From: Candidatus Shapirobacteria bacterium | GTDB taxonomy: Bacteria; Patescibacteriota; Microgenomatia; UBA12405 | Length of the DNA: 64,000 bases | Direction: 5' to 3' | NCBI GenBank assembly: GCA_030698565.1 | Contig: JAUYJS010000008.1 | Coordinates: forward strand, 161,275 to 225,274 | Shown: piece by piece, positions 1 through 64,000 of the stretch | Numbering within the stretch: the stretch's first letter is position 1 | How the letters are laid out: every line of letters starts with the position of its first letter | Notes under the pieces: model-generated | The model's input: only the letters and a program-made list of their open reading frames with translations | The model's database searches: none | What the model was told of the DNA's origin: nothing | Position numbers and translations under genes: made by a program

Positions 1-149
1 AGAATCATTTTTTAACTACGGAGACGTTCTTATCCAAACTGCCTCCGAAATAAATGAAATTGTATTTGAAAGAGTCAGCAATCCCGATCGTATAATAAAA
101 GTTTTAGAGGAATTGAGACATAATAATAAAGAAACATCAGGATAAAATT

Positions 150-368
150 ATGACACCAGATTTAAACAACCCCATTTTTTTTGCTCTAATCCAAAAATTA
201 TTTTTAATTTTTCTTTCTGTGTTCTATTTTATTTTCGCCATCATCATCACTAAACAGATAAGCATATTATCCAAAAGTATCAAAGATAAATTTAATTCAA
301 TTCTAATAACTGTTTCTTACGTTCATTTATTTTTCTCATTTCTTTTGATTGTTTTGGCCTTCCTGTAG
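150..368 (+). CDS. small hydrophobic hypothetical protein (72 aa)
   Basis: ORF encoding two predicted TM segments; no recognisable motif; could be spurious in an AT-rich leader region. Confidence 0.25.
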   Translation: MTPDLNNPIFFALIQKLFLIFLSVFYFIFAIIITKQISILSKSIKDKFNSILITVSYVHLFFSFLLIVLAFL

Positions 369-384
369 TATCATCAATTAATAA

Positions 385-2199
385 ATGCACTTTATTTGTC
401 GGTCTTTTATTGGTAGTCATTCGTCTACTAGCTGGTCTCAGTATTGGGAGAACGAGCCAGATGATTTTGACTTGGCGTCTCAAAAAGGACATCTTTTTGG
501 TTTAATCAATCTTGATGAAACTACTACCCTTGGTCGGGATATAATTTTTGAGCTAAATCAAAACTATTATTCTTCCGATACCTCGTTGGACGTGATTTCT
601 AGTTTAAAAAATACCCTTAACTCAATTTTAGAAAATCCACTTTTTACCAATTCCGGTTTAACAATTTTAGTCGCCATAGTTCTAAAAAATAGACTTTATT
701 TAGCTATCTTAGGAAATGGTCGGGTTATCTTAAGCCGTCAAAATAAAATTGCTTCCATTTTAGTTGGGCACGATAATGAAATTACAACAATTTCTGGCCC
801 AGTATTTTCACAAGACAAAATACTGCTTACCACCGATCTATTTTTTAGATCTATCGGTTGGAACCGAATTAAATATTTTCTTTCAGAAAACAAAATTCAA
901 ACTATAGAAGAAAATTTTTTATCGGCCTTATATTCTCTAAACAATCAAGAGAACCAATCTGCTGCCTTAATTCAAACCCAGGAAGAGGAGAACTTGCCAC
1001 CAACTCTTGAAACAGATCGGGAACCCGATTCGATTGAGACCAAAGCAACCACTTTTCCTAAAAAAAATATTTTAAAAAAATTTTTCAGTAAACCAGTTTT
1101 CGTTTCTTATCACGATAGTTATCAAGTAAACAAAAGAAAAAAAATAAACTTGGCCATGGCAATTACTTTACTTTTAGGGTTAGGACTTATTTCTTACGTA
1201 GGTTATCGAAAAAATAAAGCATCACGCATCGAAACCCAATACCAGCAGTTTAAAACCGAATTAGATCAGAAAATAAACAATACTCTAACCCTAAAAAATC
1301 TAAATATAAATTCAGCTCTGGAATCAGCCAAAGAACTTCAAACTATTTATCAGCAAATGTCAATTTTAAATATTCATTCTTCGGAATTAGCTGATTATCA
1401 GAAAAATATCAATATTTTATTAACTCAAACCGGCTCCGACAACACATTTGCCCCGGATTTTTTCTACGACACATCTTTGATAGTAAACAATCCCCAATTT
1501 AACCACATACTTCTTAATAACAATAAATTATATCTTCTAGATTCCAATACTGGTCGGATTGATTTAGTGGATACTGACAGTAAAAGTATTAAAAATTTAC
1601 TTATTAATAATCAACTCAAAGGGTTAAAAAATATTATTGAAAATAGTGGCAGTTTTTATGTTTATAACTCTGATAGTTTAAGTTTAATTACTAAAACAGG
1701 GCTAGATTCTAAGATAAAATTTACTTCTCCAATTATTCCAACCAGTGTCCAGTCATGGAACGGTGCCTTTTATGTTCTTGATCCTAGCAATTCCACTATT
1801 TGGAAATACGCCCCGAACTCATCAGGTTTCGGTGCTGCCACTAAATGGCTAAAAGAGGGAGAAAAAACTTCAGCCGACGCCACTTCACTGGCCATTAATG
1901 GCAAGGTTTGGACTCTTTCGACTTCAGGTCAAATTACGCCTTATTCTTTAGGAAGCAAAAGTGAATTTAAATTAAATCAAAAATTAGAAATTAATAATGC
2001 CGACAATCTAGCTACCACCACTACTGGTGAAAATTTAGTTTTTGTTGGCGATGATAACGTCGTTTATATAATTAATAAAGATGGAAATATTATCTCCAAA
2101 TATAACTTGGGTTCTCTTAAAGCTCTCGATCTAACCTTAAATAAAAACACAGTCTTTGTTTTATGTAGCGACCAAAAAATTTATAAAATAAATTTGTAA
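385..2199 (+). CDS. hypothetical membrane protein; N-terminal region resembles a degenerate PP2C-like fold (…LAILGNGRVILSRQ…LVGHDN), central TM, C-terminal beta-propeller-like repeats
   Basis: Long ORF, hydrophobic segment INLAMAITLLLGLGLISYVGY; repeated YV/..KDGNI.. beta-strand-rich C-terminus; PP2C resemblance is weak. Confidence 0.45.
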   Translation: MHFICRSFIGSHSSTSWSQYWENEPDDFDLASQKGHLFGLINLDETTTLGRDIIFELNQNYYSSDTSLDVISSLKNTLNSILENPLFTNSGLTILVAIVLKNRLYLAILGNGRVILSRQNKIASILVGHDNEITTISGPVFSQDKILLTTDLFFRSIGWNRIKYFLSENKIQTIEENFLSALYSLNNQENQSAALIQTQEEENLPPTLETDREPDSIETKATTFPKKNILKKFFSKPVFVSYHDSYQVNKRKKINLAMAITLLLGLGLISYVGYRKNKASRIETQYQQFKTELDQKINNTLTLKNLNINSALESAKELQTIYQQMSILNIHSSELADYQKNINILLTQTGSDNTFAPDFFYDTSLIVNNPQFNHILLNNNKLYLLDSNTGRIDLVDTDSKSIKNLLINNQLKGLKNIIENSGSFYVYNSDSLSLITKTGLDSKIKFTSPIIPTSVQSWNGAFYVLDPSNSTIWKYAPNSSGFGAATKWLKEGEKTSADATSLAINGKVWTLSTSGQITPYSLGSKSEFKLNQKLEINNADNLATTTTGENLVFVGDDNVVYIINKDGNIISKYNLGSLKALDLTLNKNTVFVLCSDQKIYKINL

Positions 2200-2211
2200 T
2201 TTAGGTTATAA

Positions 2212-2634
2212 TTGACCGTCATGAAGCATTTTAATAAAGACTCTCGAGATTACCAGTTTGTTGAAAAATTTGAAGCCGGCCTCATCCTAACCGGATCGGA
2301 CGCCAAATCTTTGCGTACCCAAGAATCCCAATTTTCTAATTCTAAAGTAGAAATTGTAAATGGTCAGCCAGTATTAATGAACCTAAAAATTCCAGTCTAT
2401 AAATATTCCCAAAGCCAAGAAATTGATACAACCCATGACCGTAAACTCTTACTGTCCGAAAAAGAAATAGCCAGAATTATCTCCTATCGTCATCAAAAAT
2501 ATATGATTATTCCAATTTCGATTTTTCTTAAAGGCAAATGGTTCAAGGTTGAAATCGGCATCGGTCGAAAAATTAGAAAATACGAAAAAAGACAAAAGAT
2601 TAAAGATCGAGATTTAAAAAGAAATTTAAATTAA
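2212..2634 (+). CDS. smpB: SsrA-binding protein SmpB
   Basis: 140 aa; motifs E.GLILTGSDAKSLR, DRKLLLSEKEI and a basic C-terminal tail typical of SmpB. Confidence 0.85.
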   Translation: MTVMKHFNKDSRDYQFVEKFEAGLILTGSDAKSLRTQESQFSNSKVEIVNGQPVLMNLKIPVYKYSQSQEIDTTHDRKLLLSEKEIARIISYRHQKYMIIPISIFLKGKWFKVEIGIGRKIRKYEKRQKIKDRDLKRNLN

Positions 2635-2694
2635 TTTTTTTTAAAGAGGCTAATTTATTTTTGAATTGTCAAAAATGGTAAAATAAATTACAGT

Positions 2695-3540
2695 ATGACA
2701 GATAATTTATATTTTCTATTTTTAGATGAAATCTATACGCCAAATTTAAATGAATTTAGAAATATCATTAAAGATGAGATATTTAATAAAATTAAACATT
2801 GGCATTTTGGTATTGCAGGCACAATATTTCCCGCATCGGGAGTTTATGATATCTATGATAAATCACGAAAAATAAAAAATAAATATTATTCAAAACAAAG
2901 TAATTTAATATTTCATTATGTTGATACTTTGAATAAAAAGGATGCTTTTTCTGATTTAGCAAAAGATCCAGAAAAATACTGTAAATATACTTTGAGTTTA
3001 AATAGTTTAGTCGAAAATTCTGATTTTAAATATATTTCTAGTTTTGTTGATAAACACGAACTAATAAAAAAATATGGAGTTTTTGATACAAACAAAAAAC
3101 TGGTAAAAATCCAAAAAATTGGTTCAAATTTATTTCCTAAAAGTCCGTTTTTAAATTATAATTTATATTTATTGTGTCTTAAAAACATCGTGGTTGAGTT
3201 TTATAATTTTATTTCCAGTCGAAATATATCAGCCAGGGGAATTATTGTAGCTGAAGCCCGAGGAGAAAGAGAAGATTCTGAATTAAGACAAGCATTTCAA
3301 AAAATGTATTATTATGGAGTTTCCTCTATTCAACCCACTCAACTTAGACGAGTAATTTTGGATTTATTTATCGTTCCTAAAACACAGAATTATGTTGGCA
3401 CTCAAATAACTGATATGTTAATTTATCCAACTTACGATACTTTTGTCCCAAATCATAATTCAAGAAAAGACCATTTTATTACATTTAATTCTAATCTAAA
3501 GAGAAAATTTTTAAACAGTGGAGTCAAGATTACCCCATAA
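2695..3540 (+). CDS. hypothetical protein
   Basis: 281-aa ORF; N-terminal LFLDEIY faintly DUF3800-like; no firm assignment. Confidence 0.45.
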   Translation: MTDNLYFLFLDEIYTPNLNEFRNIIKDEIFNKIKHWHFGIAGTIFPASGVYDIYDKSRKIKNKYYSKQSNLIFHYVDTLNKKDAFSDLAKDPEKYCKYTLSLNSLVENSDFKYISSFVDKHELIKKYGVFDTNKKLVKIQKIGSNLFPKSPFLNYNLYLLCLKNIVVEFYNFISSRNISARGIIVAEARGEREDSELRQAFQKMYYYGVSSIQPTQLRRVILDLFIVPKTQNYVGTQITDMLIYPTYDTFVPNHNSRKDHFITFNSNLKRKFLNSGVKITP

Positions 3541-3550
3541 AAACAAAACA

Positions 3551-3573
3551 AGGCCTTACGGCCTTTTTTTGCG
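3551..3573 (+). terminator. rho-independent terminator (AAGGCCTTACGGCCTTTTTTTG)
   Basis: GC stem AGGCC/GGCCT with 4-nt loop followed by a T7 run immediately after the stop of the 2695..3540 ORF. Confidence 0.55.
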
Positions 3574-3880
3574 AACAGAATAACTCTATTCCCAATTTTT
3601 ATTGTACTATAAAAAACCAAACAAGCAATGACGATTATTCTATCACCTGGAAAATTTCATTCTTTCTGACAAAACTTCTCAATAAATCCTGAAAGGGAAT
3701 GGGATTTAGTTGAGATATATTTTTAGTTATTGCATCTAATTTAATTTTTTCCTGATTGTCTCTTAAATCAAAACTAAACCAAGCATTTTTGGCAAAAAGT
3801 TTTTTGGGTGGGTACATAAAATCATTTGGATTCCAGTCCAAACCAAAAAAAATGAGGATTTATCCTCCGTAGCTTTAGCG

Positions 3881-4314
3881 TAGGAGGAGATGCCAAGTAG
3901 TGAACCTGGGTCCGAAAGTGGACATTAAAAAACATCTACAAGCTTAATTTACTTTATCCTACGCTTTCAACAACTAAAGTAAACGAAAAGTGTTGAAATG
4001 TCGATTAGTGAGGGCATTACCCCTCTCTTAATTCTTCAAGAAATCGAGATCTTAAAGTCAGCATTCTGGTTTAATTTACACTTCTTAATTCCCTCCAGAA
4101 TAGAGGACTAAAAAATGGCTTTCTTATGCTAAAGCTTGGAAGCTAGTAGCGTAAGCAGGAGCAGCGATTTTACCAATATAATTGGAGAAATCAGTTGCTA
4201 AAGCACTAAGTTTTTCCTTAGCATGTTTGTTTTCAACCCTGTTTAACGACTCAATGGATCAAAGTCGGCTTGCAGTTTTTTAAAGTACTCACTCCGTCAA
4301 TGCAATACATCTCC
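3881..4314 (-). ncRNA. ssrA: tmRNA (ssrA) candidate
   Basis: Minus strand: 5' GGAGAUG-UAUUGCAU-UGACGGAG (compare E. coli GGGGCUG..UUCGACGGG); 3' end ACUUUCGGAC-CCAGG-UUCACUA-CUUGG-CAUCUCC (compare AUUUCGGAC-GCGGG-UUCAACU-CCCGC-CAGCUCC); perfect 7-bp acceptor pairing between the two ends; internal tag ORF ...GCU GCU CCU GCU UAC GCU ACU AGC UUC CAA GCU UUA GCA UAA (AAPAYATSFQALA*), compare E. coli ...UAC GCU UUA GCA GCU UAA; smpB lies 1.3 kb away. Confidence 0.6.
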
Positions 4315-4422
4315 GAAATAATCTTCGTATTATACCATACAAATACTTATATTTTTTTTTTTAATTAAAGCAATTTTCATTATCATATTTCAACTCATTA
4401 AAAATAGTTATAAATTTAACCA

Positions 4423-5073
4423 ATGTCCTTAATTTTAGATTTAATTTTTCCCAAAAAATGTTATGGTTGCCACCAAGAAGGTCAATATTTTTGTTCAAAT
4501 TGTCTTGATAAATTAAATAATATTCCTATTAAGCCACTTGTCGGCAGTAAACTGGAGAGTTGTTTGAGTCTTTTTAAATATAAATCAATTATCAAGTCAG
4601 CTCTGTTAGATTTAAAATACGGCTTTGTCTCCGATCTTGCCGATGAATTAGCCAATATTTGTGTTAACCGTATTAAAAAGGATTATCCTAGTTTACTAAA
4701 ATATTGGTTGGACAATAATTTCATTCTTATTCCTATTCCACTTCATCAGCACCGATATAATTGGCGAGGCTTTAATCAAGCCCAAATCTTAGGTGAAAAT
4801 ATTGCCGCAAAACTAGGCTTAAAATATTCAGATCAATTTTTTTATCGAACCTTAAATACATCAGCTCAGGCAAAATTAAAAGATAAAACCAATCGATTAT
4901 CCAATGTGGCCAATGCTTTTGTTTTAAATCCAGATAATATAGAAAATTTACCTAAAAATATTATTCTTTTTGATGATGTTACCACCACTCAAGCAACTTT
5001 AAATTCAGCCGTTACCGCGTTTAATTCCTCGCATGAAAACCACCATTATTGGGGTCTGACTGTGGCTGGCTAA
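4423..5073 (+). CDS. comFC: ComF family protein (phosphoribosyltransferase-like competence protein)
   Basis: N-terminal CxxC...CxxC zinc finger (CYGCHQEGQYFCSNC); C-terminal PRTase motif IILFDDVTTTQATL. Confidence 0.7.
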   Translation: MSLILDLIFPKKCYGCHQEGQYFCSNCLDKLNNIPIKPLVGSKLESCLSLFKYKSIIKSALLDLKYGFVSDLADELANICVNRIKKDYPSLLKYWLDNNFILIPIPLHQHRYNWRGFNQAQILGENIAAKLGLKYSDQFFYRTLNTSAQAKLKDKTNRLSNVANAFVLNPDNIENLPKNIILFDDVTTTQATLNSAVTAFNSSHENHHYWGLTVAG

Positions 5074-5734
5074 GATCGCTAATAAGTCTTTCTTTTTTAA
5101 TTTCTTCAGCAGTTTTTAATAGTTCCGGCTCATTTTTAAAGATATCAGTATCTTCTCCAATTTGAACACCTTCAATCGGAGTCAATGAACTTAGGTAAAA
5201 ATTTTCTACAAATAAGCCATGATTTGACAATGAATCTCTTAGTTCCTGTTTAATTTCATCCTCAATTAAACTCCTGTCTGTCGATAGAGCTTTTACTAAG
5301 GTGTGACAAGTTAATACCTTTCTAATTCGGCTTCGAGTTACCGGTCTAACAACTTTTGATACAAAATTTTCTCCAATATTTTGCCATATTTCCGGTAGTC
5401 TTTCTGTATCAAGTTTAATTAAAGCTGTGGCTTCGACTGTAACAAATTTATTGTCAGCCGTAACCGCATTAATAATTTCATCACTCATCGCTTCTTTGTT
5501 ATCTTTAAGGACGACATCCTTAGCAATAGTATATTCAATTAACTGAGCATTAAACAGTTTTACACGATGAATAATCGGAATCTTAAAATGCATTCCTGGG
5601 TACCACACATTTTTCAAAACTCCCTGAAACACACTATAGATACAGCCAACATGACCCGGAGGCACAGTGACGATAAAACCGCCAACAATTTCGTCAACTA
5701 AAAGCGATACTAATAAATTATCTATTGATGCCAT
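5021..5734 (-). CDS. SPFH/band-7 (prohibitin/HflC-like) domain protein
   Basis: 237 aa, N-terminal hydrophobic segment followed by a typical SPFH-like core; family-level call only. Confidence 0.55.
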   Translation of the reverse strand: MASIDNLLVSLLVDEIVGGFIVTVPPGHVGCIYSVFQGVLKNVWYPGMHFKIPIIHRVKLFNAQLIEYTIAKDVVLKDNKEAMSDEIINAVTADNKFVTVEATALIKLDTERLPEIWQNIGENFVSKVVRPVTRSRIRKVLTCHTLVKALSTDRSLIEDEIKQELRDSLSNHGLFVENFYLSSLTPIEGVQIGEDTDIFKNEPELLKTAEEIKKERLISDLSQPQSDPNNGGFHARN

Positions 5735-5752
5735 ATTTTGATGAATTATACA

Positions 5753-6400
5753 CTAAAAAGCAGCCGATAATTCTAATAATTCTTTTTCCGGATCAGCCGC
5801 TGTAACAATAGCTGAAGAAACCAAAACTCCCTTTGCTCCCAAACTCAAGGCAATCTCCACATCCTTTGTTGACTTGACTCCGGCTCCCACTAACACAGGA
5901 ATATTTGGATAAAATCTGACAAATTTTTCAATCGATTTTACTTCGTCAGTCGAAACCGATTTATCTTTACTACCAATTAAATAACTAGGTTCATAAGCAA
6001 TGATATCCGCCTTTATGTTTTTAGCCCAACTTTCTGCTTGTCCAGTAGTTTGCAAACAAACAACTGACCTGAAATCTTTTGGCCACTTTTTCAAAATACT
6101 TTTTATTGTTCCTGGTTTTAATTTATGTTCGGAATGATTAATGATTGCACCCATTGCTCCAGCCATTTGGGCGGCAATAGGGGAGATATAACCAGATTTG
6201 GCTCCTTCTTCGTACAGGTCTACACTTTCAACTAACACTTCCATATCTAGTTCATGTTTAATCCGATAAACATCCAGAGCTGAAACCGCCGGTATGATTT
6301 TTATATTCCTTTTTTGAGCTACAGATTGGCAAATTTTGGCTAATTCAAGTGCACCATCCCCAAATGTTTCTCTGTAAATTTTAAAATTAACGATGATCAT
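5753..6400 (-). CDS. tpiA: triosephosphate isomerase, short archaeal-type
   Basis: 215 aa; motifs NFKIY...G, INHSEHK, AYEPSYLIGS, VLVGAGV typical of ~220-aa archaeal-type TIM. Confidence 0.7.
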   Translation of the reverse strand: MIIVNFKIYRETFGDGALELAKICQSVAQKRNIKIIPAVSALDVYRIKHELDMEVLVESVDLYEEGAKSGYISPIAAQMAGAMGAIINHSEHKLKPGTIKSILKKWPKDFRSVVCLQTTGQAESWAKNIKADIIAYEPSYLIGSKDKSVSTDEVKSIEKFVRFYPNIPVLVGAGVKSTKDVEIALSLGAKGVLVSSAIVTAADPEKELLELSAAF

Positions 6401-7902
6401 TGTATTTGGTATTTTTGAATCATTTGATTTAGGCCATTTCTCAATGGGACCATAATATCGGCTGCACTATTATTATCTAAAGCTATGCTATTTATAGCAT
6501 CACCAAAATATTTTTCCATATCTTTGTTTAAACCATCACCAAACGTGCGAGAGGATAAGTAACCACCTGAAGCATTATTGGCTGCCGCTACAAACGGCTG
6601 TACCATCGAATTATCGGCAATTTTATCGGCCATGCTTTTTCGGGGATAAATTTCTCCAAAATCTCTTGTTTGAGAAGCCGCTTGATACATCTTTTCCAAC
6701 GTATCCTGTGAAGCCATGAATTCCAAGAATTTCCACGCCTCTTTTTGTTTTGTGCTTTTGGAATTTACACCCTCAACCCAATAACTTGCCCAATGAATGT
6801 TTGTTAATTTGCCAGAAGCGCTGTTTTTATCCATGTTAGCATTGTCCAAAACTGGCAGCTGAGGTACCATAGCAATACCAAAATTTAGATTTTTATTAAT
6901 ATCCTTAATATTAAAAACTCGCCATGATGGGGCAAAATAAAAAGCCAATTTGCCATTCGCAAACAACTGAGTTGATGATGGCAAGCTTTCGTCCCACACA
7001 TGGTCTTTGGTTCTAAATAAAGTATAAAATGTCAGTACATCCTGAAGTTTCTTGTTATTAGCATCATCATTTATTAGTGGATTGACTCCGTTTTGTTTCA
7101 TCATTAGCCCGATAATATCATTCCAATGGTCAACATTATTTATCAACCCCATGGCTACTCCAGCCACTTTTATATTGCCATTATCATCTTTAACAGTTAA
7201 TTTATTAGCTGCTGTTTCCAAATCCCACCAGTTTTTTGGCAATTCTACTTGAGCTGCATTAATTAAATCCTTATTGTAATACATCGCTAGTCCGTCATAC
7301 ATCAAAGGGATAGCCATATAAGAACCCTTTTCTACCAAATCCTCTTTGTATGTATCAAAAAAATCCGTATCGAGCTGAATATTTTTTACCGTTGTCGCTG
7401 GCACAGGGGCTAAGTAATCTCTAAAGCTCGGAATCCAACTTTGGTGAATTCGATAAATGTCAGGCACTTCTTCGCCAGCCACTCCGCTTTTAGCCAATCT
7501 ACCTTGTAATCGAGAACCATAATCATTTTTCTGGTTCATTTTATAATTAATCTTTATTCCTGGATTTTTACTCTCAAAATCGGCAATTATTCCTTCTAAA
7601 ATATTTGAATCTTCCCATAGCCCCCAATAGTTAACTACTACCGGTTCTTTCTTCAACCCATCTTTGATTTTAGGAATTACAATTCCAATCAATACACCGA
7701 GTAGTATCAAGGCGATTAGACCAATCCCACCAAACTTAATCAATTTAGGATCAAATTTTGGTTTTGGCGTTATTGGCTCAGGTGTAGCTGGGTTCGAAAC
7801 CGCGGGAATTGGCGGCAAGGAATTGGCCATCTCTTTTTCCGGATTAAGAGGTATATTTATTCTCCGAGGTGGTAATGGTGATTTAATATCGTCGATGCTC
7901 AC
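6397..7902 (-). CDS. ABC transporter extracellular solute-binding protein (family 1, sugar-type) with N-terminal proline-rich segment and TM anchor
   Basis: 501 aa; TM anchor GGIGLIALILLGVLIGIV; SBP_bac_1-like length and W/Y-rich composition. Confidence 0.55.
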   Translation of the reverse strand: MSIDDIKSPLPPRRINIPLNPEKEMANSLPPIPAVSNPATPEPITPKPKFDPKLIKFGGIGLIALILLGVLIGIVIPKIKDGLKKEPVVVNYWGLWEDSNILEGIIADFESKNPGIKINYKMNQKNDYGSRLQGRLAKSGVAGEEVPDIYRIHQSWIPSFRDYLAPVPATTVKNIQLDTDFFDTYKEDLVEKGSYMAIPLMYDGLAMYYNKDLINAAQVELPKNWWDLETAANKLTVKDDNGNIKVAGVAMGLINNVDHWNDIIGLMMKQNGVNPLINDDANNKKLQDVLTFYTLFRTKDHVWDESLPSSTQLFANGKLAFYFAPSWRVFNIKDINKNLNFGIAMVPQLPVLDNANMDKNSASGKLTNIHWASYWVEGVNSKSTKQKEAWKFLEFMASQDTLEKMYQAASQTRDFGEIYPRKSMADKIADNSMVQPFVAAANNASGGYLSSRTFGDGLNKDMEKYFGDAINSIALDNNSAADIMVPLRNGLNQMIQKYQIQ

Positions 7903-7967
7903 TCTTATATAATATCTTAAAACGCCTGCTTCTGGCCAGATCTTATTTATTTTGCTAAACTTCCGCC

Positions 7968-8726
7968 ATGTCTGCTTTGATTTTACCCTTGCTTGCCGCT
8001 TTGCTTGTCAGTTTAATTTCTCTTATCGGAATTTTTTTCGTTTTTTTTAAACTGTCATCAATAAAAAAAATTACTATGATATTGGTTAGTTTTGCTATTG
8101 GTGGTCTTTTGGGGGATGCATTTATTCATCTATTACCAGAATCCTTTGAAAAAATAAGTTCAAAAACAGCCGTCTCAATCTTTTCCATAGCTGGAATTCT
8201 TTTGTTTTTTACCTTAGAAAGAATCCTCCGTTGGCGCCATTGTCATGAAATCGATTGTCAAGAGCCAAAGGATGAAGATCACCATGTCGTCACTTTAAGC
8301 CTAGTTGGTGATACCGTCCACAATATGATCGATGGTATGGTAATTGCTGCCAGTTTTTTTGTCAGCCAGCCTGTTGGCATTGCTACTACCTTAGCCGTTA
8401 TTTTGCACGAAATTCCACAAGAATTAGGTCATTTTGGTATTTTAATTCACCATGGCTTATCAGTTAGAAAAGCTATATTTTATAATCTATTTTCTGCCCT
8501 TGCTAGTGTAATTGGAGTATTATTGACCTATTTTCTGGGTAATTATATTGGTCATGTTTCAATTTACCTTCTTCCTATTACCGCCGGCGGCTTTATCTAT
8601 TTGGCATCTTCGGATTTAATTCCCGAACTTCATCGTCATAACCCAAAAACCACCGAATCTATTTTCCAATTATTTTGTATTATTTTAGGTGTTAGTCTCA
8701 TGTCGTTGCTTACATTAATAGAATAA
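7968..8726 (+). CDS. zupT: ZIP family metal (zinc) transporter
   Basis: 252 aa polytopic; signature HEIPQELGHFGILIHHG (ZIP HExPxExGDF motif). Confidence 0.75.
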   Translation: MSALILPLLAALLVSLISLIGIFFVFFKLSSIKKITMILVSFAIGGLLGDAFIHLLPESFEKISSKTAVSIFSIAGILLFFTLERILRWRHCHEIDCQEPKDEDHHVVTLSLVGDTVHNMIDGMVIAASFFVSQPVGIATTLAVILHEIPQELGHFGILIHHGLSVRKAIFYNLFSALASVIGVLLTYFLGNYIGHVSIYLLPITAGGFIYLASSDLIPELHRHNPKTTESIFQLFCIILGVSLMSLLTLIE

Positions 8727-8763
8727 GTTTGATTGACGAGGCACGCATAAGTTATAATTTTTC

Positions 8764-9180
8764 ATGAAAATAAATGTTTTTACTGATGGTGGAGCTAGAG
8801 GTAATCCGGGCACAGCTGGATTTGGAGTAGTTATTTATGGCGAAAACAAAAAAATTATTTTTCAACAAGCCAAACATATTGGAATCAAAACTAACAATGA
8901 AGCCGAGTATTTAGCCTTATTATCAGCCTTAGAATGGATAAAAGATAATAAAAACAATTTTAATATCAGCCAAATTGATTTTCATTCCGATTCTCAACTA
9001 ATGGTTCGCCAAGTTCAAGGAGTTTATAAAGTAAAAGCCGGCAATCTTCTACCGCTTTTTAATCAAGCCAAACATTTATTGCCTTTAATTAATCTACCAT
9101 GTCAATTTATTGATATTAAAAGGGAATATAATAAATTAGCCGATAGTTTAGCCAATCAAGCCATGGATCAAAAACTATGA
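8764..9180 (+). CDS. rnhA: ribonuclease HI
   Basis: 138 aa; TDGGARGNPG...NNEAEYLALLSALE and HSDSQLMV motifs of RNase H. Confidence 0.8.
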   Translation: MKINVFTDGGARGNPGTAGFGVVIYGENKKIIFQQAKHIGIKTNNEAEYLALLSALEWIKDNKNNFNISQIDFHSDSQLMVRQVQGVYKVKAGNLLPLFNQAKHLLPLINLPCQFIDIKREYNKLADSLANQAMDQKL

Positions 9181-10895
9181 GTTTAAAAAAAATATCAATT
9201 TATTTTTTAGCCTTAATTATTATTGTTGTTCCGTTCGTTTTATTATTCTCTCCAATAATTTTTAATTATAATAAAACTGCCAAAAATACCCATGTTATAG
9301 GAAAAGATTACTCATCACTCAGCCGTGAGGATATATATCAAAAAGTCAATTCCGATTTTGTCTTACCCCAAACCCTCACTCTCAAAACTCCCCAAAAAGA
9401 TTATAATTTTAATTTAGCCACAGTTTCAGCTCAAATCGATAGCCAAAAGCTAGCCAGTACGATTTTATATCGTCGGTTAAATCAGGGTATTTGGGCTTAC
9501 ATTAAATATTTCTTTTCCAATAAAAATTTTCCCTTAGAGATTTCTTATAATGCCGAAGCGTTTGACAAATATCTGGCTGACCTATCTTCCCAAATAAATC
9601 ACCCTTTTATTCCCAGTGAATTTCAGCTAAAAGAATCAACTTTAAATTATATTCCTGGACAATTAGGCCTAGAAATGTCTAGTGATGAATTAAAACAAAG
9701 AATTATAAACAGTTTATCTACCGGAGATTTTTCTTCCCCTATTGTTATACCTCATAAAAGTTCTGGTTATTTACCTACTGATAGTGAAATTTCTCAGACC
9801 AAATCAAGAGCCGAAAAACTAATTGGCAAGAATTTAGTATTAACAACTGAAAATACCAGTATTCCTATTGATAATAAAACTCTTATTTCTTGGTTGGATT
9901 TTCGAGACGATTATAACCAAAACGATCTAGAGGAGTTTAGTAAAAGCACTTCTGCCAGTTTAAAACGCGATCCGGTTAATGCAGTTTTTAAATTTGAAAA
10001 TGATAAAGTATTAGAGTTTAGACCTGCCGCAAATGGTATTGTTCCCCAAGAAAAAGAATTATCTGATTTAATTAAAACCTCAATTGATAAACTAATTTCT
10101 TCAGAAGAAAAGCAACTAACAGCCGTTGTTCCGGTTAAAACGGTTGAACCGGATGTCAGAACTCAAGACGCAAACAACTTAGGAATTAAAGATTTGTTAG
10201 GTAAGGGAGTATCAACTTTTAATCATTCCACTGCTATTCGTAATTTTAATGTAGAAAAAGGTGCTTCCATTGTAAACCGAATTTTAATAGCCCCTGGTGA
10301 AACCTTTTCTTTTATTAAGTCGCTCGGTGAGGTTAGTTTGGATAATGGTTATAAAAAGGCTTATATCATTCGTCAAGGAAAAACAGAATTGGATGTTGGT
10401 GGCGGAATTTGTCAGGTGTCAACCACTCTTTTTAGAGCCATGCTCAACTCCGGTTTAGATATTACCGACAGAAAAGCCCATGCTTATCGCGTCAGTTATT
10501 ATGAGGAAGACATGCTCCCGGGTTACGATGCTACCGTTTTTATTCCTAATCCTGATCTAAAATTTGTTAACGACACTGGTCATTATGTTTTAATTCAAAG
10601 CAATTACGAGGATCAGAATAAAAAATTAACTTATGAAATTTATGGTACTTCTGATGGGCGCAAAGTCGATATTTCTAATTATCGCCAATGGGATGCTCAG
10701 CCCGCCCCTCCCGATAAATACATCGATGACCCGACTCTACCACCCGGAAAAGTTGTTCAAGACGAGCATCGCGTTCCCGGCCTAAAAACCGCCTTCGATT
10801 GGAAAGTCATTTCTTTCGATGGCAAAATTTTGCATCAAAAAACTTTTCAATCCGTCTATGTTCCCTGGGCTGCAGTTTACCGGAGAGGAATCTAA
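9177..10895 (+). CDS. VanW family protein with N-terminal TM anchor
   Basis: 572 aa; VanW signature GGGICQVSTTLFRA and the VanW domain in the C-terminal half. Confidence 0.7.
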   Translation: MSLKKISIYFLALIIIVVPFVLLFSPIIFNYNKTAKNTHVIGKDYSSLSREDIYQKVNSDFVLPQTLTLKTPQKDYNFNLATVSAQIDSQKLASTILYRRLNQGIWAYIKYFFSNKNFPLEISYNAEAFDKYLADLSSQINHPFIPSEFQLKESTLNYIPGQLGLEMSSDELKQRIINSLSTGDFSSPIVIPHKSSGYLPTDSEISQTKSRAEKLIGKNLVLTTENTSIPIDNKTLISWLDFRDDYNQNDLEEFSKSTSASLKRDPVNAVFKFENDKVLEFRPAANGIVPQEKELSDLIKTSIDKLISSEEKQLTAVVPVKTVEPDVRTQDANNLGIKDLLGKGVSTFNHSTAIRNFNVEKGASIVNRILIAPGETFSFIKSLGEVSLDNGYKKAYIIRQGKTELDVGGGICQVSTTLFRAMLNSGLDITDRKAHAYRVSYYEEDMLPGYDATVFIPNPDLKFVNDTGHYVLIQSNYEDQNKKLTYEIYGTSDGRKVDISNYRQWDAQPAPPDKYIDDPTLPPGKVVQDEHRVPGLKTAFDWKVISFDGKILHQKTFQSVYVPWAAVYRRGI

Positions 10896-10972
10896 ATATT
10901 GTCTGTCATTGCGATCCCGCAACAGCGGGAGAAGCAATCTCATTTGATTTAACCGCTTTAATCCATTTTCTC

Positions 10973-11000
10973 GTAGAGACGCGCTGCAGCGCGTCTCTAC
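10973..11000. terminator. 28-bp perfect GC-rich palindrome GTAGAGACGCGCTGCAGCGCGTCTCTAC between convergent genes (candidate bidirectional terminator / repeat family copy 1)
   Basis: Perfect inverted repeat in an AT-rich intergenic gap between the VanW (+) and tsaD (-) stops; identical copy at 19344..19371. Confidence 0.55.
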
Positions 11001-11073
11001 AACCTGTTGTAATTTTTAATATAATCACACTCATACAATACGCCCCTACACAGACAAAAATATGTAAACAAAT

Positions 11074-12213
11074 TTATATTTCCGCTCTAGGCATTCTATC
11101 TAAATTCTCAATATCTTCCACAAACTCCAGTCTCAACGCTTTGTAGTATCCAACCACACCAATCATCGCCGCATTATCAGTATTCAATTCTTTTTTAAAC
11201 GGCATATAAATTGGTAAACTAAAATCTTTGGCCAATTTTCTTAACTTCTTTCTCAAATCTTTATTTGCCAAAACTCCGCCACTAGCTAATAGAGTTTTTG
11301 GTTTGAATTCTTTTATTGCCAATTTATATTTAATTAAAAGCGAGTCAAACACCGCTTCTTGAAAACTTGCCGCTAAATCAGCCAAATTAGCACTTATCTT
11401 TTCTTTTGGCCAATCTTTTATTTGGTAATAAAACGATGTTTTTAATCCAGAAAAAGAGTAATCAAAAGTCTTTTGTGTCGATAAAGGGCGGGGGAGTTTC
11501 ATCCAATCAATATCACCTTTAAGAGCCAATCTTTCAATTATTGGTCCACCCGGGTATCCTAATCCTAGCATTTTAGATGCTTTGTCCAAAGCTTCACCCG
11601 CCGCGTCGTCCAATGTCTCCCCGATCACAGTATATTTAGGGTTAAAGTCTCCCTTGTCAAACCCACGGTCCTCTTTAGAGGAGGGAGATTTAGAGGGATT
11701 TTTCATTAAAATTAATTTTGTATGTCCACCCGATACTGTTAAAACTAAAGCTGGAAACTCTATTTTTCTGTCTGGTTTATTTTGACTATTTTTAGCAAAA
11801 TTAGACAAAATATGTCCCTCAACGTGATTGACCGCAACTATTTTTTTATTATATTTTTGAGCCAATTCTTTGGCTCGATTGACACCAACACCTAAGGCAA
11901 TTGCCAATCCCGGTCCGATTGTCACCGCAATCACATCAATTTCTTTCATTCCATTTTCAATTATCATGGTTAATTTCTCCCTTTTATCAAAGGGAGATGT
12001 CCGAAGGACAGAGGGATTTGCCCTTTTCAAGGCTGTTGCAATCACCGCATCAATTCTTTCAGCGTGAGCCCTTTTAGCAATATCAGGAACAACCCCGCCC
12101 CATTTAGCATGTAAGTCTGTTTGAGAGGAAATTACATTTGAAAGAATCTTGTCATTTTCCAATACCGCCGCACAAGTATCATCACAACTAGTATCTATTG
12201 CCAATATTTTCAT
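11074..12213 (-). CDS. tsaD: tRNA N6-adenosine threonylcarbamoyltransferase TsaD (Kae1/Gcp family), carrying two in-frame palindromic element insertions
   Basis: MKILAIDTSCDDTCAAVLE start, metal-binding AVNHVEGHIL; 379 aa is about 40 aa longer than typical because of insertions at 11646..11702 and 11987..12036. Confidence 0.8.
   Translation of the reverse strand: MKILAIDTSCDDTCAAVLENDKILSNVISSQTDLHAKWGGVVPDIAKRAHAERIDAVIATALKRANPSVLRTSPFDKREKLTMIIENGMKEIDVIAVTIGPGLAIALGVGVNRAKELAQKYNKKIVAVNHVEGHILSNFAKNSQNKPDRKIEFPALVLTVSGGHTKLILMKNPSKSPSSKEDRGFDKGDFNPKYTVIGETLDDAAGEALDKASKMLGLGYPGGPIIERLALKGDIDWMKLPRPLSTQKTFDYSFSGLKTSFYYQIKDWPKEKISANLADLAASFQEAVFDSLLIKYKLAIKEFKPKTLLASGGVLANKDLRKKLRKLAKDFSLPIYMPFKKELNTDNAAMIGVVGYYKALRLEFVEDIENLDRMPRAEI
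11646..11702. repeat. short palindromic element, copy 1 (variant), in-frame in tsaD
   Basis: GTCTCCCTTGTCAAACCCACGGTCCTCTTTAGAGGAGGGAGATTTAGAGGGATTT; encodes KNPSKSPSSKEDRGFDKGDF in TsaD. Confidence 0.5.
11987..12036. repeat. short palindromic element, copy 2, in-frame in tsaD
   Basis: TCTCCCTTTTATCAAAGGGAGA-TGTCCGAAGGACA-GAGGGATTT; encodes ...RTSPFDKREK in TsaD; partial tandem CCCTTTTCAAGG follows. Confidence 0.6.
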
Positions 12214-12233
12214 CGTTAAGTTTTATTTAAATA

Positions 12234-12791
12234 ATGTATTATAAATTTATGGATAGTAATTCTTTTTTATCTAAGCAAAATAAGATATTTTTAACTTCAG
12301 CAATAATTCTTGCAATTTTATCACTAATTGGTGGTGTTTGGCTTTTCCGTTCACTACAACAACCTCAAGTTTCAACTGCTGTTATTGAAGAACAACCAAT
12401 AATCACATCTATACCGACTCCAACTCCAACTCCAACATCTCTAATTGATTTCAATAGCATTGATGATAATTTCTCCGTTTCTTATAGCCCTGTCCGGAAA
12501 CTTTATCAAGATACTGAATCATCGGGTAATCGTTATACTTTTTACCTTTCTTCGGGTAACTTTGCTATCCATGCTGGCACGGACTGGTCCTGGTCATATC
12601 CCAATCGCACTTATACCACTGATTTTTTAATTAATAATCAGCCAACTTTCCGTTACGACATAAATACTCAAACCATTGTTGATGTTCAGTATAACGGCAA
12701 AAATTATACTATCCAATGTGTCCACAACGGCTCATCCGCTCTCAAATCCGAATGTGAACAATTCCTCAAGAGCTTTAAATTTCGTATTTAA
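12234..12791 (+). CDS. hypothetical secreted/membrane-anchored protein with (PT)n linker
   Basis: 185 aa; N-terminal TM; PTPTPTPTS linker. Confidence 0.4.
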   Translation: MYYKFMDSNSFLSKQNKIFLTSAIILAILSLIGGVWLFRSLQQPQVSTAVIEEQPIITSIPTPTPTPTSLIDFNSIDDNFSVSYSPVRKLYQDTESSGNRYTFYLSSGNFAIHAGTDWSWSYPNRTYTTDFLINNQPTFRYDINTQTIVDVQYNGKNYTIQCVHNGSSALKSECEQFLKSFKFRI

Positions 12792-13911
12792 TCTCTCTGG
12801 TATTCTCGTCAATATATGCAAAATTAATCGGAAAGTAATGACTAATATTTTTCAGTTTTTTTAAATTTTCCTCGCCCATATTTTCCGACCACTCAACACA
12901 AGCAACGGTATTTGGTTCAAATAAATTTAAAAAATCAATTTCCTCAAATTCAAATGCATCCTTAATCCGGTAAAGATCAAAATGCAGAAATTTTTCTAGC
13001 CAGTTTCCCCCTTTCGTCAAAGGGGGATTAAGGGGGATTTCATATTCATTATAAATCACAAAAGTAGGGGAAGTAATTTTATCTTTAATTCCCAATATTT
13101 TACCGACTTGTCGGCTAAATACCGTTTTACCGCATCCCAAATCTCCGCTCAATCCAAAAATAATTGGCTTTTGTAGAGACGCATTGTATGCGTCTCTTAT
13201 ATTGTCATCCTGAACTTGTTTCAGGATCCTTTTCACCAAAAACTCTGCAACCTTTTCCGTTTCTTTTTCTGATTTGGAAATTAAAGTTTTAGCATTTCCG
13301 GAAATCAAATCACCTCGTCTCAAAATTTTTAATTCAGATTCTGTCGTATCAATAACCGTCGAAGGTAAATTATGAGGCAACTTTCCGGCATCGACCACCA
13401 AATCAATTATATTTTTTTTATATTCCGACAATGAATTTAAAAGACTTTGAATTGAGTAATTAGGGCTATTACCAGATATGTTTGCCGAGGTAGCCGTAAT
13501 CGGTTTTTTTAAAATTTTTATCAATTCATTTATATATTTATTATCAGGAATTCTCACTCCCAAAGTCCTATTTTCCGCCTCAATTCCCGACACTACTTTA
13601 TGTTTGCCTTTGCTCACAATAGTAAAAGGTCCGGGGAGTAAACTTTTATAAATTTCTTTAGCTTCGTCACTTAGTTCCACAAAATCAGTTGCCATTTTTT
13701 GATCCAAAACCGCAATCGAAATTGCTTTTCCTGTCGGTCGATTCTTAAACTCCAACAGCTTTTTAACTGCCGCCTCATTCATAGGATCAACAGCAGCAAT
13801 ATATACCGTATCCGATGGAAAAATTACTAATCCACCATTTTCGATAACCTTAGCTGTTTCCTTGATTATTTTCTCAAAACCAGAACCTAGTTTTATCCTC
13901 AATATTTTCAT
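12775..13911 (-). CDS. fusion protein: N-terminal Sua5/YrdC (TsaC, threonylcarbamoyl-AMP synthase) and C-terminal TsaE (YjeE P-loop) with palindromic insertions in linker and TsaE domain
   Basis: N-terminal VIFPSDTVYIAAVDP...KAISIAVLD (YrdC/Sua5); C-terminal GDLGCGKTVFSRQVGK...SPTFVIYNEYE (TsaE Walker A); the linker NIRDAYNASLQ is encoded by a palindrome-family copy. Confidence 0.7.
   Translation of the reverse strand: MKILRIKLGSGFEKIIKETAKVIENGGLVIFPSDTVYIAAVDPMNEAAVKKLLEFKNRPTGKAISIAVLDQKMATDFVELSDEAKEIYKSLLPGPFTIVSKGKHKVVSGIEAENRTLGVRIPDNKYINELIKILKKPITATSANISGNSPNYSIQSLLNSLSEYKKNIIDLVVDAGKLPHNLPSTVIDTTESELKILRRGDLISGNAKTLISKSEKETEKVAEFLVKRILKQVQDDNIRDAYNASLQKPIIFGLSGDLGCGKTVFSRQVGKILGIKDKITSPTFVIYNEYEIPLNPPLTKGGNWLEKFLHFDLYRIKDAFEFEEIDFLNLFEPNTVACVEWSENMGEENLKKLKNISHYFPINFAYIDENTREIKYEI
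13006..13041. repeat. short palindromic element, copy 3, in-frame in tsaC-tsaE fusion
   Basis: TCCCCCTTTCGTCAAAGGGGGATTAAGGGGGATTTC; encodes EIPLNPPLTKGGN. Confidence 0.55.
13175..13199. repeat. variant copy of the GTAGAGACGC...GCGTCTC palindrome inside the TsaC-TsaE interdomain linker
   Basis: GTAGAGACGCATTGTATGCGTCTCT keeps the GAGACGC/GCGTCTC stem; translated in-frame as IRDAYNAS. Confidence 0.5.
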
Positions 13912-13920
13912 TATTATTAT

Positions 13921-13965
13921 TATTATTTATCTCCCTTTTTCAAAGGGAGAAGCGGCGTTAGCCGA
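13921..13965. repeat. short palindromic element, copy 4, forms C-terminal tail and stop of the HD-domain gene
   Basis: TCTCCCTTTTTCAAAGGGAGA-AGCGGCGTTAGCCGAGAGGGATTTTT; reverse strand encodes ...SLSANAASPFEKGR*; near-identical to copy 5 in valS. Confidence 0.65.
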
Positions 13966-14595
13966 GAGGGATTTTTTTAACCACTCATTAATTTCTTCAT
14001 GCCAAATTTTATATTTGATTTTTAATTCCGTCACATCAGGCACTCCAAATTTTTTCTTAAATCTTTCAAGTATGATTCCATAACTACTATTTATATTATT
14101 TAACTCGTTTTTTGTTTCTTCAAAACTATTAAATCCCGGATGGCCTTTGGAATGAAAATTATCAACATAAGCAATTATTTCTTCCTCTAAACTAATCGGA
14201 ATATAATCATGTTTTTCTAATGGCAAATTCTCCTTTTCTATTTGCTCCTTATCTATACCCACCCCTGTATGACTTATGGCAAATCTTGCCACCTTTTCAG
14301 CGAATCCAAATTTTTTTAAAAAATCATAACCTAATTGTCCGTGAGTAATATATTTTACTTTTAATTTATAACTCTCATCAAAACATTTATAGTAACCCAA
14401 ATCATGAACCAAAGCTCCTAAACTTAACAATTCTTTATCTATTTTTATTTCGTATTTCTTTTCCAAATCAGTAGCGATATTCAAAGCAATTTCCTCCACA
14501 ATCAAACTATGGTTCCAACAAATTTCTAAAATTTTTTCTTTATATTTTCCGCTAGCTAAATTTTTGTGAAGTTGATATATTTTTTCTCTTTTCAT
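13927..14595 (-). CDS. HD-domain phosphohydrolase
   Basis: 222 aa; HD motif LGALVHDLGY; C-terminal 14 aa derive from palindromic element copy 4. Confidence 0.6.
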   Translation of the reverse strand: MKREKIYQLHKNLASGKYKEKILEICWNHSLIVEEIALNIATDLEKKYEIKIDKELLSLGALVHDLGYYKCFDESYKLKVKYITHGQLGYDFLKKFGFAEKVARFAISHTGVGIDKEQIEKENLPLEKHDYIPISLEEEIIAYVDNFHSKGHPGFNSFEETKNELNNINSSYGIILERFKKKFGVPDVTELKIKYKIWHEEINEWLKKSLSANAASPFEKGR

Positions 14596-14654
14596 AAAAA
14601 GAATTATAACTTATAGTCGAAATTTTAGCTTTATTTTCATGCTAAAATAATCGC

Positions 14655-17012
14655 ATGGATAAAGCGTATACCCCAAAAGACGAGGAGAAAATTTACAAGT
14701 CATGGGTAGATGCGGGTATATTCACTCCCAAAGTCCCCAAAGATCCGATTAAAGCTAGGGCAAAAAAAGAACCATTTACTATTATTTTGCCACCACCGAA
14801 TGCCAACAATCCGCTTCACGCCGGCCATGCTCTTTTCATCGTTGAAGATATTATGGTGCGATTTCATCGCATGCTTGGCGACCCCACTCTTTGGTTGCCA
14901 GGCACTGATCATGCCGGTATTGAAACCCAATTTGTTTTTGAAAAACAATTGCAAAAAGAAGGCAAGTCACGTTTTGATTTTGACCGCGACACATTATTTA
15001 AAATGATTTTTGATTACGTAACCAAGAATCGCGATGTTGCTAAAAATCAAATGAAACGATTAGGCTTTTCACTTGATTGGACTCGGGAAAAATTTACTTT
15101 GGACGAAGATCACATTAAACGTATTTACGCTGTTTTTCGGCGAATGGTTGACGAAGATTTGGTTTATCGTGATGAAAAAATCGTTAATTACTGTACTTTT
15201 TGTGGTACTGCCTTTTCCAATTTGGAAGTTATCCACAAAACCGTCGATTCTCATCTTTGGTATTTGAAATATCCAGTAGTAGGCGAAAAAGACAGATTTG
15301 TAACAGTAGCGACTACCCGACCGGAAACCATGCTTGGTGATACAGCCGTGGCTGTTAATCCTAAAGATCCAAAGTATCAGGATTTAAAAAATAAAAAATT
15401 ATTATTACCTTTGGCCGACCGGGAAATTCCTATTATTTTTGATGATTCAATTGATATGGAATTTGGCACAGGTGCTGTCAAAGTTACCCCGTCCCATTCA
15501 GCCGAAGACTACGATTTGGCCAAAAAGCATGATTTGCCTTTTATACGCATTTTTGATTACAACGGAAAGTCAAACGAACAAGTTCCTCAAAAATATCAAA
15601 ATTTGTATCCAAACCAAGTTCGACAATCGGTTGTGGATGACATGCAATCAATAGAATTGTTGGAAAAAACAGAAGATTATTCTCATGAAGTTGGCCATTG
15701 TTATCGCTGTGGGCGTCCAATTGAACCAATGACCGCACCTCAGTGGTTTGTCAAAATTAAACCTCTGTCTGACGAGGCTTCTAAAGCCGTCCAAAAAGAT
15801 GAAATTGTTTTTGTCCCAAAAAGATTCAAAAAAAGTTTTCTGACTTGGATGAAAGACATCAAAGATTGGCCTATTTCTAGACAGATAGTTTGGGGTCACC
15901 GAATTCCAGTCTGGTATGATTTAGCCCAAAATCTTCAAGCAAAAATTACTTTTATAAACAAAAAAGGCGAAGTAATTACTAACATCTGGTCTAAGTTGTC
16001 GTCAAATATTGAGACTGGTTTTTATTCATTTGAAGAAATTAAACAAGGTTTGCAGGTTTTATTGGTGCCAATCAATAAAAATGACCAAGGCGAAGTTGCC
16101 GGTGTTTATTATTCTGAAACCGAAGCGAATCAACATGGAAAATATATTCTCCAGGAAACCGATACTTTTGACACCTGGTTTTCTTCTGGCCAATGGCCTT
16201 ATTCAACTTTGGGTTGGGAACCGGATAGCAATCATTCCCCGGATTTTCTTTATTTTTACCCCACATCAGTTTTAGACACCATGTGGGATATCCTCTTCTT
16301 TTGGGTAGCCCGTATGGTTATTTTTGGTCTGTATGTAACCAAAGAAGTTCCATTTAAAGTTGCCCACATGCATTCGCGGGTAACAGACTCCAAGGGTCAA
16401 AAAATGAGTAAATCCAAAGGCAATGTCATTGATCCAGTAACAATTGTCGATCAACATGGTGCCGATGCTCTTCGCATGGCTTTAGTTTTTGGTATTGCCC
16501 CGGGTTCTGATGTAGCCATTTCCGATGACAAAATCCGAGCTCAAAGAAATTTTGTCAACAAAATTTGGAATGCCTCCCGTTTTATCGACATGCTCATCGA
16601 CCGCCTAAAAGAAAAAAATCCAGCTATTGATATTAGTCTCCCCTTTATCAAGGGGAGAGACGGCGAAGCCGAGAGGGGTTTAGTCGATCAAGAAATTCTC
16701 ACCCAACTCAACAAAATCATTCAATCAACTACCAAAAACATAAATAAATACCATTTTGGCCAGGCTTCTGAAGATCTTTATCATTTCTTTTGGAATCAAT
16801 TTTGCGACATTTATATTGAAAAAGCCAAGGACAGAGGGGAAGATGTTGTTCCAGTATTACTAACAGTTTTATTAAACAGCCTAAAATTATTACATCCATT
16901 TATGCCTTTTGTTACCGAAAATATCTTTCAATATTTCAAACAGAAATATCCAAATTTTTCTTCCGAAGAATTTTTAGCTATTTCTTCCTGGCCAAAGCCT
17001 TATGAAGTTTAA
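14655..17012 (+). CDS. valS: valyl-tRNA synthetase (compact, no C-terminal coiled coil), with in-frame palindromic insertion
   Basis: PPPNANNPLHAGHA (HIGH region), LWLPGTDHAGIETQ (ValRS-specific), KMSKSKGNVIDP; strong collinearity with E. coli ValRS N-terminus. Confidence 0.85.
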   Translation: MDKAYTPKDEEKIYKSWVDAGIFTPKVPKDPIKARAKKEPFTIILPPPNANNPLHAGHALFIVEDIMVRFHRMLGDPTLWLPGTDHAGIETQFVFEKQLQKEGKSRFDFDRDTLFKMIFDYVTKNRDVAKNQMKRLGFSLDWTREKFTLDEDHIKRIYAVFRRMVDEDLVYRDEKIVNYCTFCGTAFSNLEVIHKTVDSHLWYLKYPVVGEKDRFVTVATTRPETMLGDTAVAVNPKDPKYQDLKNKKLLLPLADREIPIIFDDSIDMEFGTGAVKVTPSHSAEDYDLAKKHDLPFIRIFDYNGKSNEQVPQKYQNLYPNQVRQSVVDDMQSIELLEKTEDYSHEVGHCYRCGRPIEPMTAPQWFVKIKPLSDEASKAVQKDEIVFVPKRFKKSFLTWMKDIKDWPISRQIVWGHRIPVWYDLAQNLQAKITFINKKGEVITNIWSKLSSNIETGFYSFEEIKQGLQVLLVPINKNDQGEVAGVYYSETEANQHGKYILQETDTFDTWFSSGQWPYSTLGWEPDSNHSPDFLYFYPTSVLDTMWDILFFWVARMVIFGLYVTKEVPFKVAHMHSRVTDSKGQKMSKSKGNVIDPVTIVDQHGADALRMALVFGIAPGSDVAISDDKIRAQRNFVNKIWNASRFIDMLIDRLKEKNPAIDISLPFIKGRDGEAERGLVDQEILTQLNKIIQSTTKNINKYHFGQASEDLYHFFWNQFCDIYIEKAKDRGEDVVPVLLTVLLNSLKLLHPFMPFVTENIFQYFKQKYPNFSSEEFLAISSWPKPYEV
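16638..16682. repeat. short palindromic element, copy 5, in-frame in valS
   Basis: TCTCCCCTTTATCAAGGGGAGA-GACGGCGAAGCCGAGAGGGGTTT; encodes SLPFIKGRDGEAERGL within the ValRS anticodon-binding region. Confidence 0.65.
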
Positions 17013-17493
17013 AATACTAAAAACAACTGTTTTGTTATTTTTAGTATTACTTTTAACTGTTAATATCTATTTTTCTATATTCAAACACGATCCAATTTTA
17101 GAAGCCAAAAAGATGATGATTTCTTTATCGGCTGGCGACAGGTATTCTGGTCGGCTTAAACTTTGGTATTTATTGGCCAACAAAGGTGATTGGGGTAACG
17201 CAGCCAAGTTAGAATCAAATCTAGATTCGGTTGATATTGCAAATTACAAATCACTCTACCAGCCGGAAGAATTAAAAAAGAGAATGGATACATTAATTCA
17301 AAAACCTAATAAATCAGTTGAAGATTGGATGGAATTGGCAAAGCTTCAATTAAAATTTAATCAAACAGAGGCTGCAGACCTTTCAATCTCTCAAGCCCAC
17401 AAACTCGATCCAATCAGGGAAGATATTGAAAAACTTTATTTATCTTCTTTTTCAGCTGCTTCTTTTGCGGCTAGTTCTTCTTCGGTTTTTTGA
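17002..17493 (+). CDS. hypothetical membrane-anchored protein
   Basis: 163 aa; N-terminal TM VLLFLVLLLTVNIYF; no recognised domain. Confidence 0.4.
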   Translation: MKFKILKTTVLLFLVLLLTVNIYFSIFKHDPILEAKKMMISLSAGDRYSGRLKLWYLLANKGDWGNAAKLESNLDSVDIANYKSLYQPEELKKRMDTLIQKPNKSVEDWMELAKLQLKFNQTEAADLSISQAHKLDPIREDIEKLYLSSFSAASFAASSSSVF

Positions 17494-18107
17494 GCTGTTG
17501 CTGGAACTTCACCAGGAGTCACTTCTTCCGCAACTATAGGTTCTTCTTCAACTCTAGGTTCTTCAACTTTAATGATTACCTGAGTTGCATCATTTAAAAT
17601 TTCTACTTTAGTTCGGTCAACATCAAGATCAGCAACTGTTATTTGAGATTCCAAATTTTCCAATTTAGAAATATCAACAATAATACTTTCTGGTAAATCA
17701 GTTGGCAAAGCTTCAACTTCAACTTCATTAGCAGCTTCAACCAAAACATTTCCTTCTTTAACAGCAAATGATTCACCAATAAATTCGATCGGGATCATCG
17801 CAGTAATCTTTTCTTTTAAGTTAACCTTAAAACAATCAACGTGCAAAAGATTCCCATAAATAGCATGGAATTGTGGATTTCTAAATAAAATAGGAATTTT
17901 TTTATCATCGAGCATCAATTCAATCAAACCAGATTCTCCTACCTCATCGAAAACTGATTCTAATTCTTTGGCTGTAAATTGGACAGAAAGAGGACTAAAA
18001 TCTCGGCCGTAAACTGTGGCTGGTAAAAATCCCTCTCTTCTTAATTTTTTAACTTTTCGGCCTAAAACTGTTCTAATGGTTCCATTTAATTGAAGTTTGT
18101 CTTTCAT
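17436..18107 (-). CDS. rplY: 50S ribosomal protein L25 / general stress protein Ctc, with acidic C-terminal extension
   Basis: N-terminal LNGTIRTVLGRKVKKLRREGFLPATVYG; two-domain L25/Ctc architecture. Confidence 0.75.
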   Translation of the reverse strand: MKDKLQLNGTIRTVLGRKVKKLRREGFLPATVYGRDFSPLSVQFTAKELESVFDEVGESGLIELMLDDKKIPILFRNPQFHAIYGNLLHVDCFKVNLKEKITAMIPIEFIGESFAVKEGNVLVEAANEVEVEALPTDLPESIIVDISKLENLESQITVADLDVDRTKVEILNDATQVIIKVEEPRVEEEPIVAEEVTPGEVPATAQKTEEELAAKEAAEKEDK

Positions 18108-18254
18108 TTTTTTTGGTTTTGCCTAATGCCCCTTCTCCTACAAATTCTGCTTTGCAGGATACCTGACTTCGGCTCAAATAAACTAAGGGGTATTATAACA
18201 TAACGGAAGAAGCAATCTAGCAATTTTATTGTTACAATTTATTAAATATTATAT

Positions 18255-18300
18255 TCCCCCTTTTCAAGGGGGAAATCCCGATTCATCGGGAAAGGGGTTT
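18255..18300. repeat. short palindromic element, copy 6, in trpS 5' leader
   Basis: TCCCCCTTTTCAAGGGGGA-AATCCCGATTCATCGGGAA-AGGGGTTT immediately upstream of the trpS ATG (18307); the ORF track reads through it only for lack of a stop. Confidence 0.6.
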
Positions 18301-18306
18301 AAAATT

Positions 18307-19320
18307 ATGAATCAAAAAAATATATCAAAACCTAGAATTTTAACCGGTGATCGTCCTACCGGTCCTTTACATGTCGGCCATTATATAGGTACTCTGGCCA
18401 ACAGGGTCAAACTTCAAGACGAATACGATTGTTTTATTATTATGGCTGATCTCCATACTCTAACAACCAATCCTAGTAAGGAAAAAACCATTGGTATCAA
18501 CGATCGTGTCAGGGGTTTAGTCTTAGACTACTTATCCGTCGGTCTTGATCCGGAAAAATGCACTTTTTATCAACAAAGTCGGGTTCCGGAAGTGGCCTAT
18601 TTATCCTTAATATTTTCAATGCTCGTTACTGTTCCTCGTGCCCAAAGAATTCCCACTCTCAAAGACGTCTTGCGCGATTTAAAAATTGAAAAGCCATCCC
18701 TGGGTCTGTTGACCTATCCAGTTTTACAAGCCGCCGATATTCTAATGGTTAAAGCCAATTTAGTACCAGTCGGTAAAGATCAAGAAAGTCATGTGGAAAT
18801 AACCCGGGAAATTGCTACAGATTTCAATCGAATGTATGGGGAAATTTTTCCAGTCCCCAAAGCCTTAATTGGTGATAACGGTACTCTCATAGGTACCGAT
18901 GGTCAAGCCAAGATGAGCAAATCTATTGGAAATTGTATTTATTTAAGCGACTCCGAAGATGTGGTCAATCAAAAAGTCAAAACTATGTATACCGACCCCA
19001 CCCGTATCCGACCAACCGACCCGGGTCATGTCGAAGGTAATCCAGTTTTTATTTATCATGACGCCTTCAATGATAACAAAGAAGAAGTTGCCGATTTAAA
19101 GGCAAGATATATAAATGGACAAGTAGGGGATGTGGAAGTAAAAACTAAATTAGCCCTAGCCATGAATCGTTTTCTGGCACCAATTAGAGACCGCCGCGCC
19201 AAATATGAGGGCAAAACCGATCTCATTAATCAAATCATCGACGATGGTTCCCAAAAAACCCGTCTCGAAGCCCAAAAAACATTAAGTGAAGTCTTGTCAG
19301 CAATGGGATTACAGAAATAA
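18307..19320 (+). CDS. trpS: tryptophanyl-tRNA synthetase
   Basis: ILTGDRPTGPLHVGHYIGTL (HIGH region), KMSKS; start placed at internal ATG 18307 (MNQKNISKPRILTG) rather than ORF-track 18229. Confidence 0.85.
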   Translation: MNQKNISKPRILTGDRPTGPLHVGHYIGTLANRVKLQDEYDCFIIMADLHTLTTNPSKEKTIGINDRVRGLVLDYLSVGLDPEKCTFYQQSRVPEVAYLSLIFSMLVTVPRAQRIPTLKDVLRDLKIEKPSLGLLTYPVLQAADILMVKANLVPVGKDQESHVEITREIATDFNRMYGEIFPVPKALIGDNGTLIGTDGQAKMSKSIGNCIYLSDSEDVVNQKVKTMYTDPTRIRPTDPGHVEGNPVFIYHDAFNDNKEEVADLKARYINGQVGDVEVKTKLALAMNRFLAPIRDRRAKYEGKTDLINQIIDDGSQKTRLEAQKTLSEVLSAMGLQK

Positions 19321-19343
19321 AGGGATAATAAACATTCGTTTTT

Positions 19344-19371
19344 GTAGAGACGCGCTGCAGCGCGTCTCTAC
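19344..19371. terminator. second copy of 28-bp palindrome GTAGAGACGCGCTGCAGCGCGTCTCTAC (candidate trpS terminator)
   Basis: Identical to 10973..11000, with shared flanks TGTAGAG...CTACAAC; 24 bp downstream of the trpS stop. Confidence 0.55.
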
Positions 19372-19456
19372 AACTTAAATATTTATACAACAAATCAAAT
19401 TTTCTTTTTTTTGTCCATGGGTTAGAATGAATTAATAAATTATAATTTTTATATAT

Positions 19457-20491
19457 ATGTCTGAATCACAAAACGGTCCTGGCTTATCAATGAAAGATAG
19501 ACTTTTTAGTAAAATTAAAGAAATTTTTCCACATAGAAATAATGAGACACAAAAACCATCAGTAACAGCCTTAACTATTTCTTCAGCAGAAGCGGAAGAG
19601 TCAGTAGAATATGATTTACCTTATGCTTATATTCCCAGCGGAGATCCTGAAAAACCTTTATATGAAAGAACTACTGAGCCTTCTGAAGAAGAATTAAAAA
19701 GGTTTTTCACACCTGAAATGATTTCTAGATTAGTTAAATGTCCCCAAATTAAAGTTGACGAAACAGATGACTGGGGTATGTTTGGTTATGAACCGGGTTA
19801 TTTTTTCGTATGTGAAAGTAGATACAAAGGAGCTAAACGTTTCAACGATAAAGACCTTTTAATAGGTAGATCTTTGAGAAGTGCAACTACTTCTACTGGA
19901 TACAGTATTACTGAAATTCAACACGCAGACTCTTTTCCGAGAGATAAATTTGATAAACAAACGATAACTGCATCTAAAACTCCTAGAACATTCGCTTTTT
20001 TAAGAAAGTTATTAGACAATGTCAACCCTAATGATATAACAACTTATCTTATTGAAGATTTATATAATACTCTTGACAATTTAAAAAAAATAAAAGATAT
20101 GCCAAGTGTTTGGGAAGAAGAATTAAACAAATTGTCAAGTCTTACTAAATATCCGAACGAATCGGATAATACCGGTCTTAATAAGGACATGGCTACATTA
20201 AGAGAGCGCATAAAAGAAGATAAAAAAGAAATTCCAAATGAGACTTTAAAACGTCTACAAATAACAAATGCAATCAGAGAAAGAGAGGTAGTTGATCCCG
20301 CAAAATTAGCTTTTTTTAAATCATTTAAAGAAGAACAATCTCAAGTTCAACAAGCTATTGAACAAGCAAAACAAGCTGGAAATGACGAGCTTGCAACTAG
20401 TATTTTAGACGCTTTTGAAAAAGGACGTTCATTTTTGGAAGGCAAAGTTTATTTACCAAAATCATCTTCGGATCAAAAATTACTCACCTAA
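19457..20491 (+). CDS. hypothetical acidic protein
   Basis: 344-aa ORF, no recognisable domain; E/K/D-rich C-terminus. Confidence 0.45.
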   Translation: MSESQNGPGLSMKDRLFSKIKEIFPHRNNETQKPSVTALTISSAEAEESVEYDLPYAYIPSGDPEKPLYERTTEPSEEELKRFFTPEMISRLVKCPQIKVDETDDWGMFGYEPGYFFVCESRYKGAKRFNDKDLLIGRSLRSATTSTGYSITEIQHADSFPRDKFDKQTITASKTPRTFAFLRKLLDNVNPNDITTYLIEDLYNTLDNLKKIKDMPSVWEEELNKLSSLTKYPNESDNTGLNKDMATLRERIKEDKKEIPNETLKRLQITNAIREREVVDPAKLAFFKSFKEEQSQVQQAIEQAKQAGNDELATSILDAFEKGRSFLEGKVYLPKSSSDQKLLT

Positions 20492-20549
20492 AATTACTTC
20501 TCATTTTTATCGCTTTTTAGAATATACACAAATCCACAACTCATCGTTG

Positions 20550-20623
20550 TGGGTATGCATGGATTCGGACCATGGACCCCCGACTTATAAGATCGGTGCT
20601 CTAACCAACTGAGCTACATACCC
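20550..20623 (-). tRNA. tRNA-Ile (anticodon UAU, decodes AUA)
   Basis: Minus strand GGGTATG-TA-GCTC-AGTTGGTTA-GAGC-A-CCGAT-CTTATAA-GTCGG-GGGTC-CATGG-TCCGAAT-CCATG-CATACCC-A; 7-bp acceptor, U33, anticodon TAT, A37; no encoded CCA. Confidence 0.6.
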
Positions 20624-20627
20624 TTTG

Positions 20628-20701
20628 TAGCAGAGGCGGGGATCGAACCCGCTACCTTAGCGTTATGAATGCTACGCTCTAACCAATTGAGCTACCCTGC
20701 C
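20628..20701 (-). tRNA. tRNA-Met (anticodon CAU), elongator-type
   Basis: Minus strand GGCAGGG-TA-GCTC-AATTGGTTA-GAGC-G-TAGCA-TTCATAA-CGCTA-AGGTA-GCGGG-TTCGATC-CCCGC-CTCTGCT-A; anticodon CAT; lacks the 3 G-C pairs of an initiator; 4 nt from tRNA-Ile. Confidence 0.55.
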
Positions 20702-20775
20702 GCTTACCTGTGAATTATATCAGCCATACTGCCTAAATTCTATTTTTTCAATCTGATGCTAAAATTACATTATTT

Positions 20776-20934
20776 ATGGATAAGGGATTAAAAACAGGAC
20801 AATTAATTATCATTACGGGTCCTAGCGGTGTTGGTAAAGATTCCATTGCCCAGGATTTAAAGGGAAGAAAAATCTTATCTTTGGCTCATCGACCCAGTTC
20901 GGACCACCGATTTCCATTTCAAAAATGTGATTAA
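20776..20934 (+). pseudogene. truncated P-loop nucleotide kinase fragment (52 codons)
   Basis: MDKGLKTGQLIIITGPSGVGKDSIAQDL... then premature stop; resembles N-terminus of guanylate/nucleoside-monophosphate kinases; no full-length kinase ORF follows. Confidence 0.35.
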
Positions 20935-21001
20935 AAATGAGGGCTCAATCAGTCTTGTTGTTGAACAAATTAGTCAAATCCTTATTTCCTCGATAAAATA
21001 A

Positions 21002-21030
21002 AAAAGCCCACAAATTAATGTGGACCTTCT
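21002..21030 (-). terminator. rho-independent terminator downstream of tRNA(CAU)
   Basis: Minus strand CCACATTAATTTGTGG hairpin followed by GCTTTTTTATTTT. Confidence 0.45.
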
Positions 21031-21038
21031 TATTTGTT

Positions 21039-21108
21039 GCGGGGCCAGGAGTTGAACCTGGCCTGTGAGATTATGAGCCTCACGTGCAGCCGTACACTAC
21101 CCCGCATG
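21039..21108 (-). tRNA. tRNA with anticodon CAU (Met, fMet or lysidine-Ile2; not resolved)
   Basis: Minus strand TGCGGGG-TA-GTGT-ACGGCT-GCAC-G-TGAGG-CTCATAA-TCTCA-CAGG-CCAGG-TTCAACT-CCTGG-CCCCGCA-A; perfect 7-bp acceptor with U1-A72; short D-loop. Confidence 0.5.
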
Positions 21109-21139
21109 TATTGAGCTTTGGAATTTTAGCACACCTTAT

Positions 21140-21514
21140 TTATCTAGTAAACAAACTAATCCATTGTCTCAATGGTGAATCCGGATTTCCACTATCAGCC
21201 TGATCCCATAAGTTATAATTTTGTTCATCAGAAACTATTAGCCAATTATCATTTTTATCTCCCAAACCAAATTTATCTCGGACTTGTTGGTCAATAAAAG
21301 CACTACTGGTAGCGTATTCAACCTGTTGTTTTAATTTTCTATTTTCTACTTCCAAATAAGTTAGTTTATTCTTCATTTCCAGATTTTTAGCCTTAGCCAT
21401 GGTCAAAATACTCATTTGTTTGACTATATTAATTACGATCAAAACCAGGAATATAATTCCAACTAAATTCTTTCCCATTTGTACCCTGTCCTTGTTTATG
21501 TTACTATAAGTCAT
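21140..21514 (-). CDS. septum formation initiator family protein (FtsB/DivIC-like)
   Basis: 124 aa; N-terminal TM then coiled coil (LEMKNKLTYLEVENRKLKQQVE), then conserved DKFGLG..DN.L motif. Confidence 0.6.
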   Translation of the reverse strand: MTYSNINKDRVQMGKNLVGIIFLVLIVINIVKQMSILTMAKAKNLEMKNKLTYLEVENRKLKQQVEYATSSAFIDQQVRDKFGLGDKNDNWLIVSDEQNYNLWDQADSGNPDSPLRQWISLFTR

Positions 21515-21539
21515 ATTTTAGAATTTATTTCATTATTTT

Positions 21540-22409
21540 ATGAGTGAACTTTCACTTGAAAATGCTTTAAATTTGTTCGTGGGCGCGCTTTCCAAAAAAG
21601 GAAAGTCTACAAATACTATTGTAGCTTACAAAGGCGACATCAACCAATTAGTTGCTTTTTTAAAAAACAAACTTAATATTGTTACTATTGATGCTATTGA
21701 ATCTAAAGATATTGATGCTTTTAAAACCGATTTAATGGACAATAATTATACTTCTAAGTCTGTCTCCCGAAAACTAAATTCCTTTAAAAATTTTTTTTCA
21801 TTTTTAAAAAATGAAGGCGTTATCACCAAAGATCCCTCTTCTGAGATTCAGCATCCAAAATACGAAAACGATTTGCCCAAGATCTTAAAACCAATTGAAT
21901 ATCGTTCTTTGCGCGATGCCTGTCGCAATGACCTTCGAGCCACAGCCATTGTTGAATTAATGCTTCAAGCCGGTCTAAGAATCAAGGAAATTGAAAACTT
22001 AAAGATGGAAAATGTCAAAGATAACGAAATTTATATCGAAAGCTACGAAAGCCACCCAGCCAGAACTGTACCTCTAAATAATTCTGCCAAAAATGCTTTA
22101 AAAAGATATTTAGATGAAAGCCGATACGAAACTAAATCTAAAAGTGTTTTTATTACCAAAACCGGTCGACATTTATTGGCTAGAAATATTAGAAGCCTTT
22201 TAAATCGCTATTTTGATAAAGCCGATATTAAGGATGTTAAAGTCAATGACTTAAGAAATACCTTCATCGTCTATCAACTCAAATCTGGGGTACCTATTGA
22301 TATCGTCTCTCAAGTCGTTGGTCACAAAAGAATTTCTACTACTGAAAAATATCTAGAACTAATCGATAGTCGGGAAGAAAGTAAAGGCATCAAACTCAAA
22401 GAACTTTAA
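21540..22409 (+). CDS. tyrosine site-specific recombinase, XerC/XerD-like
   Basis: 289 aa; N-terminal SAM-like domain; catalytic R (AGLRIKEI), H-x-x-R (GHKRIST) and Y (TEKYL). Confidence 0.7.
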   Translation: MSELSLENALNLFVGALSKKGKSTNTIVAYKGDINQLVAFLKNKLNIVTIDAIESKDIDAFKTDLMDNNYTSKSVSRKLNSFKNFFSFLKNEGVITKDPSSEIQHPKYENDLPKILKPIEYRSLRDACRNDLRATAIVELMLQAGLRIKEIENLKMENVKDNEIYIESYESHPARTVPLNNSAKNALKRYLDESRYETKSKSVFITKTGRHLLARNIRSLLNRYFDKADIKDVKVNDLRNTFIVYQLKSGVPIDIVSQVVGHKRISTTEKYLELIDSREESKGIKLKEL

Positions 22410-24743
22410 TTAAAATCTGGCTCTCTTGGCAATTTCCGCTTCGATAATCGCTCGTGGTTTACCGTATTTTAGTGAAGATAACCTTTTAATCATTTCTGCC
22501 ATTTTTGGATTTCCTGGTTTTTTCTTTTCAACTGCTGCCACTCTCAATGAGAAAGGCGGCTTAGGATCTCCGTCGACCATAGTTTTCATATAAATTTCTC
22601 CAGTACCTAAGTTTAGAAGATCATGCTCATTAAATGTCGGCTGGAATTGTTTGGTCAAAAAGCCAGCATCAGAAATACCCAATCTAAAGCTAGAAATTGT
22701 ACCCACATTTCCAAAGACAGCATTTTTCACCTCATCGTCCATTTGGGATATGAACTGATTAGCTACGATTAAATTCAAATGATATTTTCTGGCTTCAGAT
22801 AAAATAACCGCAAAATCTTGAGTGGCGAAATTTTGGAACTCGTCTACGTACAAATAAAAATCTCGTCTTTTTTCTTCCGGCATGTCCTGTCGACTCATTG
22901 CCGCAATTAAAATTTTTGGAATTAGAACCAAACCCAAAAAAGCCGAATTTTCTTCTCCGATCGTACCTTTAGCCAAATTAATTATCAAAATTTTACCCTC
23001 ATCCATGGCTTGACGGAAATTAAAAGAAGATTGGGATTGGCCGATGATATTTCTCATCATTGTATTGGTAATAAACCGGCCGAATTTAGACACAATGTAA
23101 TCCAAAACTTCTGACTTGTGAAAATCCGAGGTTTGGGCAATTTGATCAGTCCAATACCTTTTTACCATCGGATCAGTTAATTTAGGTAATAAAGCTTGAA
23201 CATATGATGGATCAGTCAAGCAACGTACAATTTCAATAAAAGTCGCGCCGGGCTCCATCATTACCGTCAACATAATATTTCTTATCGCGTGTTCAAATCT
23301 AGGACCGACGATACCGGTTTTATACGGATCGTATAACTTATACATTAAATTAATAATGGAAGACGTCACAAAATCTTTTTGATCTTCTCGTTCACACTCC
23401 ATCACATTAAAACCCATGGGCCGGTCAGTCACCGAGGGATCAAAGTAAATTACATCATCAACTCTCTCTGGTGGAATTCTTTCCAAAATACTTTCATAAG
23501 TATCATGAGGATCAATAAAACAAACACCTCGTCCAGCCTTGATATCTTGCAAAGCCATATCGGCCAAAAGCCAGGATTTACCCACACCAGTTTGTCCCAC
23601 AATATAAAAATGCCTTTGTCGATCTACAGGCTGCATACAAAACTTTTTTGTCACACCACGGTATAAATTGTCCCCAATATAAATTCCTTCTTGAGGTGAA
23701 TCGATCGGGGCTGGAGCTTTTTTGGATTTTAGCCAATGAATATTGGGAGTTTCAATTGATTTATTAGGAAAATGAAAAATAGAAGCAATTTCATCAGCCG
23801 ATAAAATAGTCCGATTTTTAAACCAAAGCATTACTGGATATTTATAGATAAAATCTTCCATAAACATTGTTTTAAATCTAATTTTTCGTCCGCTTAATTT
23901 ATTCCACGGTGACTCAAATTGGGAAAAACAAGCCTTTATATTGGAAATATTCATTTTAGCAATCTCTGCAGTGGGGGCGACAGCGACTATTCTAATAGCA
24001 GTTTCAAAACCAGCCTTGCTGCATTTACTTTCAATAGCTTCTAATTGCCGGCCATCAACTTTATACGAAGCCTTTTCCGGATTTGATTCAGACTTTTTTG
24101 TTGAACTAATAAATCCTTTACCTTGTTTACTCCACTTACTGTCTATTGGAGAGATACATACCTGAATAGCCAAAGTTTCATCGTCATTTAACTTAGATAA
24201 AGTCGAAGTAATTGAAGCCAAAGGATCTGTTGAAATTTCTTTATACGATTTAAGCGGAAGATAAGGTGTCTTTTTAAGACCGAGCCAGGCATATTCTACT
24301 TTACCTTTTTCGGTATAAATATTTGGGTCATTGACTGCCTTAACATCAGCTCCAGCATATACGCTATAAATCTGTTTTTCCATAAAATCTTGATATTTAA
24401 GGGGCACTGACACATAAAATTTTATGTCATCGTGTGTCCCTATAATCTCCATAGAGATATTTGGCTGAGTCACTAAACTTTGTAACCACTTGAAGTCAGT
24501 GCTTTTGTAAAGGCTGGAAAGGGAACTAATAATTTGTTCCATGGCATCAATTTTTACTTCATTATCATTAGGTATACTTACCAAAAGTGTCACCAAATCT
24601 AACGATCTTTTTTCCCTGTCTTTCCATCTGTACCATAAAATAAGACCGTATCCTAAAACACCCAAAAGAGCCAAGACCAATATGACTGTCACAGCCATAT
24701 AAACAACATTTAATAATTGTTGCAATAAATAATCTATATTCAT
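22410..24743 (-). CDS. membrane-anchored P-loop NTPase of the conjugation/T4SS type (VirD4/TraG coupling-protein-like or VirB4-like)
   Basis: 777 aa; N-terminal TM; Walker A HFYIVGQTGVGKSWL; Walker B LYVDEFQNFA; family-level only. Confidence 0.5.
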   Translation of the reverse strand: MNIDYLLQQLLNVVYMAVTVILVLALLGVLGYGLILWYRWKDREKRSLDLVTLLVSIPNDNEVKIDAMEQIISSLSSLYKSTDFKWLQSLVTQPNISMEIIGTHDDIKFYVSVPLKYQDFMEKQIYSVYAGADVKAVNDPNIYTEKGKVEYAWLGLKKTPYLPLKSYKEISTDPLASITSTLSKLNDDETLAIQVCISPIDSKWSKQGKGFISSTKKSESNPEKASYKVDGRQLEAIESKCSKAGFETAIRIVAVAPTAEIAKMNISNIKACFSQFESPWNKLSGRKIRFKTMFMEDFIYKYPVMLWFKNRTILSADEIASIFHFPNKSIETPNIHWLKSKKAPAPIDSPQEGIYIGDNLYRGVTKKFCMQPVDRQRHFYIVGQTGVGKSWLLADMALQDIKAGRGVCFIDPHDTYESILERIPPERVDDVIYFDPSVTDRPMGFNVMECEREDQKDFVTSSIINLMYKLYDPYKTGIVGPRFEHAIRNIMLTVMMEPGATFIEIVRCLTDPSYVQALLPKLTDPMVKRYWTDQIAQTSDFHKSEVLDYIVSKFGRFITNTMMRNIIGQSQSSFNFRQAMDEGKILIINLAKGTIGEENSAFLGLVLIPKILIAAMSRQDMPEEKRRDFYLYVDEFQNFATQDFAVILSEARKYHLNLIVANQFISQMDDEVKNAVFGNVGTISSFRLGISDAGFLTKQFQPTFNEHDLLNLGTGEIYMKTMVDGDPKPPFSLRVAAVEKKKPGNPKMAEMIKRLSSLKYGKPRAIIEAEIAKRARF

Positions 24744-25087
24744 TCTTCTTTAAATTTAATCTTTCCTTTTTTTATTTTAATCAATCTAAAAATATATTCT
24801 GATAGCCATTTACCAGCTTCACCCACCGTCTTTTTAAAACCATCAGCAAATGTTTTTCTGGTAATTGGCAATACTATCTGTGGATCAGATGGTGCCGATG
24901 GCGACATCAAAGGTTGCCCACTGCTATCGTCCAATATAGTTGTCGTTTGAGTTTGGGTTTTTTCTACCCTCACCATCCATTTTTCAACACCTGCCGGTAA
25001 ATCTACTTCAGGTTTAGATCTAATTATATCAATTTCAGGAAGTTTAGTTTCATTTTCTGGTCGGGGAATTAATTTTTCTTCGTTCAT
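24740..25087 (-). CDS. hypothetical protein, translationally coupled upstream of the T4SS-like ATPase
   Basis: 115 aa; stop overlaps start of 22410..24743 (ATGA-type overlap). Confidence 0.4.
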   Translation of the reverse strand: MNEEKLIPRPENETKLPEIDIIRSKPEVDLPAGVEKWMVRVEKTQTQTTTILDDSSGQPLMSPSAPSDPQIVLPITRKTFADGFKKTVGEAGKWLSEYIFRLIKIKKGKIKFKEE

Positions 25088-25154
25088 TTTTAATATGAGT
25101 ATATTCTAATTTGACGCAATCAACCAGTAGCCTGTAGGGTATAATCAAGAAACT

Positions 25155-26279
25155 GTGGAACAATATTCTGATTTGAAACTATCACATGTCGGACTGATCG
25201 ACAATCACCGCCGCTCCATTCCTTGGGCCACCTTATTTTTAAGTTTAATCTTAATTGCTGTCACCGTTTGGTTTATTCGTGGCGGTACTTACAAATTTTA
25301 CACAAGTCTTTTCTTTGGTCTATATTTTTTAACCCACCAAACCTGGGTATCAATAATATTAGTTGGGGTGGTTCAGAGCTTCATCTTTTTACCATTAAGA
25401 ATAATTAGTAGTCGCCACCACTCAGATCTCAAAGATTTTGAGTCAGAATTGGCTAAAACGAAAAATGATAATCAGTATATTTTATTTCGCAAAAATGTCA
25501 CCGAAGGCAGTTTGCCAGTAATTTTCTATAGTCTTAATTTTGTTCTCTTAACCATTGCTTTTGTATCGGTTGGTCGTGTATTTTTGCTTGATTTTTATAA
25601 CGAGAAAGTATCACCCGACTATCTTTATTCTTTTATTCCATATCCAGAATATCCATTAAATGGCACCGTTTTTAATTTTCCATTTTTCAAAATCACTCAA
25701 ACAATTTCCTTAAATTGGTCAACAATTTTTTATTTTTGGTTAATAGTTTTTGCTTGTTATATTTCACTTAAGCTGGTTTGGGTATTTCTAAAATTCTTTT
25801 TAACTAAAAATAAAAAAATACTGCAAATCAGAATAAAGTACAATCGCACTTTAATCTTTATTGGCAGTTTTATTGGTACACTCTTTTTATTCTCCATTAT
25901 TTTCTTACGCCACATACCTACGGGTTTTCAATCTATATGGTTATCGGCTGATCTGGCTAAACAAAACACTGTTTTCAACATTATTACAGCTTTTGGTATG
26001 TTTTTTGCTGCCACCCACGCAGGTTACATTCATCAACGCGATGCCGCCATTGAAGCCAAAAAGAACAATATTCCAGATGAAATTATTGCCATAGTTTTTA
26101 AAAAACATATGTACATCACTCTAAGAAACGGTATTTTATTGGCTGGGCTAGCCCTCTGGGTGACTCGACTAATGCCTTCATCTCACGATCTATCTGTTCT
26201 AACTTTCATTGTCTTGTATCTTATTTCCCCTATTACTTTCGATTTACTAATTCCCAAAAAACCACATGGAAAAGTCTGA
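25155..26279 (+). CDS. polytopic membrane protein (weak YidC/Oxa1-like resemblance)
   Basis: 374 aa, at least 6 TM; segment WVSIILVGVVQSFIFLPLRI...GSLPVIFYSLNFVLL loosely resembles the YidC core; low confidence. Confidence 0.4.
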   Translation: MEQYSDLKLSHVGLIDNHRRSIPWATLFLSLILIAVTVWFIRGGTYKFYTSLFFGLYFLTHQTWVSIILVGVVQSFIFLPLRIISSRHHSDLKDFESELAKTKNDNQYILFRKNVTEGSLPVIFYSLNFVLLTIAFVSVGRVFLLDFYNEKVSPDYLYSFIPYPEYPLNGTVFNFPFFKITQTISLNWSTIFYFWLIVFACYISLKLVWVFLKFFLTKNKKILQIRIKYNRTLIFIGSFIGTLFLFSIIFLRHIPTGFQSIWLSADLAKQNTVFNIITAFGMFFAATHAGYIHQRDAAIEAKKNNIPDEIIAIVFKKHMYITLRNGILLAGLALWVTRLMPSSHDLSVLTFIVLYLISPITFDLLIPKKPHGKV

Positions 26280-27336
26280 TTTTCTTTCAGTCTTGTCTTC
26301 TTATCGAAATTTACTGTGGCCGGTTATAGAAATTTATCTTAAAAAGACTTCTCATTTTACTGGCGCCGGGAAAATAGATCAAAAATATCAACCATTAATT
26401 GATTTTCACAGTCAAATGGTGTCTGATTATCCCCAAAGAAAAGGCAAATATCTTCGACCATCGCTTTTAATGTTAACGGCCCAGGCAATGGGCGTATCTT
26501 TAGAAAAAACTCTTCACACTGCTGCTGCTATGCAGTTATCCGAAGATTGGATATTAAACCACGACGACATTGAAGACAGTTCTCTTCAAAGAAGAGGCCG
26601 TCCCACATTACACCGAATATATGGACTTGAGTTAGCTATCAATGCCGGGGATGCTCTTCATGCTCTGACTTGGCACGTTTTAAACGATAATATTTTGACT
26701 TTAGGACCTTCGCAAACCGAAAAAATTAATGACGAATTTTTTTCTATTATAAATAGAACTATTTTAGGTCAGACAATTGAAATCAAGTGGACCAAGGAAA
26801 ATAAAAACGACTTAACCGAAGACGATATTTATTTAATTTTAGAAAGTAAAACTGGTTACTACACTATCTCTGGACCGATGCGGCTAGGTGCTATTTTGGC
26901 CAAAGCCACACCTGATCAATTGGAATCTATTTATCGTTTTGGACTTTATTTAGGCCGTTCATTTCAAATTATTGATGATCTTTTAGATTTAACTTCAGAT
27001 TTTTCCGGTCAAAAAAAGCAAAAAGGCAATGATGTTTATGAGGGCAAAAAAACTCTTATAATTATCCATCTTTTACATCATATTGATAGTAAAAATAAAG
27101 AAGAGCTGCTACGTATTTTATCCCTGTCTCGTTCTCAAAAAAAAGCCTCAGACATAAAATGGGTTATCCAAAAAATGGCTGAATTTGGTAGTTTGGATTA
27201 TGCCAAAACCAAAGCTCAAGAGTTTGCCAAAAAAGCTTCGCAAATTTTTGATACCGAACTTTTATTTTTAAGCACAGAGCCTTATCGTTCTCAATTACGA
27301 TCCGCTATAGAATTTATAATTAACCGCCAGCACTAA
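26266..27336 (+). CDS. polyprenyl (isoprenyl) diphosphate synthase
   Basis: First Asp-rich motif ILNHDDIEDSSLQRRG, second FQIIDDLLDLT. Confidence 0.8.
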   Translation: MEKSDFLSVLSSYRNLLWPVIEIYLKKTSHFTGAGKIDQKYQPLIDFHSQMVSDYPQRKGKYLRPSLLMLTAQAMGVSLEKTLHTAAAMQLSEDWILNHDDIEDSSLQRRGRPTLHRIYGLELAINAGDALHALTWHVLNDNILTLGPSQTEKINDEFFSIINRTILGQTIEIKWTKENKNDLTEDDIYLILESKTGYYTISGPMRLGAILAKATPDQLESIYRFGLYLGRSFQIIDDLLDLTSDFSGQKKQKGNDVYEGKKTLIIIHLLHHIDSKNKEELLRILSLSRSQKKASDIKWVIQKMAEFGSLDYAKTKAQEFAKKASQIFDTELLFLSTEPYRSQLRSAIEFIINRQH

Positions 27337-27339
27337 TTA

Positions 27340-28425
27340 ATGGTCATTAAATTTATTAAAGCTGTATTTTTGCAATTTTCCGGTATTGTTGGCGCGGGAA
27401 TTTTTGTTCTGCCTTATCTCTTTTATCATTCTGATTTTAAGCTTTCCTTACTTTCATTATTGGTTTTAATGATCATAATTTCCTTTTTAAATCTTTTTTA
27501 TATCGACATAATCTGTCGCACCCCAGGCGATCATCAACTTTCCGGTTATGCCAAAATCTATTTAGGTTCTTTCTTTCAAAAAATTACTTTTTTAAATTTA
27601 TTCTTACTTGGTTTCGGGGCTCTTTTTGCTTATATTCATTTGGGTGCCACCTTTTTGTCTTTATTGTTCCCCGGTCTTAGCTTGGCTTTTGCTTTAATTT
27701 TCTATATTGCCCTTTTATTATTGTTTCATTTAGGTAACCTAAGAATTGCCAAAAACTTTTCTCAAATTATTCCCTTAATCGGTATAGTTTTAGTTACTTA
27801 TCTTTTTCTAACTGCACTCAAATTACCCGTAACCAAATTAGGAATTTCCAAATTTAACTTCACACTTATCGGTACACTTATTTTTGCTCTGTCTGGTTTT
27901 ACTGTTATTCCCGAAGTTGAAGAGACTCTGCGCGGTTTACCTAGAAAAAAAATGATTTTGAAAATCGCCTCGCTTTTGGGTCTGTTTTTAGCCTCTTTGG
28001 TTTATATAATTTTTATATATGCGGTCATAAAATTAAGTGGCAGTCGCGTGTCTTCCGATTCCTTAACTGGCCTTATTTCAACTTCACCGCTTTCCGCCAA
28101 AATTTTGTCAGTTTTTGGTTTAATTATTACCCTCAAAGCTGGTCTTAATTTTCTTTTAATTTTTAAAGAAAGTTTTTATCGCGATTTTAAATTATCCTCA
28201 AAACTTTCATTTGCCTTATCATCTTTGGTTTTACTTTTACCACTGATTTTTTTCAACCTTCCCGTCGTTCAAGTTTTATCGTTAGTTGGATCAACTACTG
28301 TTTTTATAGTTGCCGTCATCATCTGTCTTATTCGCTATCAGTTTAATTTAAATATATATCAAAAAATAATCGCTTTTAGCCTTCCTCTTGTATTCTTAGC
28401 CAGTCTTTTACTATCCTTGGCCTAA
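27340..28425 (+). CDS. polytopic membrane transporter (amino-acid permease/APC-like)
   Basis: 361 aa, about 10 TM; N-terminal FSGIVGAGIFVLPYLF resembles amino-acid transporter signature. Confidence 0.45.
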   Translation: MVIKFIKAVFLQFSGIVGAGIFVLPYLFYHSDFKLSLLSLLVLMIIISFLNLFYIDIICRTPGDHQLSGYAKIYLGSFFQKITFLNLFLLGFGALFAYIHLGATFLSLLFPGLSLAFALIFYIALLLLFHLGNLRIAKNFSQIIPLIGIVLVTYLFLTALKLPVTKLGISKFNFTLIGTLIFALSGFTVIPEVEETLRGLPRKKMILKIASLLGLFLASLVYIIFIYAVIKLSGSRVSSDSLTGLISTSPLSAKILSVFGLIITLKAGLNFLLIFKESFYRDFKLSSKLSFALSSLVLLLPLIFFNLPVVQVLSLVGSTTVFIVAVIICLIRYQFNLNIYQKIIAFSLPLVFLASLLLSLA

Positions 28426-28458
28426 AAAAACTTACCACCTAAATGTTAAAATTGGGCT

Positions 28459-30255
28459 GTGGACAACCAGGTCGAAGAAATCAAGCAAAAACTGGACATA
28501 GTTACGGTAATATCAAAATATTTACCTCTTAATAAGCGCGGTCGACATCACCTAGCTTGTTGCCCATTTCATCAGGAAAAAACACCATCATTTACAGTTT
28601 CTACCGAACTTCAAATTTTTAAATGTTTCGGTTGCGACAAAGCCGGTGATATTTTTAATTTTGTTCAGGAGTATGAAAGAGTTGATTTTCGTGAAGCTTT
28701 ACAGATTTTAGCCAAGCAGGCTGGTGTAACTTTAGTTCAAAATACTCACCTAAGTCAGGAAGAAGCCCAGCATAAAACTTTAATTAGTATCAATTCCCAA
28801 TTAGCCGAATTTTATAATTACGTTTTATTAAACCATCCTCTGGGCAAAATTGCCCTTGATTATGTTCTAAACCGGGGGATAAAACCGGAAATTATCAAAA
28901 AATTTAAAATCGGGTTTGCTCCTACCAACTCGCAGCTACAAGTTAATTTTCTTTTAAAAAAGAAATATAATTTGCCAGATTTAATTGCCACTGGTACTTT
29001 TGGCCAAAGTCATTATGGCGGCAACCAGCTTTACGATCGTTTTCAGGGTCGTTTAGTTTTTCCTTTAACTGATTATCGGGATCGAATCTTGGGCTTTGCC
29101 GGTCGGGTATTGCCCGGCAGCGCCGGTTCCAATTCTGCCAAATATATTAATTCACCAGAAACTGCCATTTATCACAAAAGTCAGATGCTTTTTGGCCTAA
29201 ACTTAGCCAAAGAAGCTATTCGTAAAAGCAACTCTGTGATAGTCGTAGAAGGGGAATTTGACATGATTTCGCCTTATCAAATCGGAGTAGAAAATATTGT
29301 GGCCCTAAAAGGTACGGCATTTACCCAAGATCAACTGCAATTGCTTCATCGTTATACTGACACTATAATTTTGGGTCTTGATTCTGATTTCGCCGGCAAC
29401 AATGCCGCCAGAAAAAGCATAGAAATGGCTGATTCTTTGGATTTCGACATTCAAGTTCTAATATTAGGTGAAAAATACAAAGATCCCGATGAAGCCGTCA
29501 AAGCTGATCCAGAATTTTTTAAAGCTCAATTACAAAAAACTATTCCCGTCTGGGATTTTATTATTCAAACAGCAGTTAAAAATTTCGATATCAATACCGT
29601 CAAAGGCAAAAAGCAGGCCCTAGAGATGGTTTTGCCATTTTTAGTTAAAATCAAAAATACGGTTATTAAAACAGATTATTTTCGTAAACTGGCGTTTGAA
29701 ATTAGTTCCGATGAAATGTCTGTGGCTCAGGAAGCCGCTAGATTGGGTAGCCCTTCGTATTCGGCCGCTCATGTCAAAATTCAGCCTCAAGTCGATGAAG
29801 TTATTAATCTCGTCAAAAACCCTAAATTAGAGGAAGCCCTTATAAATTTGATTCTTGGTGCCAGAAAGCCACTTCTTTTAGCCAAAAAAATGGAGCATAT
29901 AATCAACGGCTTTGCCACAACCAAGCTTCAACCTATAATTTCTCTCTTAATCACATCAACCGATTTTGAACCTTTAACTTTTCAAGAACAACTACCGGCC
30001 GAGATCCGTCACTACTTTCAAACTCTATTTTTAAATGCAACTTCAGAACCCATGGATCCCCATAGAAGAATGCTAGAGGTCAAAAAGATAGGAATTCAAA
30101 TTGAAACGATTAACCTCAAAGAAAGGCTAAATTTATTAAGTCAACAGATAGCTTTGATGGAAAAAAACGAACAAAACGAGGAATTAAACAAGGTAGAATT
30201 GGAGTATAATCAGATTTTATTGAAACTATCCCAAATTCAAAGCAAAAAAAGCTAG
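28459..30255 (+). CDS. dnaG: DNA primase DnaG (GTG start)
   Basis: Zinc-binding CPFHQEKTPSFTVS...CFGC; Toprim VVEGEFDM and DSDFAG. Confidence 0.85.
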   Translation: MDNQVEEIKQKLDIVTVISKYLPLNKRGRHHLACCPFHQEKTPSFTVSTELQIFKCFGCDKAGDIFNFVQEYERVDFREALQILAKQAGVTLVQNTHLSQEEAQHKTLISINSQLAEFYNYVLLNHPLGKIALDYVLNRGIKPEIIKKFKIGFAPTNSQLQVNFLLKKKYNLPDLIATGTFGQSHYGGNQLYDRFQGRLVFPLTDYRDRILGFAGRVLPGSAGSNSAKYINSPETAIYHKSQMLFGLNLAKEAIRKSNSVIVVEGEFDMISPYQIGVENIVALKGTAFTQDQLQLLHRYTDTIILGLDSDFAGNNAARKSIEMADSLDFDIQVLILGEKYKDPDEAVKADPEFFKAQLQKTIPVWDFIIQTAVKNFDINTVKGKKQALEMVLPFLVKIKNTVIKTDYFRKLAFEISSDEMSVAQEAARLGSPSYSAAHVKIQPQVDEVINLVKNPKLEEALINLILGARKPLLLAKKMEHIINGFATTKLQPIISLLITSTDFEPLTFQEQLPAEIRHYFQTLFLNATSEPMDPHRRMLEVKKIGIQIETINLKERLNLLSQQIALMEKNEQNEELNKVELEYNQILLKLSQIQSKKS

Positions 30256-30288
30256 ATTTATTGTGATTTTTCGTATACAATATACTCC

Positions 30289-31374
30289 ATGGTTGTCACT
30301 CTAGACTTTTCAAAGATTAAAAAAACATTAGTAGCTCAGGCTAAAAAGCTTCACTATCTCACAAATGAAGAAATTATAGGCCAAGTTCCAGAGCCAGAAA
30401 AATACATTCCTCAGCTCGATGATCTCTTCGATTACCTGTTTGAACAAGGGATTGATGTTTTCGACAAGGTAGAATCCAAAGAAATTATAGAAATAGAAAA
30501 GGAAAAATTAAGCTCTTCCGATTTTCTAAATCTTTTAACTCAAAAAGCCAATGTTGATTCGGTTAGGATGTATCTAAAAGAAATCGGTAAAATCGACCTT
30601 TTGAATTTTGACGAAGAAGTTAGATTAGCCAAAGCTATTGAAAAAGGTTCTGCAGATGCTCGGGAAAAATTAATTAATGCCAATTTAAGATTAGTTGTTT
30701 CTATCGCCAAAAAATATATCGGTCGCGGTTTAACTTTCCTCGATTTGGTTCAGGAAGGTAACCAGGGTTTAATGCGGGCAGTCGAAAAATTTGACTGGAA
30801 GCGCGGCTTTAAATTTTCTACCTATGCCACTTGGTGGATTCGCCAAGCTATTACCCGTGCCATTGCCGATCAGGCCAAGACTATTCGTATCCCCGTCCAT
30901 ATGGTCGAAACTATCAACAAAGTTTACAAGGCCACTCGGGCTCTCACTCAGCGCTTAGGCCACGAACCAGAAATCGAGCAAATTGCCGAAGAAGTCGGCA
31001 TCACTGTTGAAAAAGTCGAAGAAATTTATAGAATTTCCCAGGATACTACCTCGCTTTCTACTCCAGTAGGCGACGATGAGGATTCATTTTTGGGAGATTT
31101 TATTGAAGACACTACTCAGCCATCTCCCTATGAAGAAACTTCCAAAGAATTACTTCGTGAATCTATTGAAGAAGTTTTGGGTTCTTTAGACGAAAGGGAA
31201 ATGAAAGTTTTAAGTCTTCGTTTTGGTCTGATGGGTGAGACTCCAAAAACTCTAGAAGAAGTCGGCAAAATTTTCAACGTCACTCGCGAGCGTATTCGCC
31301 AAATCGAAGCCAAGGCTTTGCGAAAACTCCGCCATCCTAGTCGTAGAAAAAAACTCCAAGATTATTTGGAATAA
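30289..31374 (+). CDS. rpoD: RNA polymerase sigma-70 factor (primary sigma)
   Basis: Region 2 [37 protein letters not shown]...[13 protein letters not shown]; region 4 [27 protein letters not shown]. Confidence 0.85.
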
Positions 31375-31466
31375 AATAACTTTTCTGGAATCGGCCGAAA
31401 TACAAGACAGTATTAATATTACACAATATATTTTAATATTTGGTATTTTTGTGTACAATTCTAAAT

Positions 31467-34400
31467 ATGAATTGTATATATGACACGTTTACAAATCTCT
31501 ATTCATTATCAAAAACACTTAAATTTGAACTTATACCAGAACCAGCTACTCTTAAAATACTTAAAGAAAAACAAATAATTCAAAAAGATTTTGAGCTTAA
31601 TGAAAATTATCAAAAAGTAAAGCCAATTTTTAATCAGATTCATTCAGAATTTATAGAAGAAAGTTTAGGTTCAGCCGTTAACAGCCAAATTAATTGGAAT
31701 GAATATTTTGAGATTTATAAAATAGGAAAAAATGAAAAAGATAAAGCTAAATTAGATAGTCTTAGAAAAGAGAAAACATTAATTGAAAAAAAACTTCGAA
31801 GTGAAATAACTAAATTGTTTAATGTTACCTCCGAAAAATGGAAATCAAATCCCGAATATGTAGACGATAGAGGAAAATGCTTATTTAAAAAAAATGGGCC
31901 TGAAATTCTGGCAGAAAAAGGAATTTTAAAACTTTTATATATCAAATATCAAAACAAATCAGGATTGGAATTATTAAAAAGTTTTGATTCATTTTTTACA
32001 TATTTTTCTGGATTTAATCAAAATCGAGAAAACTATTATTCCAGTGATGAAAAATCAACAGCTATTAGTTATCGTATTGTTCATGAAAATTTACCTAAGT
32101 TTTGTGAAAATTTATTAGATTATCAAAATAAAATTAATCAAAACATTACTATTGATAATCTAGATATCTTCGATATTAATTATTTTAATGAATGTCTGTC
32201 CCAGAAAGGAATAAATAAATATAACCAAGCAATCGGCGGATTTCGAGATGAATCAGATATAGCTAGCTTTAAAGTCCAAGGTATTAATGAAAAAATAAAC
32301 TTATATTTTCAAAAAACAAAGCAAAAACTTCCCAAGCTCAAATTTTTATATAAACAAATTGGTGTAATCCAAGAAAAGAAAGAGTTGTTTTTTTTAATTG
32401 ACGGTCACGACCATACTTTAAAAAACACACTAGAATTGTGTTTAAAAGAAAGTACTCTATATAACCAAAGAATAAATGATCTCGTTTGTTCAATTTTGAG
32501 GGCCGAAAACTTAGATCAAATATACCTTTCTAAAGCTGCATTAAACACTATTCAAAGAAAGTACTTCAATAATTGGCAGGTTGTCGAGGATGAATTTATA
32601 AATCAAAAATTATTTACCAAAAAGAAAAATAAAGAGGAAATCAGACTAACTATTCCAGAATTTATATCAATCGATAAATTCAAATTTGTATTTAATAATT
32701 TATCTGAAATAGACGCAAAAGATATTTTCAAAGAAAAATATCAAAACTTATTCATATTAAAAAACAAGTTTGATATTTTTGTAAAAATTATCGAACAAGA
32801 ATTCTCTTGGAATTATTTAGAATTTAATCAATCATTAGAAAATAAAAAATTATTTAGTGATAGCGAATGGAACAGGGTTACTTGGGTATTAGCTAAAACT
32901 AATCTTGAAAAAATTATCAACAATTTAAGTGAAAAACCAGATACTGAACAAAAAAATATTATTAAAACATTTTTAGATTCTTCATTAGTATTGTTACAGA
33001 TGCTTAAGTACTTTAAGATTAAAGAATCAGGGGTAGGTATCGTAAATTGGGATGGTGATTTTTATAATGAGTTAGACAATATCACACAAAGTTATCCACT
33101 GTTTAAGTGGTATGATGCAGTTCGCAATTATTTAACAAGAAAACCGTTTTCTGAAGATAAAATAAAAGTTAATTTTGAAAAAGGCAATTTACTTGGTGGT
33201 TGGCCAGATAGTCCAGAAGGTAATACTCAATATGGAGGTTTCATTTTTAGAAAAAATAACAACTATTTCTTAGGCATATCGCAAGACGCGAGACTATTTG
33301 ATCTAACAAAAAATCCAAATTCTCACAATAATGATGGCTCGTTTGAAAAAATGGATTTAAAACAATTAGACGGAAAAACGATATATGGATCAATTTATGG
33401 TGGTAAATACCAAACAAAATATGCCAAAGATAAGGATAATATTTCAAACTATGAATTGATAAAAAGAGTTAAAGATATTCTAAAAGAAAAAAGCACGTAT
33501 TTTCCACAATTAAATCAAATTATTGATGGTGATTTTGACGACCCAAAAAAACTTGCTACAGAAATTTCTTCAAAAACTTTATATTCAATAGACTTTTTTA
33601 AAGTTAGTGAAAATTATATTAACGAAGTTACTAGTCGAACCAACAAACCTCTTTATTTATTTAAAATATCCAATAAGTATCTTAAAAATTCAAACCAAAA
33701 TAATAAAAATAACTTACACACTAAGTTTTTTTTAAAACTTTTTGAAAAACAAAACAACGAATCTCTATTTAAGCTGTGTGGTGGGGGAGAAATATTCTTT
33801 AGAAAAGCATCTGTTGATCAAAAAATAGATGAATCTAGAAAAACATCGATTAAAATAGTCAAAAACAAAAGATATACAGAAGATAAGTATTTTTTTCATG
33901 TACCAATTGCGCTAAATGCAACTAAGCCGGGTTATTATAAAGATTTTAATAAAAGAATTAATGAAGATTTGATAGGCAATAAAAATAATGTTCATATTAT
34001 CGGTATTGATCGAGGAGAAAAGCATTTAGCTTACTATTCAGTCATCAACCAAAAAGGAGAAATTGTTGAACAAGGTTCGTTAAATAAAGATTTATTAGGT
34101 AAAGATTACGGTGAAAAACTTGAATTTATTGCAAAAGAAAGAGAAAAAGCCAGAGAAAATTGGGATCAAATTAATAAAATAAAAGATTTGAAAGATGGTT
34201 ATATCTCACAAGTTACAAAGAGAATCTCTGACCTGGTAATAAAACATAATGGTATTGTAGTTTTTGAAGATCTAAACTCAGGATTTAAAAGAGGTCGTCA
34301 AAAAATAGAAAAATCAGTTTATCAAAAACTAGAACTTGCTCTAATTAAAAAACTTAATTATTTAGTTGATAAAAATAAGCACGACGGAGAAACATTATCA

Positions 34401-35180
34401 GTCACCAACGCTTTACAGCTTACACCCCCAACTGATAATTTTGGAGAAATAAAAGGGAAACAATGGGGAATCATTTTTTATACAACAGCAGCCTATACAT
34501 CAGTTACTGACCCTATTACTGGTTTTAGAAAAAATATATATCTTAAAAAATCAGCAAAGAATATCATGCGAGAAAATATTTTAAAGTTAGACAATATAAT
34601 TTTTGATCAAAATAATTTATGTTTCCGTTTTGATTATTCATTAAATAAGTTTCAAAAAGATACTAGTAATAAAAAATGGAGTTGCTATACCCATGTTGAT
34701 CGAATATGTAATGAATACGATAAAAAAATAAATAAATGGGTCCCAACCTCAATTTGCCTCACAGAAAAATTAAACGATCTTTTTAAATCAGAGAATATAG
34801 ATATTAATAAAAATATTATTGAACAAATAAAAAACAAAGAAAATCTAAACAATAAATTTTATGAAGACTTAACTTTCTACATTAATTTACTATTTCAACT
34901 TAGAAATTCCAATTCTTCAAAAGAGATTGATTTTATTTACTCTCCAATAGAACCCTTTTTTGACAGCAGAAAATATCAACAAGAAGGTCAAAATCTTGAT
35001 TTTACAGAGAAAGCCAAATTACCTGTTCATGGGGACTCAAACGGTGCTTACAATATTGCTCGCAAGGGCTTAATAATGTTTAAAAGAATTAAACTAACTC
35101 CAGATAAGCCTGATCTTTTTATTGGAAATGAATATTGGGATTGTGTAGCGCAGAATTGGGAGGAATTTATAAGATCATAA
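31467..35180 (+). CDS. cas12a: Cas12a (Cpf1), type V-A CRISPR effector (1237 aa from ATG 31467)
   Basis: N-terminal FTNLYSLSKTLKFELIP; RuvC-I IIGIDRGEKHLAY; RuvC-II IVVFEDLNSGFKRGR; RuvC-III HGDSNGAYNIARKG; matching Cas12a repeats downstream. Confidence 0.9.
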   Translation: MNCIYDTFTNLYSLSKTLKFELIPEPATLKILKEKQIIQKDFELNENYQKVKPIFNQIHSEFIEESLGSAVNSQINWNEYFEIYKIGKNEKDKAKLDSLRKEKTLIEKKLRSEITKLFNVTSEKWKSNPEYVDDRGKCLFKKNGPEILAEKGILKLLYIKYQNKSGLELLKSFDSFFTYFSGFNQNRENYYSSDEKSTAISYRIVHENLPKFCENLLDYQNKINQNITIDNLDIFDINYFNECLSQKGINKYNQAIGGFRDESDIASFKVQGINEKINLYFQKTKQKLPKLKFLYKQIGVIQEKKELFFLIDGHDHTLKNTLELCLKESTLYNQRINDLVCSILRAENLDQIYLSKAALNTIQRKYFNNWQVVEDEFINQKLFTKKKNKEEIRLTIPEFISIDKFKFVFNNLSEIDAKDIFKEKYQNLFILKNKFDIFVKIIEQEFSWNYLEFNQSLENKKLFSDSEWNRVTWVLAKTNLEKIINNLSEKPDTEQKNIIKTFLDSSLVLLQMLKYFKIKESGVGIVNWDGDFYNELDNITQSYPLFKWYDAVRNYLTRKPFSEDKIKVNFEKGNLLGGWPDSPEGNTQYGGFIFRKNNNYFLGISQDARLFDLTKNPNSHNNDGSFEKMDLKQLDGKTIYGSIYGGKYQTKYAKDKDNISNYELIKRVKDILKEKSTYFPQLNQIIDGDFDDPKKLATEISSKTLYSIDFFKVSENYINEVTSRTNKPLYLFKISNKYLKNSNQNNKNNLHTKFFLKLFEKQNNESLFKLCGGGEIFFRKASVDQKIDESRKTSIKIVKNKRYTEDKYFFHVPIALNATKPGYYKDFNKRINEDLIGNKNNVHIIGIDRGEKHLAYYSVINQKGEIVEQGSLNKDLLGKDYGEKLEFIAKEREKARENWDQINKIKDLKDGYISQVTKRISDLVIKHNGIVVFEDLNSGFKRGRQKIEKSVYQKLELALIKKLNYLVDKNKHDGETLSVTNALQLTPPTDNFGEIKGKQWGIIFYTTAAYTSVTDPITGFRKNIYLKKSAKNIMRENILKLDNIIFDQNNLCFRFDYSLNKFQKDTSNKKWSCYTHVDRICNEYDKKINKWVPTSICLTEKLNDLFKSENIDINKNIIEQIKNKENLNNKFYEDLTFYINLLFQLRNSNSSKEIDFIYSPIEPFFDSRKYQQEGQNLDFTEKAKLPVHGDSNGAYNIARKGLIMFKRIKLTPDKPDLFIGNEYWDCVAQNWEEFIRS

Positions 35181-35734
35181 TGGATGGATTAATTCAAATT
35201 TCTAAAATAAATGATTTTTTATTTTGTCCTATGTCGTTATACAACCATAGTATTTATGAGAGCTTTGATCAAAAAATGTTTCATAGTAAATACCAAACCA
35301 TTGGCAAAATCAAACACGAAAGCATTGATAATGGCAAATACTCTTCGTTAAAAAGATTTTTGCAAGGGAATACTGTCTATTCACAAAAGTACAATATTAT
35401 CGGAAAAATAGATATTTATGATACTAAAACAAAATCACTTATTGAAAGAAAATTTAAAATTAACCATATATATAAAGGATATGTCTATCAGCTAATTGCT
35501 CAATATTTTTGTCTGGTTGAAAAAAACATATCTGTCGAGCACTTATTCTTACACTCACTTAAAGACAATAAAAGATATGAGGTGAATCTTCCTGACCAAA
35601 TAGTTGAAGCTGATTTTAGTTTATTTTTAAGAAAGATTAGAAATTTCAATCCAAATCAAATAACTTTCGTTGCTGAGAAGAAAAAATGTTTACAATGTAT
35701 TTATTCAACTTTGTGTAATTACAATCCATGCTAA
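35180..35734 (+). CDS. cas4: Cas4 (RecB-like nuclease with 4-Cys Fe-S cluster)
   Basis: ATG overlaps cas12a TAA (TAATG); N-terminal Cys (FLFCPM) plus C-terminal CLQCIYSTLC; IDIYD...LIERKFK nuclease motifs. Confidence 0.8.
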   Translation: MDGLIQISKINDFLFCPMSLYNHSIYESFDQKMFHSKYQTIGKIKHESIDNGKYSSLKRFLQGNTVYSQKYNIIGKIDIYDTKTKSLIERKFKINHIYKGYVYQLIAQYFCLVEKNISVEHLFLHSLKDNKRYEVNLPDQIVEADFSLFLRKIRNFNPNQITFVAEKKKCLQCIYSTLCNYNPC

Positions 35735-36687
35735 CTTTCCCAGATTTTTCACAAAAGAGAATAGTTATTGTTGGTAATAATGGCAATGTCACCAGCAATC
35801 TAAAATTCTATAATAGCAATATCCGATTATATTACGGGGAAAAATTTATTGATCAAGTTTCCTGTTACTCAGTTATATGTTTATTTATTGTCGGAGACAC
35901 CACCTTAACCACAAAATTAATTAAAAAAGCTAAAGAGTATGGAATTTCAATTTTTTTACTTAGCAATAATTTAAAAAACTATGCAGAAATATTTTCCAGT
36001 GCCGAGGGAAATTATAAACTGAGACAGAAACAATACCAGACATCTGAGCAAAGTGAGTTGGTGCTATCAAGACTTATTGTAAAAAACAAAATTAAAAACC
36101 AACTCCTCCTCTTGCAGGAAAAAAATATCAATGAATTTAATAAAAAATTTAATTCTATTCTTGAAAATATAGACAGTGTAGATGACAGACAACTACTACT
36201 TGGAATAGAAGGAAATACTTCAAGTCTTTATTTTGGCGCAATTTATAAAGACCATGATTGGCATAGGCGAGCACCACAAGCAAAAGAAGATCCGTTAAAC
36301 CTATTGCTTGATGTTGGTTATACTCTTATTTTTAACTATATTGACTCAGTACTTCATCTTTTTGGTTTTGATACCTACAAAGGTTTTTATCATAAACTAT
36401 TTTTTGAACGCAGATCACTAAGCTGCGACATGATGGAACCTCTTAGACCAATAATTGATCGGCAAATATTAAAGATGTTTAACTTAAAACAAATTAATGA
36501 AAAAGATTTTTATTTGAAGGATTGCTCATATTCATTTAAAGATTTTGAATCAGCCAATAAATATTCTAATCATATCTTAGAAGCAGTCTTAAAACAAAAG
36601 GAACCAATCTATGATTTCGTTTACTCATTTTATCGCCATATTCAGGAACCAGAAAAACATAATTTTATTGAATTTAGCCCGCTATGA
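35728..36687 (+). CDS. cas1: Cas1 integrase
   Basis: 319 aa, position and size; overlaps cas4 stop and cas2 start. Confidence 0.8.
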   Translation: MLTFPDFSQKRIVIVGNNGNVTSNLKFYNSNIRLYYGEKFIDQVSCYSVICLFIVGDTTLTTKLIKKAKEYGISIFLLSNNLKNYAEIFSSAEGNYKLRQKQYQTSEQSELVLSRLIVKNKIKNQLLLLQEKNINEFNKKFNSILENIDSVDDRQLLLGIEGNTSSLYFGAIYKDHDWHRRAPQAKEDPLNLLLDVGYTLIFNYIDSVLHLFGFDTYKGFYHKLFFERRSLSCDMMEPLRPIIDRQILKMFNLKQINEKDFYLKDCSYSFKDFESANKYSNHILEAVLKQKEPIYDFVYSFYRHIQEPEKHNFIEFSPL

Positions 36688-36965
36688 TAATCGTTGCATA
36701 TGATTTTGTATCAAACAAAAAACGTGCTAAGTTTTCTAAGTTTTTAAAGCAATACGGTGAAAAAATTCAATATTCAGTTTACAAAATAAAAAATAGTGAT
36801 CGTGTTTTAAACAATATAATTAGCGAAATTGAACATAAATATGAAAGAACCTTTGACAATACTGATAGTATCTTCCTATTTCGGGTCTGCCAACGATGCC
36901 AGAAATCATTGAAACTTTATGGCAACGCAAAACATCATCGAGAAAATGTGGTAAACTTGGGTTAG
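36684..36965 (+). CDS. cas2: Cas2
   Basis: 93 aa; MIIVAYDFVSNKKRAKFSKFLKQYGEKIQYSVY typical Cas2 N-terminus. Confidence 0.8.
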   Translation: MIIVAYDFVSNKKRAKFSKFLKQYGEKIQYSVYKIKNSDRVLNNIISEIEHKYERTFDNTDSIFLFRVCQRCQKSLKLYGNAKHHRENVVNLG

Positions 36966-37159
36966 AACTTTAAAAATACGACAAAATAGAAGTTATTGTG
37001 CGTAATTAAAACCTAAGTCTTTATTTTTCTTTAAAAATAGAGCAAATTATAAAATTAGACCATATATAAGGGTAATTTTATATCTATCATTATATGGATA
37101 AAGTCCTAAAAATAAAATTTTTAGTTGCATCTTTTTCCCATAAGATAGGTAAACCAGCT

Positions 37160-37570
37160 CCTAATTACGAATATTAAATTTCTACTTTTGTAGATATTTA
37201 AGCCATCTTCTATAACCTTTTCCTAATTACGAATATTAAATTTCTACTTTTGTAGATGGTAACTCTAGTGCTTATAGTGTTGTAGCCTAATTACGAATAT
37301 TAAATTTCTACTTTTGTAGATATTGTGTAACCAGTCAAATAAGACTTTCCTAATTACGAATATTAAATTTCTACTTTTGTAGATTCTAGGTGTTTAGTGG
37401 TTTGGGTTGCCTAATTACGAATATTAAATTTCTACTTTTGTAGATTACTCGTGGTGCATACCCTGAATTAGACCTAATTACGAATATTAAATTTCTACTT
37501 TTGTAGATACTAATGTAATAAAAAGTATTACCATCCTAATTACGAATATTAAATTTCTACTTTTGTAGAT
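37160..37570 (+). CRISPR. CRISPR array, 7 repeats of 36 bp (CCTAATTACGAATATTAAATTTCTACTTTTGTAGAT), 6 spacers of 25-28 bp
   Basis: Repeats at 37160, 37222, 37286, 37349, 37410, 37473, 37535, all identical; 3' end AATTTCTACTTTTGTAGAT is the canonical Cas12a crRNA handle; AT-rich leader 36966..37159. Confidence 0.95.
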
Positions 37571-37596
37571 TAATATTCATTTTTTTCTATTTAATA

Positions 37597-37716
37597 GAAG
37601 AAGTCGGCAAAATTTTCAATGTTACTCGCGAGCGTATTCGTCAAATCGAAGCCAAAGCTTTAAGAAAATTAAGACATCCCTCGAGAAGAAAAAAACTCCA
37701 AGATTATTTGGAATAA
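37597..37716 (+). pseudogene. relic duplicate of the last 39 codons plus stop of rpoD (direct repeat of 31255..31374)
   Basis: 120 bp with about 12 substitutions versus 31255..31374, all synonymous; in-frame translation [39 protein letters not shown] is identical to the RpoD C-terminus. Confidence 0.85.
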
Positions 37717-37896
37717 ATACTTCAGCCTTAATAATTTCAATGCTATAATCAAGCTTATCAATCCATCCTTTAATAGAGCCTGGTTTAACTCGCACATTTA
37801 AATATATTTTTCTTTTAGATTAATATTCCCAACGTAATTTCGACTTTGTCGAAAAACGTTGTTGGAACGTTAATTTTTCGAAGAAAAATTTTACGT

Positions 37897-38018
37897 TCCC
37901 CTGTAGCCTTTATCATTCCGTAGCCTTGGCGAAGGATGATCAATGGTAGAGGAAAATATTCCCCTGTAGCTCAATGGTAGACCTGCCTGCCGGCAGGCAG
38001 GGCGCCCGCCTGTTAAGC
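37897..38018 (+). repeat. two tandem partial copies of the tRNA-Asn 5' portion, each with an internal insertion
   Basis: Copy i 37897..37950 = TCCCCTGTAGC + 32-bp insert + TCAATGGTAGA; copy ii 37960..38018 = tRNA nt 1-22 + 20-bp perfect palindrome CCTGCCTGCCGGCAGGCAGG + tRNA nt 23-39. Confidence 0.7.
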
Positions 38019-38024
38019 TTATTC

Positions 38025-38309
38025 ATGTACTTTGTTTACATCTTGAAAAGTTTAAAAACAGACGAGCTCTATAAAGGTATTACCAATGACTTACAAAGAA
38101 GGATTATTGAGCATAATTCAAATAAGAATATCGGCTCCCGTGGTAAAGGGCCATGGCGATTAGTATATTTTGAAGAACACTCAAATCGAATTGAAGCCAG
38201 AAAACGAGAAAAATATTTTAAGTCCGGTTCTGGCCGGGAATTTTTAAAAATCATACTAAACACAATCCCCTGTAGCTCAATGGTAGAGCGCCCGCCTGTT
38301 AAGCGGTAG
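38025..38309 (+). CDS. small GIY-YIG nuclease-domain protein (about 95 aa from ATG 38025)
   Basis: MYFVYILKSLKTDELYKGITNDLQRRIIEHN...GPWRLVYFEEHSNRIEARKREKYFKSGSGREFL = GIY-YIG/URI domain (Y-V-Y, R, E, N); stop lies 44 nt inside the tRNA-Asn gene. Confidence 0.65.
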   Translation: MYFVYILKSLKTDELYKGITNDLQRRIIEHNSNKNIGSRGKGPWRLVYFEEHSNRIEARKREKYFKSGSGREFLKIILNTIPCSSMVERPPVKR

Positions 38310-38337
38310 GTTCGAGGTCCGAATCCTCGCGGGGGAG
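38266..38337 (+). tRNA. tRNA-Asn (anticodon GUU)
   Basis: TCCCCTG-TA-GCTC-AATGGTA-GAGC-G-CCCGC-CTGTTAA-GCGGT-AGGT-TCGAGG-TCCGAAT-CCTCG-CGGGGGA-G; U33, GTT, A37; starts UCC... like E. coli tRNA-Asn. Confidence 0.75.
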
Positions 38338-39900
38338 CAAAGCGGAACACTCAGGTTCCGAAGAAGCATAATACTTGGAAACTTTCGTTAAATCATACTG
38401 TTCGAAAATTTCTTTATCGTTATTCATCAATTTTTCTATATTCGAACTATTTGTTCGTTTAGCTAGTGCTAAAAGAGATTTAAATCCCGGTGTTAATGTG
38501 TAGAATACCTTGTCAATATCAAGTTCAATAGTGTCGAATACTTTTTTCATCAATTGTCTTTTCTCATTCGGTTCGACTTTTAAAAACGACGCCTTACCGT
38601 TCTGAGAAATCTCGTAAATTCTTACTCCCAGATCAGTAGTTTTTTGTATCGCCTCTGTTTGTTTGACAATATGTTTATCCAGCTCCGTTAAGTCACCGGA
38701 GAACTTTTTAGCAAGAATGTTGTATTGATCTTCCGAAATCTTACCATCCAACTTATCAATATATGCTTCACTTAATCTATTAGTGTAAATTTTTCTCGAT
38801 TTTTCTAATTCCTTTACCGAATCAAGATACAAGTCGGATTCGCTATTGTTCGTTTCTTTTAATGCCTTTTTCAGCCACTCTCTAACTTTTAGGCTGTCAA
38901 TTTTAAACTCATCGAGTACATTTCCAATACATTCTTCCACAACAATTTCCTTTGACCATTTTCGCTTAGGGCAATTTCGGTAATGATTACAATGGCCGTA
39001 CATTATTCCCTTGGCCTGTTCCCAGGTAATTGTTCCGTGACATTCATGACACTTAAAAACGCCTTTAAATTTGTAGTCATGTTTGCTGTATTTTGGGGTA
39101 TTCTTTGAACTAAGTATCCTTTGAACTTTATCAAACAGTTCTCGATCAATGATGGGTTCTTGTTTACCTTTGTGAATTTCACCTTTCCACATAAAGTCGC
39201 CTATATAAAACGGATCTCTCAGCAGCCGATGCATCCGACTCTTATGGACCAGCTTACCACTATCACTTTTCATACCTAATGTGTGCATTTCTTTGGATAA
39301 TTTAAGTATGGAATAAGTGCCGGTCCCATACAACTCAAACATCTTTTGGAGAATTGACGCAACTTCCGGATTAACCACATGAATTTTATGACCTTGTTCG
39401 CCTATTGTTTTATAACCATAAGGTGGTTTGGTAGGCAACCACCCTTCGCTTATCTTTTCCTTCTGACCTTTCTTTACCTCTTCACTTAGATTATCTAAAT
39501 AATACTGAGCCACTGATACTTTGATATTCCAAATAAACTTCTCGTTAGATTTAGAATTTTTATGTAGAATCACATTCTCTTTCACAAAATGAACCTGTTT
39601 TTCTTCATCATCTTCAATCCATTGGTTGATAATAACAGCGTCCCTAATGTTTCTTGTAAGCCGGTCGGTTTTTTCTACAACTAAGTTCTTTATTTTTTTT
39701 GATCTCAAATAATCCAACATTTCTTCAAAGAGCTTTCTTTGTTTGCTTCCGCCTGCTGACTCAGAAAGCGAAAACACCCTATCTATTTGAAGTCCTTTTG
39801 ACTGACAATACTCCGTTAATAATTTTTCCTGGGAGGGGAGAGAATAGCCTGTTTCTTCTTGCTCCTTAGAACTGACCCTACAAAGTAATACTGTTTTCAT
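38299..39900 (-). CDS. large serine recombinase (phage/ICE-type serine integrase)
   Basis: N-terminal resolvase catalytic domain MKTVLLCRVSSKEQ (Ser nucleophile), recombinase domain, Cys-rich zinc ribbon CHECHGT...CNHYRNC, coiled-coil C-terminus; 3' end overlaps tRNA-Asn 3' end. Confidence 0.85.
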   Translation of the reverse strand: MKTVLLCRVSSKEQEETGYSLPSQEKLLTEYCQSKGLQIDRVFSLSESAGGSKQRKLFEEMLDYLRSKKIKNLVVEKTDRLTRNIRDAVIINQWIEDDEEKQVHFVKENVILHKNSKSNEKFIWNIKVSVAQYYLDNLSEEVKKGQKEKISEGWLPTKPPYGYKTIGEQGHKIHVVNPEVASILQKMFELYGTGTYSILKLSKEMHTLGMKSDSGKLVHKSRMHRLLRDPFYIGDFMWKGEIHKGKQEPIIDRELFDKVQRILSSKNTPKYSKHDYKFKGVFKCHECHGTITWEQAKGIMYGHCNHYRNCPKRKWSKEIVVEECIGNVLDEFKIDSLKVREWLKKALKETNNSESDLYLDSVKELEKSRKIYTNRLSEAYIDKLDGKISEDQYNILAKKFSGDLTELDKHIVKQTEAIQKTTDLGVRIYEISQNGKASFLKVEPNEKRQLMKKVFDTIELDIDKVFYTLTPGFKSLLALAKRTNSSNIEKLMNNDKEIFEQYDLTKVSKYYASSEPECSALLPREDSDLEPTA

Positions 39901-40015
39901 AATTATCTTAATTATTAAATATAGTAACTGTATATATTCACCTTAAAAGAAATCCTAAAGTAACTATATATAGTAACTATAGTTATTCTTATAAAATAAT
40001 ATCTTATAATGTATG

Positions 40016-40366
40016 TCAATCAGGGATGTTAATTTCATCAGGGTTAATATCCATCGAAGATTCAGAATTTTCGGCTAAATTCTTTTCTCGGCAATACATA
40101 TCATATATTTTTTGATAGATCTCTTGGTACAACCTCATATTATTGATGAAAACAATCTGATTCCATTTTTCACCTGATTTGTAGCTTGGAGGTTGGATCC
40201 AAATATGATCATGGAAAGCAAGATTTTCATAATTAGTTTTGCTAACCCTCCACCCCTTTTCTTCCCACTGATCAAATAGCACTAGAGTTACTTGGGCCAA
40301 AGTAGAGCTTGAATTTAGTAACTTTATTTTTACCTGAACATCATCAGGGTCAATCTTCATAGACAT
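40016..40366 (-). CDS. hypothetical protein (integrative-element cargo)
   Basis: 116-aa ORF, no motif. Confidence 0.35.
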   Translation of the reverse strand: MSMKIDPDDVQVKIKLLNSSSTLAQVTLVLFDQWEEKGWRVSKTNYENLAFHDHIWIQPPSYKSGEKWNQIVFINNMRLYQEIYQKIYDMYCREKNLAENSESSMDINPDEINIPD

Positions 40367-40545
40367 ATGTTTTTATTAAATTGTTAATTTTGTAGGTTCG
40401 ATTGTTGGTAAAATAATTCAAATTTCACCTTTTGGACCAAGGTCTGAACTTGTAAAGACCACAGTCTTTTATTCCGCAATCGGTTTTCTTCATCCCACCC
40501 ATACAGTCAAAACATTTAGTCTTTATGGCCGCTTCGATTTCACGG

Positions 40546-40976
40546 CTATGCTTTATTATTTGGTGCTTTTTGAGCGAGTTTAGTTTCATATTCATTTTTC
40601 TGAACTAATAAAAGTTGAAAATACTCAACGAGAAAATTTGCCAGCTTACTTAAAGTTTCAAAATCCAGATTAAGGTTTTTCTCTTCTTTCAGGATTTCTC
40701 CAAGCTCAATGATTAACTCCCGGCTAAGTGTTTTCATTGTTGTGAGTAAATCCTGGTCTTAATAACTTTGAGTTGGTTAAAAAATTGTTGAGGTTCCACC
40801 TTTAGCTCACTGTTCCAATACATTCCAATAAGGTTTTCTAACTCTTGGGTTTTCTTGAAAACAAAAAATATCTTTCGGTTATCAACTGTTTCAAGCGATT
40901 CAATCGGGTAATACAGAGACAAAGCAGTCACCAATGCCAAGTCGGAAGTTTTGTAGTAATCTTCATTTAAATTCAT
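40546..40976 (-). CDS. two small overlapping hypothetical ORFs (63 and 80 aa)
   Basis: ORFs 40546..40737 and 40734..40976 with ATGA-type overlap, suggesting a coupled pair (TA-like organisation possible); no motif. Confidence 0.3.
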
Positions 40977-41034
40977 GACCTCAGAATACCGAAGTCAAAA
41001 TTTAAAATTATGACAACTATTTGATTTATTATTG

Positions 41035-41793
41035 TTATCTCGACTTTTTCAAACGACTTTTGTACTTTCTTATTCTGTTTACTGCTTTTCTATCATCTTC
41101 CTCAGTATCTGTTTTTGAAATCTCTGCCCTAACCACCCAGTCAATGTCGTGAAGTTTATAGCTAGAATTATCTGTTACATCTTCTTCAAACTTACTCTCT
41201 TTTTCATTTAGGTAATTTATATACTCATACAATCTTTTTCCCGTCGTAGGAGTAATGTTTTTGCTCTTATAGATCCTTAGCTCTTTTTGAAGCTCCTTAA
41301 TCGAGGCCCATGCCTCCTTAATATCACTTAGCTTCGTTGACGAATTTATCTCTAAGGAAACAGTTTCGTTATTTTTCTTTTCGAATGATAGGTTATAAAT
41401 CGGAGGCATAAAGAACCCAGTTATTACCAAAGTTGCTAATGGAGGAAACCAATCGTTAGTTAAGTTGTGAGTTTCTCTAAATTCTTCAACCTTTTTTAAA
41501 AACGCCATTCTTTTTTCACTATTCACAAAACCGACCACTCTTAGCATTTCTGACTGACTATCGTTCCAGAATTCCAGCATTTCCTTCCAGTCGCTCTCCT
41601 TGCTTTTTGTTCTAAAAAATCTTTTCCAAGTAATATAATTACCTCTATCTAAATTATTTAAACCAAGTAATCCTCTCGTCCCATTGATAAATTTCCAGAA
41701 ATCATCTTCCAATAATGTAAATAGTCTGTTGAATTCCAAGTCATTTTTAACAATAGTTTTCAATTTACCATCCATTTTCATATTTCTCGACAT
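41035..41793 (-). CDS. hypothetical protein, basic C-terminal tail
   Basis: 252 aa; no recognised domain. Confidence 0.4.
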   Translation of the reverse strand: MSRNMKMDGKLKTIVKNDLEFNRLFTLLEDDFWKFINGTRGLLGLNNLDRGNYITWKRFFRTKSKESDWKEMLEFWNDSQSEMLRVVGFVNSEKRMAFLKKVEEFRETHNLTNDWFPPLATLVITGFFMPPIYNLSFEKKNNETVSLEINSSTKLSDIKEAWASIKELQKELRIYKSKNITPTTGKRLYEYINYLNEKESKFEEDVTDNSSYKLHDIDWVVRAEISKTDTEEDDRKAVNRIRKYKSRLKKSR

Positions 41794-41924
41794 ACAACAT
41801 GTATTTTATTCCGTATTACCGAAAAATACTAAACATTGATTAAATTTGTGGTAACATAAGTTGTCCTCACAATCTGTTGCCTAAACCTTGCAAAAGGCAT
41901 GGCATAAATCCGAGTTAAGGGACG

Positions 41925-42025
41925 GAAGCTCTCCGTCTAGCTTTCCTTAACTCGGTCATATGTCGAAAGATGTATGGGTTTGATCCGCAAGGGTCCTACC
42001 GGCTAGCGGGGAGCTTTTATTTTTT
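41925..42025 (+). ncRNA. candidate small structured RNA with intrinsic terminator
   Basis: 11-bp stem CCGAGTTAAGG/CCTTAACTCGG enclosing inner hairpin GACGGAAGCTCTCCGTC, then CCGGCTAGCGGGGAGC hairpin + TTTTATTTTTT. Confidence 0.3.
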
Positions 42026-42043
42026 CCCGTTAAGGATAAAAAT

Positions 42044-42244
42044 ATGAAAATTAAGATCGTAACGGGAATAGTATTTGTTTTTGTTATATCCTTTCTTTTT
42101 TACTGGTACGAATACAGGCCCACTCAAATAAGGTCCAAATGTGAAACAGATATGGAATTGACAGTGAAAGGAACCGGAAAAACAATAGAACAAGCTGATT
42201 TCTCTTATAAAATGTGTTTAAGATCTAGTGGTTTGGAAAATTAA
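42044..42244 (+). CDS. small membrane protein (66 aa)
   Basis: Single TM IVTGIVFVFVISFLFYWY. Confidence 0.3.
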   Translation: MKIKIVTGIVFVFVISFLFYWYEYRPTQIRSKCETDMELTVKGTGKTIEQADFSYKMCLRSSGLEN

Positions 42245-42421
42245 ATTATGAAACCACAACCATTTGATCCCAACGAGTTTCCAACATTAGTAAAATATGA
42301 CAGCCAGAAAATCGAAGACGCAATCCAGAAACTGATGAAAGATCGCTCTATGACCAGACAGCAAGCAATGGTGAATCTAGAACAAGATTTAAGTGAGTTA
42401 GAATAATAAAAGATAATTAAA

Positions 42422-43000
42422 ATGAAAATAAAAAAAGATAAAATTGACTCAACGGAATTATGTAGACTTGCTTTGAAACTTTATGAAGAAAACACGGATG
42501 AATCAAAAAAGGAGTTGTTAAAAAAGAATCTTCAATATGCCTATGAAGCTATTCCTAAAGCTCGTAGGAGATATGTACTGGGAGATATGGACATTCACGA
42601 CTCTCCGATTCGAGACATTCTCTATGGTGAACACAACATGGTCAGTTGGGATTATCGGAGATATGTAGCCGATAATGGTGAGCTGTATCTACCTCACTTT
42701 AATGAATCTCATCAAAAAATAGAATATGTCCGAAAATCAGGTTACATAAACAATTCCAATCCTCCGGAAGACATTGCCATGTTTGCCGAAACTGTTGATC
42801 TAGTAAGAAGATCAGGTGTTGTCAGTTTTCCTAAAATAATGAGGCATTTTCTAGTTGGGTATGCCAAAGCTAGACGCTTAATAGATGAGTTAGGAAAAGC
42901 AGCAGTAATAAGTACGGTTACAAATGATACTGAACCAGGAAAGGTGTTGATCGAACATGGAAACAACATGAGTGCTTGGGATTTTCCGAAAACCAAATAA
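42422..43000 (+). CDS. FtsK-gamma-like winged-helix DNA-binding domain protein
   Basis: C-terminal VDLVRRSGVVSFPKIMRHFLVGYAKARRLIDELGKAAVIS matches FtsK gamma (...SASLLQRRLRIGYNRAARLIEQME...). Confidence 0.55.
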   Translation: MKIKKDKIDSTELCRLALKLYEENTDESKKELLKKNLQYAYEAIPKARRRYVLGDMDIHDSPIRDILYGEHNMVSWDYRRYVADNGELYLPHFNESHQKIEYVRKSGYINNSNPPEDIAMFAETVDLVRRSGVVSFPKIMRHFLVGYAKARRLIDELGKAAVISTVTNDTEPGKVLIEHGNNMSAWDFPKTK

Positions 43001-43019
43001 ATTGATACCCAGAATCGAC

Positions 43020-43410
43020 CAAAATCGACCATTTTCTCCCTCTAGCAACCCACCAAAACCAGCCATTTTCGGCCATTTTAGCTATGGATATTTACTAAAA
43101 ATTCATTATAAATCACCATATTTCACCACATTTAGCTATATAAAACCCACCAAAAACCACCATTTTCTACCATTTTTAGCTTTAAATGATTAGCGAGAAA
43201 CCATTAAAAACCACTATATTTCACCACTTTTCCCTATAAAAATCGACCATTTTCGACTATTTTTTAAGCTAGAAAGTCTTGTTTTGTCGTGATATTACCT
43301 ATCAAAACCCATGATTTTCCATGTTTTTTAGCTTCAAATCATATATAAAAAACCTAATTTTTATATCAAAAATCGGTGTTTTTCGGTAATTTTCCTATCT
43401 TATCTGCCAT
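43020..43410. repeat. iteron-like array: about 8 degenerate direct repeats (about 45-60 bp period) built from paired half-sites NNCCATTTTC ... CCATTTTTAGCT
   Basis: e.g. CGACCATTTTCTCCC, AGCCATTTTCGGCCATTTTAGCT, CACCATTTTCTACCATTTTTAGCT, CGACCATTTTCGACTATTTTTTAAGCT, CCCATGATTTTCCATGTTTTTTAGCT in a non-coding 450-bp stretch. Confidence 0.6.
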
Positions 43411-43607
43411 TCAACTAGGCGAAAAAACCTAGAATTTCCTAGATTTTTATAGTCTTTTATAGGTTTTTCAATAAAAATGTCGAAGAACTTGATAATTTAT
43501 TAGCTTAAATAGTAATGGAAAGTAATGGATTACGACTACCTGTATTTAATGCGAAAAGTATGTCTGTAGTGAGCTACAATATATAAGATTAAATCACCAG
43601 AAAACTT

Positions 43608-45326
43608 ATGGTAAATATAAATGAATATGCAAACTTTATTTGGTCGGTAGCTGATACTTTAAGAGGCGATTACAAACAAGCTGACTACGGAAAAGTGATT
43701 TTACCTTTGACTGTTATCAGGAGACTAGATAGTGTTCTTTCAGATACCAAGGAAAATGTATTAAAAAGCTATGAATCCCAAAAAATAACCAATCTTCAAG
43801 AAGCTGATTTAGTACTCAATAAAATTGCCGGATACAAATTCCATAACCATAGTAAATTTGATTTTAGTAAATTGATTTCGGACCCGGATAATATCGTTTC
43901 AAATTTGAGAAATTACATTAACGGATTTTCCGAAAATGCCAGAGATATTTTAGAAAACTTTGAATTCGACAAAGAGATTCATAAACTGGATAAAGCCAAT
44001 CTCCTTTATCAAGTTGTAAAACAATTTCAGGAAATTAACTTACATCCCAGCAAAATAAATAATCATGAAATGGGTTATTTGTTTGAAGAACTGATCAGAA
44101 AGTTTGCTGAAGCATCAAATGAAACCGCCGGAGAACATTTCACACCCAGAGAAGTTATCAAGTTGATGGTCAACATCCTTTTTATTTCTGATAGTAATAT
44201 CCTTCGTGGTGACGGAATTATTAAAACCCTTTATGATCCTGCCTGTGGAACTGGTGGCATGATGTCGGTTGCTGAAGAGTATTTAAAAGAACTCAATCCA
44301 GACGCTAGACTTGAACTATTTGGACAAGAACTTAACCCAGAGTCTTATGCTGTTTGTAAGTCCGACATGTTGATAAAAGTTCAAGACCCGGACCACGTAA
44401 AATTGGGTGATACTTTGAGGAATGATCAGTTAAGGACCGAAAAATTTGATTACATGCTTTCAAATCCTCCGTTCGGAGTTAATTGGAAAAAGGCGGAGAA
44501 AGAAGTTAAGCAAGAATACGAGGATCTAGGATTTGGAGGAAGGTTTGGGGCTGGTCTTCCTAGTATCAGCGATGGATCAATGCTTTTTCTTCAACACATG
44601 GTTTCAAAAATGAAACCCACCAATGGAGGTTCCCGACTAGCGATTGTATTTAATGGCTCTCCACTATTCTCTGGTAGTGCTGGTAGTGGTCCCAGCGAGA
44701 TTAGAAGATGGATTATTGAAAACGATATGCTCGAAGCAATAATCGCTCTTCCGGACCAACTTTTTTATAACACCGGTATTTCTACATACATATGGGTTGT
44801 AACGAACAGAAAATCCATCGAAAGAAAAGGAAAGGTCCAGCTTATAAATGCTGTCTCATCCTATAAGGTGATGAGAAAGAAACTAGGCGATAAAAGAAAT
44901 GAAATAGGAACCGAGGATATTGATAAAATTGTCAGCTTATATGGGGAATTTAGTGATTCAAAATTCTCAAAGATATTTGATAATTCTGATTTTGGATATT
45001 CCCAATTAACAGTCGAAAGACCACTCAAAGACGAAAAAGGAAACATTATTAAAGACACAAAAGGCAAACCAAAAGCCGATCCTAAATTAAGGGACTCCGA
45101 AAATGTTCCATTAAAAGAAGATATTCAAGAATACTTCAAAAGAGAGGTGGTCCCATTTGTTCCAGATGCCTGGATAGATGAATCCAAAACTAAAGTTGGC
45201 TACGAAATCAATTTCACTAAGTACTTTTACGAGTATAAGCCACTTCGATCACTTGAAGAGATAACTAAAGACATTTTGGAATTAGAAAAAGAAAGTGATG
45301 GGTTATTGAAAGAAATTACTAAATAA
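43608..45326 (+). CDS. hsdM: type I restriction-modification system, methyltransferase subunit HsdM
   Basis: N-terminal HsdM_N; motif I DPACGTGGM; motif IV LSNPPFG. Confidence 0.9.
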   Translation: MVNINEYANFIWSVADTLRGDYKQADYGKVILPLTVIRRLDSVLSDTKENVLKSYESQKITNLQEADLVLNKIAGYKFHNHSKFDFSKLISDPDNIVSNLRNYINGFSENARDILENFEFDKEIHKLDKANLLYQVVKQFQEINLHPSKINNHEMGYLFEELIRKFAEASNETAGEHFTPREVIKLMVNILFISDSNILRGDGIIKTLYDPACGTGGMMSVAEEYLKELNPDARLELFGQELNPESYAVCKSDMLIKVQDPDHVKLGDTLRNDQLRTEKFDYMLSNPPFGVNWKKAEKEVKQEYEDLGFGGRFGAGLPSISDGSMLFLQHMVSKMKPTNGGSRLAIVFNGSPLFSGSAGSGPSEIRRWIIENDMLEAIIALPDQLFYNTGISTYIWVVTNRKSIERKGKVQLINAVSSYKVMRKKLGDKRNEIGTEDIDKIVSLYGEFSDSKFSKIFDNSDFGYSQLTVERPLKDEKGNIIKDTKGKPKADPKLRDSENVPLKEDIQEYFKREVVPFVPDAWIDESKTKVGYEINFTKYFYEYKPLRSLEEITKDILELEKESDGLLKEITK

Positions 45327-45329
45327 ATA

Positions 45330-46622
45330 ATGACTTATAAATCAGACACCTCGACTTGGAATACTAAAAAATTGAAGTATGTTACTTGTATCAATTCAGA
45401 GGTGCTAAGAGAAAATAAAGATAAAGAGCAAGAAATAAGTTATATAGACATCAGTTCGGTAAATTCAGACGGTAGAATTAAAAAAATCGAGAAAGTCAAA
45501 TTTGGAGTAGCACCTTCAAGGGCAAGAAGAATCGTTAAGAAAGGGGATGTGATTATATCAACCGTAAGAACTTATTTAAGAGCCATTGCTTCCATTAAAG
45601 AAAACATTGATGATTTAATTGTATCTACTGGTTTTGCTGTATTACGAGCCGGAAATGAAATATCACCAGATTTTCTGAAATACGCTATATTAAATCCAGA
45701 TTTTATCGACAAGATAATGGCTAACTCAAAAGGAGTAAGCTATCCTGCAATTAGTAGTTCTGACTTGGCAAACTTGGCAATTTCGTACCCGTACAAAAAG
45801 GAAACACAAGATTTAATAAGTAGATACTTAAATTATAAAACCTCTCTTATAGACTCCTTAGTTCAAAAAAATGAAAAACTAATTAAACTTTTGGAAGAGA
45901 AAAAAGCAGCAATTATTAGTCAGACCATAACAAAAGGGTTAAATACGGATGTCGAGATGAAAGACAGTGTAGTTGAATGGGTTGGAAAAATACCAAAAGT
46001 GTGGAAAGTGGAGCCAGTTTCTTTAAACTTCAAAGAGAATAAAATCAAGAATAGTAATCTCCAAGAGAAAAATTTACTCTCACTTAGTTACGGAAAAATT
46101 ATAAAGAAAAACATTCTTTCAAATTTCGGTTTATTACCAGAATCGTTCTCAAATTACCAAATAGTTGAAAAAGATTGCATTATATTAAGACTTACAGATC
46201 TTCAAAACGATAAAAGAAGTTTAAGAGTAGGCTACGTACCTGAAAGAGGAATAATTACATCCGCTTATATTGGTCTAACCCCAAAAAGCAATCTAAATTC
46301 CAAATATATTTATTACTTGCTTCACAGTTATGATTTAAAGAAAGTGTTTTATAACTTAGGTTCTGGTGTAAGACAAAGTTTAACTTACTTTGATTTTAAA
46401 AAGCTTCCATTGATTATCCCTACAAGTGAAGAGCAAGAAAAAATTGTGGAGCATGTTGAGGTAGGGATAAGAAAAATTAGTGATTCAATTAACTATATTG
46501 ATAAGCAAATAAAATTATTAGAAGAATATCGCAAAACACTTATCTCAAATGTGGTCACTGGAAAAACTGATGTTAGAGATGAAAAAATTCCAGAAAGTGG
46601 GATAAAATACAACTATGCCTAA
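45330..46622 (+). CDS. hsdS: type I R-M specificity subunit HsdS (two target-recognition domains)
   Basis: 430 aa, follows hsdM by 3 bp; two TRD-like halves separated by the conserved central coiled-coil. Confidence 0.8.
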   Translation: MTYKSDTSTWNTKKLKYVTCINSEVLRENKDKEQEISYIDISSVNSDGRIKKIEKVKFGVAPSRARRIVKKGDVIISTVRTYLRAIASIKENIDDLIVSTGFAVLRAGNEISPDFLKYAILNPDFIDKIMANSKGVSYPAISSSDLANLAISYPYKKETQDLISRYLNYKTSLIDSLVQKNEKLIKLLEEKKAAIISQTITKGLNTDVEMKDSVVEWVGKIPKVWKVEPVSLNFKENKIKNSNLQEKNLLSLSYGKIIKKNILSNFGLLPESFSNYQIVEKDCIILRLTDLQNDKRSLRVGYVPERGIITSAYIGLTPKSNLNSKYIYYLLHSYDLKKVFYNLGSGVRQSLTYFDFKKLPLIIPTSEEQEKIVEHVEVGIRKISDSINYIDKQIKLLEEYRKTLISNVVTGKTDVRDEKIPESGIKYNYA

Positions 46623-49600
46623 TATATTAAATGAAAATACTTTTGAAACTAACATTGTTGAGAAACTAGTTTCAAGTTGTGGTTATATTGAAGGCAATCC
46701 TGTCGATTTCATTCCTGATCTGGCAATCGATACCAATCAACTATTCTCTTTTTTACTCGACTCCCAATCGAACGAAATTGACCAGCTAATCAAGGTACAT
46801 GGGGAAGATGAGTATCAGGACCGACTGATCCAACGGTTAATTAAAGAGTTAGATTTGCGGGGGACTCTTGATTGTTTGCGAAACGGTATTACTGATTATG
46901 GTGTCCATCTTAATCTTGCTTATTTCAAACCGGAATCTAGCCTCAATCAGGAGACCAAAGAAAAATATGATCAAAACATTATCTCCGTTACTCGCCAGGT
47001 CCACTTTAGTGAAAAAGACCCTGATAAATCTGTCGACCTGGTATTGTTTATCAATGGTTTACCTGTCGCTACTGCTGAATTAAAAAACCCATTTACTGGA
47101 CAGAATGTAGAAAATGCTCAGAAACAATATATTTACACCAGAGATGTCCGAGAATCACTTTTTCAATTCAAAAAAAGAGCTCTAGTCCATTTTGCCGTTG
47201 ATCCTAATTTGGTCTATATGACTACTCAACTCAACGGTGAAAATACTAAGTTTTTGCCTTTTAATAAGGGTCTAAATAATGGAGCTGGTAATCCATCAGT
47301 CGAATCCGGTTACCAAACATCATATCTTTGGGAAGAGGTCTGGAGTAAGGATGGCTGGATGGATATTATTGCCAAATATATTCACCTAGAGAAAAAAGAA
47401 ATAAAAACCGAAGGAAAAATAATTACTAAAGAGAAAATAATCTTTCCTCGTTACCACCAGCTTGATGTAGTGAGAAAGTTGGTTAACGATACCAAAAGAA
47501 GTGGAACTGGAAAAAATTACTTAATTGAACATAGTGCCGGAAGTGGAAAGAGCAACTCGATTGCTTGGTTGGCTTATCGTCTTGCAAATTTACATAATGA
47601 TTTAGATCAACCTGTTTTCGATTCAGTTGTCGTAGTTACCGACAGGGTGGTCCTAGACAAACAACTTCAAGATACGATTTATCAGTTTGATCATAAGCAA
47701 GGTGTTGTTCAAAAGATCGACAAAGATTCTGCCCAATTAGCTGATGCATTGAAGAAAGGGATCAAAATCATCATCACTACTGTTCAAAAGTTCCCCTTTG
47801 TTTTGGATCAAATTGACGAGTTGGAAGCCAAAAAGTATGCTGTAATTGTAGACGAAGCCCACGGTTCACAAGGCGGAGAAACTAGTAAACAGATGAAAGA
47901 AGTTTTGACTTTTGGTCTACACGAATCAGAAGAGTCATCGAATTTAGAAGAACCTGAAACGGCCGAAGATGAAATTAGAAAATCAATGGCATCTAGAGGT
48001 AAACAGTCAAATCTTTGTTTTTATGGATTCACCGCTACTCCTAAAGCGAAAACTCTAGAAGTCTTTGGTGAAGTTGGCAAAGACGGCAAACCCAGACCAT
48101 TCCATCTCTATTCAATGAGACAAGCCATTGAGGAAGGTTTCATTCTTGATGTCTTAAAAAGCTACACTACCTACAAAACCTATTTTCGGTTGTCCAAAGA
48201 AATCGAAGAAGATCCGGAAATAAGTAAGGATAAGGCCAATAGAGCCATCGCCCGATTCCTCTCACTACATCCGCATAATTTATCTCAAAAGACTGAAGTA
48301 ATGGTTGAACACTTCCGAAGAGTCACTATGAAAAGAATTGGTGGTAAAGCTAAGGCTATGGTAGTAACTAGTTCACGGATGCATGCAGTTAGGTACTACC
48401 TCGAATTTAATAAGTACCTAAAAGAAAAAAACTACACTGACATTAGAACTCTCGTCGCTTTTTCCGGTACTGTTATCGACAAAGATTCTGGAGCTGAATA
48501 CAAAGAAGTAGAAATGAATGGTTTTAGAGAGAAAGAACTACCAGAAAAATTCAATGCCGACGAATACAAAATACTGTTAGTCGCCGATAAATATCAAACA
48601 GGTTTCGATCAACCCTTACTCCATACCATGTATGTTGATAAAAAATTGTCAGGTGTAGCTGCTGTCCAAACATTATCAAGATTAAATCGAGTTGCTCCCG
48701 GAAAAGAAGATACCTTTGTCTTGGATTTTGTGAACGACCAAGCAACAATTTACGAATCTTTTCAACCTTATTACGAGCTGACTTCTCTTGAAGAAACTGC
48801 TAACCCAAATCATCTTTATGATCTAAAACACCAGTTAGAAGAAACCGGAATTTTCTGGCAATCAGAGGTTGATAGTTTTTCAAAGGTATTCTTTAAGCCT
48901 AAACAAACCCGAGCTGATCAAGCTGAACTTTACAGACTAATTCAACCAGCTATAGAAAGATATATTGCACTTGATGAAACAAAAAAAGAGGAATTTAAAA
49001 AGATGTTGACTGCCTTTATTAGAACCTACGCTTTTCTTTCCCAGATCATGCCATTCACGGATACTCAACTGGAAAAACTTTATGTTTTTGCCCGATTATT
49101 GAGAAATGCTTTACCTAGAAAAAATAATAATAACTTGGAGTTAAATGATGAGATTGCTTTGCAGTATTACAAACTTCAAAAAATTTCAGAGGGATCAGTT
49201 GAGCTATCAAAAGAAGGGGAGGTAAATCTCCCTGGAATAATGGGTGACTCTGGCAATGCTTCCACTGGTGAGGATGAAAAATCCAAACTATCAGAAATAA
49301 TCAAAACATTAAATGACAGGTTCGGAACTGAATTTAGTGAAGCAGACAAACTTTTCTTTGACCAAATTGAAGAAGAGTTGATTGCAGATCAAAAACTCCA
49401 AAAACAAGCATTAAACAACGAGATCGGTAATTTCAAATATGGTTTTAATGAAGTCTTCGTCGATAAAATCATTGACCGGATGGAGCAGAATCAGGAAATC
49501 TTTAACAAGATTATGAATAATCCTGACTTTAAAGCAGTTGTTTCCGATTGGATGCTCAAAAAGGTCTACAAAAAACTTAGTCAAAAAGTATCTATAAAGT

Positions 49601-50070
49601 CTTTGATTAAAGAAGGAGAGGGGCAGAATCTTGAATTTAAATCTTCTCTTAGATGGGACGTTAAGCAAGGTAAAGAAAATAAAGATTTGGAAAAAGTGAT
49701 AATGAAAACTCTCGCCGGATTTATGAACTCCGAAGGTGGACAGCTAATTATTGGAGTAGAGGATAATGGTAATGTTCTGGGCTTGGAAAACGATTATCAA
49801 ACTCTTCAAAACGGAAATAGAGATAAGTTTGAAACCCACATGGTACAACTAATGAAAGCCTTAATGGGTATAGAGTTTGTTCAATATGTCAGGTTCCTGT
49901 TCGACAAAATTGAAGGAAAAGATGTTTGTCTAGTAACTGCTATCAAATCACCAAAACCTGTATATGTGAAGTATCAAGACAAAGAGGAGTTCTTTGCCCG
50001 GACTGGCAATTCCACTAGCCCATTTACTCTAAGTGAAGCACAGGAGTTTATTAAAACACATTGGAATTAA
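46615..50070 (+). CDS. hsdR: type I restriction enzyme HsdR fused to a C-terminal AlbA_2/Schlafen-like putative DNA-binding domain
   Basis: HsdR_N (VDLVLFINGLPVATAELK), DEAD-box helicase (GSGKSNS, VVDEAHGSQ); C-terminal about 150 aa GQNLEFKSSLRWD...LAGFMNSEGGQLIIGVEDNGNVLGLEN matches AlbA_2 (PF04326). Confidence 0.85.
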   Translation: MPNILNENTFETNIVEKLVSSCGYIEGNPVDFIPDLAIDTNQLFSFLLDSQSNEIDQLIKVHGEDEYQDRLIQRLIKELDLRGTLDCLRNGITDYGVHLNLAYFKPESSLNQETKEKYDQNIISVTRQVHFSEKDPDKSVDLVLFINGLPVATAELKNPFTGQNVENAQKQYIYTRDVRESLFQFKKRALVHFAVDPNLVYMTTQLNGENTKFLPFNKGLNNGAGNPSVESGYQTSYLWEEVWSKDGWMDIIAKYIHLEKKEIKTEGKIITKEKIIFPRYHQLDVVRKLVNDTKRSGTGKNYLIEHSAGSGKSNSIAWLAYRLANLHNDLDQPVFDSVVVVTDRVVLDKQLQDTIYQFDHKQGVVQKIDKDSAQLADALKKGIKIIITTVQKFPFVLDQIDELEAKKYAVIVDEAHGSQGGETSKQMKEVLTFGLHESEESSNLEEPETAEDEIRKSMASRGKQSNLCFYGFTATPKAKTLEVFGEVGKDGKPRPFHLYSMRQAIEEGFILDVLKSYTTYKTYFRLSKEIEEDPEISKDKANRAIARFLSLHPHNLSQKTEVMVEHFRRVTMKRIGGKAKAMVVTSSRMHAVRYYLEFNKYLKEKNYTDIRTLVAFSGTVIDKDSGAEYKEVEMNGFREKELPEKFNADEYKILLVADKYQTGFDQPLLHTMYVDKKLSGVAAVQTLSRLNRVAPGKEDTFVLDFVNDQATIYESFQPYYELTSLEETANPNHLYDLKHQLEETGIFWQSEVDSFSKVFFKPKQTRADQAELYRLIQPAIERYIALDETKKEEFKKMLTAFIRTYAFLSQIMPFTDTQLEKLYVFARLLRNALPRKNNNNLELNDEIALQYYKLQKISEGSVELSKEGEVNLPGIMGDSGNASTGEDEKSKLSEIIKTLNDRFGTEFSEADKLFFDQIEEELIADQKLQKQALNNEIGNFKYGFNEVFVDKIIDRMEQNQEIFNKIMNNPDFKAVVSDWMLKKVYKKLSQKVSIKSLIKEGEGQNLEFKSSLRWDVKQGKENKDLEKVIMKTLAGFMNSEGGQLIIGVEDNGNVLGLENDYQTLQNGNRDKFETHMVQLMKALMGIEFVQYVRFLFDKIEGKDVCLVTAIKSPKPVYVKYQDKEEFFARTGNSTSPFTLSEAQEFIKTHWN

Positions 50071-50772
50071 ATGGATAATGATAAAGCCCCAAAATCAGGT
50101 GTAGTATATATTCTCATCAATGATGCCATGCCTGGCTATATCAAAATCGGCATAACCCAAACCTCCGTTGAACAAAGAGTAAAAGAACTTTCACGGACAT
50201 CAGCGGTCCCCATTCCCTTTGAATGTTACTTTGCAGTTCGTGTGGCTGATGTCCGACGAGTCGAAGCTGCTATCCATAATGCTTTTGGAGATCACCGAAG
50301 AAATCCTAAAAGAGAATTTTTTCAGCTCGCACCAGAACGAGTTGTCCCTATTTTAAAATTATTAGCGATTGAAGAAGTACATATTTCAGTAGATGCTGGT
50401 GTCGAAAATAAAGCAGACGCCCAAGCCTTAGAGCTGGCCCATAAAAGGAGAGCAGCCTTTAATTTCGAAATGGCCCAAATTCCAATAGAGTCTGAACTGA
50501 AATTCATTCGTAATGAAGAAATAACTTGTTCAGTTGCACCTGATCAAAAACATGTGATATTTAATGGCGAAACGATGTCTGTTTCTTCTGCTGCCCAAAA
50601 AGCCTTAAATAGTAAATGGCAGGTTCAAGGTCCGGCTTACTGGACCTATGAAGGAGAAATTCTTGACGAAAGACGAATAAGAATAGAGGCTGGAATTCCC
50701 ACTGACAAAGAAATCGAAGAAGCGGGGGATTATTGGATGAATCTACAAGATGAAATTGCAAGGGGTAAATAA
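50071..50772 (+). CDS. T5orf172 (GIY-YIG-related) plus DUF4357-type protein
   Basis: GVVYILINDAMPGYIKIGIT...RVKELS...PFECYFAV = T5orf172/MUG113 domain; ATG directly abuts the hsdR stop; locally higher GC. Confidence 0.6.
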   Translation: MDNDKAPKSGVVYILINDAMPGYIKIGITQTSVEQRVKELSRTSAVPIPFECYFAVRVADVRRVEAAIHNAFGDHRRNPKREFFQLAPERVVPILKLLAIEEVHISVDAGVENKADAQALELAHKRRAAFNFEMAQIPIESELKFIRNEEITCSVAPDQKHVIFNGETMSVSSAAQKALNSKWQVQGPAYWTYEGEILDERRIRIEAGIPTDKEIEEAGDYWMNLQDEIARGK

Positions 50773-50854
50773 ATGGTGCAAGTGAAAGGGTGTGACTGTT
50801 GTGAAAACCGCGTATAATCTCGATAGATACTAAATCTAAATTATTAAAATTAAA

Positions 50855-52741
50855 ATGTATTTATCAAGGTTAAAGATAAAAGGTTTTAGAGGAATTGTTA
50901 GTTGTAGTTTTGACTTCAAGTCAGGAGTGAATGTCCTTATTGGAGAAAATGCTAGCAATAAATCAGCTGTAATTGACGCTTTGAGACTTTTGTATTGCTT
51001 AGGAGATCCACAGAGGGATATATGGGTGAAAGATGAAGATTTTAATGTAAATCTTGAAACAAACACAAAGGTGGAAAAAATATCAATAGAATACGAATTT
51101 TCTGATATGTCAGTAAAACAAAAAGGAGCTTTATATGAATATCTTATCTTGGGGAAAACCGAATCTGAGGATTTGTGTAAATTCACTTTGGAATATCAGC
51201 AAAGAAAAGACGGTAGCATCATTACTGAGTATTTTTCAGGTACAGATCCAGAGCAAAAACCAGGCGGTGATACGTTTTCTATATTTCAGCATTACTATCT
51301 AGACGCTCTCCGTGATAGCACTCACATGCTACTTAATAACAAAAAGAACATTTTAGGAAAACTTCTTTCTAGGACAATTTCCCGAAGTGGTTCGGAAAAT
51401 GAATTTCAAACAATAATTAACACTGCGAATAAAGGTCTCCTTGCACGTAATGAGATAAGTCAGACAAGACATAATATAAACGAAAATCTCCGAGGTATTT
51501 TCAAAAGAGTAGAGTCAAGTAATGTAGGGTTAAGAATAGATTCTTCCAGGATAGATTATATTATGAACACAATTAAGCCATATTTACCTCATAATCTAGC
51601 AATAGAAGACTCCCCTGGATTTCAAATTGGACAAAACAGTTTGGGATTTAATAACTTAATTTATTTTGCAGTTGTTTTAGGGGACATACGAGAGAGAAAA
51701 AAAATTGAAAAACTTTACCACTTTGCGTTACTAATTGAAGAACCAGAAGTACATTTACACCCACAACTACAATTAAACTTATATAGATTTTTAGAGGACA
51801 ATCTTAGCGGTAATACACAACTATTTTTAACGACACACTCACCAACGCTAACCTCGAAAGTACCATTATCGAGTCTAAATCTTATCGCTAAAAATTGTGT
51901 TTGGAATATGGAAAACTGTTTTTTGGACCGTAGTTCAGAAAATATAAAAAAGGACGGGACGAATCTCACTGATGCCAATTTTAAAACCGAAAAGAACAAA
52001 GTCGAAAGGTATATTGACGTTACTAGATCACAGATGTTTTTTTCAAAAGCAATAATTTTTGTGGAAGGTATTAGTGAAGAGATGTTGGTACATAAGTTAT
52101 GTAAAAAATTAGGCTTCGAACTTGAAGATTTTCAGATAGAACTGGTGAATGTAAATGGTGTATCATTTTATCCTTTCATTCATTTCTTCAATTCTTCTTC
52201 AGCTTCTAAAAGACTTCCCCAGCCAATTTTAATACTAACTGATGACGACCGCTATCCGAATTCCAAAAATAAAAAGTATTCATTTAACAAGCTGATTTCA
52301 AAAGAAGAGATTCTAGATAATCTGGTGAGTAAAATTGAGTCCGGAGCAGCAAGTAAAAGAATCTCAAACTTACATGATATTTCGAACGGTCAGCTTATCG
52401 ATATAAAAACTTCATATCAGACATTTGAATTAGATCTGGCTTATTCAAATGTATTTCCCAAGCAAGATATATTTTATAAAAATGCACTTATAAACTATCT
52501 AAAGGACTACCACAATAATAAATTTGAAAAAATAAAAAAATATGTAGATAAACTATTTACTGTGAAGACGATCTTGGATCAATCCGAGAGAAAAAAAATA
52601 GCTTTACTTCTCTGGAAGTGCATAAAAACAAAAGCGAACTTCGCTCAAGAGTTCTCAATCTATCTCGAAAATTCTACTTTGATGTTTGTTGTTCCAAGAT
52701 ATATAAGAAGGGGATTAAAAAGATTAGTAAACTCAATATGA
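50855..52741 (+). CDS. OLD-family ATP-dependent endonuclease (ABC-type ATPase plus Toprim), GajA-like
   Basis: N-terminal LSRLKIKGFRGI...NVLIGENASNKSAVIDAL (AAA_15/21 P-loop); C-terminal Toprim IIFVEGISEEMLV and LILTDDDRYP. Confidence 0.65.
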   Translation: MYLSRLKIKGFRGIVSCSFDFKSGVNVLIGENASNKSAVIDALRLLYCLGDPQRDIWVKDEDFNVNLETNTKVEKISIEYEFSDMSVKQKGALYEYLILGKTESEDLCKFTLEYQQRKDGSIITEYFSGTDPEQKPGGDTFSIFQHYYLDALRDSTHMLLNNKKNILGKLLSRTISRSGSENEFQTIINTANKGLLARNEISQTRHNINENLRGIFKRVESSNVGLRIDSSRIDYIMNTIKPYLPHNLAIEDSPGFQIGQNSLGFNNLIYFAVVLGDIRERKKIEKLYHFALLIEEPEVHLHPQLQLNLYRFLEDNLSGNTQLFLTTHSPTLTSKVPLSSLNLIAKNCVWNMENCFLDRSSENIKKDGTNLTDANFKTEKNKVERYIDVTRSQMFFSKAIIFVEGISEEMLVHKLCKKLGFELEDFQIELVNVNGVSFYPFIHFFNSSSASKRLPQPILILTDDDRYPNSKNKKYSFNKLISKEEILDNLVSKIESGAASKRISNLHDISNGQLIDIKTSYQTFELDLAYSNVFPKQDIFYKNALINYLKDYHNNKFEKIKKYVDKLFTVKTILDQSERKKIALLLWKCIKTKANFAQEFSIYLENSTLMFVVPRYIRRGLKRLVNSI

Positions 52742-54540
52742 GTTTTAATTTCGATCTTACCGAGGAGAGGAAGATTTTTTTAAGTAAGAGAGGAAAGGTA
52801 ATACTATCAGCTTGTCCCGGTAGTGGAAAGACCACGGTATTAGCATATAAAATGGTTAATTTAGTGAAAGAAGTTGAGAGTAAGCACAATAAACATGCGG
52901 GGGTATTATGTTTATCTTTTACTAATGTTGCAGCCCAAGAAATTCTAGAAAAATATCGCGTATTTAGTGGATTTAACCTAGGCCGACCATCCCAAGTAAT
53001 GACAATAGATAGTTTTGTAAACACTTATATTACACTTCCTTTTTACAGGTTGTTAGCCAATAAAGACATAAGACCCCAAATAGTTGAAGATCTGGAATTA
53101 GATTTAATACTCAAAAATTATGTAATGAGATTTTTAATCAATAGAAAACTAATATATTTTATCTATCCTCCAAGAAAATTTGAGTTTGATGTAAATGGAA
53201 ACTTTGTCTTACCATTTTTATCAAGCTTTACTTCTCCCCAAGATGTTGAGAACCTTGGTAAGTATGTGGCTAAATTAAAAGAAGTCCAACTAGACAAGGG
53301 AATATTTAAGAACAATGACTCAACATTCATAGCTTTAAAGATAATTGAGAAATTCCCAAGGATAAAAAACTATTTGACTACAAAGTTCCCGTATATTTTA
53401 ATAGATGAAGCTCAGGACACATCTGAGAATCAATATAAACTTATAGAATCGTTGACGGAAAGTAATCTCGAAGATCTTGAGTTGGTAGGCGATCATTATC
53501 AAGCTGTCTATGAATGGAGAGATGCAAATCCAACCAAGTTTTGTGAACTGAAAGTAGACAAAACCTGGCAATCTTGCGATTTTACTGATTGTAGAAGATC
53601 GAATCAATCGATAATTGATGTCTACAGTAAGCTAAGAAACTCGACAGAAAATAAGATATCTTCAACTTCTGCTGATATGGTACAGAATCCTGTTCAAATT
53701 GTTTTGTTCAATGAAGCTAACTTAGTTGATGCAGCTAAAAAATATGAAGAAATAGTCAGTTCCTACGAATCCAATATCATTTTATCCAGAGGTAATTCTT
53801 TGATTGAGAATTTAAAAGGAATATCAAGTGATAAGAAACTTCCTTGGAAATTAGATGTGCCGATAAAGCTAATTAACGCAAAAAAGTATTTAGATAGTGG
53901 AAACATAAAAAAGTCTGTTGATATTGTGAGATCATTTATACCACTGCTTCTCGATAATAATGCTCCTTTTTCCGAAAGAAAGATTACAGAAAGAGAATTA
54001 AAAAAAGATTGCGAATTTAATGCTTCATTGTTAACTTTAATCAAAAAAATACCCTCATTTGAGTTATCACTTAAAGAATGGACTAAACAAGGGGAAGATT
54101 TAATAAATGGACTTCTAAAACAATCACCTAACATCTCATTCGAGTTAAAAAAAGGGATTTGGATAAAAGAATATCCCAAAAAAATAGTCGAAATTTTCGA
54201 TATGCAAAACAATGTAATAAAAACAAATGTTTCTACTATACATGGTGTAAAAGGAAAGACATTTGATTCTGTTTTTATAATCTTAAATAGTTCAAGTTCT
54301 GGCCAGAGCATATCGATAAATGATTATGTCCAACCTACTAGCCTTCCAAATGAGAAACAAAGGCTACTGTATGTGGCGATGTCTCGACCAAAGCACTTGC
54401 TGGTAATAGGAATACCGTCTTCTACTTGTGATGTAAACAAAGCCAAACAACTTTTTGGCAACGAAGTCCAAATTCATCAAATTCCTGAATCAATTACAAT
54501 TTCATCTCCAGAGATTGCAATGTCTCAGACCAATACATGA
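52738..54540 (+). CDS. UvrD-like superfamily 1 helicase, GajB-like
   Basis: ATG overlaps gajA stop (ATGA); Walker A SACPGSGKTT; motif II ILIDEAQDTS; C-terminal VSTIHGVKGKTFD and LLYVAMSRPKHLL. Confidence 0.65.
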   Translation: MSFNFDLTEERKIFLSKRGKVILSACPGSGKTTVLAYKMVNLVKEVESKHNKHAGVLCLSFTNVAAQEILEKYRVFSGFNLGRPSQVMTIDSFVNTYITLPFYRLLANKDIRPQIVEDLELDLILKNYVMRFLINRKLIYFIYPPRKFEFDVNGNFVLPFLSSFTSPQDVENLGKYVAKLKEVQLDKGIFKNNDSTFIALKIIEKFPRIKNYLTTKFPYILIDEAQDTSENQYKLIESLTESNLEDLELVGDHYQAVYEWRDANPTKFCELKVDKTWQSCDFTDCRRSNQSIIDVYSKLRNSTENKISSTSADMVQNPVQIVLFNEANLVDAAKKYEEIVSSYESNIILSRGNSLIENLKGISSDKKLPWKLDVPIKLINAKKYLDSGNIKKSVDIVRSFIPLLLDNNAPFSERKITERELKKDCEFNASLLTLIKKIPSFELSLKEWTKQGEDLINGLLKQSPNISFELKKGIWIKEYPKKIVEIFDMQNNVIKTNVSTIHGVKGKTFDSVFIILNSSSSGQSISINDYVQPTSLPNEKQRLLYVAMSRPKHLLVIGIPSSTCDVNKAKQLFGNEVQIHQIPESITISSPEIAMSQTNT

Positions 54541-54649
54541 AATTCTTACCGTATTTTAGCTATCTAAAAGATTTCGATATTACTTGGTTTAATCCATATG
54601 GGGGTTGTTTTAGTTCTCATTTAATAGATAATATTGAGCAAGATTATTT

Positions 54650-55561
54650 ATGAAAATATCAGAAAAAGATATTAAATTGCTTTGGGGTAAGTCGGGTAAC
54701 CGATGTTCGATTTGTCATGTCGAACTATCTTCTGACAAAAAAACATCCACAAAAGACTATCCTCTCGGCGAACAAGCCCACATAGTTGCAGAAGAATCTA
54801 GTGGTCCAAGAGGCGAAAGCCAACTTACTTCGTTGGAAAGAAACTCGTATTCAAATCTGGTACTTTTATGTCCAACACACCACACAGCCATTGACAAAGA
54901 TACAGACTATTATTCGATAGAAAAACTCCAATTTATAAAAAGTAATAACGAACAGTGGGTTAGAGAAAAGTTATCAAGTATTATAGACCTTCACAATGAG
55001 GCAAAAGACATGGTTTATGCTGACTTGATAGATAAAATTGTAAAATTTATCGATCTTGAACACTGGGATAGCTGGTCAAGTCATCTGTTATCCTCTTTGC
55101 ATCGTATGGACCAAACTCTTAGAAACTCGCTTCTGGACTTGCAGGTTCAAGTATCGAAAACTTTATGGTCTGGAAAATATCCAGACCTTGAGAAAGCGAT
55201 GAAGCTTTTATCAAAATATTTTGGTGATGTTTTGGGGACTTATCTGGAAAACGCAGAATTAAATAGCGAAGGAGACTATAAGGGAGTGAAATTTTATAAG
55301 AATTACTATGGAAAGGCACAATCTGTTGTCAGTGAAAAAGTTGCTGAATACGACAAGTGGGAAGAAGATCTGTCAACCTCAATGCACGAGGCTACAAAAA
55401 GTTTAAATTTATTTGCAGATAAGGTCAGAGAGCACTTTAATCCATTTTTTTACGTCACTGACGGTAAATTTATGATAGTTGAAGGACCATATGAAGACTT
55501 AGAATTTAAATATTACACACCTGAATTTACAAATTTAGAGAAACAAACAAAAACATCTTAA
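54650..55561 (+). CDS. HNH endonuclease domain protein with about 200-aa uncharacterised C-terminal domain
   Basis: CSICHVEL...GEQAHIVAEE...NLVLLCPTHHTAID = HNH motif. Confidence 0.6.
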   Translation: MKISEKDIKLLWGKSGNRCSICHVELSSDKKTSTKDYPLGEQAHIVAEESSGPRGESQLTSLERNSYSNLVLLCPTHHTAIDKDTDYYSIEKLQFIKSNNEQWVREKLSSIIDLHNEAKDMVYADLIDKIVKFIDLEHWDSWSSHLLSSLHRMDQTLRNSLLDLQVQVSKTLWSGKYPDLEKAMKLLSKYFGDVLGTYLENAELNSEGDYKGVKFYKNYYGKAQSVVSEKVAEYDKWEEDLSTSMHEATKSLNLFADKVREHFNPFFYVTDGKFMIVEGPYEDLEFKYYTPEFTNLEKQTKTS

Positions 55562-55601
55562 TTATTTTTATCAAAATCAAAAATTATATATTTGTGAGTA
55601 A

Positions 55602-56270
55602 TTGCCACTAATGGAAAAAATAATAGAATGGATTCAGACAAATTACGGCTGGATTTTCAACATAATTATACAAAGCTTTATTGCCTATCATATTTATTTT
55701 TTGTCAAAAAAAATATCAACAGAAGCTAGGCTTGAACATAGGGAAAATATTAAAGAAATAGCAGAAACGATCCTGTCAGAAATTCATAAAAAGGGTTTAA
55801 CTTCAAAAGTTTACTTAGTTAACATTGTTAGATACTTTAAAGATTATCCCTCTAATAAAGAAAACATATTTACCGGGTATTCTCACATTAGGGCTGAGAT
55901 CAAATCCACTAGATATGATGGAATTGAATTCTTTGCTGAGTCACCAAAAGAGGTTTATAAAAAATCTAATGGGCAACTTTCTTTTACTGGGAAAAAAGAG
56001 AATAAATTATTTAATGTATACCCGGTAGGAATTGTTCCTTACGACTGGATAGAATACCTAGATTCAGAAGGTGACGAATATGGATATGTACCACTAATCT
56101 ATTGTTATTTTAAAGGAAGGGTCTACTGGAAGTTCTGGAAAAAACTCTTGTTTTTTGGCTACCCATACAAGAAAATAATTTACTACAAACTAAATGAGAT
56201 TTACAATGAAAGAAACGATCCTCGTGATATGAAATATTCTTATGTATATGACAAGATCTATAAAAAGTGA
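55602..56270 (+). CDS. hypothetical membrane-anchored protein
   Basis: 222 aa; N-terminal TM YGWIFNIIIQSFIAYHIYFL; Y/W-rich. Confidence 0.4.
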   Translation: MPLMEKIIEWIQTNYGWIFNIIIQSFIAYHIYFLSKKISTEARLEHRENIKEIAETILSEIHKKGLTSKVYLVNIVRYFKDYPSNKENIFTGYSHIRAEIKSTRYDGIEFFAESPKEVYKKSNGQLSFTGKKENKLFNVYPVGIVPYDWIEYLDSEGDEYGYVPLIYCYFKGRVYWKFWKKLLFFGYPYKKIIYYKLNEIYNERNDPRDMKYSYVYDKIYKK

Positions 56271-56335
56271 AACTTTATTGCTCTAAAAGTACATTGTATT
56301 CCTTATTGTTTCCATCTCGTGGAGCATTCTAAAAC

Positions 56336-56839
56336 CTACGGCATAAACATATACCCATATTCATCACTCGGTCCAAAGTAATGCGATTTGTTCAGTAAAG
56401 TATCCGCTAATTCTTGTGCTGTCATATTCTCCGAAATGCGATAACTCGCCACAATATCAATTGAGCCATTGGTCCCAACTGACAATGCTCCCGGATTTCC
56501 CTGGGTCGTATCCTTGGTGTGTTCTAAAGCATATTTAAAGGCTTTTTCACTTCTGATAAAACCGTAGTATTTCAGGTTGCTAATTACCGCTTCCAATGTC
56601 GAACCTTTACCGGGGCGAAAATCTACTGTTTGGCTTTGCTTTTGTCTTTCTAGATCACTTTGAGTAAATCTTAGTTTTTCGACAAAATAGTCTTCTACCT
56701 TTTTAGACGACTGCCAAGTTTTCCCCGGTGCTTTAAAATCTTCTTCCGAAATTTTATTTACTTTCTTCTGCCAGATTACATATCCTAAACCGACCACTAT
56801 TAAGGCAACAAAAATCGGTAACAATTTTTTCATTTTCAT
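56336..56839 (-). CDS. membrane-anchored protein with YceG/MltG-like N-terminal domain (partial-length)
   Basis: Signal/TM LLPIFVALIVVGLGYVIW; FRPGKGSTLEAVISNLKYYGFIRSEKAF resembles YceG (IPEGST...I...L...GVI); half the length of full MltG. Confidence 0.35.
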   Translation of the reverse strand: MKMKKLLPIFVALIVVGLGYVIWQKKVNKISEEDFKAPGKTWQSSKKVEDYFVEKLRFTQSDLERQKQSQTVDFRPGKGSTLEAVISNLKYYGFIRSEKAFKYALEHTKDTTQGNPGALSVGTNGSIDIVASYRISENMTAQELADTLLNKSHYFGPSDEYGYMFMP

Positions 56840-56956
56840 ATCTTATTCTACTTCATTAGTTTTTCACTATGGTATCCCATTCCGCATAGAAGGAACCTTA
56901 AATCGTGCAAGTTAGCCGGAAATAGTTCCATTTGGCGAGCATGTTATCCTTTTTTA

Positions 56957-57622
56957 ATGTCTCGAGTTTTTTTAATCATCTCTCTAATCATTAATGCCAT
57001 TTTAGGTTTTTTATTTCTTCGTCCCCGTCCAGTTATCCCAAATCTCTATCAAGTCGATCGCGTCATCGATGGCGACACTTTTATTGTCAAAGAAGGAGAC
57101 TTGTCTGCCGGCAGGCAGATTCGTCTTATGAGTGTCAACTCTCCCGAAGTCGGTCTTTGCGGCAGTGCAGAAGCCACAGCTAAATTAAAAGAATTAATTG
57201 ATGGTAAAAAAGTTCGATTAGTCGGTGATCTCAATGATCATTATGGTCGTCTCTTGGCTCTGGTTTATGTTGACGATCAATTAATTAACAAAGAAATAAT
57301 TCTTTCCGGCTGGGCCCGTTTCACTTCAACTGCATCTTCAGAATCCGAAAATTTAAAATCCGCTTTTCAAAAGATAAAAACCGAAAAATTGGGAGTTTTT
57401 AGTTCCAAGTGTTATCAAACCACCAACCCTCAAAATCCAAAATGTAACATCAAAGGAAATGTCAAAGAAGGTAAAAAAATTTATTTTTTCCCCGGTTGTG
57501 GCAATTACAGCAATGTCGCCCTCGAACTAGATCAAGGCGATCAATGGTTCTGTTCCGAATCCGCTGCCACCTCCGCCGGTTTTACCAAAAGCGCCAATTG
57601 TTATGCGAAAGTGTATTACTAA
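56957..57622 (+). CDS. thermonuclease (staphylococcal nuclease, SNase-like) with N-terminal anchor and Cys-rich C-terminal extension
   Basis: VIDGDTFIV...RLMSVNSPE...YGRLLALVYVDD...NKEIILSGWA = SNase core; contains the CTGCCGGCAGGCAG palindrome in-frame (DLSAGRQ). Confidence 0.7.
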   Translation: MSRVFLIISLIINAILGFLFLRPRPVIPNLYQVDRVIDGDTFIVKEGDLSAGRQIRLMSVNSPEVGLCGSAEATAKLKELIDGKKVRLVGDLNDHYGRLLALVYVDDQLINKEIILSGWARFTSTASSESENLKSAFQKIKTEKLGVFSSKCYQTTNPQNPKCNIKGNVKEGKKIYFFPGCGNYSNVALELDQGDQWFCSESAATSAGFTKSANCYAKVYY

Positions 57623-57733
57623 CCTATGAAAACATATGAAGCTAAAATATAGACAAATAGTTAAATAGTACGGACAACAAGGGAATAATAGCAAGTTATT
57701 GAAAATATTTAAAAAGGGTGTATAGTTCTTATT

Positions 57734-59395
57734 ATGAACGAAGAATTACTAACAATTAGCCAAGTAGCTTTGATGTTTAATATCCATCCAGACACCCTTA
57801 GAAATTGGGAAAAAGACAACAAACTTGTACCTTTACGAGTTGGGCCAAGACAAGATCGAAGATATCGAAAACAAGATATTCAAACCATACTTGATAAATT
57901 GGGAAACAAATTAACGCTTCCACAACTAGAACAATTTTTATGGAGAAGTGCAGATATTTTAAGAGACAAAATTGATAGTTCTGATTATAAAAAATATATT
58001 TTTGGTCTTCTTTTTTACAAACGGATTAGTGATGTTTGGGATGAGGAATACAAAAAGATATTTGATGAGTTTGGCGACAAATCTTTGGCTCTTGCTGATT
58101 ACAATCATCGATTCCAAGTACCAGCCGATTGTGGCTGGTCAGTTATTACCGAAACATCAGAAAATATTGGTCGCAAACTAAATGAGATTTTTGAAAAGAC
58201 AACTAATGTCAACAGTCCCAAACTAGACAAAATTTTTGATGATTTAGACTTTGCCAACAAAGATCGTTTCCCAAATGAAACAATTCAAAAATTAATTAAT
58301 CATTTTTCTCAATATAATTTTAATAGCAATTACATTAGTTCAGATTTACTCGGTGATGCTTACGAATATTTAATCAAGGAGTTTGCCGCTGACGCTGGTA
58401 AAAAAGGTGGCCAATTTTATTCACCTCGTGAAGTTGAAAGAATAATTATAGGAATTGTTAAACCTCATCAAAAAGATCATATATGCGATCCAACCGTAGG
58501 ATCAGGAGGATTTTTACTTGAAGCATACAATTACCTAAAAGATAAAGCCGGAGAACAAATCGCTCGCTCACTATATCTATATGGCCAAGAAATAAATATC
58601 AGTACCTTTGCCATTGCTCGGATAAATATGTTTTTGCACGGTCTTGATAGTGCTGACATTCGTCGAGGCGATACTCTTGCCAATCCACAGTTTTTAAACA
58701 ACATGGGAGGATTACAAACCTTCGACATTGTGGTGGCAAATCCACCCTACTCGATAAAAGATTGGGAATTTGAAACATTTAGGAATGATAAATACGGTCG
58801 AATTGATGATTATGAATTGCCACCACAAAAAAATGCCGACTTTGCATTTCTGCTTCATATTGTTAAAACACTAAATGCCAATGGTCGTGCTGGTGTGGTT
58901 CTGCCACACGGAGTTTTATTTCGTGGCGGTGCTGAGGGTAGAATTCGCGAACAATTGATAAAACATGGACTAGTTGAAGCTATTATTTCACTCCCTGCCA
59001 AATTATTTTATGGCACAGGTATTCCAGTTGCGATTTGGATATTAAATAAAAATAAGTCAGAAGAGAAAAAAGACAAAATATTAATTATCGATGCCTCAAA
59101 AGAATATTTAGAGGGTAAAAATCAAAACAGTATCCGAAAACAAGATATTGAAAAAGTCATTAATACTTTTGATCAATATCAAGATATCGAAAAATATGCC
59201 CGAGTTATCGATATAAAAGAAATAAAAGAAAACGATTTTAATCTAAATGTCACTCGTTACATCGACTCAAACGAAGAAAAAGAAGTTATTGATGTCAAGC
59301 AAGTGTGGAATGAATTGAAAATATTAGAAACAGAAAGGAAAGATATTGATAAAAAAGTTAATAGTTTTATAACGGAGTTAGGCTATGACAAATGA
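57734..59395 (+). CDS. hsdM: type I R-M methyltransferase HsdM with N-terminal MerR/excisionase-type HTH
   Basis: N-terminal LLTISQVALMFNIHPDTLRNWEKDNKLVP (HTH_17-like); motif I DPTVGSGGF; motif IV VVANPPYS. Confidence 0.85.
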   Translation: MNEELLTISQVALMFNIHPDTLRNWEKDNKLVPLRVGPRQDRRYRKQDIQTILDKLGNKLTLPQLEQFLWRSADILRDKIDSSDYKKYIFGLLFYKRISDVWDEEYKKIFDEFGDKSLALADYNHRFQVPADCGWSVITETSENIGRKLNEIFEKTTNVNSPKLDKIFDDLDFANKDRFPNETIQKLINHFSQYNFNSNYISSDLLGDAYEYLIKEFAADAGKKGGQFYSPREVERIIIGIVKPHQKDHICDPTVGSGGFLLEAYNYLKDKAGEQIARSLYLYGQEINISTFAIARINMFLHGLDSADIRRGDTLANPQFLNNMGGLQTFDIVVANPPYSIKDWEFETFRNDKYGRIDDYELPPQKNADFAFLLHIVKTLNANGRAGVVLPHGVLFRGGAEGRIREQLIKHGLVEAIISLPAKLFYGTGIPVAIWILNKNKSEEKKDKILIIDASKEYLEGKNQNSIRKQDIEKVINTFDQYQDIEKYARVIDIKEIKENDFNLNVTRYIDSNEEKEVIDVKQVWNELKILETERKDIDKKVNSFITELGYDK

Positions 59396-60209
59396 ACCAA
59401 TAACTATATTTGAAGAGTCAAAAAGAGTTAATCAGCATAATTCAGAATATTGGTCTGCTAGAGCACTGGGAAATATCCTTGGATATTCAGAATATAGACA
59501 CTTTTTACCTGTAATTGAAAAAGCAAAGGAATCTTGTATTAACTCAAAACAACCGGTGAATGAACATTTCGAGGAATACCTCGAGATGATCAAACTGGGT
59601 CATGGTGCCGAGAGACCTATAAGTGATATTAAATTGTCCAGATATGCTTGTTATTTAATAATGCAAAATGCTGATCCGTCAAAAGAAGTGGTTGCACTTG
59701 GACAGACATATTTTGCAATTCAGACTAGAAGACAGGAGATACGGGATCAAACGATTGAAGACAATAAAAGAATGTTCCTAAGAGAGGAAGTAACCGCTCA
59801 CAACAAACATTTAGCAGAAGCAGCGAGTATGGCAGGTGTCAGAAATTATGGCATTTTTACAAACTACGGATACATGGGTTTGTATGGGGGTAGGTCAATG
59901 GTAGAAATACATCAAAAAAAAGGATTAAAGAAAAGTCAAAAAATTTTAGACTTTATGGGAAGTGAAGAGTTGGCTGCAAATTTATTTAGAGCTACGCAGA
60001 CAGATGCAAAATTAAGACGAGATCAAGTAAAGAATGAAGCTGTGGCCAATCATACCCATCAAGAAGTCGGTCGAGAAGTTAGGGACACAATACGGAAGTT
60101 AGGTGGCACCATGCCCGAAAATCTCCCAACTCCCGATGCAATCACCCAAGCAAAAAAGAGAATTAAAAACATAGAAAAAGTAATGTTGAAAAACAATGTC
60201 TCAAAATAA
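59385..60209 (+). CDS. RhuM/DinD-family protein embedded in R-M operon
   Basis: 274 aa between hsdM and hsdS, the characteristic position and size of Virulence_RhuM/DinD proteins; N-terminal ...SARALGNILGYSEYRHF... Confidence 0.5.
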   Translation: MTNEPITIFEESKRVNQHNSEYWSARALGNILGYSEYRHFLPVIEKAKESCINSKQPVNEHFEEYLEMIKLGHGAERPISDIKLSRYACYLIMQNADPSKEVVALGQTYFAIQTRRQEIRDQTIEDNKRMFLREEVTAHNKHLAEAASMAGVRNYGIFTNYGYMGLYGGRSMVEIHQKKGLKKSQKILDFMGSEELAANLFRATQTDAKLRRDQVKNEAVANHTHQEVGREVRDTIRKLGGTMPENLPTPDAITQAKKRIKNIEKVMLKNNVSK

Positions 60210-61386
60210 TCAGAAAACATCAGTAAAATGGCCAATCAAAACAATGTCTGAAATTGTTGAATTTGCCTATGGTCAAAATCTTCCGAAAGAAAAACGCATC
60301 ACGGGTAATTGCGAAGTTTATGGTTCTAATGGGGTAGTTGGTTCACACAATCAATTTTTTGTTGAAGGTCCAGGAATTATTATTGGCAGAAAAGGGAGTA
60401 TTGGTAAGGTTATTTATACAGATAAAAATTTTTGGCCAATCGACACTACATACTATGTAAAACCGATTGATGAACTAGATTTAAAGTGGTTATATTATTG
60501 CCTCCAAATGTTAAAACTTGACAAGTTGAATTCTGCAACTGGTGTACCAGGTCTAAATAGAAATGATGTGTATTCGAAAAAAATATTGTTTCCTCCAATA
60601 AACACTCAACAAAAAATCGCCACAATTTTATCCACCATCGACGAGGCAATTCAAAAAACCGATCAAATAATCGAAAAAACAGAAAAATTAAAAAATGGGT
60701 TGATGAACGAAATGTTGACCAAAGGCATTGGTCATACAAAATTCAAAAAAACTAAATTGGGAGAAATTCCTGAGGAATGGAATGTAGTTCAACTATCTGA
60801 ATTAAGTTACATCACCAAACTTGCTGGTTACGAGTTTACTAAATATTTTAATAGTTACAAAGACCAAGGCGAGATGATAATAATTCGAGGTCTCAATTTG
60901 AAAAATAGAGAACTTGATTTGAGTAATATCAAGACAATTCCGAAATCGGTTGCTGATAATTTACAGAGGTCGAAACTAAGTTCCGGAGACTTAGTTTTCT
61001 CATACGTTGGAACGATTGGTCCAGTGGCGGTTATTACCGAAAACAACAAATATCACTTAGGGCCAAACGTCTGTAAAATTTCCCCAAATAAATACGTTAG
61101 TTCAAATTACCTTTATCAATATTTTTTAAGTGAGTTGATCAAAAAAGAAATTAATAAAAAAATTAGTGTTACGGCACAACCAAGTTTATCAATGGAAAAA
61201 ATAAGAGTCTTCGAAATAATTCTGCCATCAAATATGGACGAGCAAAATAAAATCTGCGAGATATTGATGAATTTTGATAAAAAAAATAGAAATTATGTCG
61301 CGACAAAAGAGAAATTGTTAGTCATTAAGAGTGGACTAATGAATGATATTTTTAGCCAAAAGGTGGAGGTAAATAATGCTACCTAA
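60196..61386 (+). CDS. hsdS: type I R-M specificity subunit HsdS
   Basis: 396 aa, two TRD halves with conserved central/terminal coiled-coil regions. Confidence 0.75.
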   Translation: MSQNNQKTSVKWPIKTMSEIVEFAYGQNLPKEKRITGNCEVYGSNGVVGSHNQFFVEGPGIIIGRKGSIGKVIYTDKNFWPIDTTYYVKPIDELDLKWLYYCLQMLKLDKLNSATGVPGLNRNDVYSKKILFPPINTQQKIATILSTIDEAIQKTDQIIEKTEKLKNGLMNEMLTKGIGHTKFKKTKLGEIPEEWNVVQLSELSYITKLAGYEFTKYFNSYKDQGEMIIIRGLNLKNRELDLSNIKTIPKSVADNLQRSKLSSGDLVFSYVGTIGPVAVITENNKYHLGPNVCKISPNKYVSSNYLYQYFLSELIKKEINKKISVTAQPSLSMEKIRVFEIILPSNMDEQNKICEILMNFDKKNRNYVATKEKLLVIKSGLMNDIFSQKVEVNNAT

Positions 61387-62431
61387 CGGCTGGACATTTC
61401 CCAAACCAAATCCTTCTGTGATATTACAGAACAGGGAGGCTGGAATGATTTATAGCTTTGATTTTGGAAGTGGAAAAGGAAAGTTTATTAGTACAGTGCT
61501 GGATGGTTCAGATCCATATGACATTTCTGTAAAAACCTCACCTAAAATTGAAATTAGGTTTACATATATTTTTGATAAAAAGGAAGTGGTTGGTATACAG
61601 TTTTCAAAAGCCGAAAAAGATGGTTCTCTTTCTGTGATACATTTATCCACTTTAGATTGGAATGGAATACTTAAAATTTTATATTTATTTTCTAATTTAG
61701 ACTTTTCATCACTTGCAAATAATAGTCTAATTATTGATGGTGGTTTAGTTCATGATCCAGTTGCGTTAAATAAATTTTTAATGACTGTAGCTACTGACCC
61801 AGTTGGTCAAGAAAAGATGAAAGAAGTTTTAAAAAATTTTGGAGCCATAAAAAATGGAGATATTAATGAAATTGTTGAAAGGAAAAATGCCATTGAACTA
61901 TTTGAAAAATTACTTAATAGTGCTGATGAGTTTCAAAAATATAAAACTACCAATGTTATTGGAAAGAACGAAGAGGTGTGGCAGAAGTTCTTTCAATCAA
62001 ATTCTTGGATATTAGGATCTGATTTTGTTGAAATATTAGACGAAAGGGTAATTGATGAAGAAAGTATCACTGATTTACCTGTTAAAGACTACGATGGTTT
62101 TGTAAATATTATAGAGTTAAAATTGCCTACTGAAGATTTTTGGACTCAAGAGATGATTCCTGTTTCAAATCTTACTAAGGCAATGGTGCAATGTATGCGC
62201 TATGTGACAGAGATGGAAAGAAGGATGAATGATTATAAAAAAATTGGCGAATTGGGTGCCAATATACTTAAGCCAAGAATTACTTTAATTTTTGGCAGAT
62301 CAAATGATTGGATGGATAAACACAGAGAACAATTAAAAATTCTAAACTCTAGTTTTCACAATATTTCTATTTTGACATATGACCATGTATTACAAAGAGC
62401 AAAAAAAATTACTGAACAAACAAAACATTAA
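61376..62431 (+). CDS. Shedu-like DUF4263 (PD-(D/E)xK nuclease) protein inserted between hsdS and hsdR
   Basis: EEVWQKFFQSNSWILGSDFVEIL (DUF4263 opening signature E..WQ.FF..N.WI.G) followed by DYDGFVNIIELKLP (D...E.K nuclease motif) and TYDHVLQRAKK ending. Confidence 0.45.
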   Translation: MLPNGWTFPKPNPSVILQNREAGMIYSFDFGSGKGKFISTVLDGSDPYDISVKTSPKIEIRFTYIFDKKEVVGIQFSKAEKDGSLSVIHLSTLDWNGILKILYLFSNLDFSSLANNSLIIDGGLVHDPVALNKFLMTVATDPVGQEKMKEVLKNFGAIKNGDINEIVERKNAIELFEKLLNSADEFQKYKTTNVIGKNEEVWQKFFQSNSWILGSDFVEILDERVIDEESITDLPVKDYDGFVNIIELKLPTEDFWTQEMIPVSNLTKAMVQCMRYVTEMERRMNDYKKIGELGANILKPRITLIFGRSNDWMDKHREQLKILNSSFHNISILTYDHVLQRAKKITEQTKH

Positions 62432-62453
62432 TTACATATAAATTATAAAAATT

Positions 62454-63329
62454 ATGCCAAATAAAAAATTTCTAGAGGAATATCCATTATACAGAAGGTT
62501 TGACTTCGAAATAGAAAAAATATGGTCGACTAACTACACCACTGGAGGTACTAGAATTTCACAATTACCTAAACCTGCCATAAACCTGGAATGTCCGATT
62601 TGTAAGTCGATACAAACTTTCAATATGGTTAATGAATATTTTGACGATAGCGACCTCAAAAAAAAGTACAATTCTCCGGCTTTTGTATCATTTCAGTTAA
62701 ATTATTTTTGTTCATGTTGTAAAGCTTTTCACTATGAATTCTTCGTTGATTTTGGTGTAACGAGGAAAATTGATAAAGACAAAAATGAAATTTGGACTAA
62801 TGGTTGGGTCAGAAAAATTGGTCAAAAACCAGAGTGGTCAATTGAAATTGATAGCCAAGTACAAAAATTTATAAACGAGGAAAACATTTTGCTTTTTAAA
62901 AAAGGATTAATTTGCGAATCACAGTCGTATGGAATTGGGGCATATTCGTATTATCGTAGAATTGTAGAGTCGATCATCGACGACCTACTAAAAGAAATTG
63001 AAGAACTAATTCCAGATGGAGATGAAAAAAAGGAATATTTGATTGCTTTTGAAAAAACTAAGAAAGAAATCATTGCTGCAAACAAAATTTCACTAGTAAA
63101 AGACCTAATTCCTAAAGTTTTGTTAATTGATGATGTCAATCCGTTAGCTGTTTTATATAGTGCAGTTAGTGATGGTTTACACAATAGGACAGACGAAGAG
63201 TGTTTAAATATAGCTGAAACAATTAGAGAGTGTTTATCGTTTTTAATTATACAAATCTACTCTAGTAAAAATAGTAAAAAACAATTTACAGATAGAATAA
63301 AAACATTATTAAAGAAGAAAACAAAATAA
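62454..63329 (+). CDS. hypothetical Zn-ribbon protein inserted between hsdS and hsdR
   Basis: 291 aa; CPICKS...CSCCKAFH four-Cys cluster near N-terminus; otherwise no recognised domain. Confidence 0.4.
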   Translation: MPNKKFLEEYPLYRRFDFEIEKIWSTNYTTGGTRISQLPKPAINLECPICKSIQTFNMVNEYFDDSDLKKKYNSPAFVSFQLNYFCSCCKAFHYEFFVDFGVTRKIDKDKNEIWTNGWVRKIGQKPEWSIEIDSQVQKFINEENILLFKKGLICESQSYGIGAYSYYRRIVESIIDDLLKEIEELIPDGDEKKEYLIAFEKTKKEIIAANKISLVKDLIPKVLLIDDVNPLAVLYSAVSDGLHNRTDEECLNIAETIRECLSFLIIQIYSSKNSKKQFTDRIKTLLKKKTK

Positions 63330-63331
63330 CT

Positions 63332-64000
63332 ATGAAATTTAATGAACAATATACAGTCGAGAATCATATAATCAAATATATTTCTCAAACCTTAGATTTT
63401 GATTATATAAAACCTGAGGAGTTTGCTAAGTTGCGAGAATTTGAAAATGAATATTTGGTAATTCCTGAATTGTTTGAAGCGATAAAACGAATCAACAATT
63501 TAAATGACGATGGTAAAGTCCAAAGTGTTATTCGCGAAATAAAAAAGATTGACACAAACGAAGAATTTTTAAATCTACTTCGCAATGGGGTTAATATAAA
63601 AGACCCAAAAACAGGTAAAAATAGAGATTATTTGGTCGTCGATTATGACAATATTGATAATAACCATTTTGTCGTCACCAACCAATTTTATTTTGAAGGG
63701 AATTTGGAAAATATTCGTCCTGATATCATGGTTTTTATAAATGGTATTCCTGTAGTTGATATAGAAGCCAAAAGCCCAACCGCCTCGGAAATTGTTGATT
63801 ATACAAAGGCTATCGGTCAGTTAAAAAGATACGAAAGAAATGCTATCAAATTATTTTGGCCTAATTGTTTTAATATCGCTACTGATGGATTAAAAACTGT
63901 TTACGGTGCCACTTATGCTCCAACTCAATATTTTTTGCAGTGGAAAGATGAATTCGAAAATAAAGACGATGAGGAGCTAGAGATCACCTTAAAAGCATTA
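63332..64000 (+). CDS. hsdR: type I restriction enzyme HsdR (5' partial, runs off window)
   Basis: ATG 63332; MKFNEQYTVENHIIKY...PDIMVFINGIPVVDIEAKSP = HsdR_N nuclease motif. Confidence 0.75.
   Translation, partial: MKFNEQYTVENHIIKYISQTLDFDYIKPEEFAKLREFENEYLVIPELFEAIKRINNLNDDGKVQSVIREIKKIDTNEEFLNLLRNGVNIKDPKTGKNRDYLVVDYDNIDNNHFVVTNQFYFEGNLENIRPDIMVFINGIPVVDIEAKSPTASEIVDYTKAIGQLKRYERNAIKLFWPNCFNIATDGLKTVYGATYAPTQYFLQWKDEFENKDDEELEITLKAL

Follow-up and report, generated by a model that had tools for sequence, protein, structure and literature searches.

Short hairpin-forming repeats lie within a run of conserved housekeeping genes in the window, a 64,000-nucleotide stretch of a contig of Candidatus Shapirobacteria bacterium. 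The locus raises the question of whether these repeats are mobile elements, regulatory RNA modules, products of local replication errors or features of the encoded proteins.

Hairpin repeats in the window

The initial annotation reported at least six copies of the repeat, and all six are present on the + strand at positions 11646-18300, with lengths of 35-57 bases (Table 1). A search with the pattern TCCCYYTTN{1,5}CAARGGG yielded 5 matches, all on the + strand, against 0.01 expected. Five of the six copies contain perfect 9-bp stems (TCTCCCTTT/AAAGGGAGA or C/G variants), and single-stranded DNA folding gave z-scores of -3.4 to -4.9 for copies 2-6. The annotated second hairpins were seen, as were the (G/A)AGGG(A/G)TTT tails adjoining the hairpins; on its own, the tail motif is no commoner in the window than chance predicts (8 occurrences, 7.9 expected), with six of the eight located directly 3' of a hairpin. 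The second hairpin is, however, not a feature of every copy, being absent from copy 3, and copy 1 does not represent an architecture apart, since it has the one-hairpin plan and a further hairpin nested in the loop. Copies 4 and 5, thought to be nearly identical, share only 83% identity (38/46), and the first placement of copy 4 at 13921..13965 was shifted by about 9 nt.

Five copies are in frame within genes whose identities were confirmed with Pfam: tsaD (two copies), the tsaC-tsaE fusion, the C-terminus of the HD hydrolase gene and the ValRS gene. The peptides quoted for them and the preservation of the reading frame proved correct. Four of the six copies are antisense inside genes. Both orientations encode (S/P/L)P(F/L)xKG-type peptides, as had been proposed for SPFxKG, and the mean number of stop-free frames per element is 4.3 of six, compared with 3.15 for random segments of the window. 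The copies form a local cluster. Their proposed restriction to the core genome is correct in that the island has none, but too broad, as the remaining 11 kb of core genes (1-10.9 kb) are also empty. No transposase was identified in the part of the window ORFs that was scanned. The contig L001 of an independent Logan assembly is 100% identical to the window over 10978-19367.

Further hairpins, assigned to families B and C, occur nearby, and three of the four family B copies are perfect loopless palindromes. The palindrome at 10973 sits in a 176-nt composite (10896-11073) known only in the window. Hairpin modules are all that two such 176-nt composites share, which points to movable modules rather than sequences of local origin.

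Table 1. Hairpin elements of the window and the state of the corresponding sites in the close strain (L244, L245)
Feature	Position	Strand	Structure	Location and encoded peptide	Close strain
Copy 1	11646..11701	+	One-hairpin element TCTCCCTTGTCAAA...GGGAGA-TTTA-GAGGGATTT; 21-nt nested hairpin insertion CCCACGGTCCTCTTTAGAGGA in loop	Antisense inside tsaD; KNPSKSPSSKEDRGFDKGDFNP, residues 172-192	Identical in L244 (95% identical strain)
Copy 2	11976..12019	+	Two-hairpin element; hairpin B GTCCGAAGGAC	Antisense inside tsaD; NPSVLRTSPFDKREK, residues 66-80	Absent from L244; 51-nt in-frame gap
Copy 3	13006..13040	+	One-hairpin element TCCCCCTTTCGTCAAAGGGGGATTAAGGGGGATTT; no second hairpin	Antisense, TsaE half of tsaC-tsaE; PLNPPLTKGGN	Identical in L244
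Copy 4	13930..13974	+	Two-hairpin element; hairpin B CGGCGTTAGCCG	Antisense; last 14 codons and stop of HD-domain gene (...SLSANAASPFEKGR*), just upstream of tsaC-tsaE start	Absent from L245; 56-nt gap spanning (ATT)n filler and element; HD C-terminus ...EWLKKINENF*, gene end overlapping tsaC-tsaE start
Copy 5	16637..16681	+	Two-hairpin element; hairpin B CGGCGAAGCCG	Sense, ValRS linker between catalytic and anticodon-binding domains; SLPFIKGRDGEAERGL	Other variant in L245; KPPFSREVPPMKSERGGF
Copy 6	18254..18300	+	Two-hairpin element; hairpin B TCCCGATTCATCGGGA; tail AAGGGGTTT	Sense, trpS leader; ends 6 nt upstream of ATG at 18307	Other variant in L245; hairpin B GTTCAGCGAAGCTGAAC, tail again abutting ATG
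Family B palindrome	10973..11000		GTAG-tagged perfect palindrome GTAGAGACGCGCTGCAGCGCGTCTCTAC; z-score -6.0	Between convergent vanW-like gene and tsaD	176-nt composite absent from L244
Family B and C hairpins	13173..13227		B GTAGAGACGCATTGTATGCGTCTCT, then C ATCCTGAACTTGTTTCAGGAT (13207-13227); z-score -9.7	In frame, TsaC-TsaE interdomain linker; RILKQVQDDNIRDAYNASLQ	Family B inner stem symmetrically different; family C hairpin missing
Family B palindrome	19342..19373		30 nt identical to copy at 10973	Downstream of trpS	Present in L245; synteny breaks immediately past it

Turnover and insertion sites in related genomes

Comparison with a syntenic relative, L002, whose proteins are 46-77% identical (67-77% for four of the five), bears out the suggestion of lineage-specific indels. 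All copies are absent from L002, including that in the trpS leader, its 22 kb contain no such hairpin, and each element peptide is a clean indel at the five coding sites. The close strain, 92-95% identical to the window, lacks copies 2 and 4, has identical copies 1 and 3 and carries other variants in place of copies 5 and 6 at the same positions; the differences extend to its modules of families B and C. The turnover is therefore recent, with copies appearing, disappearing and being exchanged within a short time at the DNA level. The polymorphic sites compared between the strains show no target-site duplication. These sites are not clean, with about 7 extra nt at copy 2 and the (ATT)n filler at copy 4, and insertion in the window cannot be told from deletion in the relative at either of them. 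Simple random transposition does not predict that whole variants should be exchanged at one and the same pair of sites between two close strains.

Some insertion sites are used repeatedly. Strict hairpin-A peptides are found in 15 of the 120 ValRS and 22 of the 120 TsaD orthologues listed and in none of the shuffles; in some of these orthologues they form tandem arrays as long as about 60 aa. In many Microgenomates ValRS proteins other variants occupy the copy 5 site, and the linker is hypervariable. The initial annotation took the same peptide segments in distant relatives as a sign of ancestral protein features. Similar peptides do occur at these positions in distant TsaD and ValRS orthologues; closer relatives, however, are without them, and the variants are not the same, which makes the sites insertion hot spots across Microgenomates and not ancestral features. 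In the structural model of TsaD the inserts are located between secondary-structure elements, with pLDDT there ranging from below 50 up to 84; the position of copy 1 is in a beta-hairpin loop with pLDDT below 60.

Distribution of the family and comparison with known repeats

A 34-nt core, TCCCCCTTTnnCAAAGGGGGATTGAGGGGGATTT, was found in many phyla, plasmids and viral contigs, among them Acinetobacter and Pseudanabaena plasmids and 62 viral contigs. Copy 3 is close to this cross-phylum consensus, and the 44-mer of copy 2 recurs with 2 mismatches in an unrelated nucleotidyltransferase-like ORF of another genome (L015). In the basic unit, of about 34 nt, a 9-bp pyrimidine/purine hairpin (TCYCCCTTT, loop, AAAGGGRGA) is joined through a 4-nt spacer to a tail, GAGGGATTT or GGGGGATTT, which repeats the G-rich arm of the hairpin. 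Positions left free by the search pattern are 86-100% conserved among the 34-nt matches, and match lengths peak at 32-34 nt. A pattern of about 46 bits gave at least 120 matches in metagenomes, and the same elements are present in hundreds of unrelated public contigs. The values for copy number, for orientation with respect to replication and for the in-gene fraction are derived from samples.

In low-GC genomes the spacer usually contains a second small hairpin, free in sequence and always self-pairing, and this two-hairpin form is almost confined to low-GC contigs. Among 71 distinct middle segments, perfect stems of at least 4 bp occur in 62%, against 13% of shuffles, with 31 distinct stems and three-base loops that are mainly G-N-A. 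As judged from these segments, it is the predicted structure of hairpin B that is conserved, and not its sequence. Matches in other phyla are mostly intergenic, and neighbours less than 120 nt apart in higher-GC genomes form 36 inverted and 7 same-orientation pairs. No transposase or other recurrent neighbour gene was found beside the elements in 120 genome loci.

No description of the element was found in the searchable literature. Rickettsia palindromic elements (RPEs) measure about 100-150 bp and are known only from Rickettsia. Their description reportedly goes back to Ogata et al. in 2002. Like RPEs, the present elements are selfish palindromes located in frame in conserved genes of a compact genome, encoding surface peptide segments that appear as indels relative to orthologues. 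They differ in their length of 35-57 bp, in their layout of hairpin, spacer and tail, to which an inner hairpin may be added, and in their occurrence in many phyla. The initial reading as RPE-like selfish in-frame palindromes is supported in its core, the likeness to RPEs themselves being an analogy.

RPE-1, RPE-4 and RPE-6 are cited in PMC3733652. Intragenic GTAG- and CGTC-tagged REPs (Di Nocera et al., 2013; PMC3733652) occur inside genes, including those of tRNA synthetases, as singles, dimers and clusters encoding 20-80 aa; the related REPINs were reported by Bertels and Rainey (2011; PMC3116915). The proposed novelty for the candidate phyla radiation is limited by these intragenic REPs of other phyla (PMC3733652) and by the distribution of the family, which is not specific to that radiation but cross-phylum and REP/REPIN-like. 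REPs and REPINs are likewise GC-rich multicopy palindromes of 20-40 nt, often in inverted doublets, variable between strains and occasionally intragenic, and family B of the window carries a GTAG tag. The six-copy family, in contrast, carries neither the GTAG nor the CGTC end tag, the 120 loci showed no RAYT gene near it, and its copies in this genome are mostly inside genes. REP families are as a rule species-specific, and a 34-nt core as nearly identical from phylum to phylum as that of the six-copy family is uncommon among them.

The small dispersed repeats (SDRs) of Nostoc are mobile hairpins only tens of nt long, and one can insert into another. They are said to have been described by Elhai et al. 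in 2008. They lie between genes or within other repeats and are not known to be in frame in housekeeping genes. SDRs are mentioned in PMC3116915. The present elements share with them a size of tens of nt, probable mobility, nesting and occurrence in Cyanobacteria, which also carry this family, and differ in gene location, the comparison being one of descriptions and not of sequences. Mobile GC clusters of yeast mitochondria and double-hairpin elements of Allomyces mitochondria are short and GC-rich and have spread through compact genomes rich in AT. They too have one or two hairpins and are sometimes in frame in protein genes; they are organellar and unrelated in sequence, and a cross-kingdom link is not implied. 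Coxiella MITEs (PMC5896051) and other bacterial MITEs are also non-autonomous and can be in frame in genes, but are longer and have IS-derived terminal inverted repeats and target-site duplications, none of which were seen in the elements described here.

Origin and maintenance of the elements

It is unlikely that the elements are cis-acting RNA modules under selection, in which a stable 5' or intergenic hairpin that protects or structures the mRNA is combined with a purine-rich Shine-Dalgarno-like tail close upstream of the following start codon and in-gene copies are by-products. Such a role agrees with the spacing of 6-9 nt between the tail and the trpS ATG in both copy 6 and its replacement in L245, with tails 2-17 nt before a long-ORF start in at least 8-11 of about 53 low-GC two-hairpin copies and with the intergenic copies of L172 and L199, all sense to the flanking genes. 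The antisense excess of in-gene copies (19 against 4 sense) would also be expected if internal ribosome-binding-like motifs were harmful. However, the genome scarcely uses Shine-Dalgarno sequences (GAGG precedes 2 of 45 long ORFs, close to background), the function is inapplicable to the four antisense copies inside genes of the window, and the orientation bias at start codons (8 sense, 3 antisense) is not significant. The same genes are expressed in L002 without any copy, and no Rfam family matches the elements. A terminator role is disfavoured by 6 terminator-like sites against 6.9 expected.

Quite unlikely is an origin in place, by palindrome-forming replication errors (snap-back or template-switch synthesis, off-centre hairpin processing) at fragile AT-rich sites, the sequence likeness resulting from a biased process. 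Hairpin B and the inner stems of family B, free in sequence and perfectly self-complementary, would fit this origin, as would the three loopless family B palindromes, the symmetrical change of one family B copy between strains, the different variants at identical sites in close strains and the filler at insertion junctions. Errors of this kind cannot, however, yield the same 34-44-nt sequence at unrelated loci of unrelated phyla; no hairpin arm is derived from its flanks, and the composites described above point to movable modules.

Selection of the peptides as protein features, such as interaction loops of an epibiotic lifestyle, with incidental DNA palindromy, is very improbable: the inserts stay in frame and recur at the same TsaD and ValRS loops in many Microgenomates, yet the same DNA is also located between genes and in leaders, lies in either orientation and is read in more than one frame, so that the peptides differ, the closest strains vary in copy presence and variant, the loops are predicted with low confidence, and the family is mostly non-coding in other phyla. 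An assembly or binning artefact is hardly credible, since, although short-read assemblies break at palindromic repeats and both ends of L001 lie inside the outer family B palindromes, the independent assembly is identical, the elements are in frame in contigs of a second sample and unrelated public contigs also contain them.

With their observed multicopy status, insertion polymorphism, nesting, hot spots, loop location and cross-phylum distribution, the elements are probably a miniature, non-autonomous, hairpin-forming mobile repeat of the REP/MITE kind. On the best reading they would act, by analogy, like RPEs and intragenic REPs and be a member of neither. Intragenic REPs are documented (PMC3733652), and mobilisation of REPs by RAYT transposase has been proposed (PMC3116915). 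The elements described here may move as single-stranded DNA hairpins, through cut-and-paste or copying by a trans-acting enzyme, which could be an HUH/Y1 RAYT-like transposase or a host replication/repair function. Where a site is already occupied, recombination or a new insertion there may let another variant replace the resident copy. Copies would accumulate at a few permissive places, such as protein surface loops, interdomain linkers, gene ends and short leaders; their survival in protein loops may be explained by the scant intergenic space that compact genomes offer. With nearly no such space, the only survivors would be copies that leave the gene readable, of a length divisible by 3 and with a stop-free frame. 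This filter would make the copies look as if designed for in-frame fit, and the encoded peptides would be passengers.

Hairpin elements between tsaD and trpS

The assembly carrying the elements belongs to Candidatus Shapirobacteria (Microgenomates, candidate phyla radiation) and has a GC content of 34%. Five of the six window copies of the hairpin repeat, termed family A here, are located in coding sequence, all five in frame; four of them are antisense and one is sense, and the sixth copy lies sense in the trpS leader. The common plan consists of hairpin A (TCYCCCTTT, a loop and AAAGGGRGA), followed by a 4-nt spacer or an optional small second hairpin, B, and by an unpaired tail, (G/A)AGGG(A/G)TTT. 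Copy 3 lacks hairpin B, and copy 1 is a one-hairpin element with an additional 21-nt hairpin insertion in its loop. The hairpin pattern matched the window five times, always on the plus strand, against 0.01 matches expected by chance, and five of the six copies have perfect 9-bp stems. Folding of the elements as single-stranded DNA gave the predicted one or two hairpins for copies 2–6, with z-scores of -3.4 to -4.9. The observation of these elements in the window was confirmed with corrections: copies 4 and 5, first described as nearly identical, share 83% identity, and pairwise identities among the six copies are 61–83%. An assembly artefact can be dismissed, since L001, an independent Logan assembly from the same sample, is 100% identical to the window over 10978–19367.

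Genes and hairpin elements of the region containing family A (window coordinates)
Feature	Position	Strand	Placement or sequence	Protein length, window/L002 (aa)	Basis
tsaD	11074-12213	minus		379/354	Pfam
hypothetical gene			between tsaD and tsaC(Sua5)-tsaE fusion		
tsaC(Sua5)-tsaE fusion	12775-13911	minus		378/357	Pfam
HD-domain gene	13927-14595	minus		222/209	Pfam
valS	14655-17012	plus		785/765	Pfam
TPR-like gene			between valS and trpS		Pfam
ribosomal protein L25 gene			between TPR-like gene and trpS		Pfam
trpS	ATG at 18307				
family A, copy 1	11646-11701		antisense in tsaD		
family A, copy 2	11976-12019		antisense in tsaD		
family A, copy 3	13006-13040		antisense in tsaC-tsaE		
family A, copy 4	13930-13974		antisense at HD gene end		
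family A, copy 5	16637-16681		sense, valS linker		
family A, copy 6	18254-18300		sense, trpS leader		
family B, three copies	10973-11000, 13173-13197, 19342-19373		GTAG-tagged perfect palindromes (GTAGAGACGC...GCGTCTCTAC)		
family C	13207-13227		ATCCTGAACTTGTTTCAGGAT, encodes ILKQVQDD; adjoins family B copy in tsaC-tsaE		

Insertion and turnover in conserved genes

Gene order in the syntenic relative L002, which derives from a JGI contig of 1.117 Mb, matches that of the window. The encoded proteins are 46–77% identical (67–77% for TsaD, TsaC-TsaE, ValRS and TrpRS; 46% for the HD-domain protein), and each gap in the L002-window protein alignments coincides exactly with an element peptide; SLPFIKGRDGEAERG is an example of an insert-bearing peptide that these genes would encode. 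No hairpins of these families were found across 22 kb of L002. In an AlphaFold2 model of TsaD (mean pLDDT 87), the residues of copy 1 (172–192) are predicted to form a loop between two strands, with pLDDT below 60, and those of copy 2 (66–80) to lie between two helices, with pLDDT of 75–84. The insertion site in ValRS is a hypervariable linker preceding the anticodon-binding domain.

A closer strain, with DNA 92–95% identical to the window, is represented by two Logan contigs from a different sample (SRR22388232), L244 (covering the window at ~8.7–13.2 kb) and L245 (13.2–19.4 kb). Copies 1 and 3 have the same sequence in both strains. Copies 2 and 4 are absent from the close strain, with an in-frame gap of 51 nt and a gap of 56 nt, respectively. 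The HD gene of this strain terminates with ...EWLKKINENF*, overlapping the start of tsaC-tsaE, which indicates that in the window both the C-terminus and the stop codon of the HD gene come from copy 4, as originally claimed. In the ValRS linker and the trpS leader, an element occupies the same position in both strains but as a different variant, with differences in both hairpins and in the tail between flanks that are ~95% identical. Such whole-variant replacement at fixed sites suggests that resident copies undergo recombination or re-insertion. Comparison of occupied with unoccupied sites for copies 2 and 4 revealed extra filler but no target-site duplication. The clean gaps relative to both L002 and the close strain bear out the earlier proposal that the five in-frame copies are lineage-specific indels in conserved genes. 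Another in-frame indel relative to the close strain, of 42 nt in the HD-domain gene (14204–14245), is not a hairpin element.

The other hairpin modules are as fluid between strains as family A. The two outer family B copies share 30 identical nt and flank an 8.4-kb segment containing all family A copies; the ends of L001 fall within these copies, and synteny with the close strain ends directly after 19374. The middle family B copy lies in frame in the TsaC-TsaE linker, with its inner stem changed symmetrically between strains, and the family C hairpin is present in the window only, being absent from the close strain. Each strain also contains one 176-nt intergenic composite (10896–11073 in the window; ~4934–5128 in L245), in which family B and TCCCGC...GCGGGA hairpin modules are set amid AT-rich filler. 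The possibility that the two composites are one larger mobile unit was rejected, as they have nothing in common except the hairpin modules.

In a comparison of 120 ValRS orthologues, no insert was present in the closest ones (73% identical), and the same linker is occupied in many others by peptides of the element type, for example KSPLSKGDLEGF, APLPQGGMSEGQGGL and SPFSRGNV. Both TsaD sites are hypervariable among 120 TsaD orthologues, some of which share the copy 2 variant (NPSVLRTSPLEKGRS) and some of which contain tandem arrays of up to ~60 aa. A search with a strict hairpin-A peptide motif was positive for 15 of the 120 ValRS and 22 of the 120 TsaD sequences, and for none of the shuffled sequences. 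According to the initial annotation, the same peptides in distant orthologues would point to ancestral protein features rather than insertions. Distant orthologues do carry such peptides; however, the closer relatives are insert-free and the variants differ, which argues for permissive sites occupied recurrently rather than for ancestral segments. The same loops are hot spots throughout Microgenomates. Selection of the peptide loops themselves would be compatible with this recurrence; copy 6 lies outside coding sequence and the variants at shared sites differ, and such selection could at best account for some of the data.

Distribution, orientation and candidate functions

A pattern derived from the window and permitting match lengths of 24–60 nt was found at no fewer than 120 loci in a species-representative genome collection. 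The matches listed represent Proteobacteria, Nitrospirota, Chloroflexota, Cyanobacteria, Bacteroidota, Omnitrophota, Parcubacteria and other phyla; 93 of the 133 listed are 32–34 nt long, and their pattern-free positions are 86–100% conserved, with the cross-phylum consensus TCCCCCTTTnnCAAAGGGGGATTGAGGGGGATTT. Most listed matches are intergenic, the open frame spanning a match having a median of 297 nt versus 1017 nt at random positions, and 10 of 133 have an outer AATCCCC arm. The core is also present, unannotated, on Acinetobacter and Pseudanabaena plasmids and in 62 viral contigs; a BLAST comparison with cultured phage records gave nothing meaningful. A role as a DNA-uptake sequence was discarded, the core being common to multiple phyla.

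A second pattern, with ~46 bits of information, gave at least 120 metagenome matches of three forms. Among those listed, the 34-nt one-hairpin form occurs at any GC content, the 40–41-nt form on contigs of ~56% GC, and the 42–55-nt two-hairpin form is almost confined to contigs of 29–44% GC. Hairpin B has a hypervariable sequence: the matches listed contain 71 different middle segments and 31 different stems. Even so, 62% of the segments pair with themselves, versus 13% of shuffled controls, and G-N-A three-base loops dominate. Local replication errors generating palindromes would suit such variable stems, and with a core of nearly constant sequence in different phyla they could account for part of the data at best. 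On one contig (L015), the 44-mer of copy 2 recurs with two mismatches, antisense within an unrelated nucleotidyltransferase-like ORF. Some metagenome contigs contain dense same-strand arrays, with two or three elements per spacer between co-directional genes, resembling the clustered REP (BIME) arrangement; L172 has eight copies in 8.7 kb and L195 five in 1.9 kb.

Among the matches listed on low-GC contigs, 16 of 53 two-hairpin copies are inside genes, and copies within genes are antisense in 19 cases versus sense in four. In ~8–11 sense copies on these contigs the tail lies 2–17 nt upstream of a start codon, as in copy 6, and all intergenic copies of two contigs (L172 and L199) are sense relative to the flanking genes. 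Distant neighbours among the matches listed have the same orientation in 30 pairs versus opposite in 15 (15 versus 5 on low-GC contigs). Pairs less than 120 nt apart in higher-GC genomes are mainly inverted (36 versus 7 in the same orientation among the matches listed), and inverted pairing of neighbours is the REPIN arrangement (PMC3116915), in which two REPs on either side of a short spacer form a larger hairpin. The window copies form no inverted pairs, all six being singlets on one strand.

This placement on a single strand is only suggestive of a replication-linked signature, and gene-relative orientation explains the orientation data about as well as a replication-strand bias. GC skew is negative from 1 to ~44 kb, the whole family A region included, and turns positive over 44–64 kb. 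The sign change is near four iteron-like repeats of ~50 nt each (43055–43342, just upstream of hsdM) inside the 33-kb island, so that the switch may reflect the island rather than a chromosomal replication origin. At 21540–22409, 38299–39900 and 42422–50070, the island also encodes a tyrosine integrase, a large serine recombinase, an FtsK-gamma domain protein and a type I restriction-modification system, the HsdR of which has a C-terminal Schlafen/AlbA_2 domain. The window and L002 share a 7-bp hairpin, GGCCAGG-AGTTGAA-CCTGGCC, upstream of the integrase gene (21043–21063; L002 15921–15941), which may represent a tRNA arm or an island-border attachment site. A Cas12a (Cpf1) gene (31440–35180) is followed by further ORFs, perhaps cas genes, up to 36687 and by a CRISPR array (37148–37591) with the Cas12a-type repeat AATTTCTACTTTTGTAGAT, a degenerate additional repeat being present at 40374; the locus is flanked by a 123-nt repeat (31253–31375 and 37595–37717, 87% identical).

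The sense copies next to start codons would be consistent with a cis-regulatory RNA module, which again could at best explain some of the data. An Rfam search of 10.5–20 kb with E-values up to 10 returned chance-level matches only. Upstream of the start codons of 45 long window ORFs, GAGG and GGAG each occur in 2 of 45 cases, about the background rate, and this near absence of Shine-Dalgarno-like motifs indicates that initiation in the source genome is largely SD-independent, which weakens a function of the family A tail as a ribosome-binding site. A role as intrinsic terminators was rejected, enrichment being absent.

Relation to known hairpin elements and possible mode of spread

Rickettsia palindromic elements (RPEs) are roughly 100–150 bp long and form a single long imperfect palindrome. 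By description, family A resembles them in lying in frame in conserved genes and in appearing as indels relative to orthologues, but its members are only 35–57 bp long and are composed of a 9-bp hairpin, an optional small hairpin and a tail. The interpretation as short selfish palindromic elements in housekeeping genes is supported with these corrections. Besides RPEs in Rickettsia, known in-frame palindromic repeats include REPs of the GTAG/CGTC type inside genes, among them those of tRNA synthetases, in several phyla (PMC3733652). REPs are GC-rich stem-loops of 20–40 nt repeated many times per genome; family A forms a stem-loop and is multicopy in the window and on many contigs. It lacks the end tag of the GTAG and CGTC superfamilies, starting with T(C/T)CCCC and ending with GGGRTTT; the CGTC of copy 3 lies within the loop, and a GTAG tag is carried by the accompanying family B. 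REPs lie mostly outside genes, near their 3' ends; family A is mostly intergenic in other phyla and mostly coding in the window. MITEs have terminal inverted repeats and target-site duplications; the tail of the window copies has no inverted partner, and the sites of copies 2 and 4 show no duplication.

Four features appear to be new: that such elements are present and abundant within essential genes of candidate-phyla-radiation bacteria, that their modular plan has three parts and an inner hairpin free to vary, that the core is near-identical across phyla, and that variants replace one another at fixed sites in closely related strains. No account of these elements, nor of REPs or MITEs in these bacteria, came to light when the literature was searched by sequence string and by keyword, which does not prove that none exists.

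The findings agree with modular hairpin DNA of the REP/MITE type, miniature and non-autonomous. Such DNA is gained, lost and exchanged quickly and is seen only where harmless; with very short spacers, these places are loops of proteins, linkers between domains, the ends of genes and leaders. The in-frame appearance can be attributed to this survival filter together with element composition, since on average 4.3 of the six frames of an element are stop-free, versus 3.15 for random window DNA. The form recognised during movement is probably a single-stranded DNA hairpin, as suggested by the fact that hairpin B is conserved in structure only, by the G-N-A loops and by the hairpin-in-hairpin nesting. 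DNA mini-hairpins with G-N-A loops are unusually stable, and IS200/IS605 and RAYT systems recognise their substrates via single-stranded DNA hairpins. REPs are associated with RAYT (Y1/HUH) transposase genes that they flank, an arrangement called a REPtron. No RAYT transposase was found among 29 window ORFs scanned with Pfam, and no neighbour gene, such as a transposase, recurred beside the elements in an all-against-all BLASTP comparison of ORFs from 120 loci.

In its broadest form, the reading is that one 34-nt hairpin family has spread through the majority of bacterial phyla and through plasmids and viruses, with no linked transposase, has exchangeable modules, has colonised essential translation genes of candidate-phyla-radiation bacteria at fixed hot spots, and has whole variants swapped between strains 5–8% apart in DNA. 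We offer it tentatively and consider it rather unlikely to hold in full. If true, it would imply a new mechanism of mobilisation or cassette replacement, host-independent or acting via a universal host enzyme on DNA hairpins, and an ongoing supply of novel peptide loops in otherwise frozen proteins. The tagless 34-nt core, shared by different phyla and with no linked transposase, poses a testable question on how tiny DNA moves.

Candidate-phyla-radiation genomes are usually pictured as streamlined and repeat-poor; contrary to this picture, the genes for TsaD, TsaC-TsaE and ValRS are riddled with fast-turnover hairpin DNA. Hairpin DNA explains many otherwise unexplained length differences and "insertions" in the proteins of these bacteria, and in annotation, alignment and phylogeny such segments are best handled as mobile DNA. 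The elements also break short-read assemblies and can serve as strain-level markers. Their antisense bias within genes is a natural experiment on the sequences that ribosomes and proteins tolerate, and their recurrent placement directly upstream of start codons is another.

Follow-up and report, generated by a model that had tools for sequence, protein, structure and literature searches.

How did a complete CRISPR-Cas12a locus come to lie between the working end of an essential gene and a second, dead copy of that same end? The locus occurs in Candidatus Shapirobacteria, a CPR host with a tiny genome, CPR affinity having been foreseen from the letters alone, and we analyzed it within one contiguous stretch of 64,000 nucleotides (the window). 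CPR bacteria are thought to rely on DNA uptake; to our knowledge, they rarely carry CRISPR-Cas systems, and the route by which these are gained is poorly documented. The locus preserves a dated footprint, at the level of single bases, of an acquisition or rearrangement beside an essential gene. The event is of a known kind, with no new type of system or mechanism.

A type V-A locus downstream of rpoD

The gene to the left of the locus is intact. It is rpoD (30289..31374, forward strand), which encodes a primary sigma-70 factor of 361 amino acids (Pfam Sigma70 r1_1, r1_2, r2, r3 and r4) and lies downstream of dnaG (28459-30255); its product is 86-89% identical to the RpoDs of Candidatus Shapirobacteria metagenome-assembled genomes (MAGs), and upstream synteny is conserved. 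The cassette starts, as originally predicted, 92 nucleotides past the rpoD stop, with the cas12a ATG at 31467. A spacer of 91 nucleotides between the first copy of the repeat described below and cas12a (31376..31466, forward strand) holds a promoter-like site (31404-31432), and no terminator-like site was found in the rpoD-cas12a gap.

The effector gene cas12a (31467..35180, forward strand) encodes 1237 amino acids with the Pfam domains REC1, REC2 (cas_Cpf1_2nd), RuvC_1 and NUC. The protein matches solved Cas12a structures (E = 4e-152 to 1e-105), its motifs RuvC-I (IGIDRGE), RuvC-II (VFEDLN) and RuvC-III (GDSNGAY) are all intact, and it is identical to the Cas12a of a Shapirobacteria MAG at NCBI (P0001). 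An adaptation module adjoins the effector gene (by Pfam and by gene calls on a Logan contig) and consists of cas4 (35180..35734; Cas_Cas4; start taken from the gene call on the Logan contig), cas1 (35728..36687; Cas_Cas1, E = 1.6e-48) and cas2 (36684..36965; CRISPR_Cas2), all on the forward strand. Between cas2 and the first repeat lies a stretch that, by sequence and position, is an AT-rich leader (36966..37159, forward strand), and it is followed by a CRISPR array (37160..37570, forward strand) of seven identical 36-nucleotide repeats (CCTAATTACGAATATTAAATTTCTACTTTTGTAGAT) and six spacers of 25-28 nucleotides. Pfam matches and the seven repeats together bear out the earlier claim of a complete cas12a-cas4-cas1-cas2-array locus.

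The repeats end in AATTTCTACTTTTGTAGAT and are oriented like the cas genes; the Cas12a crRNA handle consensus at the 3' end of the repeat is AAUUUCUACU-N-GUAGAU, and type V-A systems need no tracrRNA, the crRNA being processed by Cas12a itself. Spacer 4 (37385-37409) matches two IMG/VR contigs (L124 and L125) at 24 of 25 positions, and the 5' flanks of the two protospacers (GTTA and CTTA, respectively) are consistent with, rather than proof of, a T-rich PAM 5' of the protospacer, 5'-TTA, as read from these two related contigs only. With its RuvC motifs intact and one spacer matching viral contigs, the type V-A system looks apparently active.

Canonical type V-A (Cas12a/Cpf1) CRISPR-Cas loci are reportedly those of Zetsche in 2015. 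The order cas12a-cas4-cas1-cas2-array is the same in canonical loci, including the type V-A loci previously reported from CPR bacteria (Chen et al. 2019, PMC6509639), and 36-nucleotide repeats with the same ending, intact RuvC motifs and an inferred T-rich 5' PAM are likewise shared. The architecture of the present locus is thus no different, whereas its Cas12a is only 42% identical to the nearest database homologue, for which reason the donor of Cas12a cannot be placed.

A second rpoD end beyond the array

The second rpoD end had been placed immediately after the last repeat; it is indeed present, but it starts 24 nucleotides farther on (gap 37571..37594, forward strand). The two ends form a direct repeat of 123 nucleotides (31253-31375 versus 37595-37717, spacing 6342 nucleotides), as found by alignment, by a repeat finder and by exact comparison. 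Copy A (31253..31375, forward strand) comprises the final 40 codons and the stop of the working rpoD plus one nucleotide. Copy B (37595..37717, forward strand) is a non-functional rpoD 3' relic that encodes the same peptide; its frame has no ATG, GTG or TTG upstream or inside, save one TTG three codons before the stop, and what lies upstream is the CRISPR array and no second sigma gene. With the array upstream and no usable start codon, the relic is not part of a second sigma-factor gene, in agreement with the original prediction.

Across the 39 sense codons (117 nucleotides; 31255-31371 versus 37597-37713) the copies differ at 16 nucleotides in 11 codons, a count that replaces the roughly 12 differences first given. 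Every one of the 16 is synonymous, as had been stated and as exact alignment confirms; the 39-residue peptides are identical, as are the TAA stops. The changes include multi-step ones, namely AGT>TCG (Ser), CGN>AGA (three Arg codons) and CTC>TTA (Leu). When 16 substitutions were placed at random, the peptide was kept in 0 of 200,000 trials. Because all 16 changes are synonymous, neutral decay cannot account for the divergence of the two ends. In the relic, just 20.8% of single substitutions would be synonymous, and it can therefore have acquired no more than about two mutations after its loss of function; it is young.

The C-terminal RpoD peptide is essentially invariant in the Shapirobacteria family: its 47 residues are identical in 27 of 31 related loci, and the other four have one conservative change, never in one of the 11 codons that distinguish A from B. 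Consequently, alleles from anywhere in the family would differ only synonymously, which accounts for the purely synonymous differences of the relic.

The differences are far from uniform along the repeat. Its two ends are perfect identity blocks, one of 25 nucleotides on the left (31253..31277, forward strand, identical to 37595-37619) and one of 31 nucleotides on the right (31345..31375, forward strand, identical to 37687-37717), which ends one nucleotide past the stop codon; each block occurs exactly twice in the window (expected by chance, 0). Among comparably diverged pairs of relatives, the left block was free of differences in only 1.2% and the right block in 0 of 260, and the identity-block pattern of the two copies was seen in 0 of 260 family pairs (P = 7.6e-4). 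A hyper-divergent block of 31 nucleotides (31314..31344, forward strand; relic counterpart 37656-37686) holds 13 of the 16 differences, leaving 3 differing positions in the 91 outside it. This block is dimorphic across Shapirobacteria, with two alternative versions that differ synonymously, even among close relatives; its version does not track upstream relatedness (for example, in the pairs L089/L090, L085/L104 and L003/L083), and the non-uniform pattern of copies A and B recurs in close relatives, L089/L090 among them. The concentration of the divergence in one dimorphic block indicates that both copies come from closely related lineages. The original prediction that the copies derive from functional rpoD genes of different lineages thus stands in that neutral decay is excluded, but the lineages are close ones and the divergence sits in a single block. 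The locus shows that recombination among close lineages of Shapirobacteria extends even to rpoD.

As to which copy is native, the distances of copy A to the relatives track upstream rpoD distances (Spearman 0.41, p = 0.023, in a test confounded by the dimorphic block), a weak sign that copy A may be the native one. Codon usage is of host type in both copies and does not separate A from B.

Assembly support

The genome is metagenome-assembled, and the repeat might be an artefact that arose when two co-occurring strains of Shapirobacteria were fused into a chimera at k-mers shared by their rpoD genes. For an independent assembly we used the unitigs (k = 31) of run SRR13727534 (Logan). One unitig (L001) ends exactly at 31375, and another (L126) equals positions 31346-37188 of the window at 100% identity; this tiling confirms in a second assembly both the shared 31-mer and the position of cas12a next to rpoD. 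The shared 31-mer creates a branch in the assembly graph, and the junction of array and relic did not turn up in the SRR13727534 assembly and is known from one assembly, both of which would suit an artefact. A chimeric join, however, needs shared k-mers, and the end of the array has none in common with rpoD; at its left edge, the relic connects the array with rpoD codon 321 by way of a block of only 25 nucleotides. Moreover, the independent unitigs break just where the repeats predict and are otherwise 100% identical, and a relic of the same kind occurs in a different assembly (L101, below). We consider an artefact highly improbable.

Foreignness of the island

The Cas12a island is missing from all of approximately 30 related rpoD loci. 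Its GC content is 25-30%, versus 33-39% in the flanking DNA, and it stands apart in codon usage (by the distribution of codon log-likelihoods). Judged by these three properties, the island is foreign to the host lineage and was horizontally acquired. The earlier account of horizontal arrival with an rpoD-end flank thus holds as regards the foreign island, but not as regards the flank, since other origins of the relic fit equally well. A search for a conspecific genome without the island found none; divergence in rpoD is at least 16.5% for the nearest relative and for all of the approximately 30 relatives that lack the island, and their flanks cannot be aligned, so that neither an empty site nor the donor was seen. 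Close Cas12a relatives have no such flanking repeat, indicating that Cas12a cassettes do not carry one as a rule.

Among open reading frames of at least 50 amino acids between the repeats, those matching Pfam are cas12a, cas4, cas1 and cas2 only, with no integrase and no transposase. Neither end of the island has a terminal inverted repeat; the best inverted pair related to the ends measures 21 nucleotides and lies inside cas12a. An island that lacks integrase, transposase and terminal inverted repeats makes the target duplication that had been proposed unlikely. We also considered casposons and CRISPR-associated Tn7-like transposons (CASTs), which are likewise mobile DNA with cas genes, and rejected them: the island lacks terminal inverted repeats, a family-B polymerase and the genes tnsA/B/C and tniQ, and the flanking repeat is 123 nucleotides long and diverged, in contrast to a short target-site duplication.

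A related possibility is that the island is, or once was, a site-specific integrative element that uses the rpoD 3' end, with an attP fragment restoring the gene and the integrase acting in trans or lost (CIME-like). Serine recombinases need a crossover of only 2 bp and generate no long repeats. Integrative elements are known to insert into conserved genes at the 3' end and to restore the gene from an attP-borne fragment as a standard strategy (Mageeney et al. 2020, PMC7192596), and the present locus resembles them in having a direct repeat of the target 3' end, an intact gene and a sporadic distribution among relatives. In the manner of attL and attR, both copies of the 123-nucleotide repeat encode the same peptide, and the repeat ends are perfect identity blocks; a gene for a large serine recombinase is found 0.6 kb past the relic (38299-39900), and L101 has a second relic of the same gene end. 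The island differs from the published elements, however, in that no integrase lies in or next to it: the 6.2 kb between the repeats hold no recombinase and are so fully taken up by the cas genes and array that a decayed one would not fit, while the serine recombinase is outside the island, beyond or abutting tRNA-Asn, and heads a separate defence island. Its right end, within or just after the array, falls a spacer's length past a CRISPR repeat, which is atypical of an element end. The repeats are also unequal in length (123 nucleotides here versus approximately 42 in L101), 0 of approximately 30 related loci have an integrase-bearing element at the rpoD end, and the Shapirobacteria-type rpoD end was found on no viral contig. 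On balance, we doubt that the island is such an element.

Proposed recombination at the rpoD end

In the reading that we prefer, which we regard as about equally likely to be right or wrong, the repeat is the scar of a recombination that needed no integrase, in which DNA of a closely related lineage was anchored by homology to the conserved end of rpoD. This near-identical stretch, with its perfect 25-nucleotide and 31-nucleotide blocks, would have served as the homology arm, either in a single (Campbell-type) crossover with a circularized fragment or by one homologous end combined with one illegitimate join that fell within the array or directly behind it. The duplication leaves rpoD intact, with a working copy and a dead relic bracketing the Cas12a locus. 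We infer both this mechanism and that insertion of the Cas island was the event that made the repeat.

Homology-facilitated illegitimate recombination was reportedly described by de Vries and Wackernagel and by Prudhomme and colleagues, both in 2002. Its additive form has been documented at Rhs, CDI and T6SS effector loci, where orphan 3' fragments are left behind (Kirchberger et al. 2017, PMC5361080). The present locus shares with those a conserved-gene anchor, DNA that is added and not exchanged, a leftover 3' fragment and the lack of a recombinase gene, but here the anchor is an essential housekeeping gene and the cargo a whole CRISPR-Cas locus. The anchor that homology-facilitated or Campbell-type insertion requires is present, in the two perfect blocks and the low divergence outside the dimorphic block. 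The right-hand joint points the same way: the last repeat is perfect and without degeneration and only 24 nucleotides follow, which fits a break inside the array. Those 24 nucleotides had no match in viral contigs, and they may be a truncated spacer, which would put the recombination joint inside the array. Against recombination, a plain single crossover with a foreign fragment alone leaves the perfect identity at both repeat ends unexplained, that identity requires a very close donor, and homologous recombination over only 123 bp is inefficient.

A stronger form of the preferred reading, which is quite unlikely in our estimation, would make the rpoD 3' end a dedicated, integrase-free landing pad in Shapirobacteria. 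Cassettes up to the size of an entire Cas12a locus would circulate among close relatives as circles with an rpoD-end arm and enter and leave by RecA-type crossover at the 25-nucleotide and 31-nucleotide blocks, with the dimorphic block as a stabilizing recombination barrier; the essential gene would never be harmed, because all differences in the arm are synonymous.

The rpoD to tRNA-Asn interval

The relic is followed by a right-hand flank (37718..38265, forward strand) and an intact tRNA-Asn(GTT) gene (38266..38338, forward strand), the conserved right-hand landmark of a variable interval. The flank contains two 5' pseudo-fragments of tRNA-Asn, one with a 32-nucleotide insert (37907-37952) and one with a 20-nucleotide palindrome (37960-38018), and a small GIY-YIG open reading frame (38025-38309) that reads into the tRNA. 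Relatives had been expected to have rpoD followed directly by tRNA-Asn; instead, the family order is rpoD, zero to two NUDIX genes, His_Phos_1 and tRNA-Asn, over a distance of 0.6-4.4 kb.

A second, independent rpoD relic occurs in a related metagenome contig (L101). It comprises 12 codons and the stop and has five differences, synonymous only. The ancestral rpoD/His_Phos junction is intact in that contig, and after the relic comes a non-ancestral block of 3.7 kb that extends up to tRNA-Asn. Its linkage is ambiguous in the same way as that of the relic at the Cas12a locus.

This ambiguity bears on a further explanation, in which the relic has nothing to do with the arrival of the Cas genes. 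The locus would already have stood downstream of rpoD when DNA of a close relative came in as a block that extended from rpoD codon 321 of that relative through the region downstream towards tRNA-Asn, with its homology anchor on the tRNA-Asn side and an illegitimate join just after or inside the array. The structure is symmetrical, tying the relic no more to its left neighbour than to its right, and the relic has the codon usage of the host and not of the island. The arrangement in L101 agrees with such an import, as do the signs of repeated rearrangement at tRNA-Asn (the two pseudo-fragments and the GIY-YIG gene), and a perfect last repeat with so short a remainder would also fit an array cut by an incoming block. 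However, the flank holds no recognizable His_Phos remnant or other conserved rpoD-downstream sequence, and the arrival of the Cas locus would still be unexplained. We consider this history possible, if rather unlikely. For the relic itself, a native rpoD end displaced by incoming DNA or the left edge of an imported right-hand block fits as well as arrival with the Cas cassette.

The interval between rpoD and tRNA-Asn is a variable, defence-rich hotspot, in which Cas12a, type I restriction-modification, Gabija and PDC-S57 genes have accumulated.

Structure of the locus and the repeat of the rpoD end

The last 40 codons of rpoD, its stop and one further base occur twice in the window: at 31253-31375, as the 3' end of the intact gene (copy A), and again as a 123-nt duplicate at 37595-37717 (copy B, or the relic), which begins 24 nt beyond the last CRISPR repeat. 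The intact rpoD (30289-31374, plus strand) follows dnaG (28459-30255, plus strand), both being assigned from the ORF listing and Pfam. On its 3' side the ORF listing and Pfam scans place cas12a, cas4, cas1 and cas2, in that order and on the plus strand, followed by a plus-strand leader between cas2 and the first repeat and by a CRISPR array (37160-37570; seven identical 36-nt repeats and six spacers of 25-28 nt). These cas genes, leader and array are the entire content of the 6.2 kb between the two copies. Translated from the ATG at 31467, cas12a gives exactly the protein annotated by NCBI as Cas12a in a Candidatus Shapirobacteria MAG (contig of 353.7 kb), which sets the start of the gene 92 nt past the rpoD stop.

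We compared the two copies codon by codon. They differ at 16 positions in 11 codons, every difference being synonymous (39 sense codons, 117 nt; the TAA stop is identical), and the switches include AGT/TCG serine and three CGN/AGA arginine changes; in 200,000 trials with 16 random substitutions each, the peptide was never left unchanged. The original prediction of a second rpoD end after the array, differing only at synonymous positions, is therefore confirmed, with two corrections: the differences number 16 rather than about 12, and the 24-nt gap replaces direct contact with the last repeat. Run SRR13727534 has been assembled independently (Logan, k=31), and unitigs of that assembly also tile the window: one stops exactly at 31375, one corresponds to 31346-37188 at 100% identity, and a third starts inside tRNA-Asn; these break points are exactly those predicted from the repeats in the window. 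A search of Logan gene records for the array-to-relic junction found no independent confirmation of it.

Integrity and targets of the type V-A system

CRISPR-Cas of type V-A has been described before in CPR bacteria, at some loci with two Cas12a genes in tandem (PMC6509639). In the window, the Pfam domains, the matches to solved structures and the three RuvC motifs are all as they should be. Spacer 4 (37385-37409) matches two IMG/VR contigs of about 40 kb each at 24 of 25 positions (UViG_3300035670_000489, 2285-2309, minus strand; UViG_3300020045_006075, 8-32), and both protospacers have TTA on their 5' side, in keeping with a T-rich 5' PAM. Judged from its sequence, the system looks functional. 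The two viral contigs are candidate phages of this CPR bacterium. Spacers 2, 3, 5 and 6 and the 24 nt that follow the array gave no exact match among the viral contigs, and within the window none of the spacers has a target at up to five mismatches.

Within those 24 nt, positions 37576-37596 form a 21-nt inverted match with 31716-31736 inside cas12a (19 of 21 positions, 90% complementary). We considered whether the post-array stretch is a spacer targeting cas12a and rejected this, as the complementarity stops short of full spacer length; it is probably a chance match in AT-rich sequence.

Origin of the island

The nearest RpoD proteins (86-89% identical) come from Candidatus Shapirobacteria MAGs, and a metagenome scan recovered 26 further loci of the family. 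Gene order is conserved on the upstream side, where three tRNAs and a XerC-like gene precede dnaG and rpoD; downstream, the family layout runs from rpoD through zero to two NUDIX or other small genes and a minus-strand His_Phos_1 gene to tRNA-Asn, with an rpoD to tRNA-Asn interval of 0.6-4.4 kb. None of the family loci has cas genes 3' of rpoD. The His_Phos gene is absent from the window, and tblastn and a profile HMM gave no significant signal of an ancestral remnant past the relic. The GC content of the island is 25-30%, versus 33-39% in the flanks, its codon-usage scores form a distribution separate from that of the host genes, and the next-best protein to its Cas12a among 5.8 billion searched is only 42% identical. 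Absence from relatives, low GC, codon usage and the distance of Cas12a together make horizontal acquisition of the island well supported at the sequence level. At 42% identity, the next-best protein does not allow the Cas12a donor to be placed. We found no empty site and no genome of the same species: SRR13727534 is the only source of the exact RpoD, beyond which the best relatives are 89% identical (genomes) or 78% identical (N-terminus, metagenomes). The original prediction had the cassette arriving from a related organism flanked by rpoD homology; a foreign island and rpoD ends with different histories stand, and the rpoD-flanked arrival becomes one of several readings.

Divergence between the two copies is confined to the centre

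The differences between the copies are not evenly spread. The outer blocks of the repeat (25 nt at the left end, 31 nt at the right) are identical, and all 16 differences lie in between. Among 260 pairs of relatives with similar divergence in the central 67 nt, zero differences were seen in the left block in 1.2% of pairs, in the right block in none, and in both in none; the exact left or right block of the window was present in no relative examined. Thirteen of the 16 differences fall in a single 31-nt stretch (31314-31344, rpoD region 4.2), leaving only three in the other 91 nt, all C/T transitions.

Comparison of this stretch across the window and the related contigs L003-L007 and L083-L108 showed that it exists family-wide in two synonymous versions, of TTA-AGA-AAA-TTA-AGA type and of CTY-CGN-AAA-CTY-CGY type, the distribution of which is incongruent with upstream relatedness (opposite types occur within each of the pairs L089/L090, L085/L104 and L003/L083). 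L089 and L090 are mutual nearest neighbours upstream, at 10% divergence, and have 11 differences inside the stretch and only 4 outside. The simplest reading of these sequences is that copies A and B come from closely related lineages, closer to each other than any sampled relative, that carried alternative versions of the dimorphic block. This block has probably been exchanged by recombination; the two haplotype types suggest either short-tract recombination between lineages or nucleotide-level constraint in an essential gene. The reading of the relic as native at its ends and foreign in its centre was rejected, the centre being a family-wide dimorphic block that differs even between close relatives.

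The C-terminal 47 residues of RpoD are identical in 27 of 31 related loci, and the other four carry one conservative change each (K/R or E/D), none in the 11 differing codons, so any allele of the family would be expected to differ only synonymously. What the lack of non-synonymous differences shows is descent of both copies from functional genes; it gives no sign that their lineages are distant.

Age of the relic and identity of the native copy

The relic lacks a usable start codon. Only 20.8% of single substitutions in it would be silent, and with its peptide still perfect this allows at most about two mutations since expression ceased. Codon usage was tried as a test of which copy is native and proved uninformative, because both copies score as host-type (log-likelihood ratios of +8.3 and +3.9; host windows 3.5±3.0, island windows -2.7±2.1). 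Nearest-neighbour placement among 31 relatives put both copies 12-35 differences in 117 from those relatives, did not separate them, and identified no donor. A coherence test leans weakly to copy A as native and is confounded by the dimorphic block. The structure is symmetrical, and the origin of the relic has three readings: it may be the native end, displaced by an island that brought an rpoD end with it; the island may have carried it in as an rpoD fragment; or the right-hand block may have been imported later, with the relic as its left edge.

Mechanism of insertion

The standard alternative is an integrase-driven island, in which the target gene is restored by a gene fragment carried on attP, as is known for such islands (PMC7192596). 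This explanation fails at the present locus on the integrase itself. Between the copies there are no integrase, transposase or terminal inverted repeats. The right boundary lies a spacer's length past the perfect terminal repeat; it has the look of a break in or at the array end, not of the defined end of an element. A Shapirobacteria-type rpoD end was seen in no viral contig, and Rfam and promoter/terminator scans contributed nothing further apart from tRNA-Asn.

The nearest Cas12a homologue loci (L120 and L121-L123) have no comparable flanking repeat. In L121 (10001-17205; also L122 and L123), a distant cas12a (product 39% identical) starts 124 nt past secA and is followed directly by a second, 1153-aa RuvC-domain protein, cas4, cas1 and an array, a tandem effector arrangement resembling the Cas12a/Cas12a' loci of Roizmanbacteria (PMC6509639); L121 contains no relic of the secA end.

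Among 111 rpoD loci examined, a relic was present only in the window and in metagenome contig L101 (Ga0247841_10002003). The latter relic (8094-8132) comprises the last 12 codons and stop, lies 0.6 kb downstream of the gene, and has five differences, all synonymous. It sits between the ancestral His_Phos_1 gene (7480-8052, minus strand) and a 3.7-kb non-ancestral block that precedes tRNA-Asn and encodes a 230-aa ORF, a cupin, an MFS transporter and a nitroreductase; its origin is ambiguous in the same way as that of the window relic. The stretch 7440-8132 contains a second, independent rpoD 3' relic on a related Shapirobacteria contig.

Given the missing recombinase, the boundary at the array end, the lack of a viral rpoD end or of a repeat at the nearest Cas12a loci, and the L101 relic, we favour recombination that needed no integrase and used the conserved rpoD end as its anchor. 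Either a circular fragment would have entered by a single crossover of Campbell type, or homologous pairing at one end would have been combined with an illegitimate join at the other. The latter mechanism has been put forward for toxin loci, where additive insertions leave behind orphan 3' fragments (PMC5361080). Neither islands flanked by gene-fragment repeats nor additive insertions anchored by homology are new; specific to this locus is that the arm is the end of an essential sigma-factor gene, that the repeats enclose a complete CRISPR-Cas locus, that there is no recombinase, and that the pattern of the relic exposes recombination between closely related CPR lineages.

The tRNA-Asn side of the region

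Two 5' pseudo-fragments of tRNA-Asn follow the relic, upstream of the intact gene. The first (37907-37952) is interrupted by a 32-nt hairpin-like insert. The second (37960-38018) matches the 5' half of the intact tRNA at every position but has a perfect palindrome of 20 nt, CCTGCCTGCCGGCAGGCAGG, inserted in the D-arm region. This fragment is followed by a GIY-YIG ORF of 94 aa (38025-38309), which runs 44 nt into the intact tRNA-Asn. The arrangement (region 37907-38338) mirrors the rpoD relic, in that inserted DNA is again bordered by a partial duplicate of a conserved gene; a k-mer scan of the window detected the 3' part of tRNA-Asn only once. A GIY-YIG homologue (40% identical) lies between tRNA-Ile and tRNA-Met in a related genome (L005, 824-1105), which hints that minimal GIY-YIG genes associate with tRNA genes in this family.

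A large serine recombinase (38299-39900, minus strand), overlapping the tRNA-Asn 3' end by 40 nt, heads a roughly 18-kb island not present in relatives. The island includes a type I restriction-modification system with HsdR fused to an SLFN/AlbA_2 domain (43608-50070), a PDC-S57/T5orf172 gene (50071-50772), Gabija GajA/GajB (50855-54540; E=4.7e-220 and 2e-100) and an HNH nuclease (54650-55561). With the tRNA fragments, the GIY-YIG ORF, the recombinase and this defence island, the rpoD-tRNA-Asn neighbourhood is a defence-rich variable region. Synteny with the relative L004 returns near 56.9 kb, at an SNase gene (56957), and a second HsdM, with a MerR HTH domain, is found at 57734.

Follow-up and report, generated by a model that had tools for sequence, protein, structure and literature searches.

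A complete type V-A (Cas12a) CRISPR locus in a Candidatus Shapirobacteria genome, probably functional and apparently imported to the stop codon of rpoD

The Cas12a effectors FnCas12a (Francisella novicida), LbCas12a (Lachnospiraceae ND2006) and AsCas12a (Acidaminococcus) are encoded by loci organized in the order cas12a-cas4-cas1-cas2-array and associated with a 36-nt repeat ending in UCUAC-N4-GUAGAU (PMC7757703), and both features are shared by the locus described here. [quoted passage not shown] The CPR hosts of this and other Cas12a loci have in common that CRISPR is rare among them, and the occurrence of Cas12a in CPR bacteria is already in print (PMC6509639, which cites Zetsche 2015). Repeats of the same type are also processed by Cas12a2 and Cas12a3, which lack a histidine of the Fn H843 type (PMC13594972).

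The window, i.e., the whole stretch of 64,000 nucleotides of DNA that was analysed, contains a locus which can be read with high confidence as a chromosomal type V-A (Cas12a) adaptive immune system of Candidatus Shapirobacteria, complete and probably functional, whose cassette was imported horizontally and joined at the stop codon of rpoD. The original prediction of a complete Cas12a system at 31467-37570 is borne out, all of its described parts lying where they had been placed. A small-genome, episymbiont-like (CPR-type) host had also been anticipated, in agreement with the GenBank name attached to the Cas12a protein, that of a Candidatus Shapirobacteria MAG (CPR/Patescibacteria), and with the RpoD of the window, which shares 86-89% identity with its counterparts in five Shapirobacteria-like MAGs. 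The 1237-aa Cas12a is identical in sequence to GenBank MDP4010074.1, a record which already names Cas12a; its next relative shares only 41% identity, and the protein remains a singleton at 90% clustering. The locus is a real, complete type V-A system of a known kind, automatically annotated in GenBank, and the novelty resides in the phage match of spacer 4, the foreign rpoD tail, the non-canonical RNase loop and PI region of Cas12a, and the position on the margin of a defence island. This island comprises a type I R-M system and Gabija.

The cas12a gene (31467..35180, on the + strand like all other features of the locus) lies in an open reading frame extending from 31440 to 35180. Counted from the ATG at 31467, the protein is 1237 aa long, and its N-terminus, MNCIYDTFTNLYSLSKTLKFEL, agrees with the family consensus. 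The protein matches the TIGR04330 Cas12a model over its full length (717 bits, cut-off 300) and contains the Pfam domains REC1, REC2, RuvC_1 and NUC. Residues D848 of RuvC-I (IDRGE), E934 of RuvC-II (VFEDLN), D1190 of RuvC-III (GDSNGAY) and R1146 of Nuc (QLRNS) align to D917, E1006, D1255 and R1218 of FnCas12a, respectively, and are invariant across 73 homologs, so that the three RuvC motifs are intact, as had been claimed. An AF2 model of the C-terminal 738 aa (residues 500-1237; pLDDT 81) was compared by Foldseek to solved Cas12a structures, with a TMq of 0.74 (range 0.70-0.76), and all of the top 50 structural matches are Cas12a. The description of the enzyme as compact was overstated, since 1237 aa is an ordinary size compared to LbCas12a chains (1225-1231 aa) and to homologs ranging from 1206 to about 1500 aa.

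Alignment of the Cas12a domains gives a canonical picture for RuvC and Nuc but not for the RNase histidine loop of WED and for the PI region. The WED-III loop, which bears H843 and K852 in FnCas12a, is here about 16 aa shorter and devoid of histidine; the key WED residues of the protein are K799, K801 and R802. No PI domain is recognizable by Pfam, residues 638-704 match no solved structure, the PI region measures about 67 aa vs about 100 in solved Cas12a, and the PAM-reading lysines K613 and K671 of FnCas12a align to non-lysines. In the alignment, the canonical pre-crRNA RNase residues of Cas12a are incomplete. Both peculiarities, the missing His-bearing loop and the missing recognizable PI domain, are common to a subgroup of Cas12a homologs. 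The original prediction had staked itself on the catalytic residues of RuvC and Nuc, in which no loss-of-function substitution occurs on alignment (D848, E934, D1190 and R1146 are intact), and the oddities of the loop and PI region leave this point untouched because it covered only RuvC and Nuc residues.

[quoted passage not shown] This is extremely improbable in view of the full-length match to the Cas12a equivalog model, the Pfam NUC domain (84.7 bits) with its conserved Arg, the lack of any CxxC zinc-ribbon motif in the whole protein, the exclusively Cas12a structural neighbours, and an identity of about 30-35% to solved Cas12a, compared to 10-20% for Cas12a3 (PMC13594972). The missing His-bearing loop and the unrecognizable PI region, together with the non-conserved Fn K613/K671, lend some weight to the idea of an inactive relic, in which the genes would be present but interference or crRNA maturation defective. 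Against it stand the intact DNase residues, the conservation of these loop and PI features in many homologs, and the precedent for His-free pre-crRNA processing offered by Cas12a2 and Cas12a3 on the same repeat type (PMC13594972).

The state of the downstream genes also argues against a relic, since all four cas ORFs are intact and translationally coupled. The ATG of cas4 (35180..35734) overlaps the TAA of cas12a by 1 nt (TAATG), cas1 (35728..36687) overlaps cas4 by 7 nt, and cas2 (36684..36965) overlaps cas1 by 4 nt; the first and last of these overlaps had been correctly noticed beforehand. Cas4 (184 aa) belongs to the type V subtype (TIGR04328, 182 bits, cut-off 70), and reading of its sequence identifies an N-terminal Cys16, a C-terminal C170-x2-C173-x5-C179 cluster and a D...ExK-like motif (IDIYD...IERK). 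Cas1 (319 aa) scores 296.4 bits with the type V model TIGR04329, just below the cut-off of 300, 140.5 bits with the general Cas1 model (cut-off 71.7) and 166 bits with Pfam Cas_Cas1, while Cas2 (93 aa) scores 50.4 bits with TIGR01573 (cut-off 24.5).

A CRISPR leader of 194 nt (36966..37159) separates cas2 from the array and contains the blocks AAAACCTNAGTCTTTAT (~37008-37025), AAAGTCCT (~37102-37109) and AGTTGCATCTTT (~37123-37134), conserved with the leader of the related locus L142 despite a Cas12a identity of only 41%. The array (37160..37570) consists of seven exact copies of the 36-nt repeat CCTAATTACGAATATTAAATTTCTACTTTTGTAGAT, starting at 37160, 37222, 37286, 37349, 37410, 37473 and 37535, and six spacers of 26, 28, 27, 25, 27 and 26 nt, in accordance with the counts previously given. 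Seven identical 36-mers at a period of 61-64 nt are not due to chance. No additional repeat copy with up to 8 mismatches occurs on either strand of the whole window, nor does any anti-repeat occur within it. Repeats and spacers have lengths ordinary for type V-A, and the spacers are of normal length for this clade, not short as had been proposed, taking into account the 25-30 nt found in the related loci L142 and L143. [quoted passage not shown] The last, undegenerated repeat is followed by a trailer of 24 nt (37571..37594), whose spacer-like length suggests that it may be a spacer truncated at the recombination joint; its first 22 nt have no match among viral contigs.

Spacer matching, from which targets and PAM were expected, succeeded for spacer 4 (37385-37409), whereas the other five spacers have no match in IMG/VR, INPHARED or the window. 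Spacer 4 matches two phage contigs, IMGVR_UViG_3300035670_000489 and 3300020045_006075, at 24/25 positions each, with the lone mismatch at the PAM-distal position 24. The protospacer sits in homologous genes of both phages, the first of which carries genes for TerS, TerL and a DNA methyltransferase, and its 5' flanks read GTTA and CTTA. Because of this 5'-TTA flank, both the T-rich PAM and the plus-strand reading of the spacers, as predicted, are supported. The five unmatched spacers of six may be counted in favour of a relic, but the phage match, near-perfect and flanked by a proper PAM, and the identity of all seven repeats point to the contrary, and an inactive system is considered distinctly unlikely. 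The complete Cas12a immune system is probably a working one.

On its left, the cassette borders on the intact chromosomal rpoD gene (30289..31374; 361 aa), the last of a dnaG-rpoD pair (dnaG at 28459-30255), whose product scores 485 bits with the NCBIfam RpoD models and 385 bits with the RpoD C-terminal model (cut-off 354). The functional last 40 codons and stop of rpoD (31253..31375) recur beyond the array as an orphan tail (37595..37717) devoid of any 5' part and start codon, the two direct repeats of 123 nt each being 86-87% identical. Their similarity ends one base past the stop codon, and a 91-nt AT-rich gap (31376..31466), which presumably holds the cas12a promoter, then leads to cas12a; it contains one weak sigma-70-like match (31404-31432). 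No inverted repeat pairing the two cassette ends was found. Over codons 2-41, the tails differ by 16 nucleotides, all 16 synonymous, including exchanges such as AGT/TCG, CGC/AGA and CTC/TTA, whereas in 200,000 simulated runs of 16 random substitutions the protein was left unchanged in none. One of the tails therefore evolved in another genome. The distance between the two copies equals that of either one to the tail of another species. The first copy resembles the rest of rpoD in codon style (GC3 0.41, CGN in 6/7 Arg codons), and the second is AT-rich like the cassette (GC3 0.28).

The 6.2-kb cassette has a GC content of 27.0% vs 34.5-35.4% in the flanks. On its right-hand side, a tRNA-Asn(GTT) gene (38266..38338; ARAGORN and Rfam) forms a conserved landmark 550 nt beyond the orphan stop codon. 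This tRNA gene follows rpoD by 0.6-2.3 kb in six related loci (L005, L007, L087, L116, L117 and L125), and L008 exhibits a tRNA-Asn-like match about 3 kb downstream. Among 13 related loci, none has cas genes or a second rpoD tail, and in every one of them where tRNA-Asn was located, it is on the downstream side of rpoD. Owing to the low GC, the synonymous-only rpoD tails, the cas-free relatives and a nearest Cas12a at 41% identity, the cassette is judged, from these sequence comparisons, to have been inserted into the rpoD-tRNA-Asn interval and imported by horizontal transfer. No donor sequence, empty site or second example of the insertion was found.

The likeliest route would be that incoming DNA carried an rpoD 3' end and recombined by a Campbell-type single crossover within the exact 31-mer AGAAAAAAACTCCAAGATTATTTGGAATAAA shared by the two tails, which would join the cassette to the chromosome exactly at the rpoD stop and leave the orphan 40-codon tail at its other end. 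The same 31-mer invites the suspicion of an assembly artefact, i.e., an empty chromosome plus a separate circular molecule of 6.34 kb on which cas12a-cas4-cas1-cas2, the array and one rpoD tail would reside: the integrated and circular topologies contain the same 31-mers, and the Logan k=31 contigs of the source run SRR13727534 end and start exactly there. Such an artefact is very unlikely, as the region is spanned by a 353.7-kb GenBank contig, presumably through longer k-mers or reads across the 31 nt, a 6-kb circle without a replication gene would not be self-maintaining, and an rpoD fragment attached to the cassette would still require the same recombination history. Direct repeats of a gene's 3' end are also the classic scar of tRNA/tmRNA-type islands. 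A site-specific recombinase targeting the rpoD 3' end, with its integrase acting in trans or lost, might accordingly have brought in an element with a new tail, the right copy being the displaced native one; that copy indeed lies at the ancestral distance from tRNA-Asn, and a large serine recombinase is encoded 0.6 kb away (38299-39900). This explanation is nonetheless unlikely: no integrase occurs between the repeats, the host-style left tail and the cassette-style, AT-rich right tail are the opposite of what it predicts (a weak indication, drawn from 40 codons), and no second rpoD-tail duplication exists among 137 rpoD loci. Serine integrases are not known to produce duplications of 123 nt. 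The single crossover with imported DNA remains the preferred reading.

As for the working of the imported system, the array would be transcribed rightwards from the conserved leader and the pre-crRNA cleaved within each repeat, giving a 5' handle of about 19 nt, AAUUUCUACUUUUGUAGAU, followed by a guide of 25-28 nt. The UCUAC/GUAGA stem of the handle, according to the computed fold, would form the Cas12a pseudoknot, and no tracrRNA should be required. The Cas12a-crRNA complex is expected to bind phage dsDNA whose non-target strand bears a 5'-TTV-type PAM, as seen at one protospacer (TTA), and the single RuvC site (D848/E934/D1190) together with Nuc (R1146) to cut both strands, an activity proposed from residues and fold. 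New spacers would be added at the leader end by Cas4-Cas1-Cas2.

Conserved genes serve, at their 3' ends, as insertion sites for islands targeting tRNA or tmRNA genes and for casposons (3' end of aEF-2). Similarly, the present insert starts exactly where a highly conserved gene ends and has direct repeats of the 3' end of this gene on either side, but it is devoid of integrase, casposase/PolB and terminal inverted repeats. Its 123-nt repeats, 86-87% identical and differing only synonymously, do not represent a target-site duplication because one copy came from another genome. Compared to Cas12a2 and Cas12a3 (PMC13594972), the locus uses the same kind of repeat; those proteins lack the Fn H843/K852/K869 triad, replaced there by Lys/Arg, and possess a zinc ribbon, no Nuc domain and an RNA trigger, whereas the Cas12a described here contains Nuc but not a single CxxC motif. 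With FnCas12a, LbCas12a and AsCas12a it shares the RuvC D/E/D triad, the Nuc Arg and the fold, and the TTV PAM of FnCas12a fits the 5'-TTA flank of the one protospacer; it differs from them by an identity of about 30-35%, the WED-III loop, the PI region and K613/K671. Other CPR loci, from Roizmanbacteria, Parcubacteria and Dojkabacteria (Zetsche 2015; Chen 2019, PMC6509639), are also of type V-A and reside in small genomes. Both the CPR loci and the metagenomic Cas12a-M families (PMC7757703) also exhibit a 4-nt repeat loop and T-rich PAMs. Unlike in Roizmanbacteria group 1 (PMC6509639), the RuvC residues are all intact here, and the locus has a single effector gene instead of the two found in each of the P0003 and P0004 loci. 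The nearest homologous system, L142 (JGI Ga0497325_000601), occurs in another genomic context, without gene-end duplication at its flanks, and its Cas12a, with 41% identity, differs from the present one by a canonical LPK motif and a Pfam PI-like domain. Its architecture is nevertheless identical, with Cas4, Cas1 and Cas2 of the same lengths (184, 319 and 93 aa; 45%, 49% and 63% identity, respectively) and seven repeats of 36 nt, the last 21 nt of which are the same as in the repeat of the Shapirobacteria locus.

The 6.2-kb cassette formed by cas12a, cas4, cas1, cas2, a leader and a CRISPR array is bracketed by a direct repeat of 123 nt, the left copy of which (31253-31375) is the end of the working rpoD gene (30289-31374, + strand) and the right copy (37595-37717) an orphan tail. 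The orphan tail starts 24 nt past the last CRISPR repeat and consists of the last 40 rpoD codons followed by the stop codon, without any upstream part of the gene. The two tails are 86% identical and have exact blocks of 25, 17, 14 and 30-31 nt in common. All the 16 differences found in codons 2-41 are synonymous, including the two- and three-base swaps AGT/TCG, CGC/AGA and CTC/TTA, and none of 200,000 simulations of 16 random substitutions left the peptide unchanged. The tails diverge from each other as much as each of them diverges from the tail of another species, and the encoded peptide is identical in all five relatives. Such a purely synonymous divergence implies that both tails still belonged to working rpoD genes when the differences accumulated, hence that they have their origins in different genomes and that one of them came with the cassette. 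This shows that the cassette was horizontally acquired from another lineage, with a scar left at the rpoD stop codon. The orphan tail represents an unusually clean scar, in that a whole CRISPR-Cas cassette was acquired with the point of recombination marked.

A recent import also fits the contrast between the GC content of the cassette (27.0%) and that of its flanks (34.5-35.4%), the abrupt end of the similarity of the tails at the stop codon, and the thirteen related loci, in which neither cas genes nor a second rpoD tail were found. More broadly, no second rpoD tail occurred outside the window among 80 genome loci and 57 metagenome loci, and a metagenome scan with a 29-mer resembling the right tail yielded neither a donor nor an empty site, the best tail being only 88.6% identical. 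In six of the thirteen relatives, the tRNA-Asn gene lies 0.6-2.3 kb downstream of rpoD; it is split by an intron in a further relative (L006) and matched some 3 kb downstream in another (L008). The orphan stop codon of the window precedes tRNA-Asn by 550 nt, which corresponds to the ancestral position. When the DNA that follows the orphan tail is compared with that following rpoD in the relatives, tRNA-Asn alone is common to both, and the 184-aa phosphoglycerate-mutase-like gene of the relative L005 is absent.

With regard to the mode of insertion, in the favoured model a circular or linear DNA made of an rpoD tail, the cas genes and the array would have recombined with the rpoD tail of the recipient by a Campbell-type single crossover, occurring within the 30-31 identical nucleotides at the stop codon. 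This model would account for a left tail displaying the codon style of the host rpoD (GC3 0.41, CGN arginines), for the AT-rich and cassette-like first 92 nt of the right tail (GC3 0.28, AGA, TTA), and for the native tRNA-Asn side that follows the right tail. As a guide to which tail is native, codon usage is no more than suggestive, the comparison being limited to 40 codons of which 7 encode Arg. Alternatively, a site-specific recombinase could have acted in trans, the right tail then being the displaced native tail. The 123-nt flanking tails provide the repeat of a site-specific integrative island, but the integrase gene that such an island carries next to its attachment site is missing: cas12a, cas4, cas1 and cas2 are the only genes between the repeats, where no integrase, transposase or PolB occurs. 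A serine-recombinase fragment suspected at 37717-37960 from a weak repeat was discarded, the tblastn search being empty and all reading frames stop-rich. Casposons and transposons have inverted repeats at their termini, duplicate a short stretch of the target site and encode either a casposase with PolB or a transposase. A casposon or transposon origin was rejected, since no terminal inverted repeats pair the ends of the cassette, the flanking repeat is 123 nt long and diverged, and neither PolB nor a transposase is present.

Two other alternatives concern the joint itself. It could stem from a single illegitimate joining event that accompanied transfer of the cassette from a relative. No duplication of an upstream gene end flanks the cas loci of the nearest homolog (L142, JGI Ga0497325_000601) and of the next-closest ones (L143 and L146). 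The assembly could also have resolved the 31-nt repeat wrongly, and the Logan k=31 contigs of SRR13727534, which break exactly at the shared 31-mer, are compatible with either topology. If the pattern of the rpoD scar recurs, it would represent a simple route by which defence cassettes spread while lacking an integrase of their own.

The cassette borders a CPR defence island that extends to the right of tRNA-Asn (at least 38299-55561). The island comprises a large serine recombinase gene (38299-39900, - strand), the 3' end of which overlaps the tRNA gene, and a LOOT RNA (41878-41986, + strand; Rfam RF03000, 67.9 bits, gathering score 46.4), a small-RNA motif residing here inside a recombinase-bearing island. 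A tandem repeat (43047-43249; 98 nt, 2.1 copies, 77% matching) lies in the gap of about 600 nt upstream of hsdM. The type I restriction-modification genes hsdM (43608-45326), hsdS (45330-46622) and hsdR (46615-50070), the last with a C-terminal Schlafen/AlbA_2 fusion, are followed by a PDC-S57/T5orf172 gene (50071-50772), the Gabija genes gajA (50855-52741, 730 bits) and gajB (52618-54540, 335 bits), and a HNH/SAVED-effector-like nuclease gene (54650-55561). A gene at 57.1 kb of the window lies 25.7 kb from rpoD, as compared to 8.3 kb in the relative L006; this grown distance identifies the stretch that runs from rpoD past tRNA-Asn as a hot spot for acquired defence genes. The left flank contains a tmRNA gene (3882-4314, - strand) and a tRNA-Ile(TAT)/tRNA-Met/tRNA-Met cluster (20549-21106, - strand), and corresponds to native chromosome, since the tRNA cluster is similarly far upstream of rpoD in the relatives L005 and L007.

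The region that leads to tRNA-Asn(GTT) (37897-38338) contains, ahead of the intact gene, two decayed copies of its 5' half, one with a 31-nt insert (37897-37953) and the other with the 18-nt palindrome CCTGCCTGCCGGCAGGCA (37961-38019). An open reading frame for a GIY-YIG endonuclease (about 38025-38260) separates the decayed copies from the intact gene. In the relative L006 (10014-10232), a group I intron (Rfam, 89 bits) interrupts the same tRNA gene within its anticodon loop. The decayed copies may have been left behind when an intron or homing endonuclease caused the 5' half of the gene to be replaced.

The four cas genes, all on the + strand, are translationally coupled. The cas12a gene (31467-35180) encodes 1237 aa from its ATG, within a frame that is open from a TTG at 31440, and the ATG of cas4 (35180-35734) shares one base with its TAA stop codon; the cas1 (35728-36687) and cas2 (36684-36965) open reading frames overlap in turn, so that the overlaps described in the original prediction are present in the sequence. 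The single large effector matched the Cas12a/Cpf1 equivalog model TIGR04330 over its full length (717.2 bits, cut-off 300) and, in a phmmer search of the PDB, the Cas12a chains (best 4e-152), and Pfam recognized the domains REC1, REC2, RuvC_1 and NUC. Cas4 scored 181.8 bits with its type V model (cut-off 70) and Cas2 50.4 bits (cut-off 24.5); for Cas1, the type V model gave 296.4 bits (cut-off 300) and the general model 140.5 bits (cut-off 71.7). The adaptation module cas4-cas1-cas2 adjoins the effector gene, as expected of type V-A. The reading of this stretch as a complete Cas12a system is thus upheld, the four cas genes, the leader and the array all being in place and all four genes being named by curated models.

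An identical protein occurs in GenBank (MDP4010074.1, 'MAG: type V CRISPR-associated protein Cas12a/Cpf1 [Candidatus Shapirobacteria bacterium]'), with a source contig of 353.7 kb. The effector forms a singleton cluster at 90% identity, and its closest other match in a set of 5.8 billion proteins shares 41% identity. Five Shapirobacteria-like MAGs encode an RpoD with 86-89% identity to the one in the window. CRISPR-Cas systems are rare in CPR bacteria, and Cas12a proteins have already been published from Roizmanbacteria, Parcubacteria and Dojkabacteria (PMC6509639); a literature search found no paper tying Shapirobacteria to CRISPR systems.

The second- and third-closest Cas12a homologs (L143:13744-17205 and L146:13753-17424) are both encoded behind secA, and each gene is followed immediately by a second Cas12-like gene (1150-1220 aa) that precedes cas4-cas1(-cas2), a two-effector arrangement reported previously (PMC6509639, PMC7757703). 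In both loci, translating the called genes with table 11 does not reproduce the stored proteins, a sign that this CPR lineage may be recoded. In locus L146, the 3' end of the PNPase gene (pnp) is also duplicated over 38 nt (19523-19560 and 20862-20899, 92% identical), with the two copies flanking a 1.3-kb insertion that encodes an AAA ATPase/DUF4143 protein. Unrelated to the cas locus, it constitutes another insertion bracketed by copies of a gene 3' end in a CPR-like genome.

The array (37160-37570, + strand) comprises seven exact copies of the 36-nt repeat CCTAATTACGAATATTAAATTTCTACTTTTGTAGAT, separated by spacers of 26, 28, 27, 25, 27 and 26 nt. Counting of the exact copies agrees with the seven identical repeats and six spacers of 25-28 nt originally described. 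No further copy of the repeat occurs on either strand of the 64-kb window with up to 8 mismatches, which leaves no second array and no tracrRNA anti-repeat there. The repeat, which folds at -4.8 kcal/mol, ends at its 3' side in TCTAC-TTTT-GTAGAT, and this end folds into UCUAC-UUUU-GUAGA. The crRNA handle predicted from the 3' half of the repeat coincides with the published signature of type V-A repeats, UCUAC[N3-5]GUAGAU, of which the 4-nt loop is the most common kind (PMC7757703). Between cas2 and the array extends an AT-rich leader of 194 nt, three blocks of which are conserved in the leader of L142, the closest homologous locus, despite an identity of only 41% between the two effectors. These conserved blocks support a rightward transcription of the array and the acquisition of spacers at its leader end. 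At the opposite end, the 24-nt trailer between the last repeat and the orphan tail has the length of a spacer and the last repeat is not degenerate, so that the insertion joint may have truncated a longer array; as a candidate truncated seventh spacer, the trailer gave no viral match.

Among the spacers, whose sources had been left to a target search, spacer 4 (TCTAGGTGTTTAGTGGTTTGGGTTG) could be traced to two IMG/VR phage contigs (L003 and L004), with 24 of 25 nucleotides matching and the mismatch at the PAM-distal position 24. The protospacers are preceded by GTTA in L003 and CTTA in L004, i.e., by a TTA PAM on the predicted strand, in agreement with the anticipated 5' T-rich PAM and with spacers read on the + strand, for one spacer in two related phage contexts. 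TTA is a first in silico PAM, partly defined from a single spacer. An exact 21-mer match would be expected by chance at an estimated few hundredths per spacer for an assumed collection size, and the three further matching bases together with a TTV flank would bring the joint chance to the order of 1e-4. One of the contigs encodes both terminase subunits, small and large, along with a DNA methyltransferase, and the protospacer lies in homologous genes of the two otherwise mosaic phages. Since the hosts of CPR phages are hard to assign, it is of interest that spacer 4 ties a Shapirobacteria genome to these contigs. The other five spacers (1, 2, 3, 5 and 6) had no match in IMG/VR when searched as exact PAM-proximal seeds of 21-24 nt. 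A blastn search of all six spacers against the INPHARED phages returned just one chance 19-mer, no self-target with up to 6 mismatches occurs in the window, and no more spacer matches with up to 5 mismatches occur in relatives of the targeted phage (437 kb of contigs).

The targeted gene (L003:2053-2574, + strand; L004:1-480, - strand) encodes a Cys-rich protein of about 173 aa devoid of any PHROG match. Similarity between the two phage proteins is confined to two short patches, KDLLAKQDKPV and TQTTKHLD, the latter of which, identical over 28 nt between the phages, corresponds to the protospacer.

The catalytic residues of the effector are conserved. Residues D848, E934 and D1190 of the RuvC domain align to D917, E1006 and D1255 of FnCas12a (native numbering of the FnCas12a chains), R1146 of the Nuc domain (Pfam NUC, 84.7 bits) aligns to R1218, and all four are invariant in 73 of 73 homologs. 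The RuvC-I/II/III motifs are accordingly as intact as first read, with no loss-of-function substitution in the catalytic residues of RuvC or Nuc. An AlphaFold2 model of residues 500-1237 (pLDDT 81.3, pTM 0.77) retrieved, by a Foldseek search of the PDB, exclusively Cas12a structures among its top 50 matches (E down to 1e-49, TMq 0.70-0.76), and the lobe comprising WED, PI, RuvC, bridge helix and Nuc is predicted to adopt the Cas12a fold. The 1237 residues contain no CxxC zinc-ribbon motif and a Nuc domain is present, which excludes an effector of the Cas12a2 or Cas12a3 type.

The region devoted to crRNA maturation is less conventional. In FnCas12a, the pre-crRNA RNase depends on H843 (acid), K852 and K869 (base) (PMC11127173); of this WED-III triad only the equivalent of K869, K799, is present here. 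The stretch from FFRK to KNKRY consists of 16 aa devoid of His, as compared to 30-35 aa in FnCas12a and in the homologs with the H[PK]AN..NKN motif. In the homolog alignment, R802 never varies, and K807 and H811 hardly do. A short and mostly His-free loop occurs in about 70 of the 90 parsable top homologs, so that it is a feature of the clade and not a sign of decay. H843, K852 and K869 have no equivalents in Cas12a2 and Cas12a3, which rely on Lys/Arg to process repeats of the same type (PMC13594972) and provide a precedent for His-free processing, the only one found in a literature search for a described His-less Cas12a subgroup.

The PI region is similarly divergent. The Pfam PI-like model PF22222, detected in many homologs, has no match in this effector, and residues 638-704 match no solved Cas12a by sequence. 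In the alignments, P or G stands opposite the PAM-reading lysines K613 and K671 of FnCas12a. The loop-lysine-helix motif (K..LPK) is lacking, GKTIYGSIY occurring where others have NKMLPKxx; the motif resembles that of a homolog subgroup with GGWSDGQE and LAGKGFL. About five short helices are predicted in the PI region by the AlphaFold2 model. With its short His-less WED loop and reduced PI domain, the effector may represent an uncharacterised Cas12a subgroup, in which crRNA maturation and PAM reading would be performed by residues unlike those of all solved Cas12a. It seems rather unlikely that the cassette combines such a novel-subgroup effector with the properties of an integrase-free mobile unit that uses the rpoD 3' end as a homology arm. 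Such a unit would move between CPR genomes by means of its carried copy of the ultra-conserved rpoD 3' end, with Campbell-type homologous recombination serving both integration and excision at the stop codon of rpoD in the recipient.

By comparison with known systems, the idea of a compact, short-spacer system is overstated, the measured lengths being ordinary for type V-A: the 1237 aa of the effector are close to the 1225-1231 aa of LbCas12a, and the spacers are comparable to those of L142 and L143 (25-30 nt). The locus, although divergent, belongs to a known system type and is already annotated automatically in GenBank, and its novelty is limited. As a tool, the enzyme adds a further divergent, ordinary-sized TTV-type Cas12a to the known ones, and no advantage over known orthologs was seen. 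What is new here comprises the connection of spacer 4 with two phage contigs and a TTA PAM, the acquisition scar at the rpoD stop codon, the position beside a CPR defence island, and the non-canonical RNase loop and PI region common to an unstudied Cas12a subgroup, these last two making both the enzyme and its subgroup worth a biochemical look.
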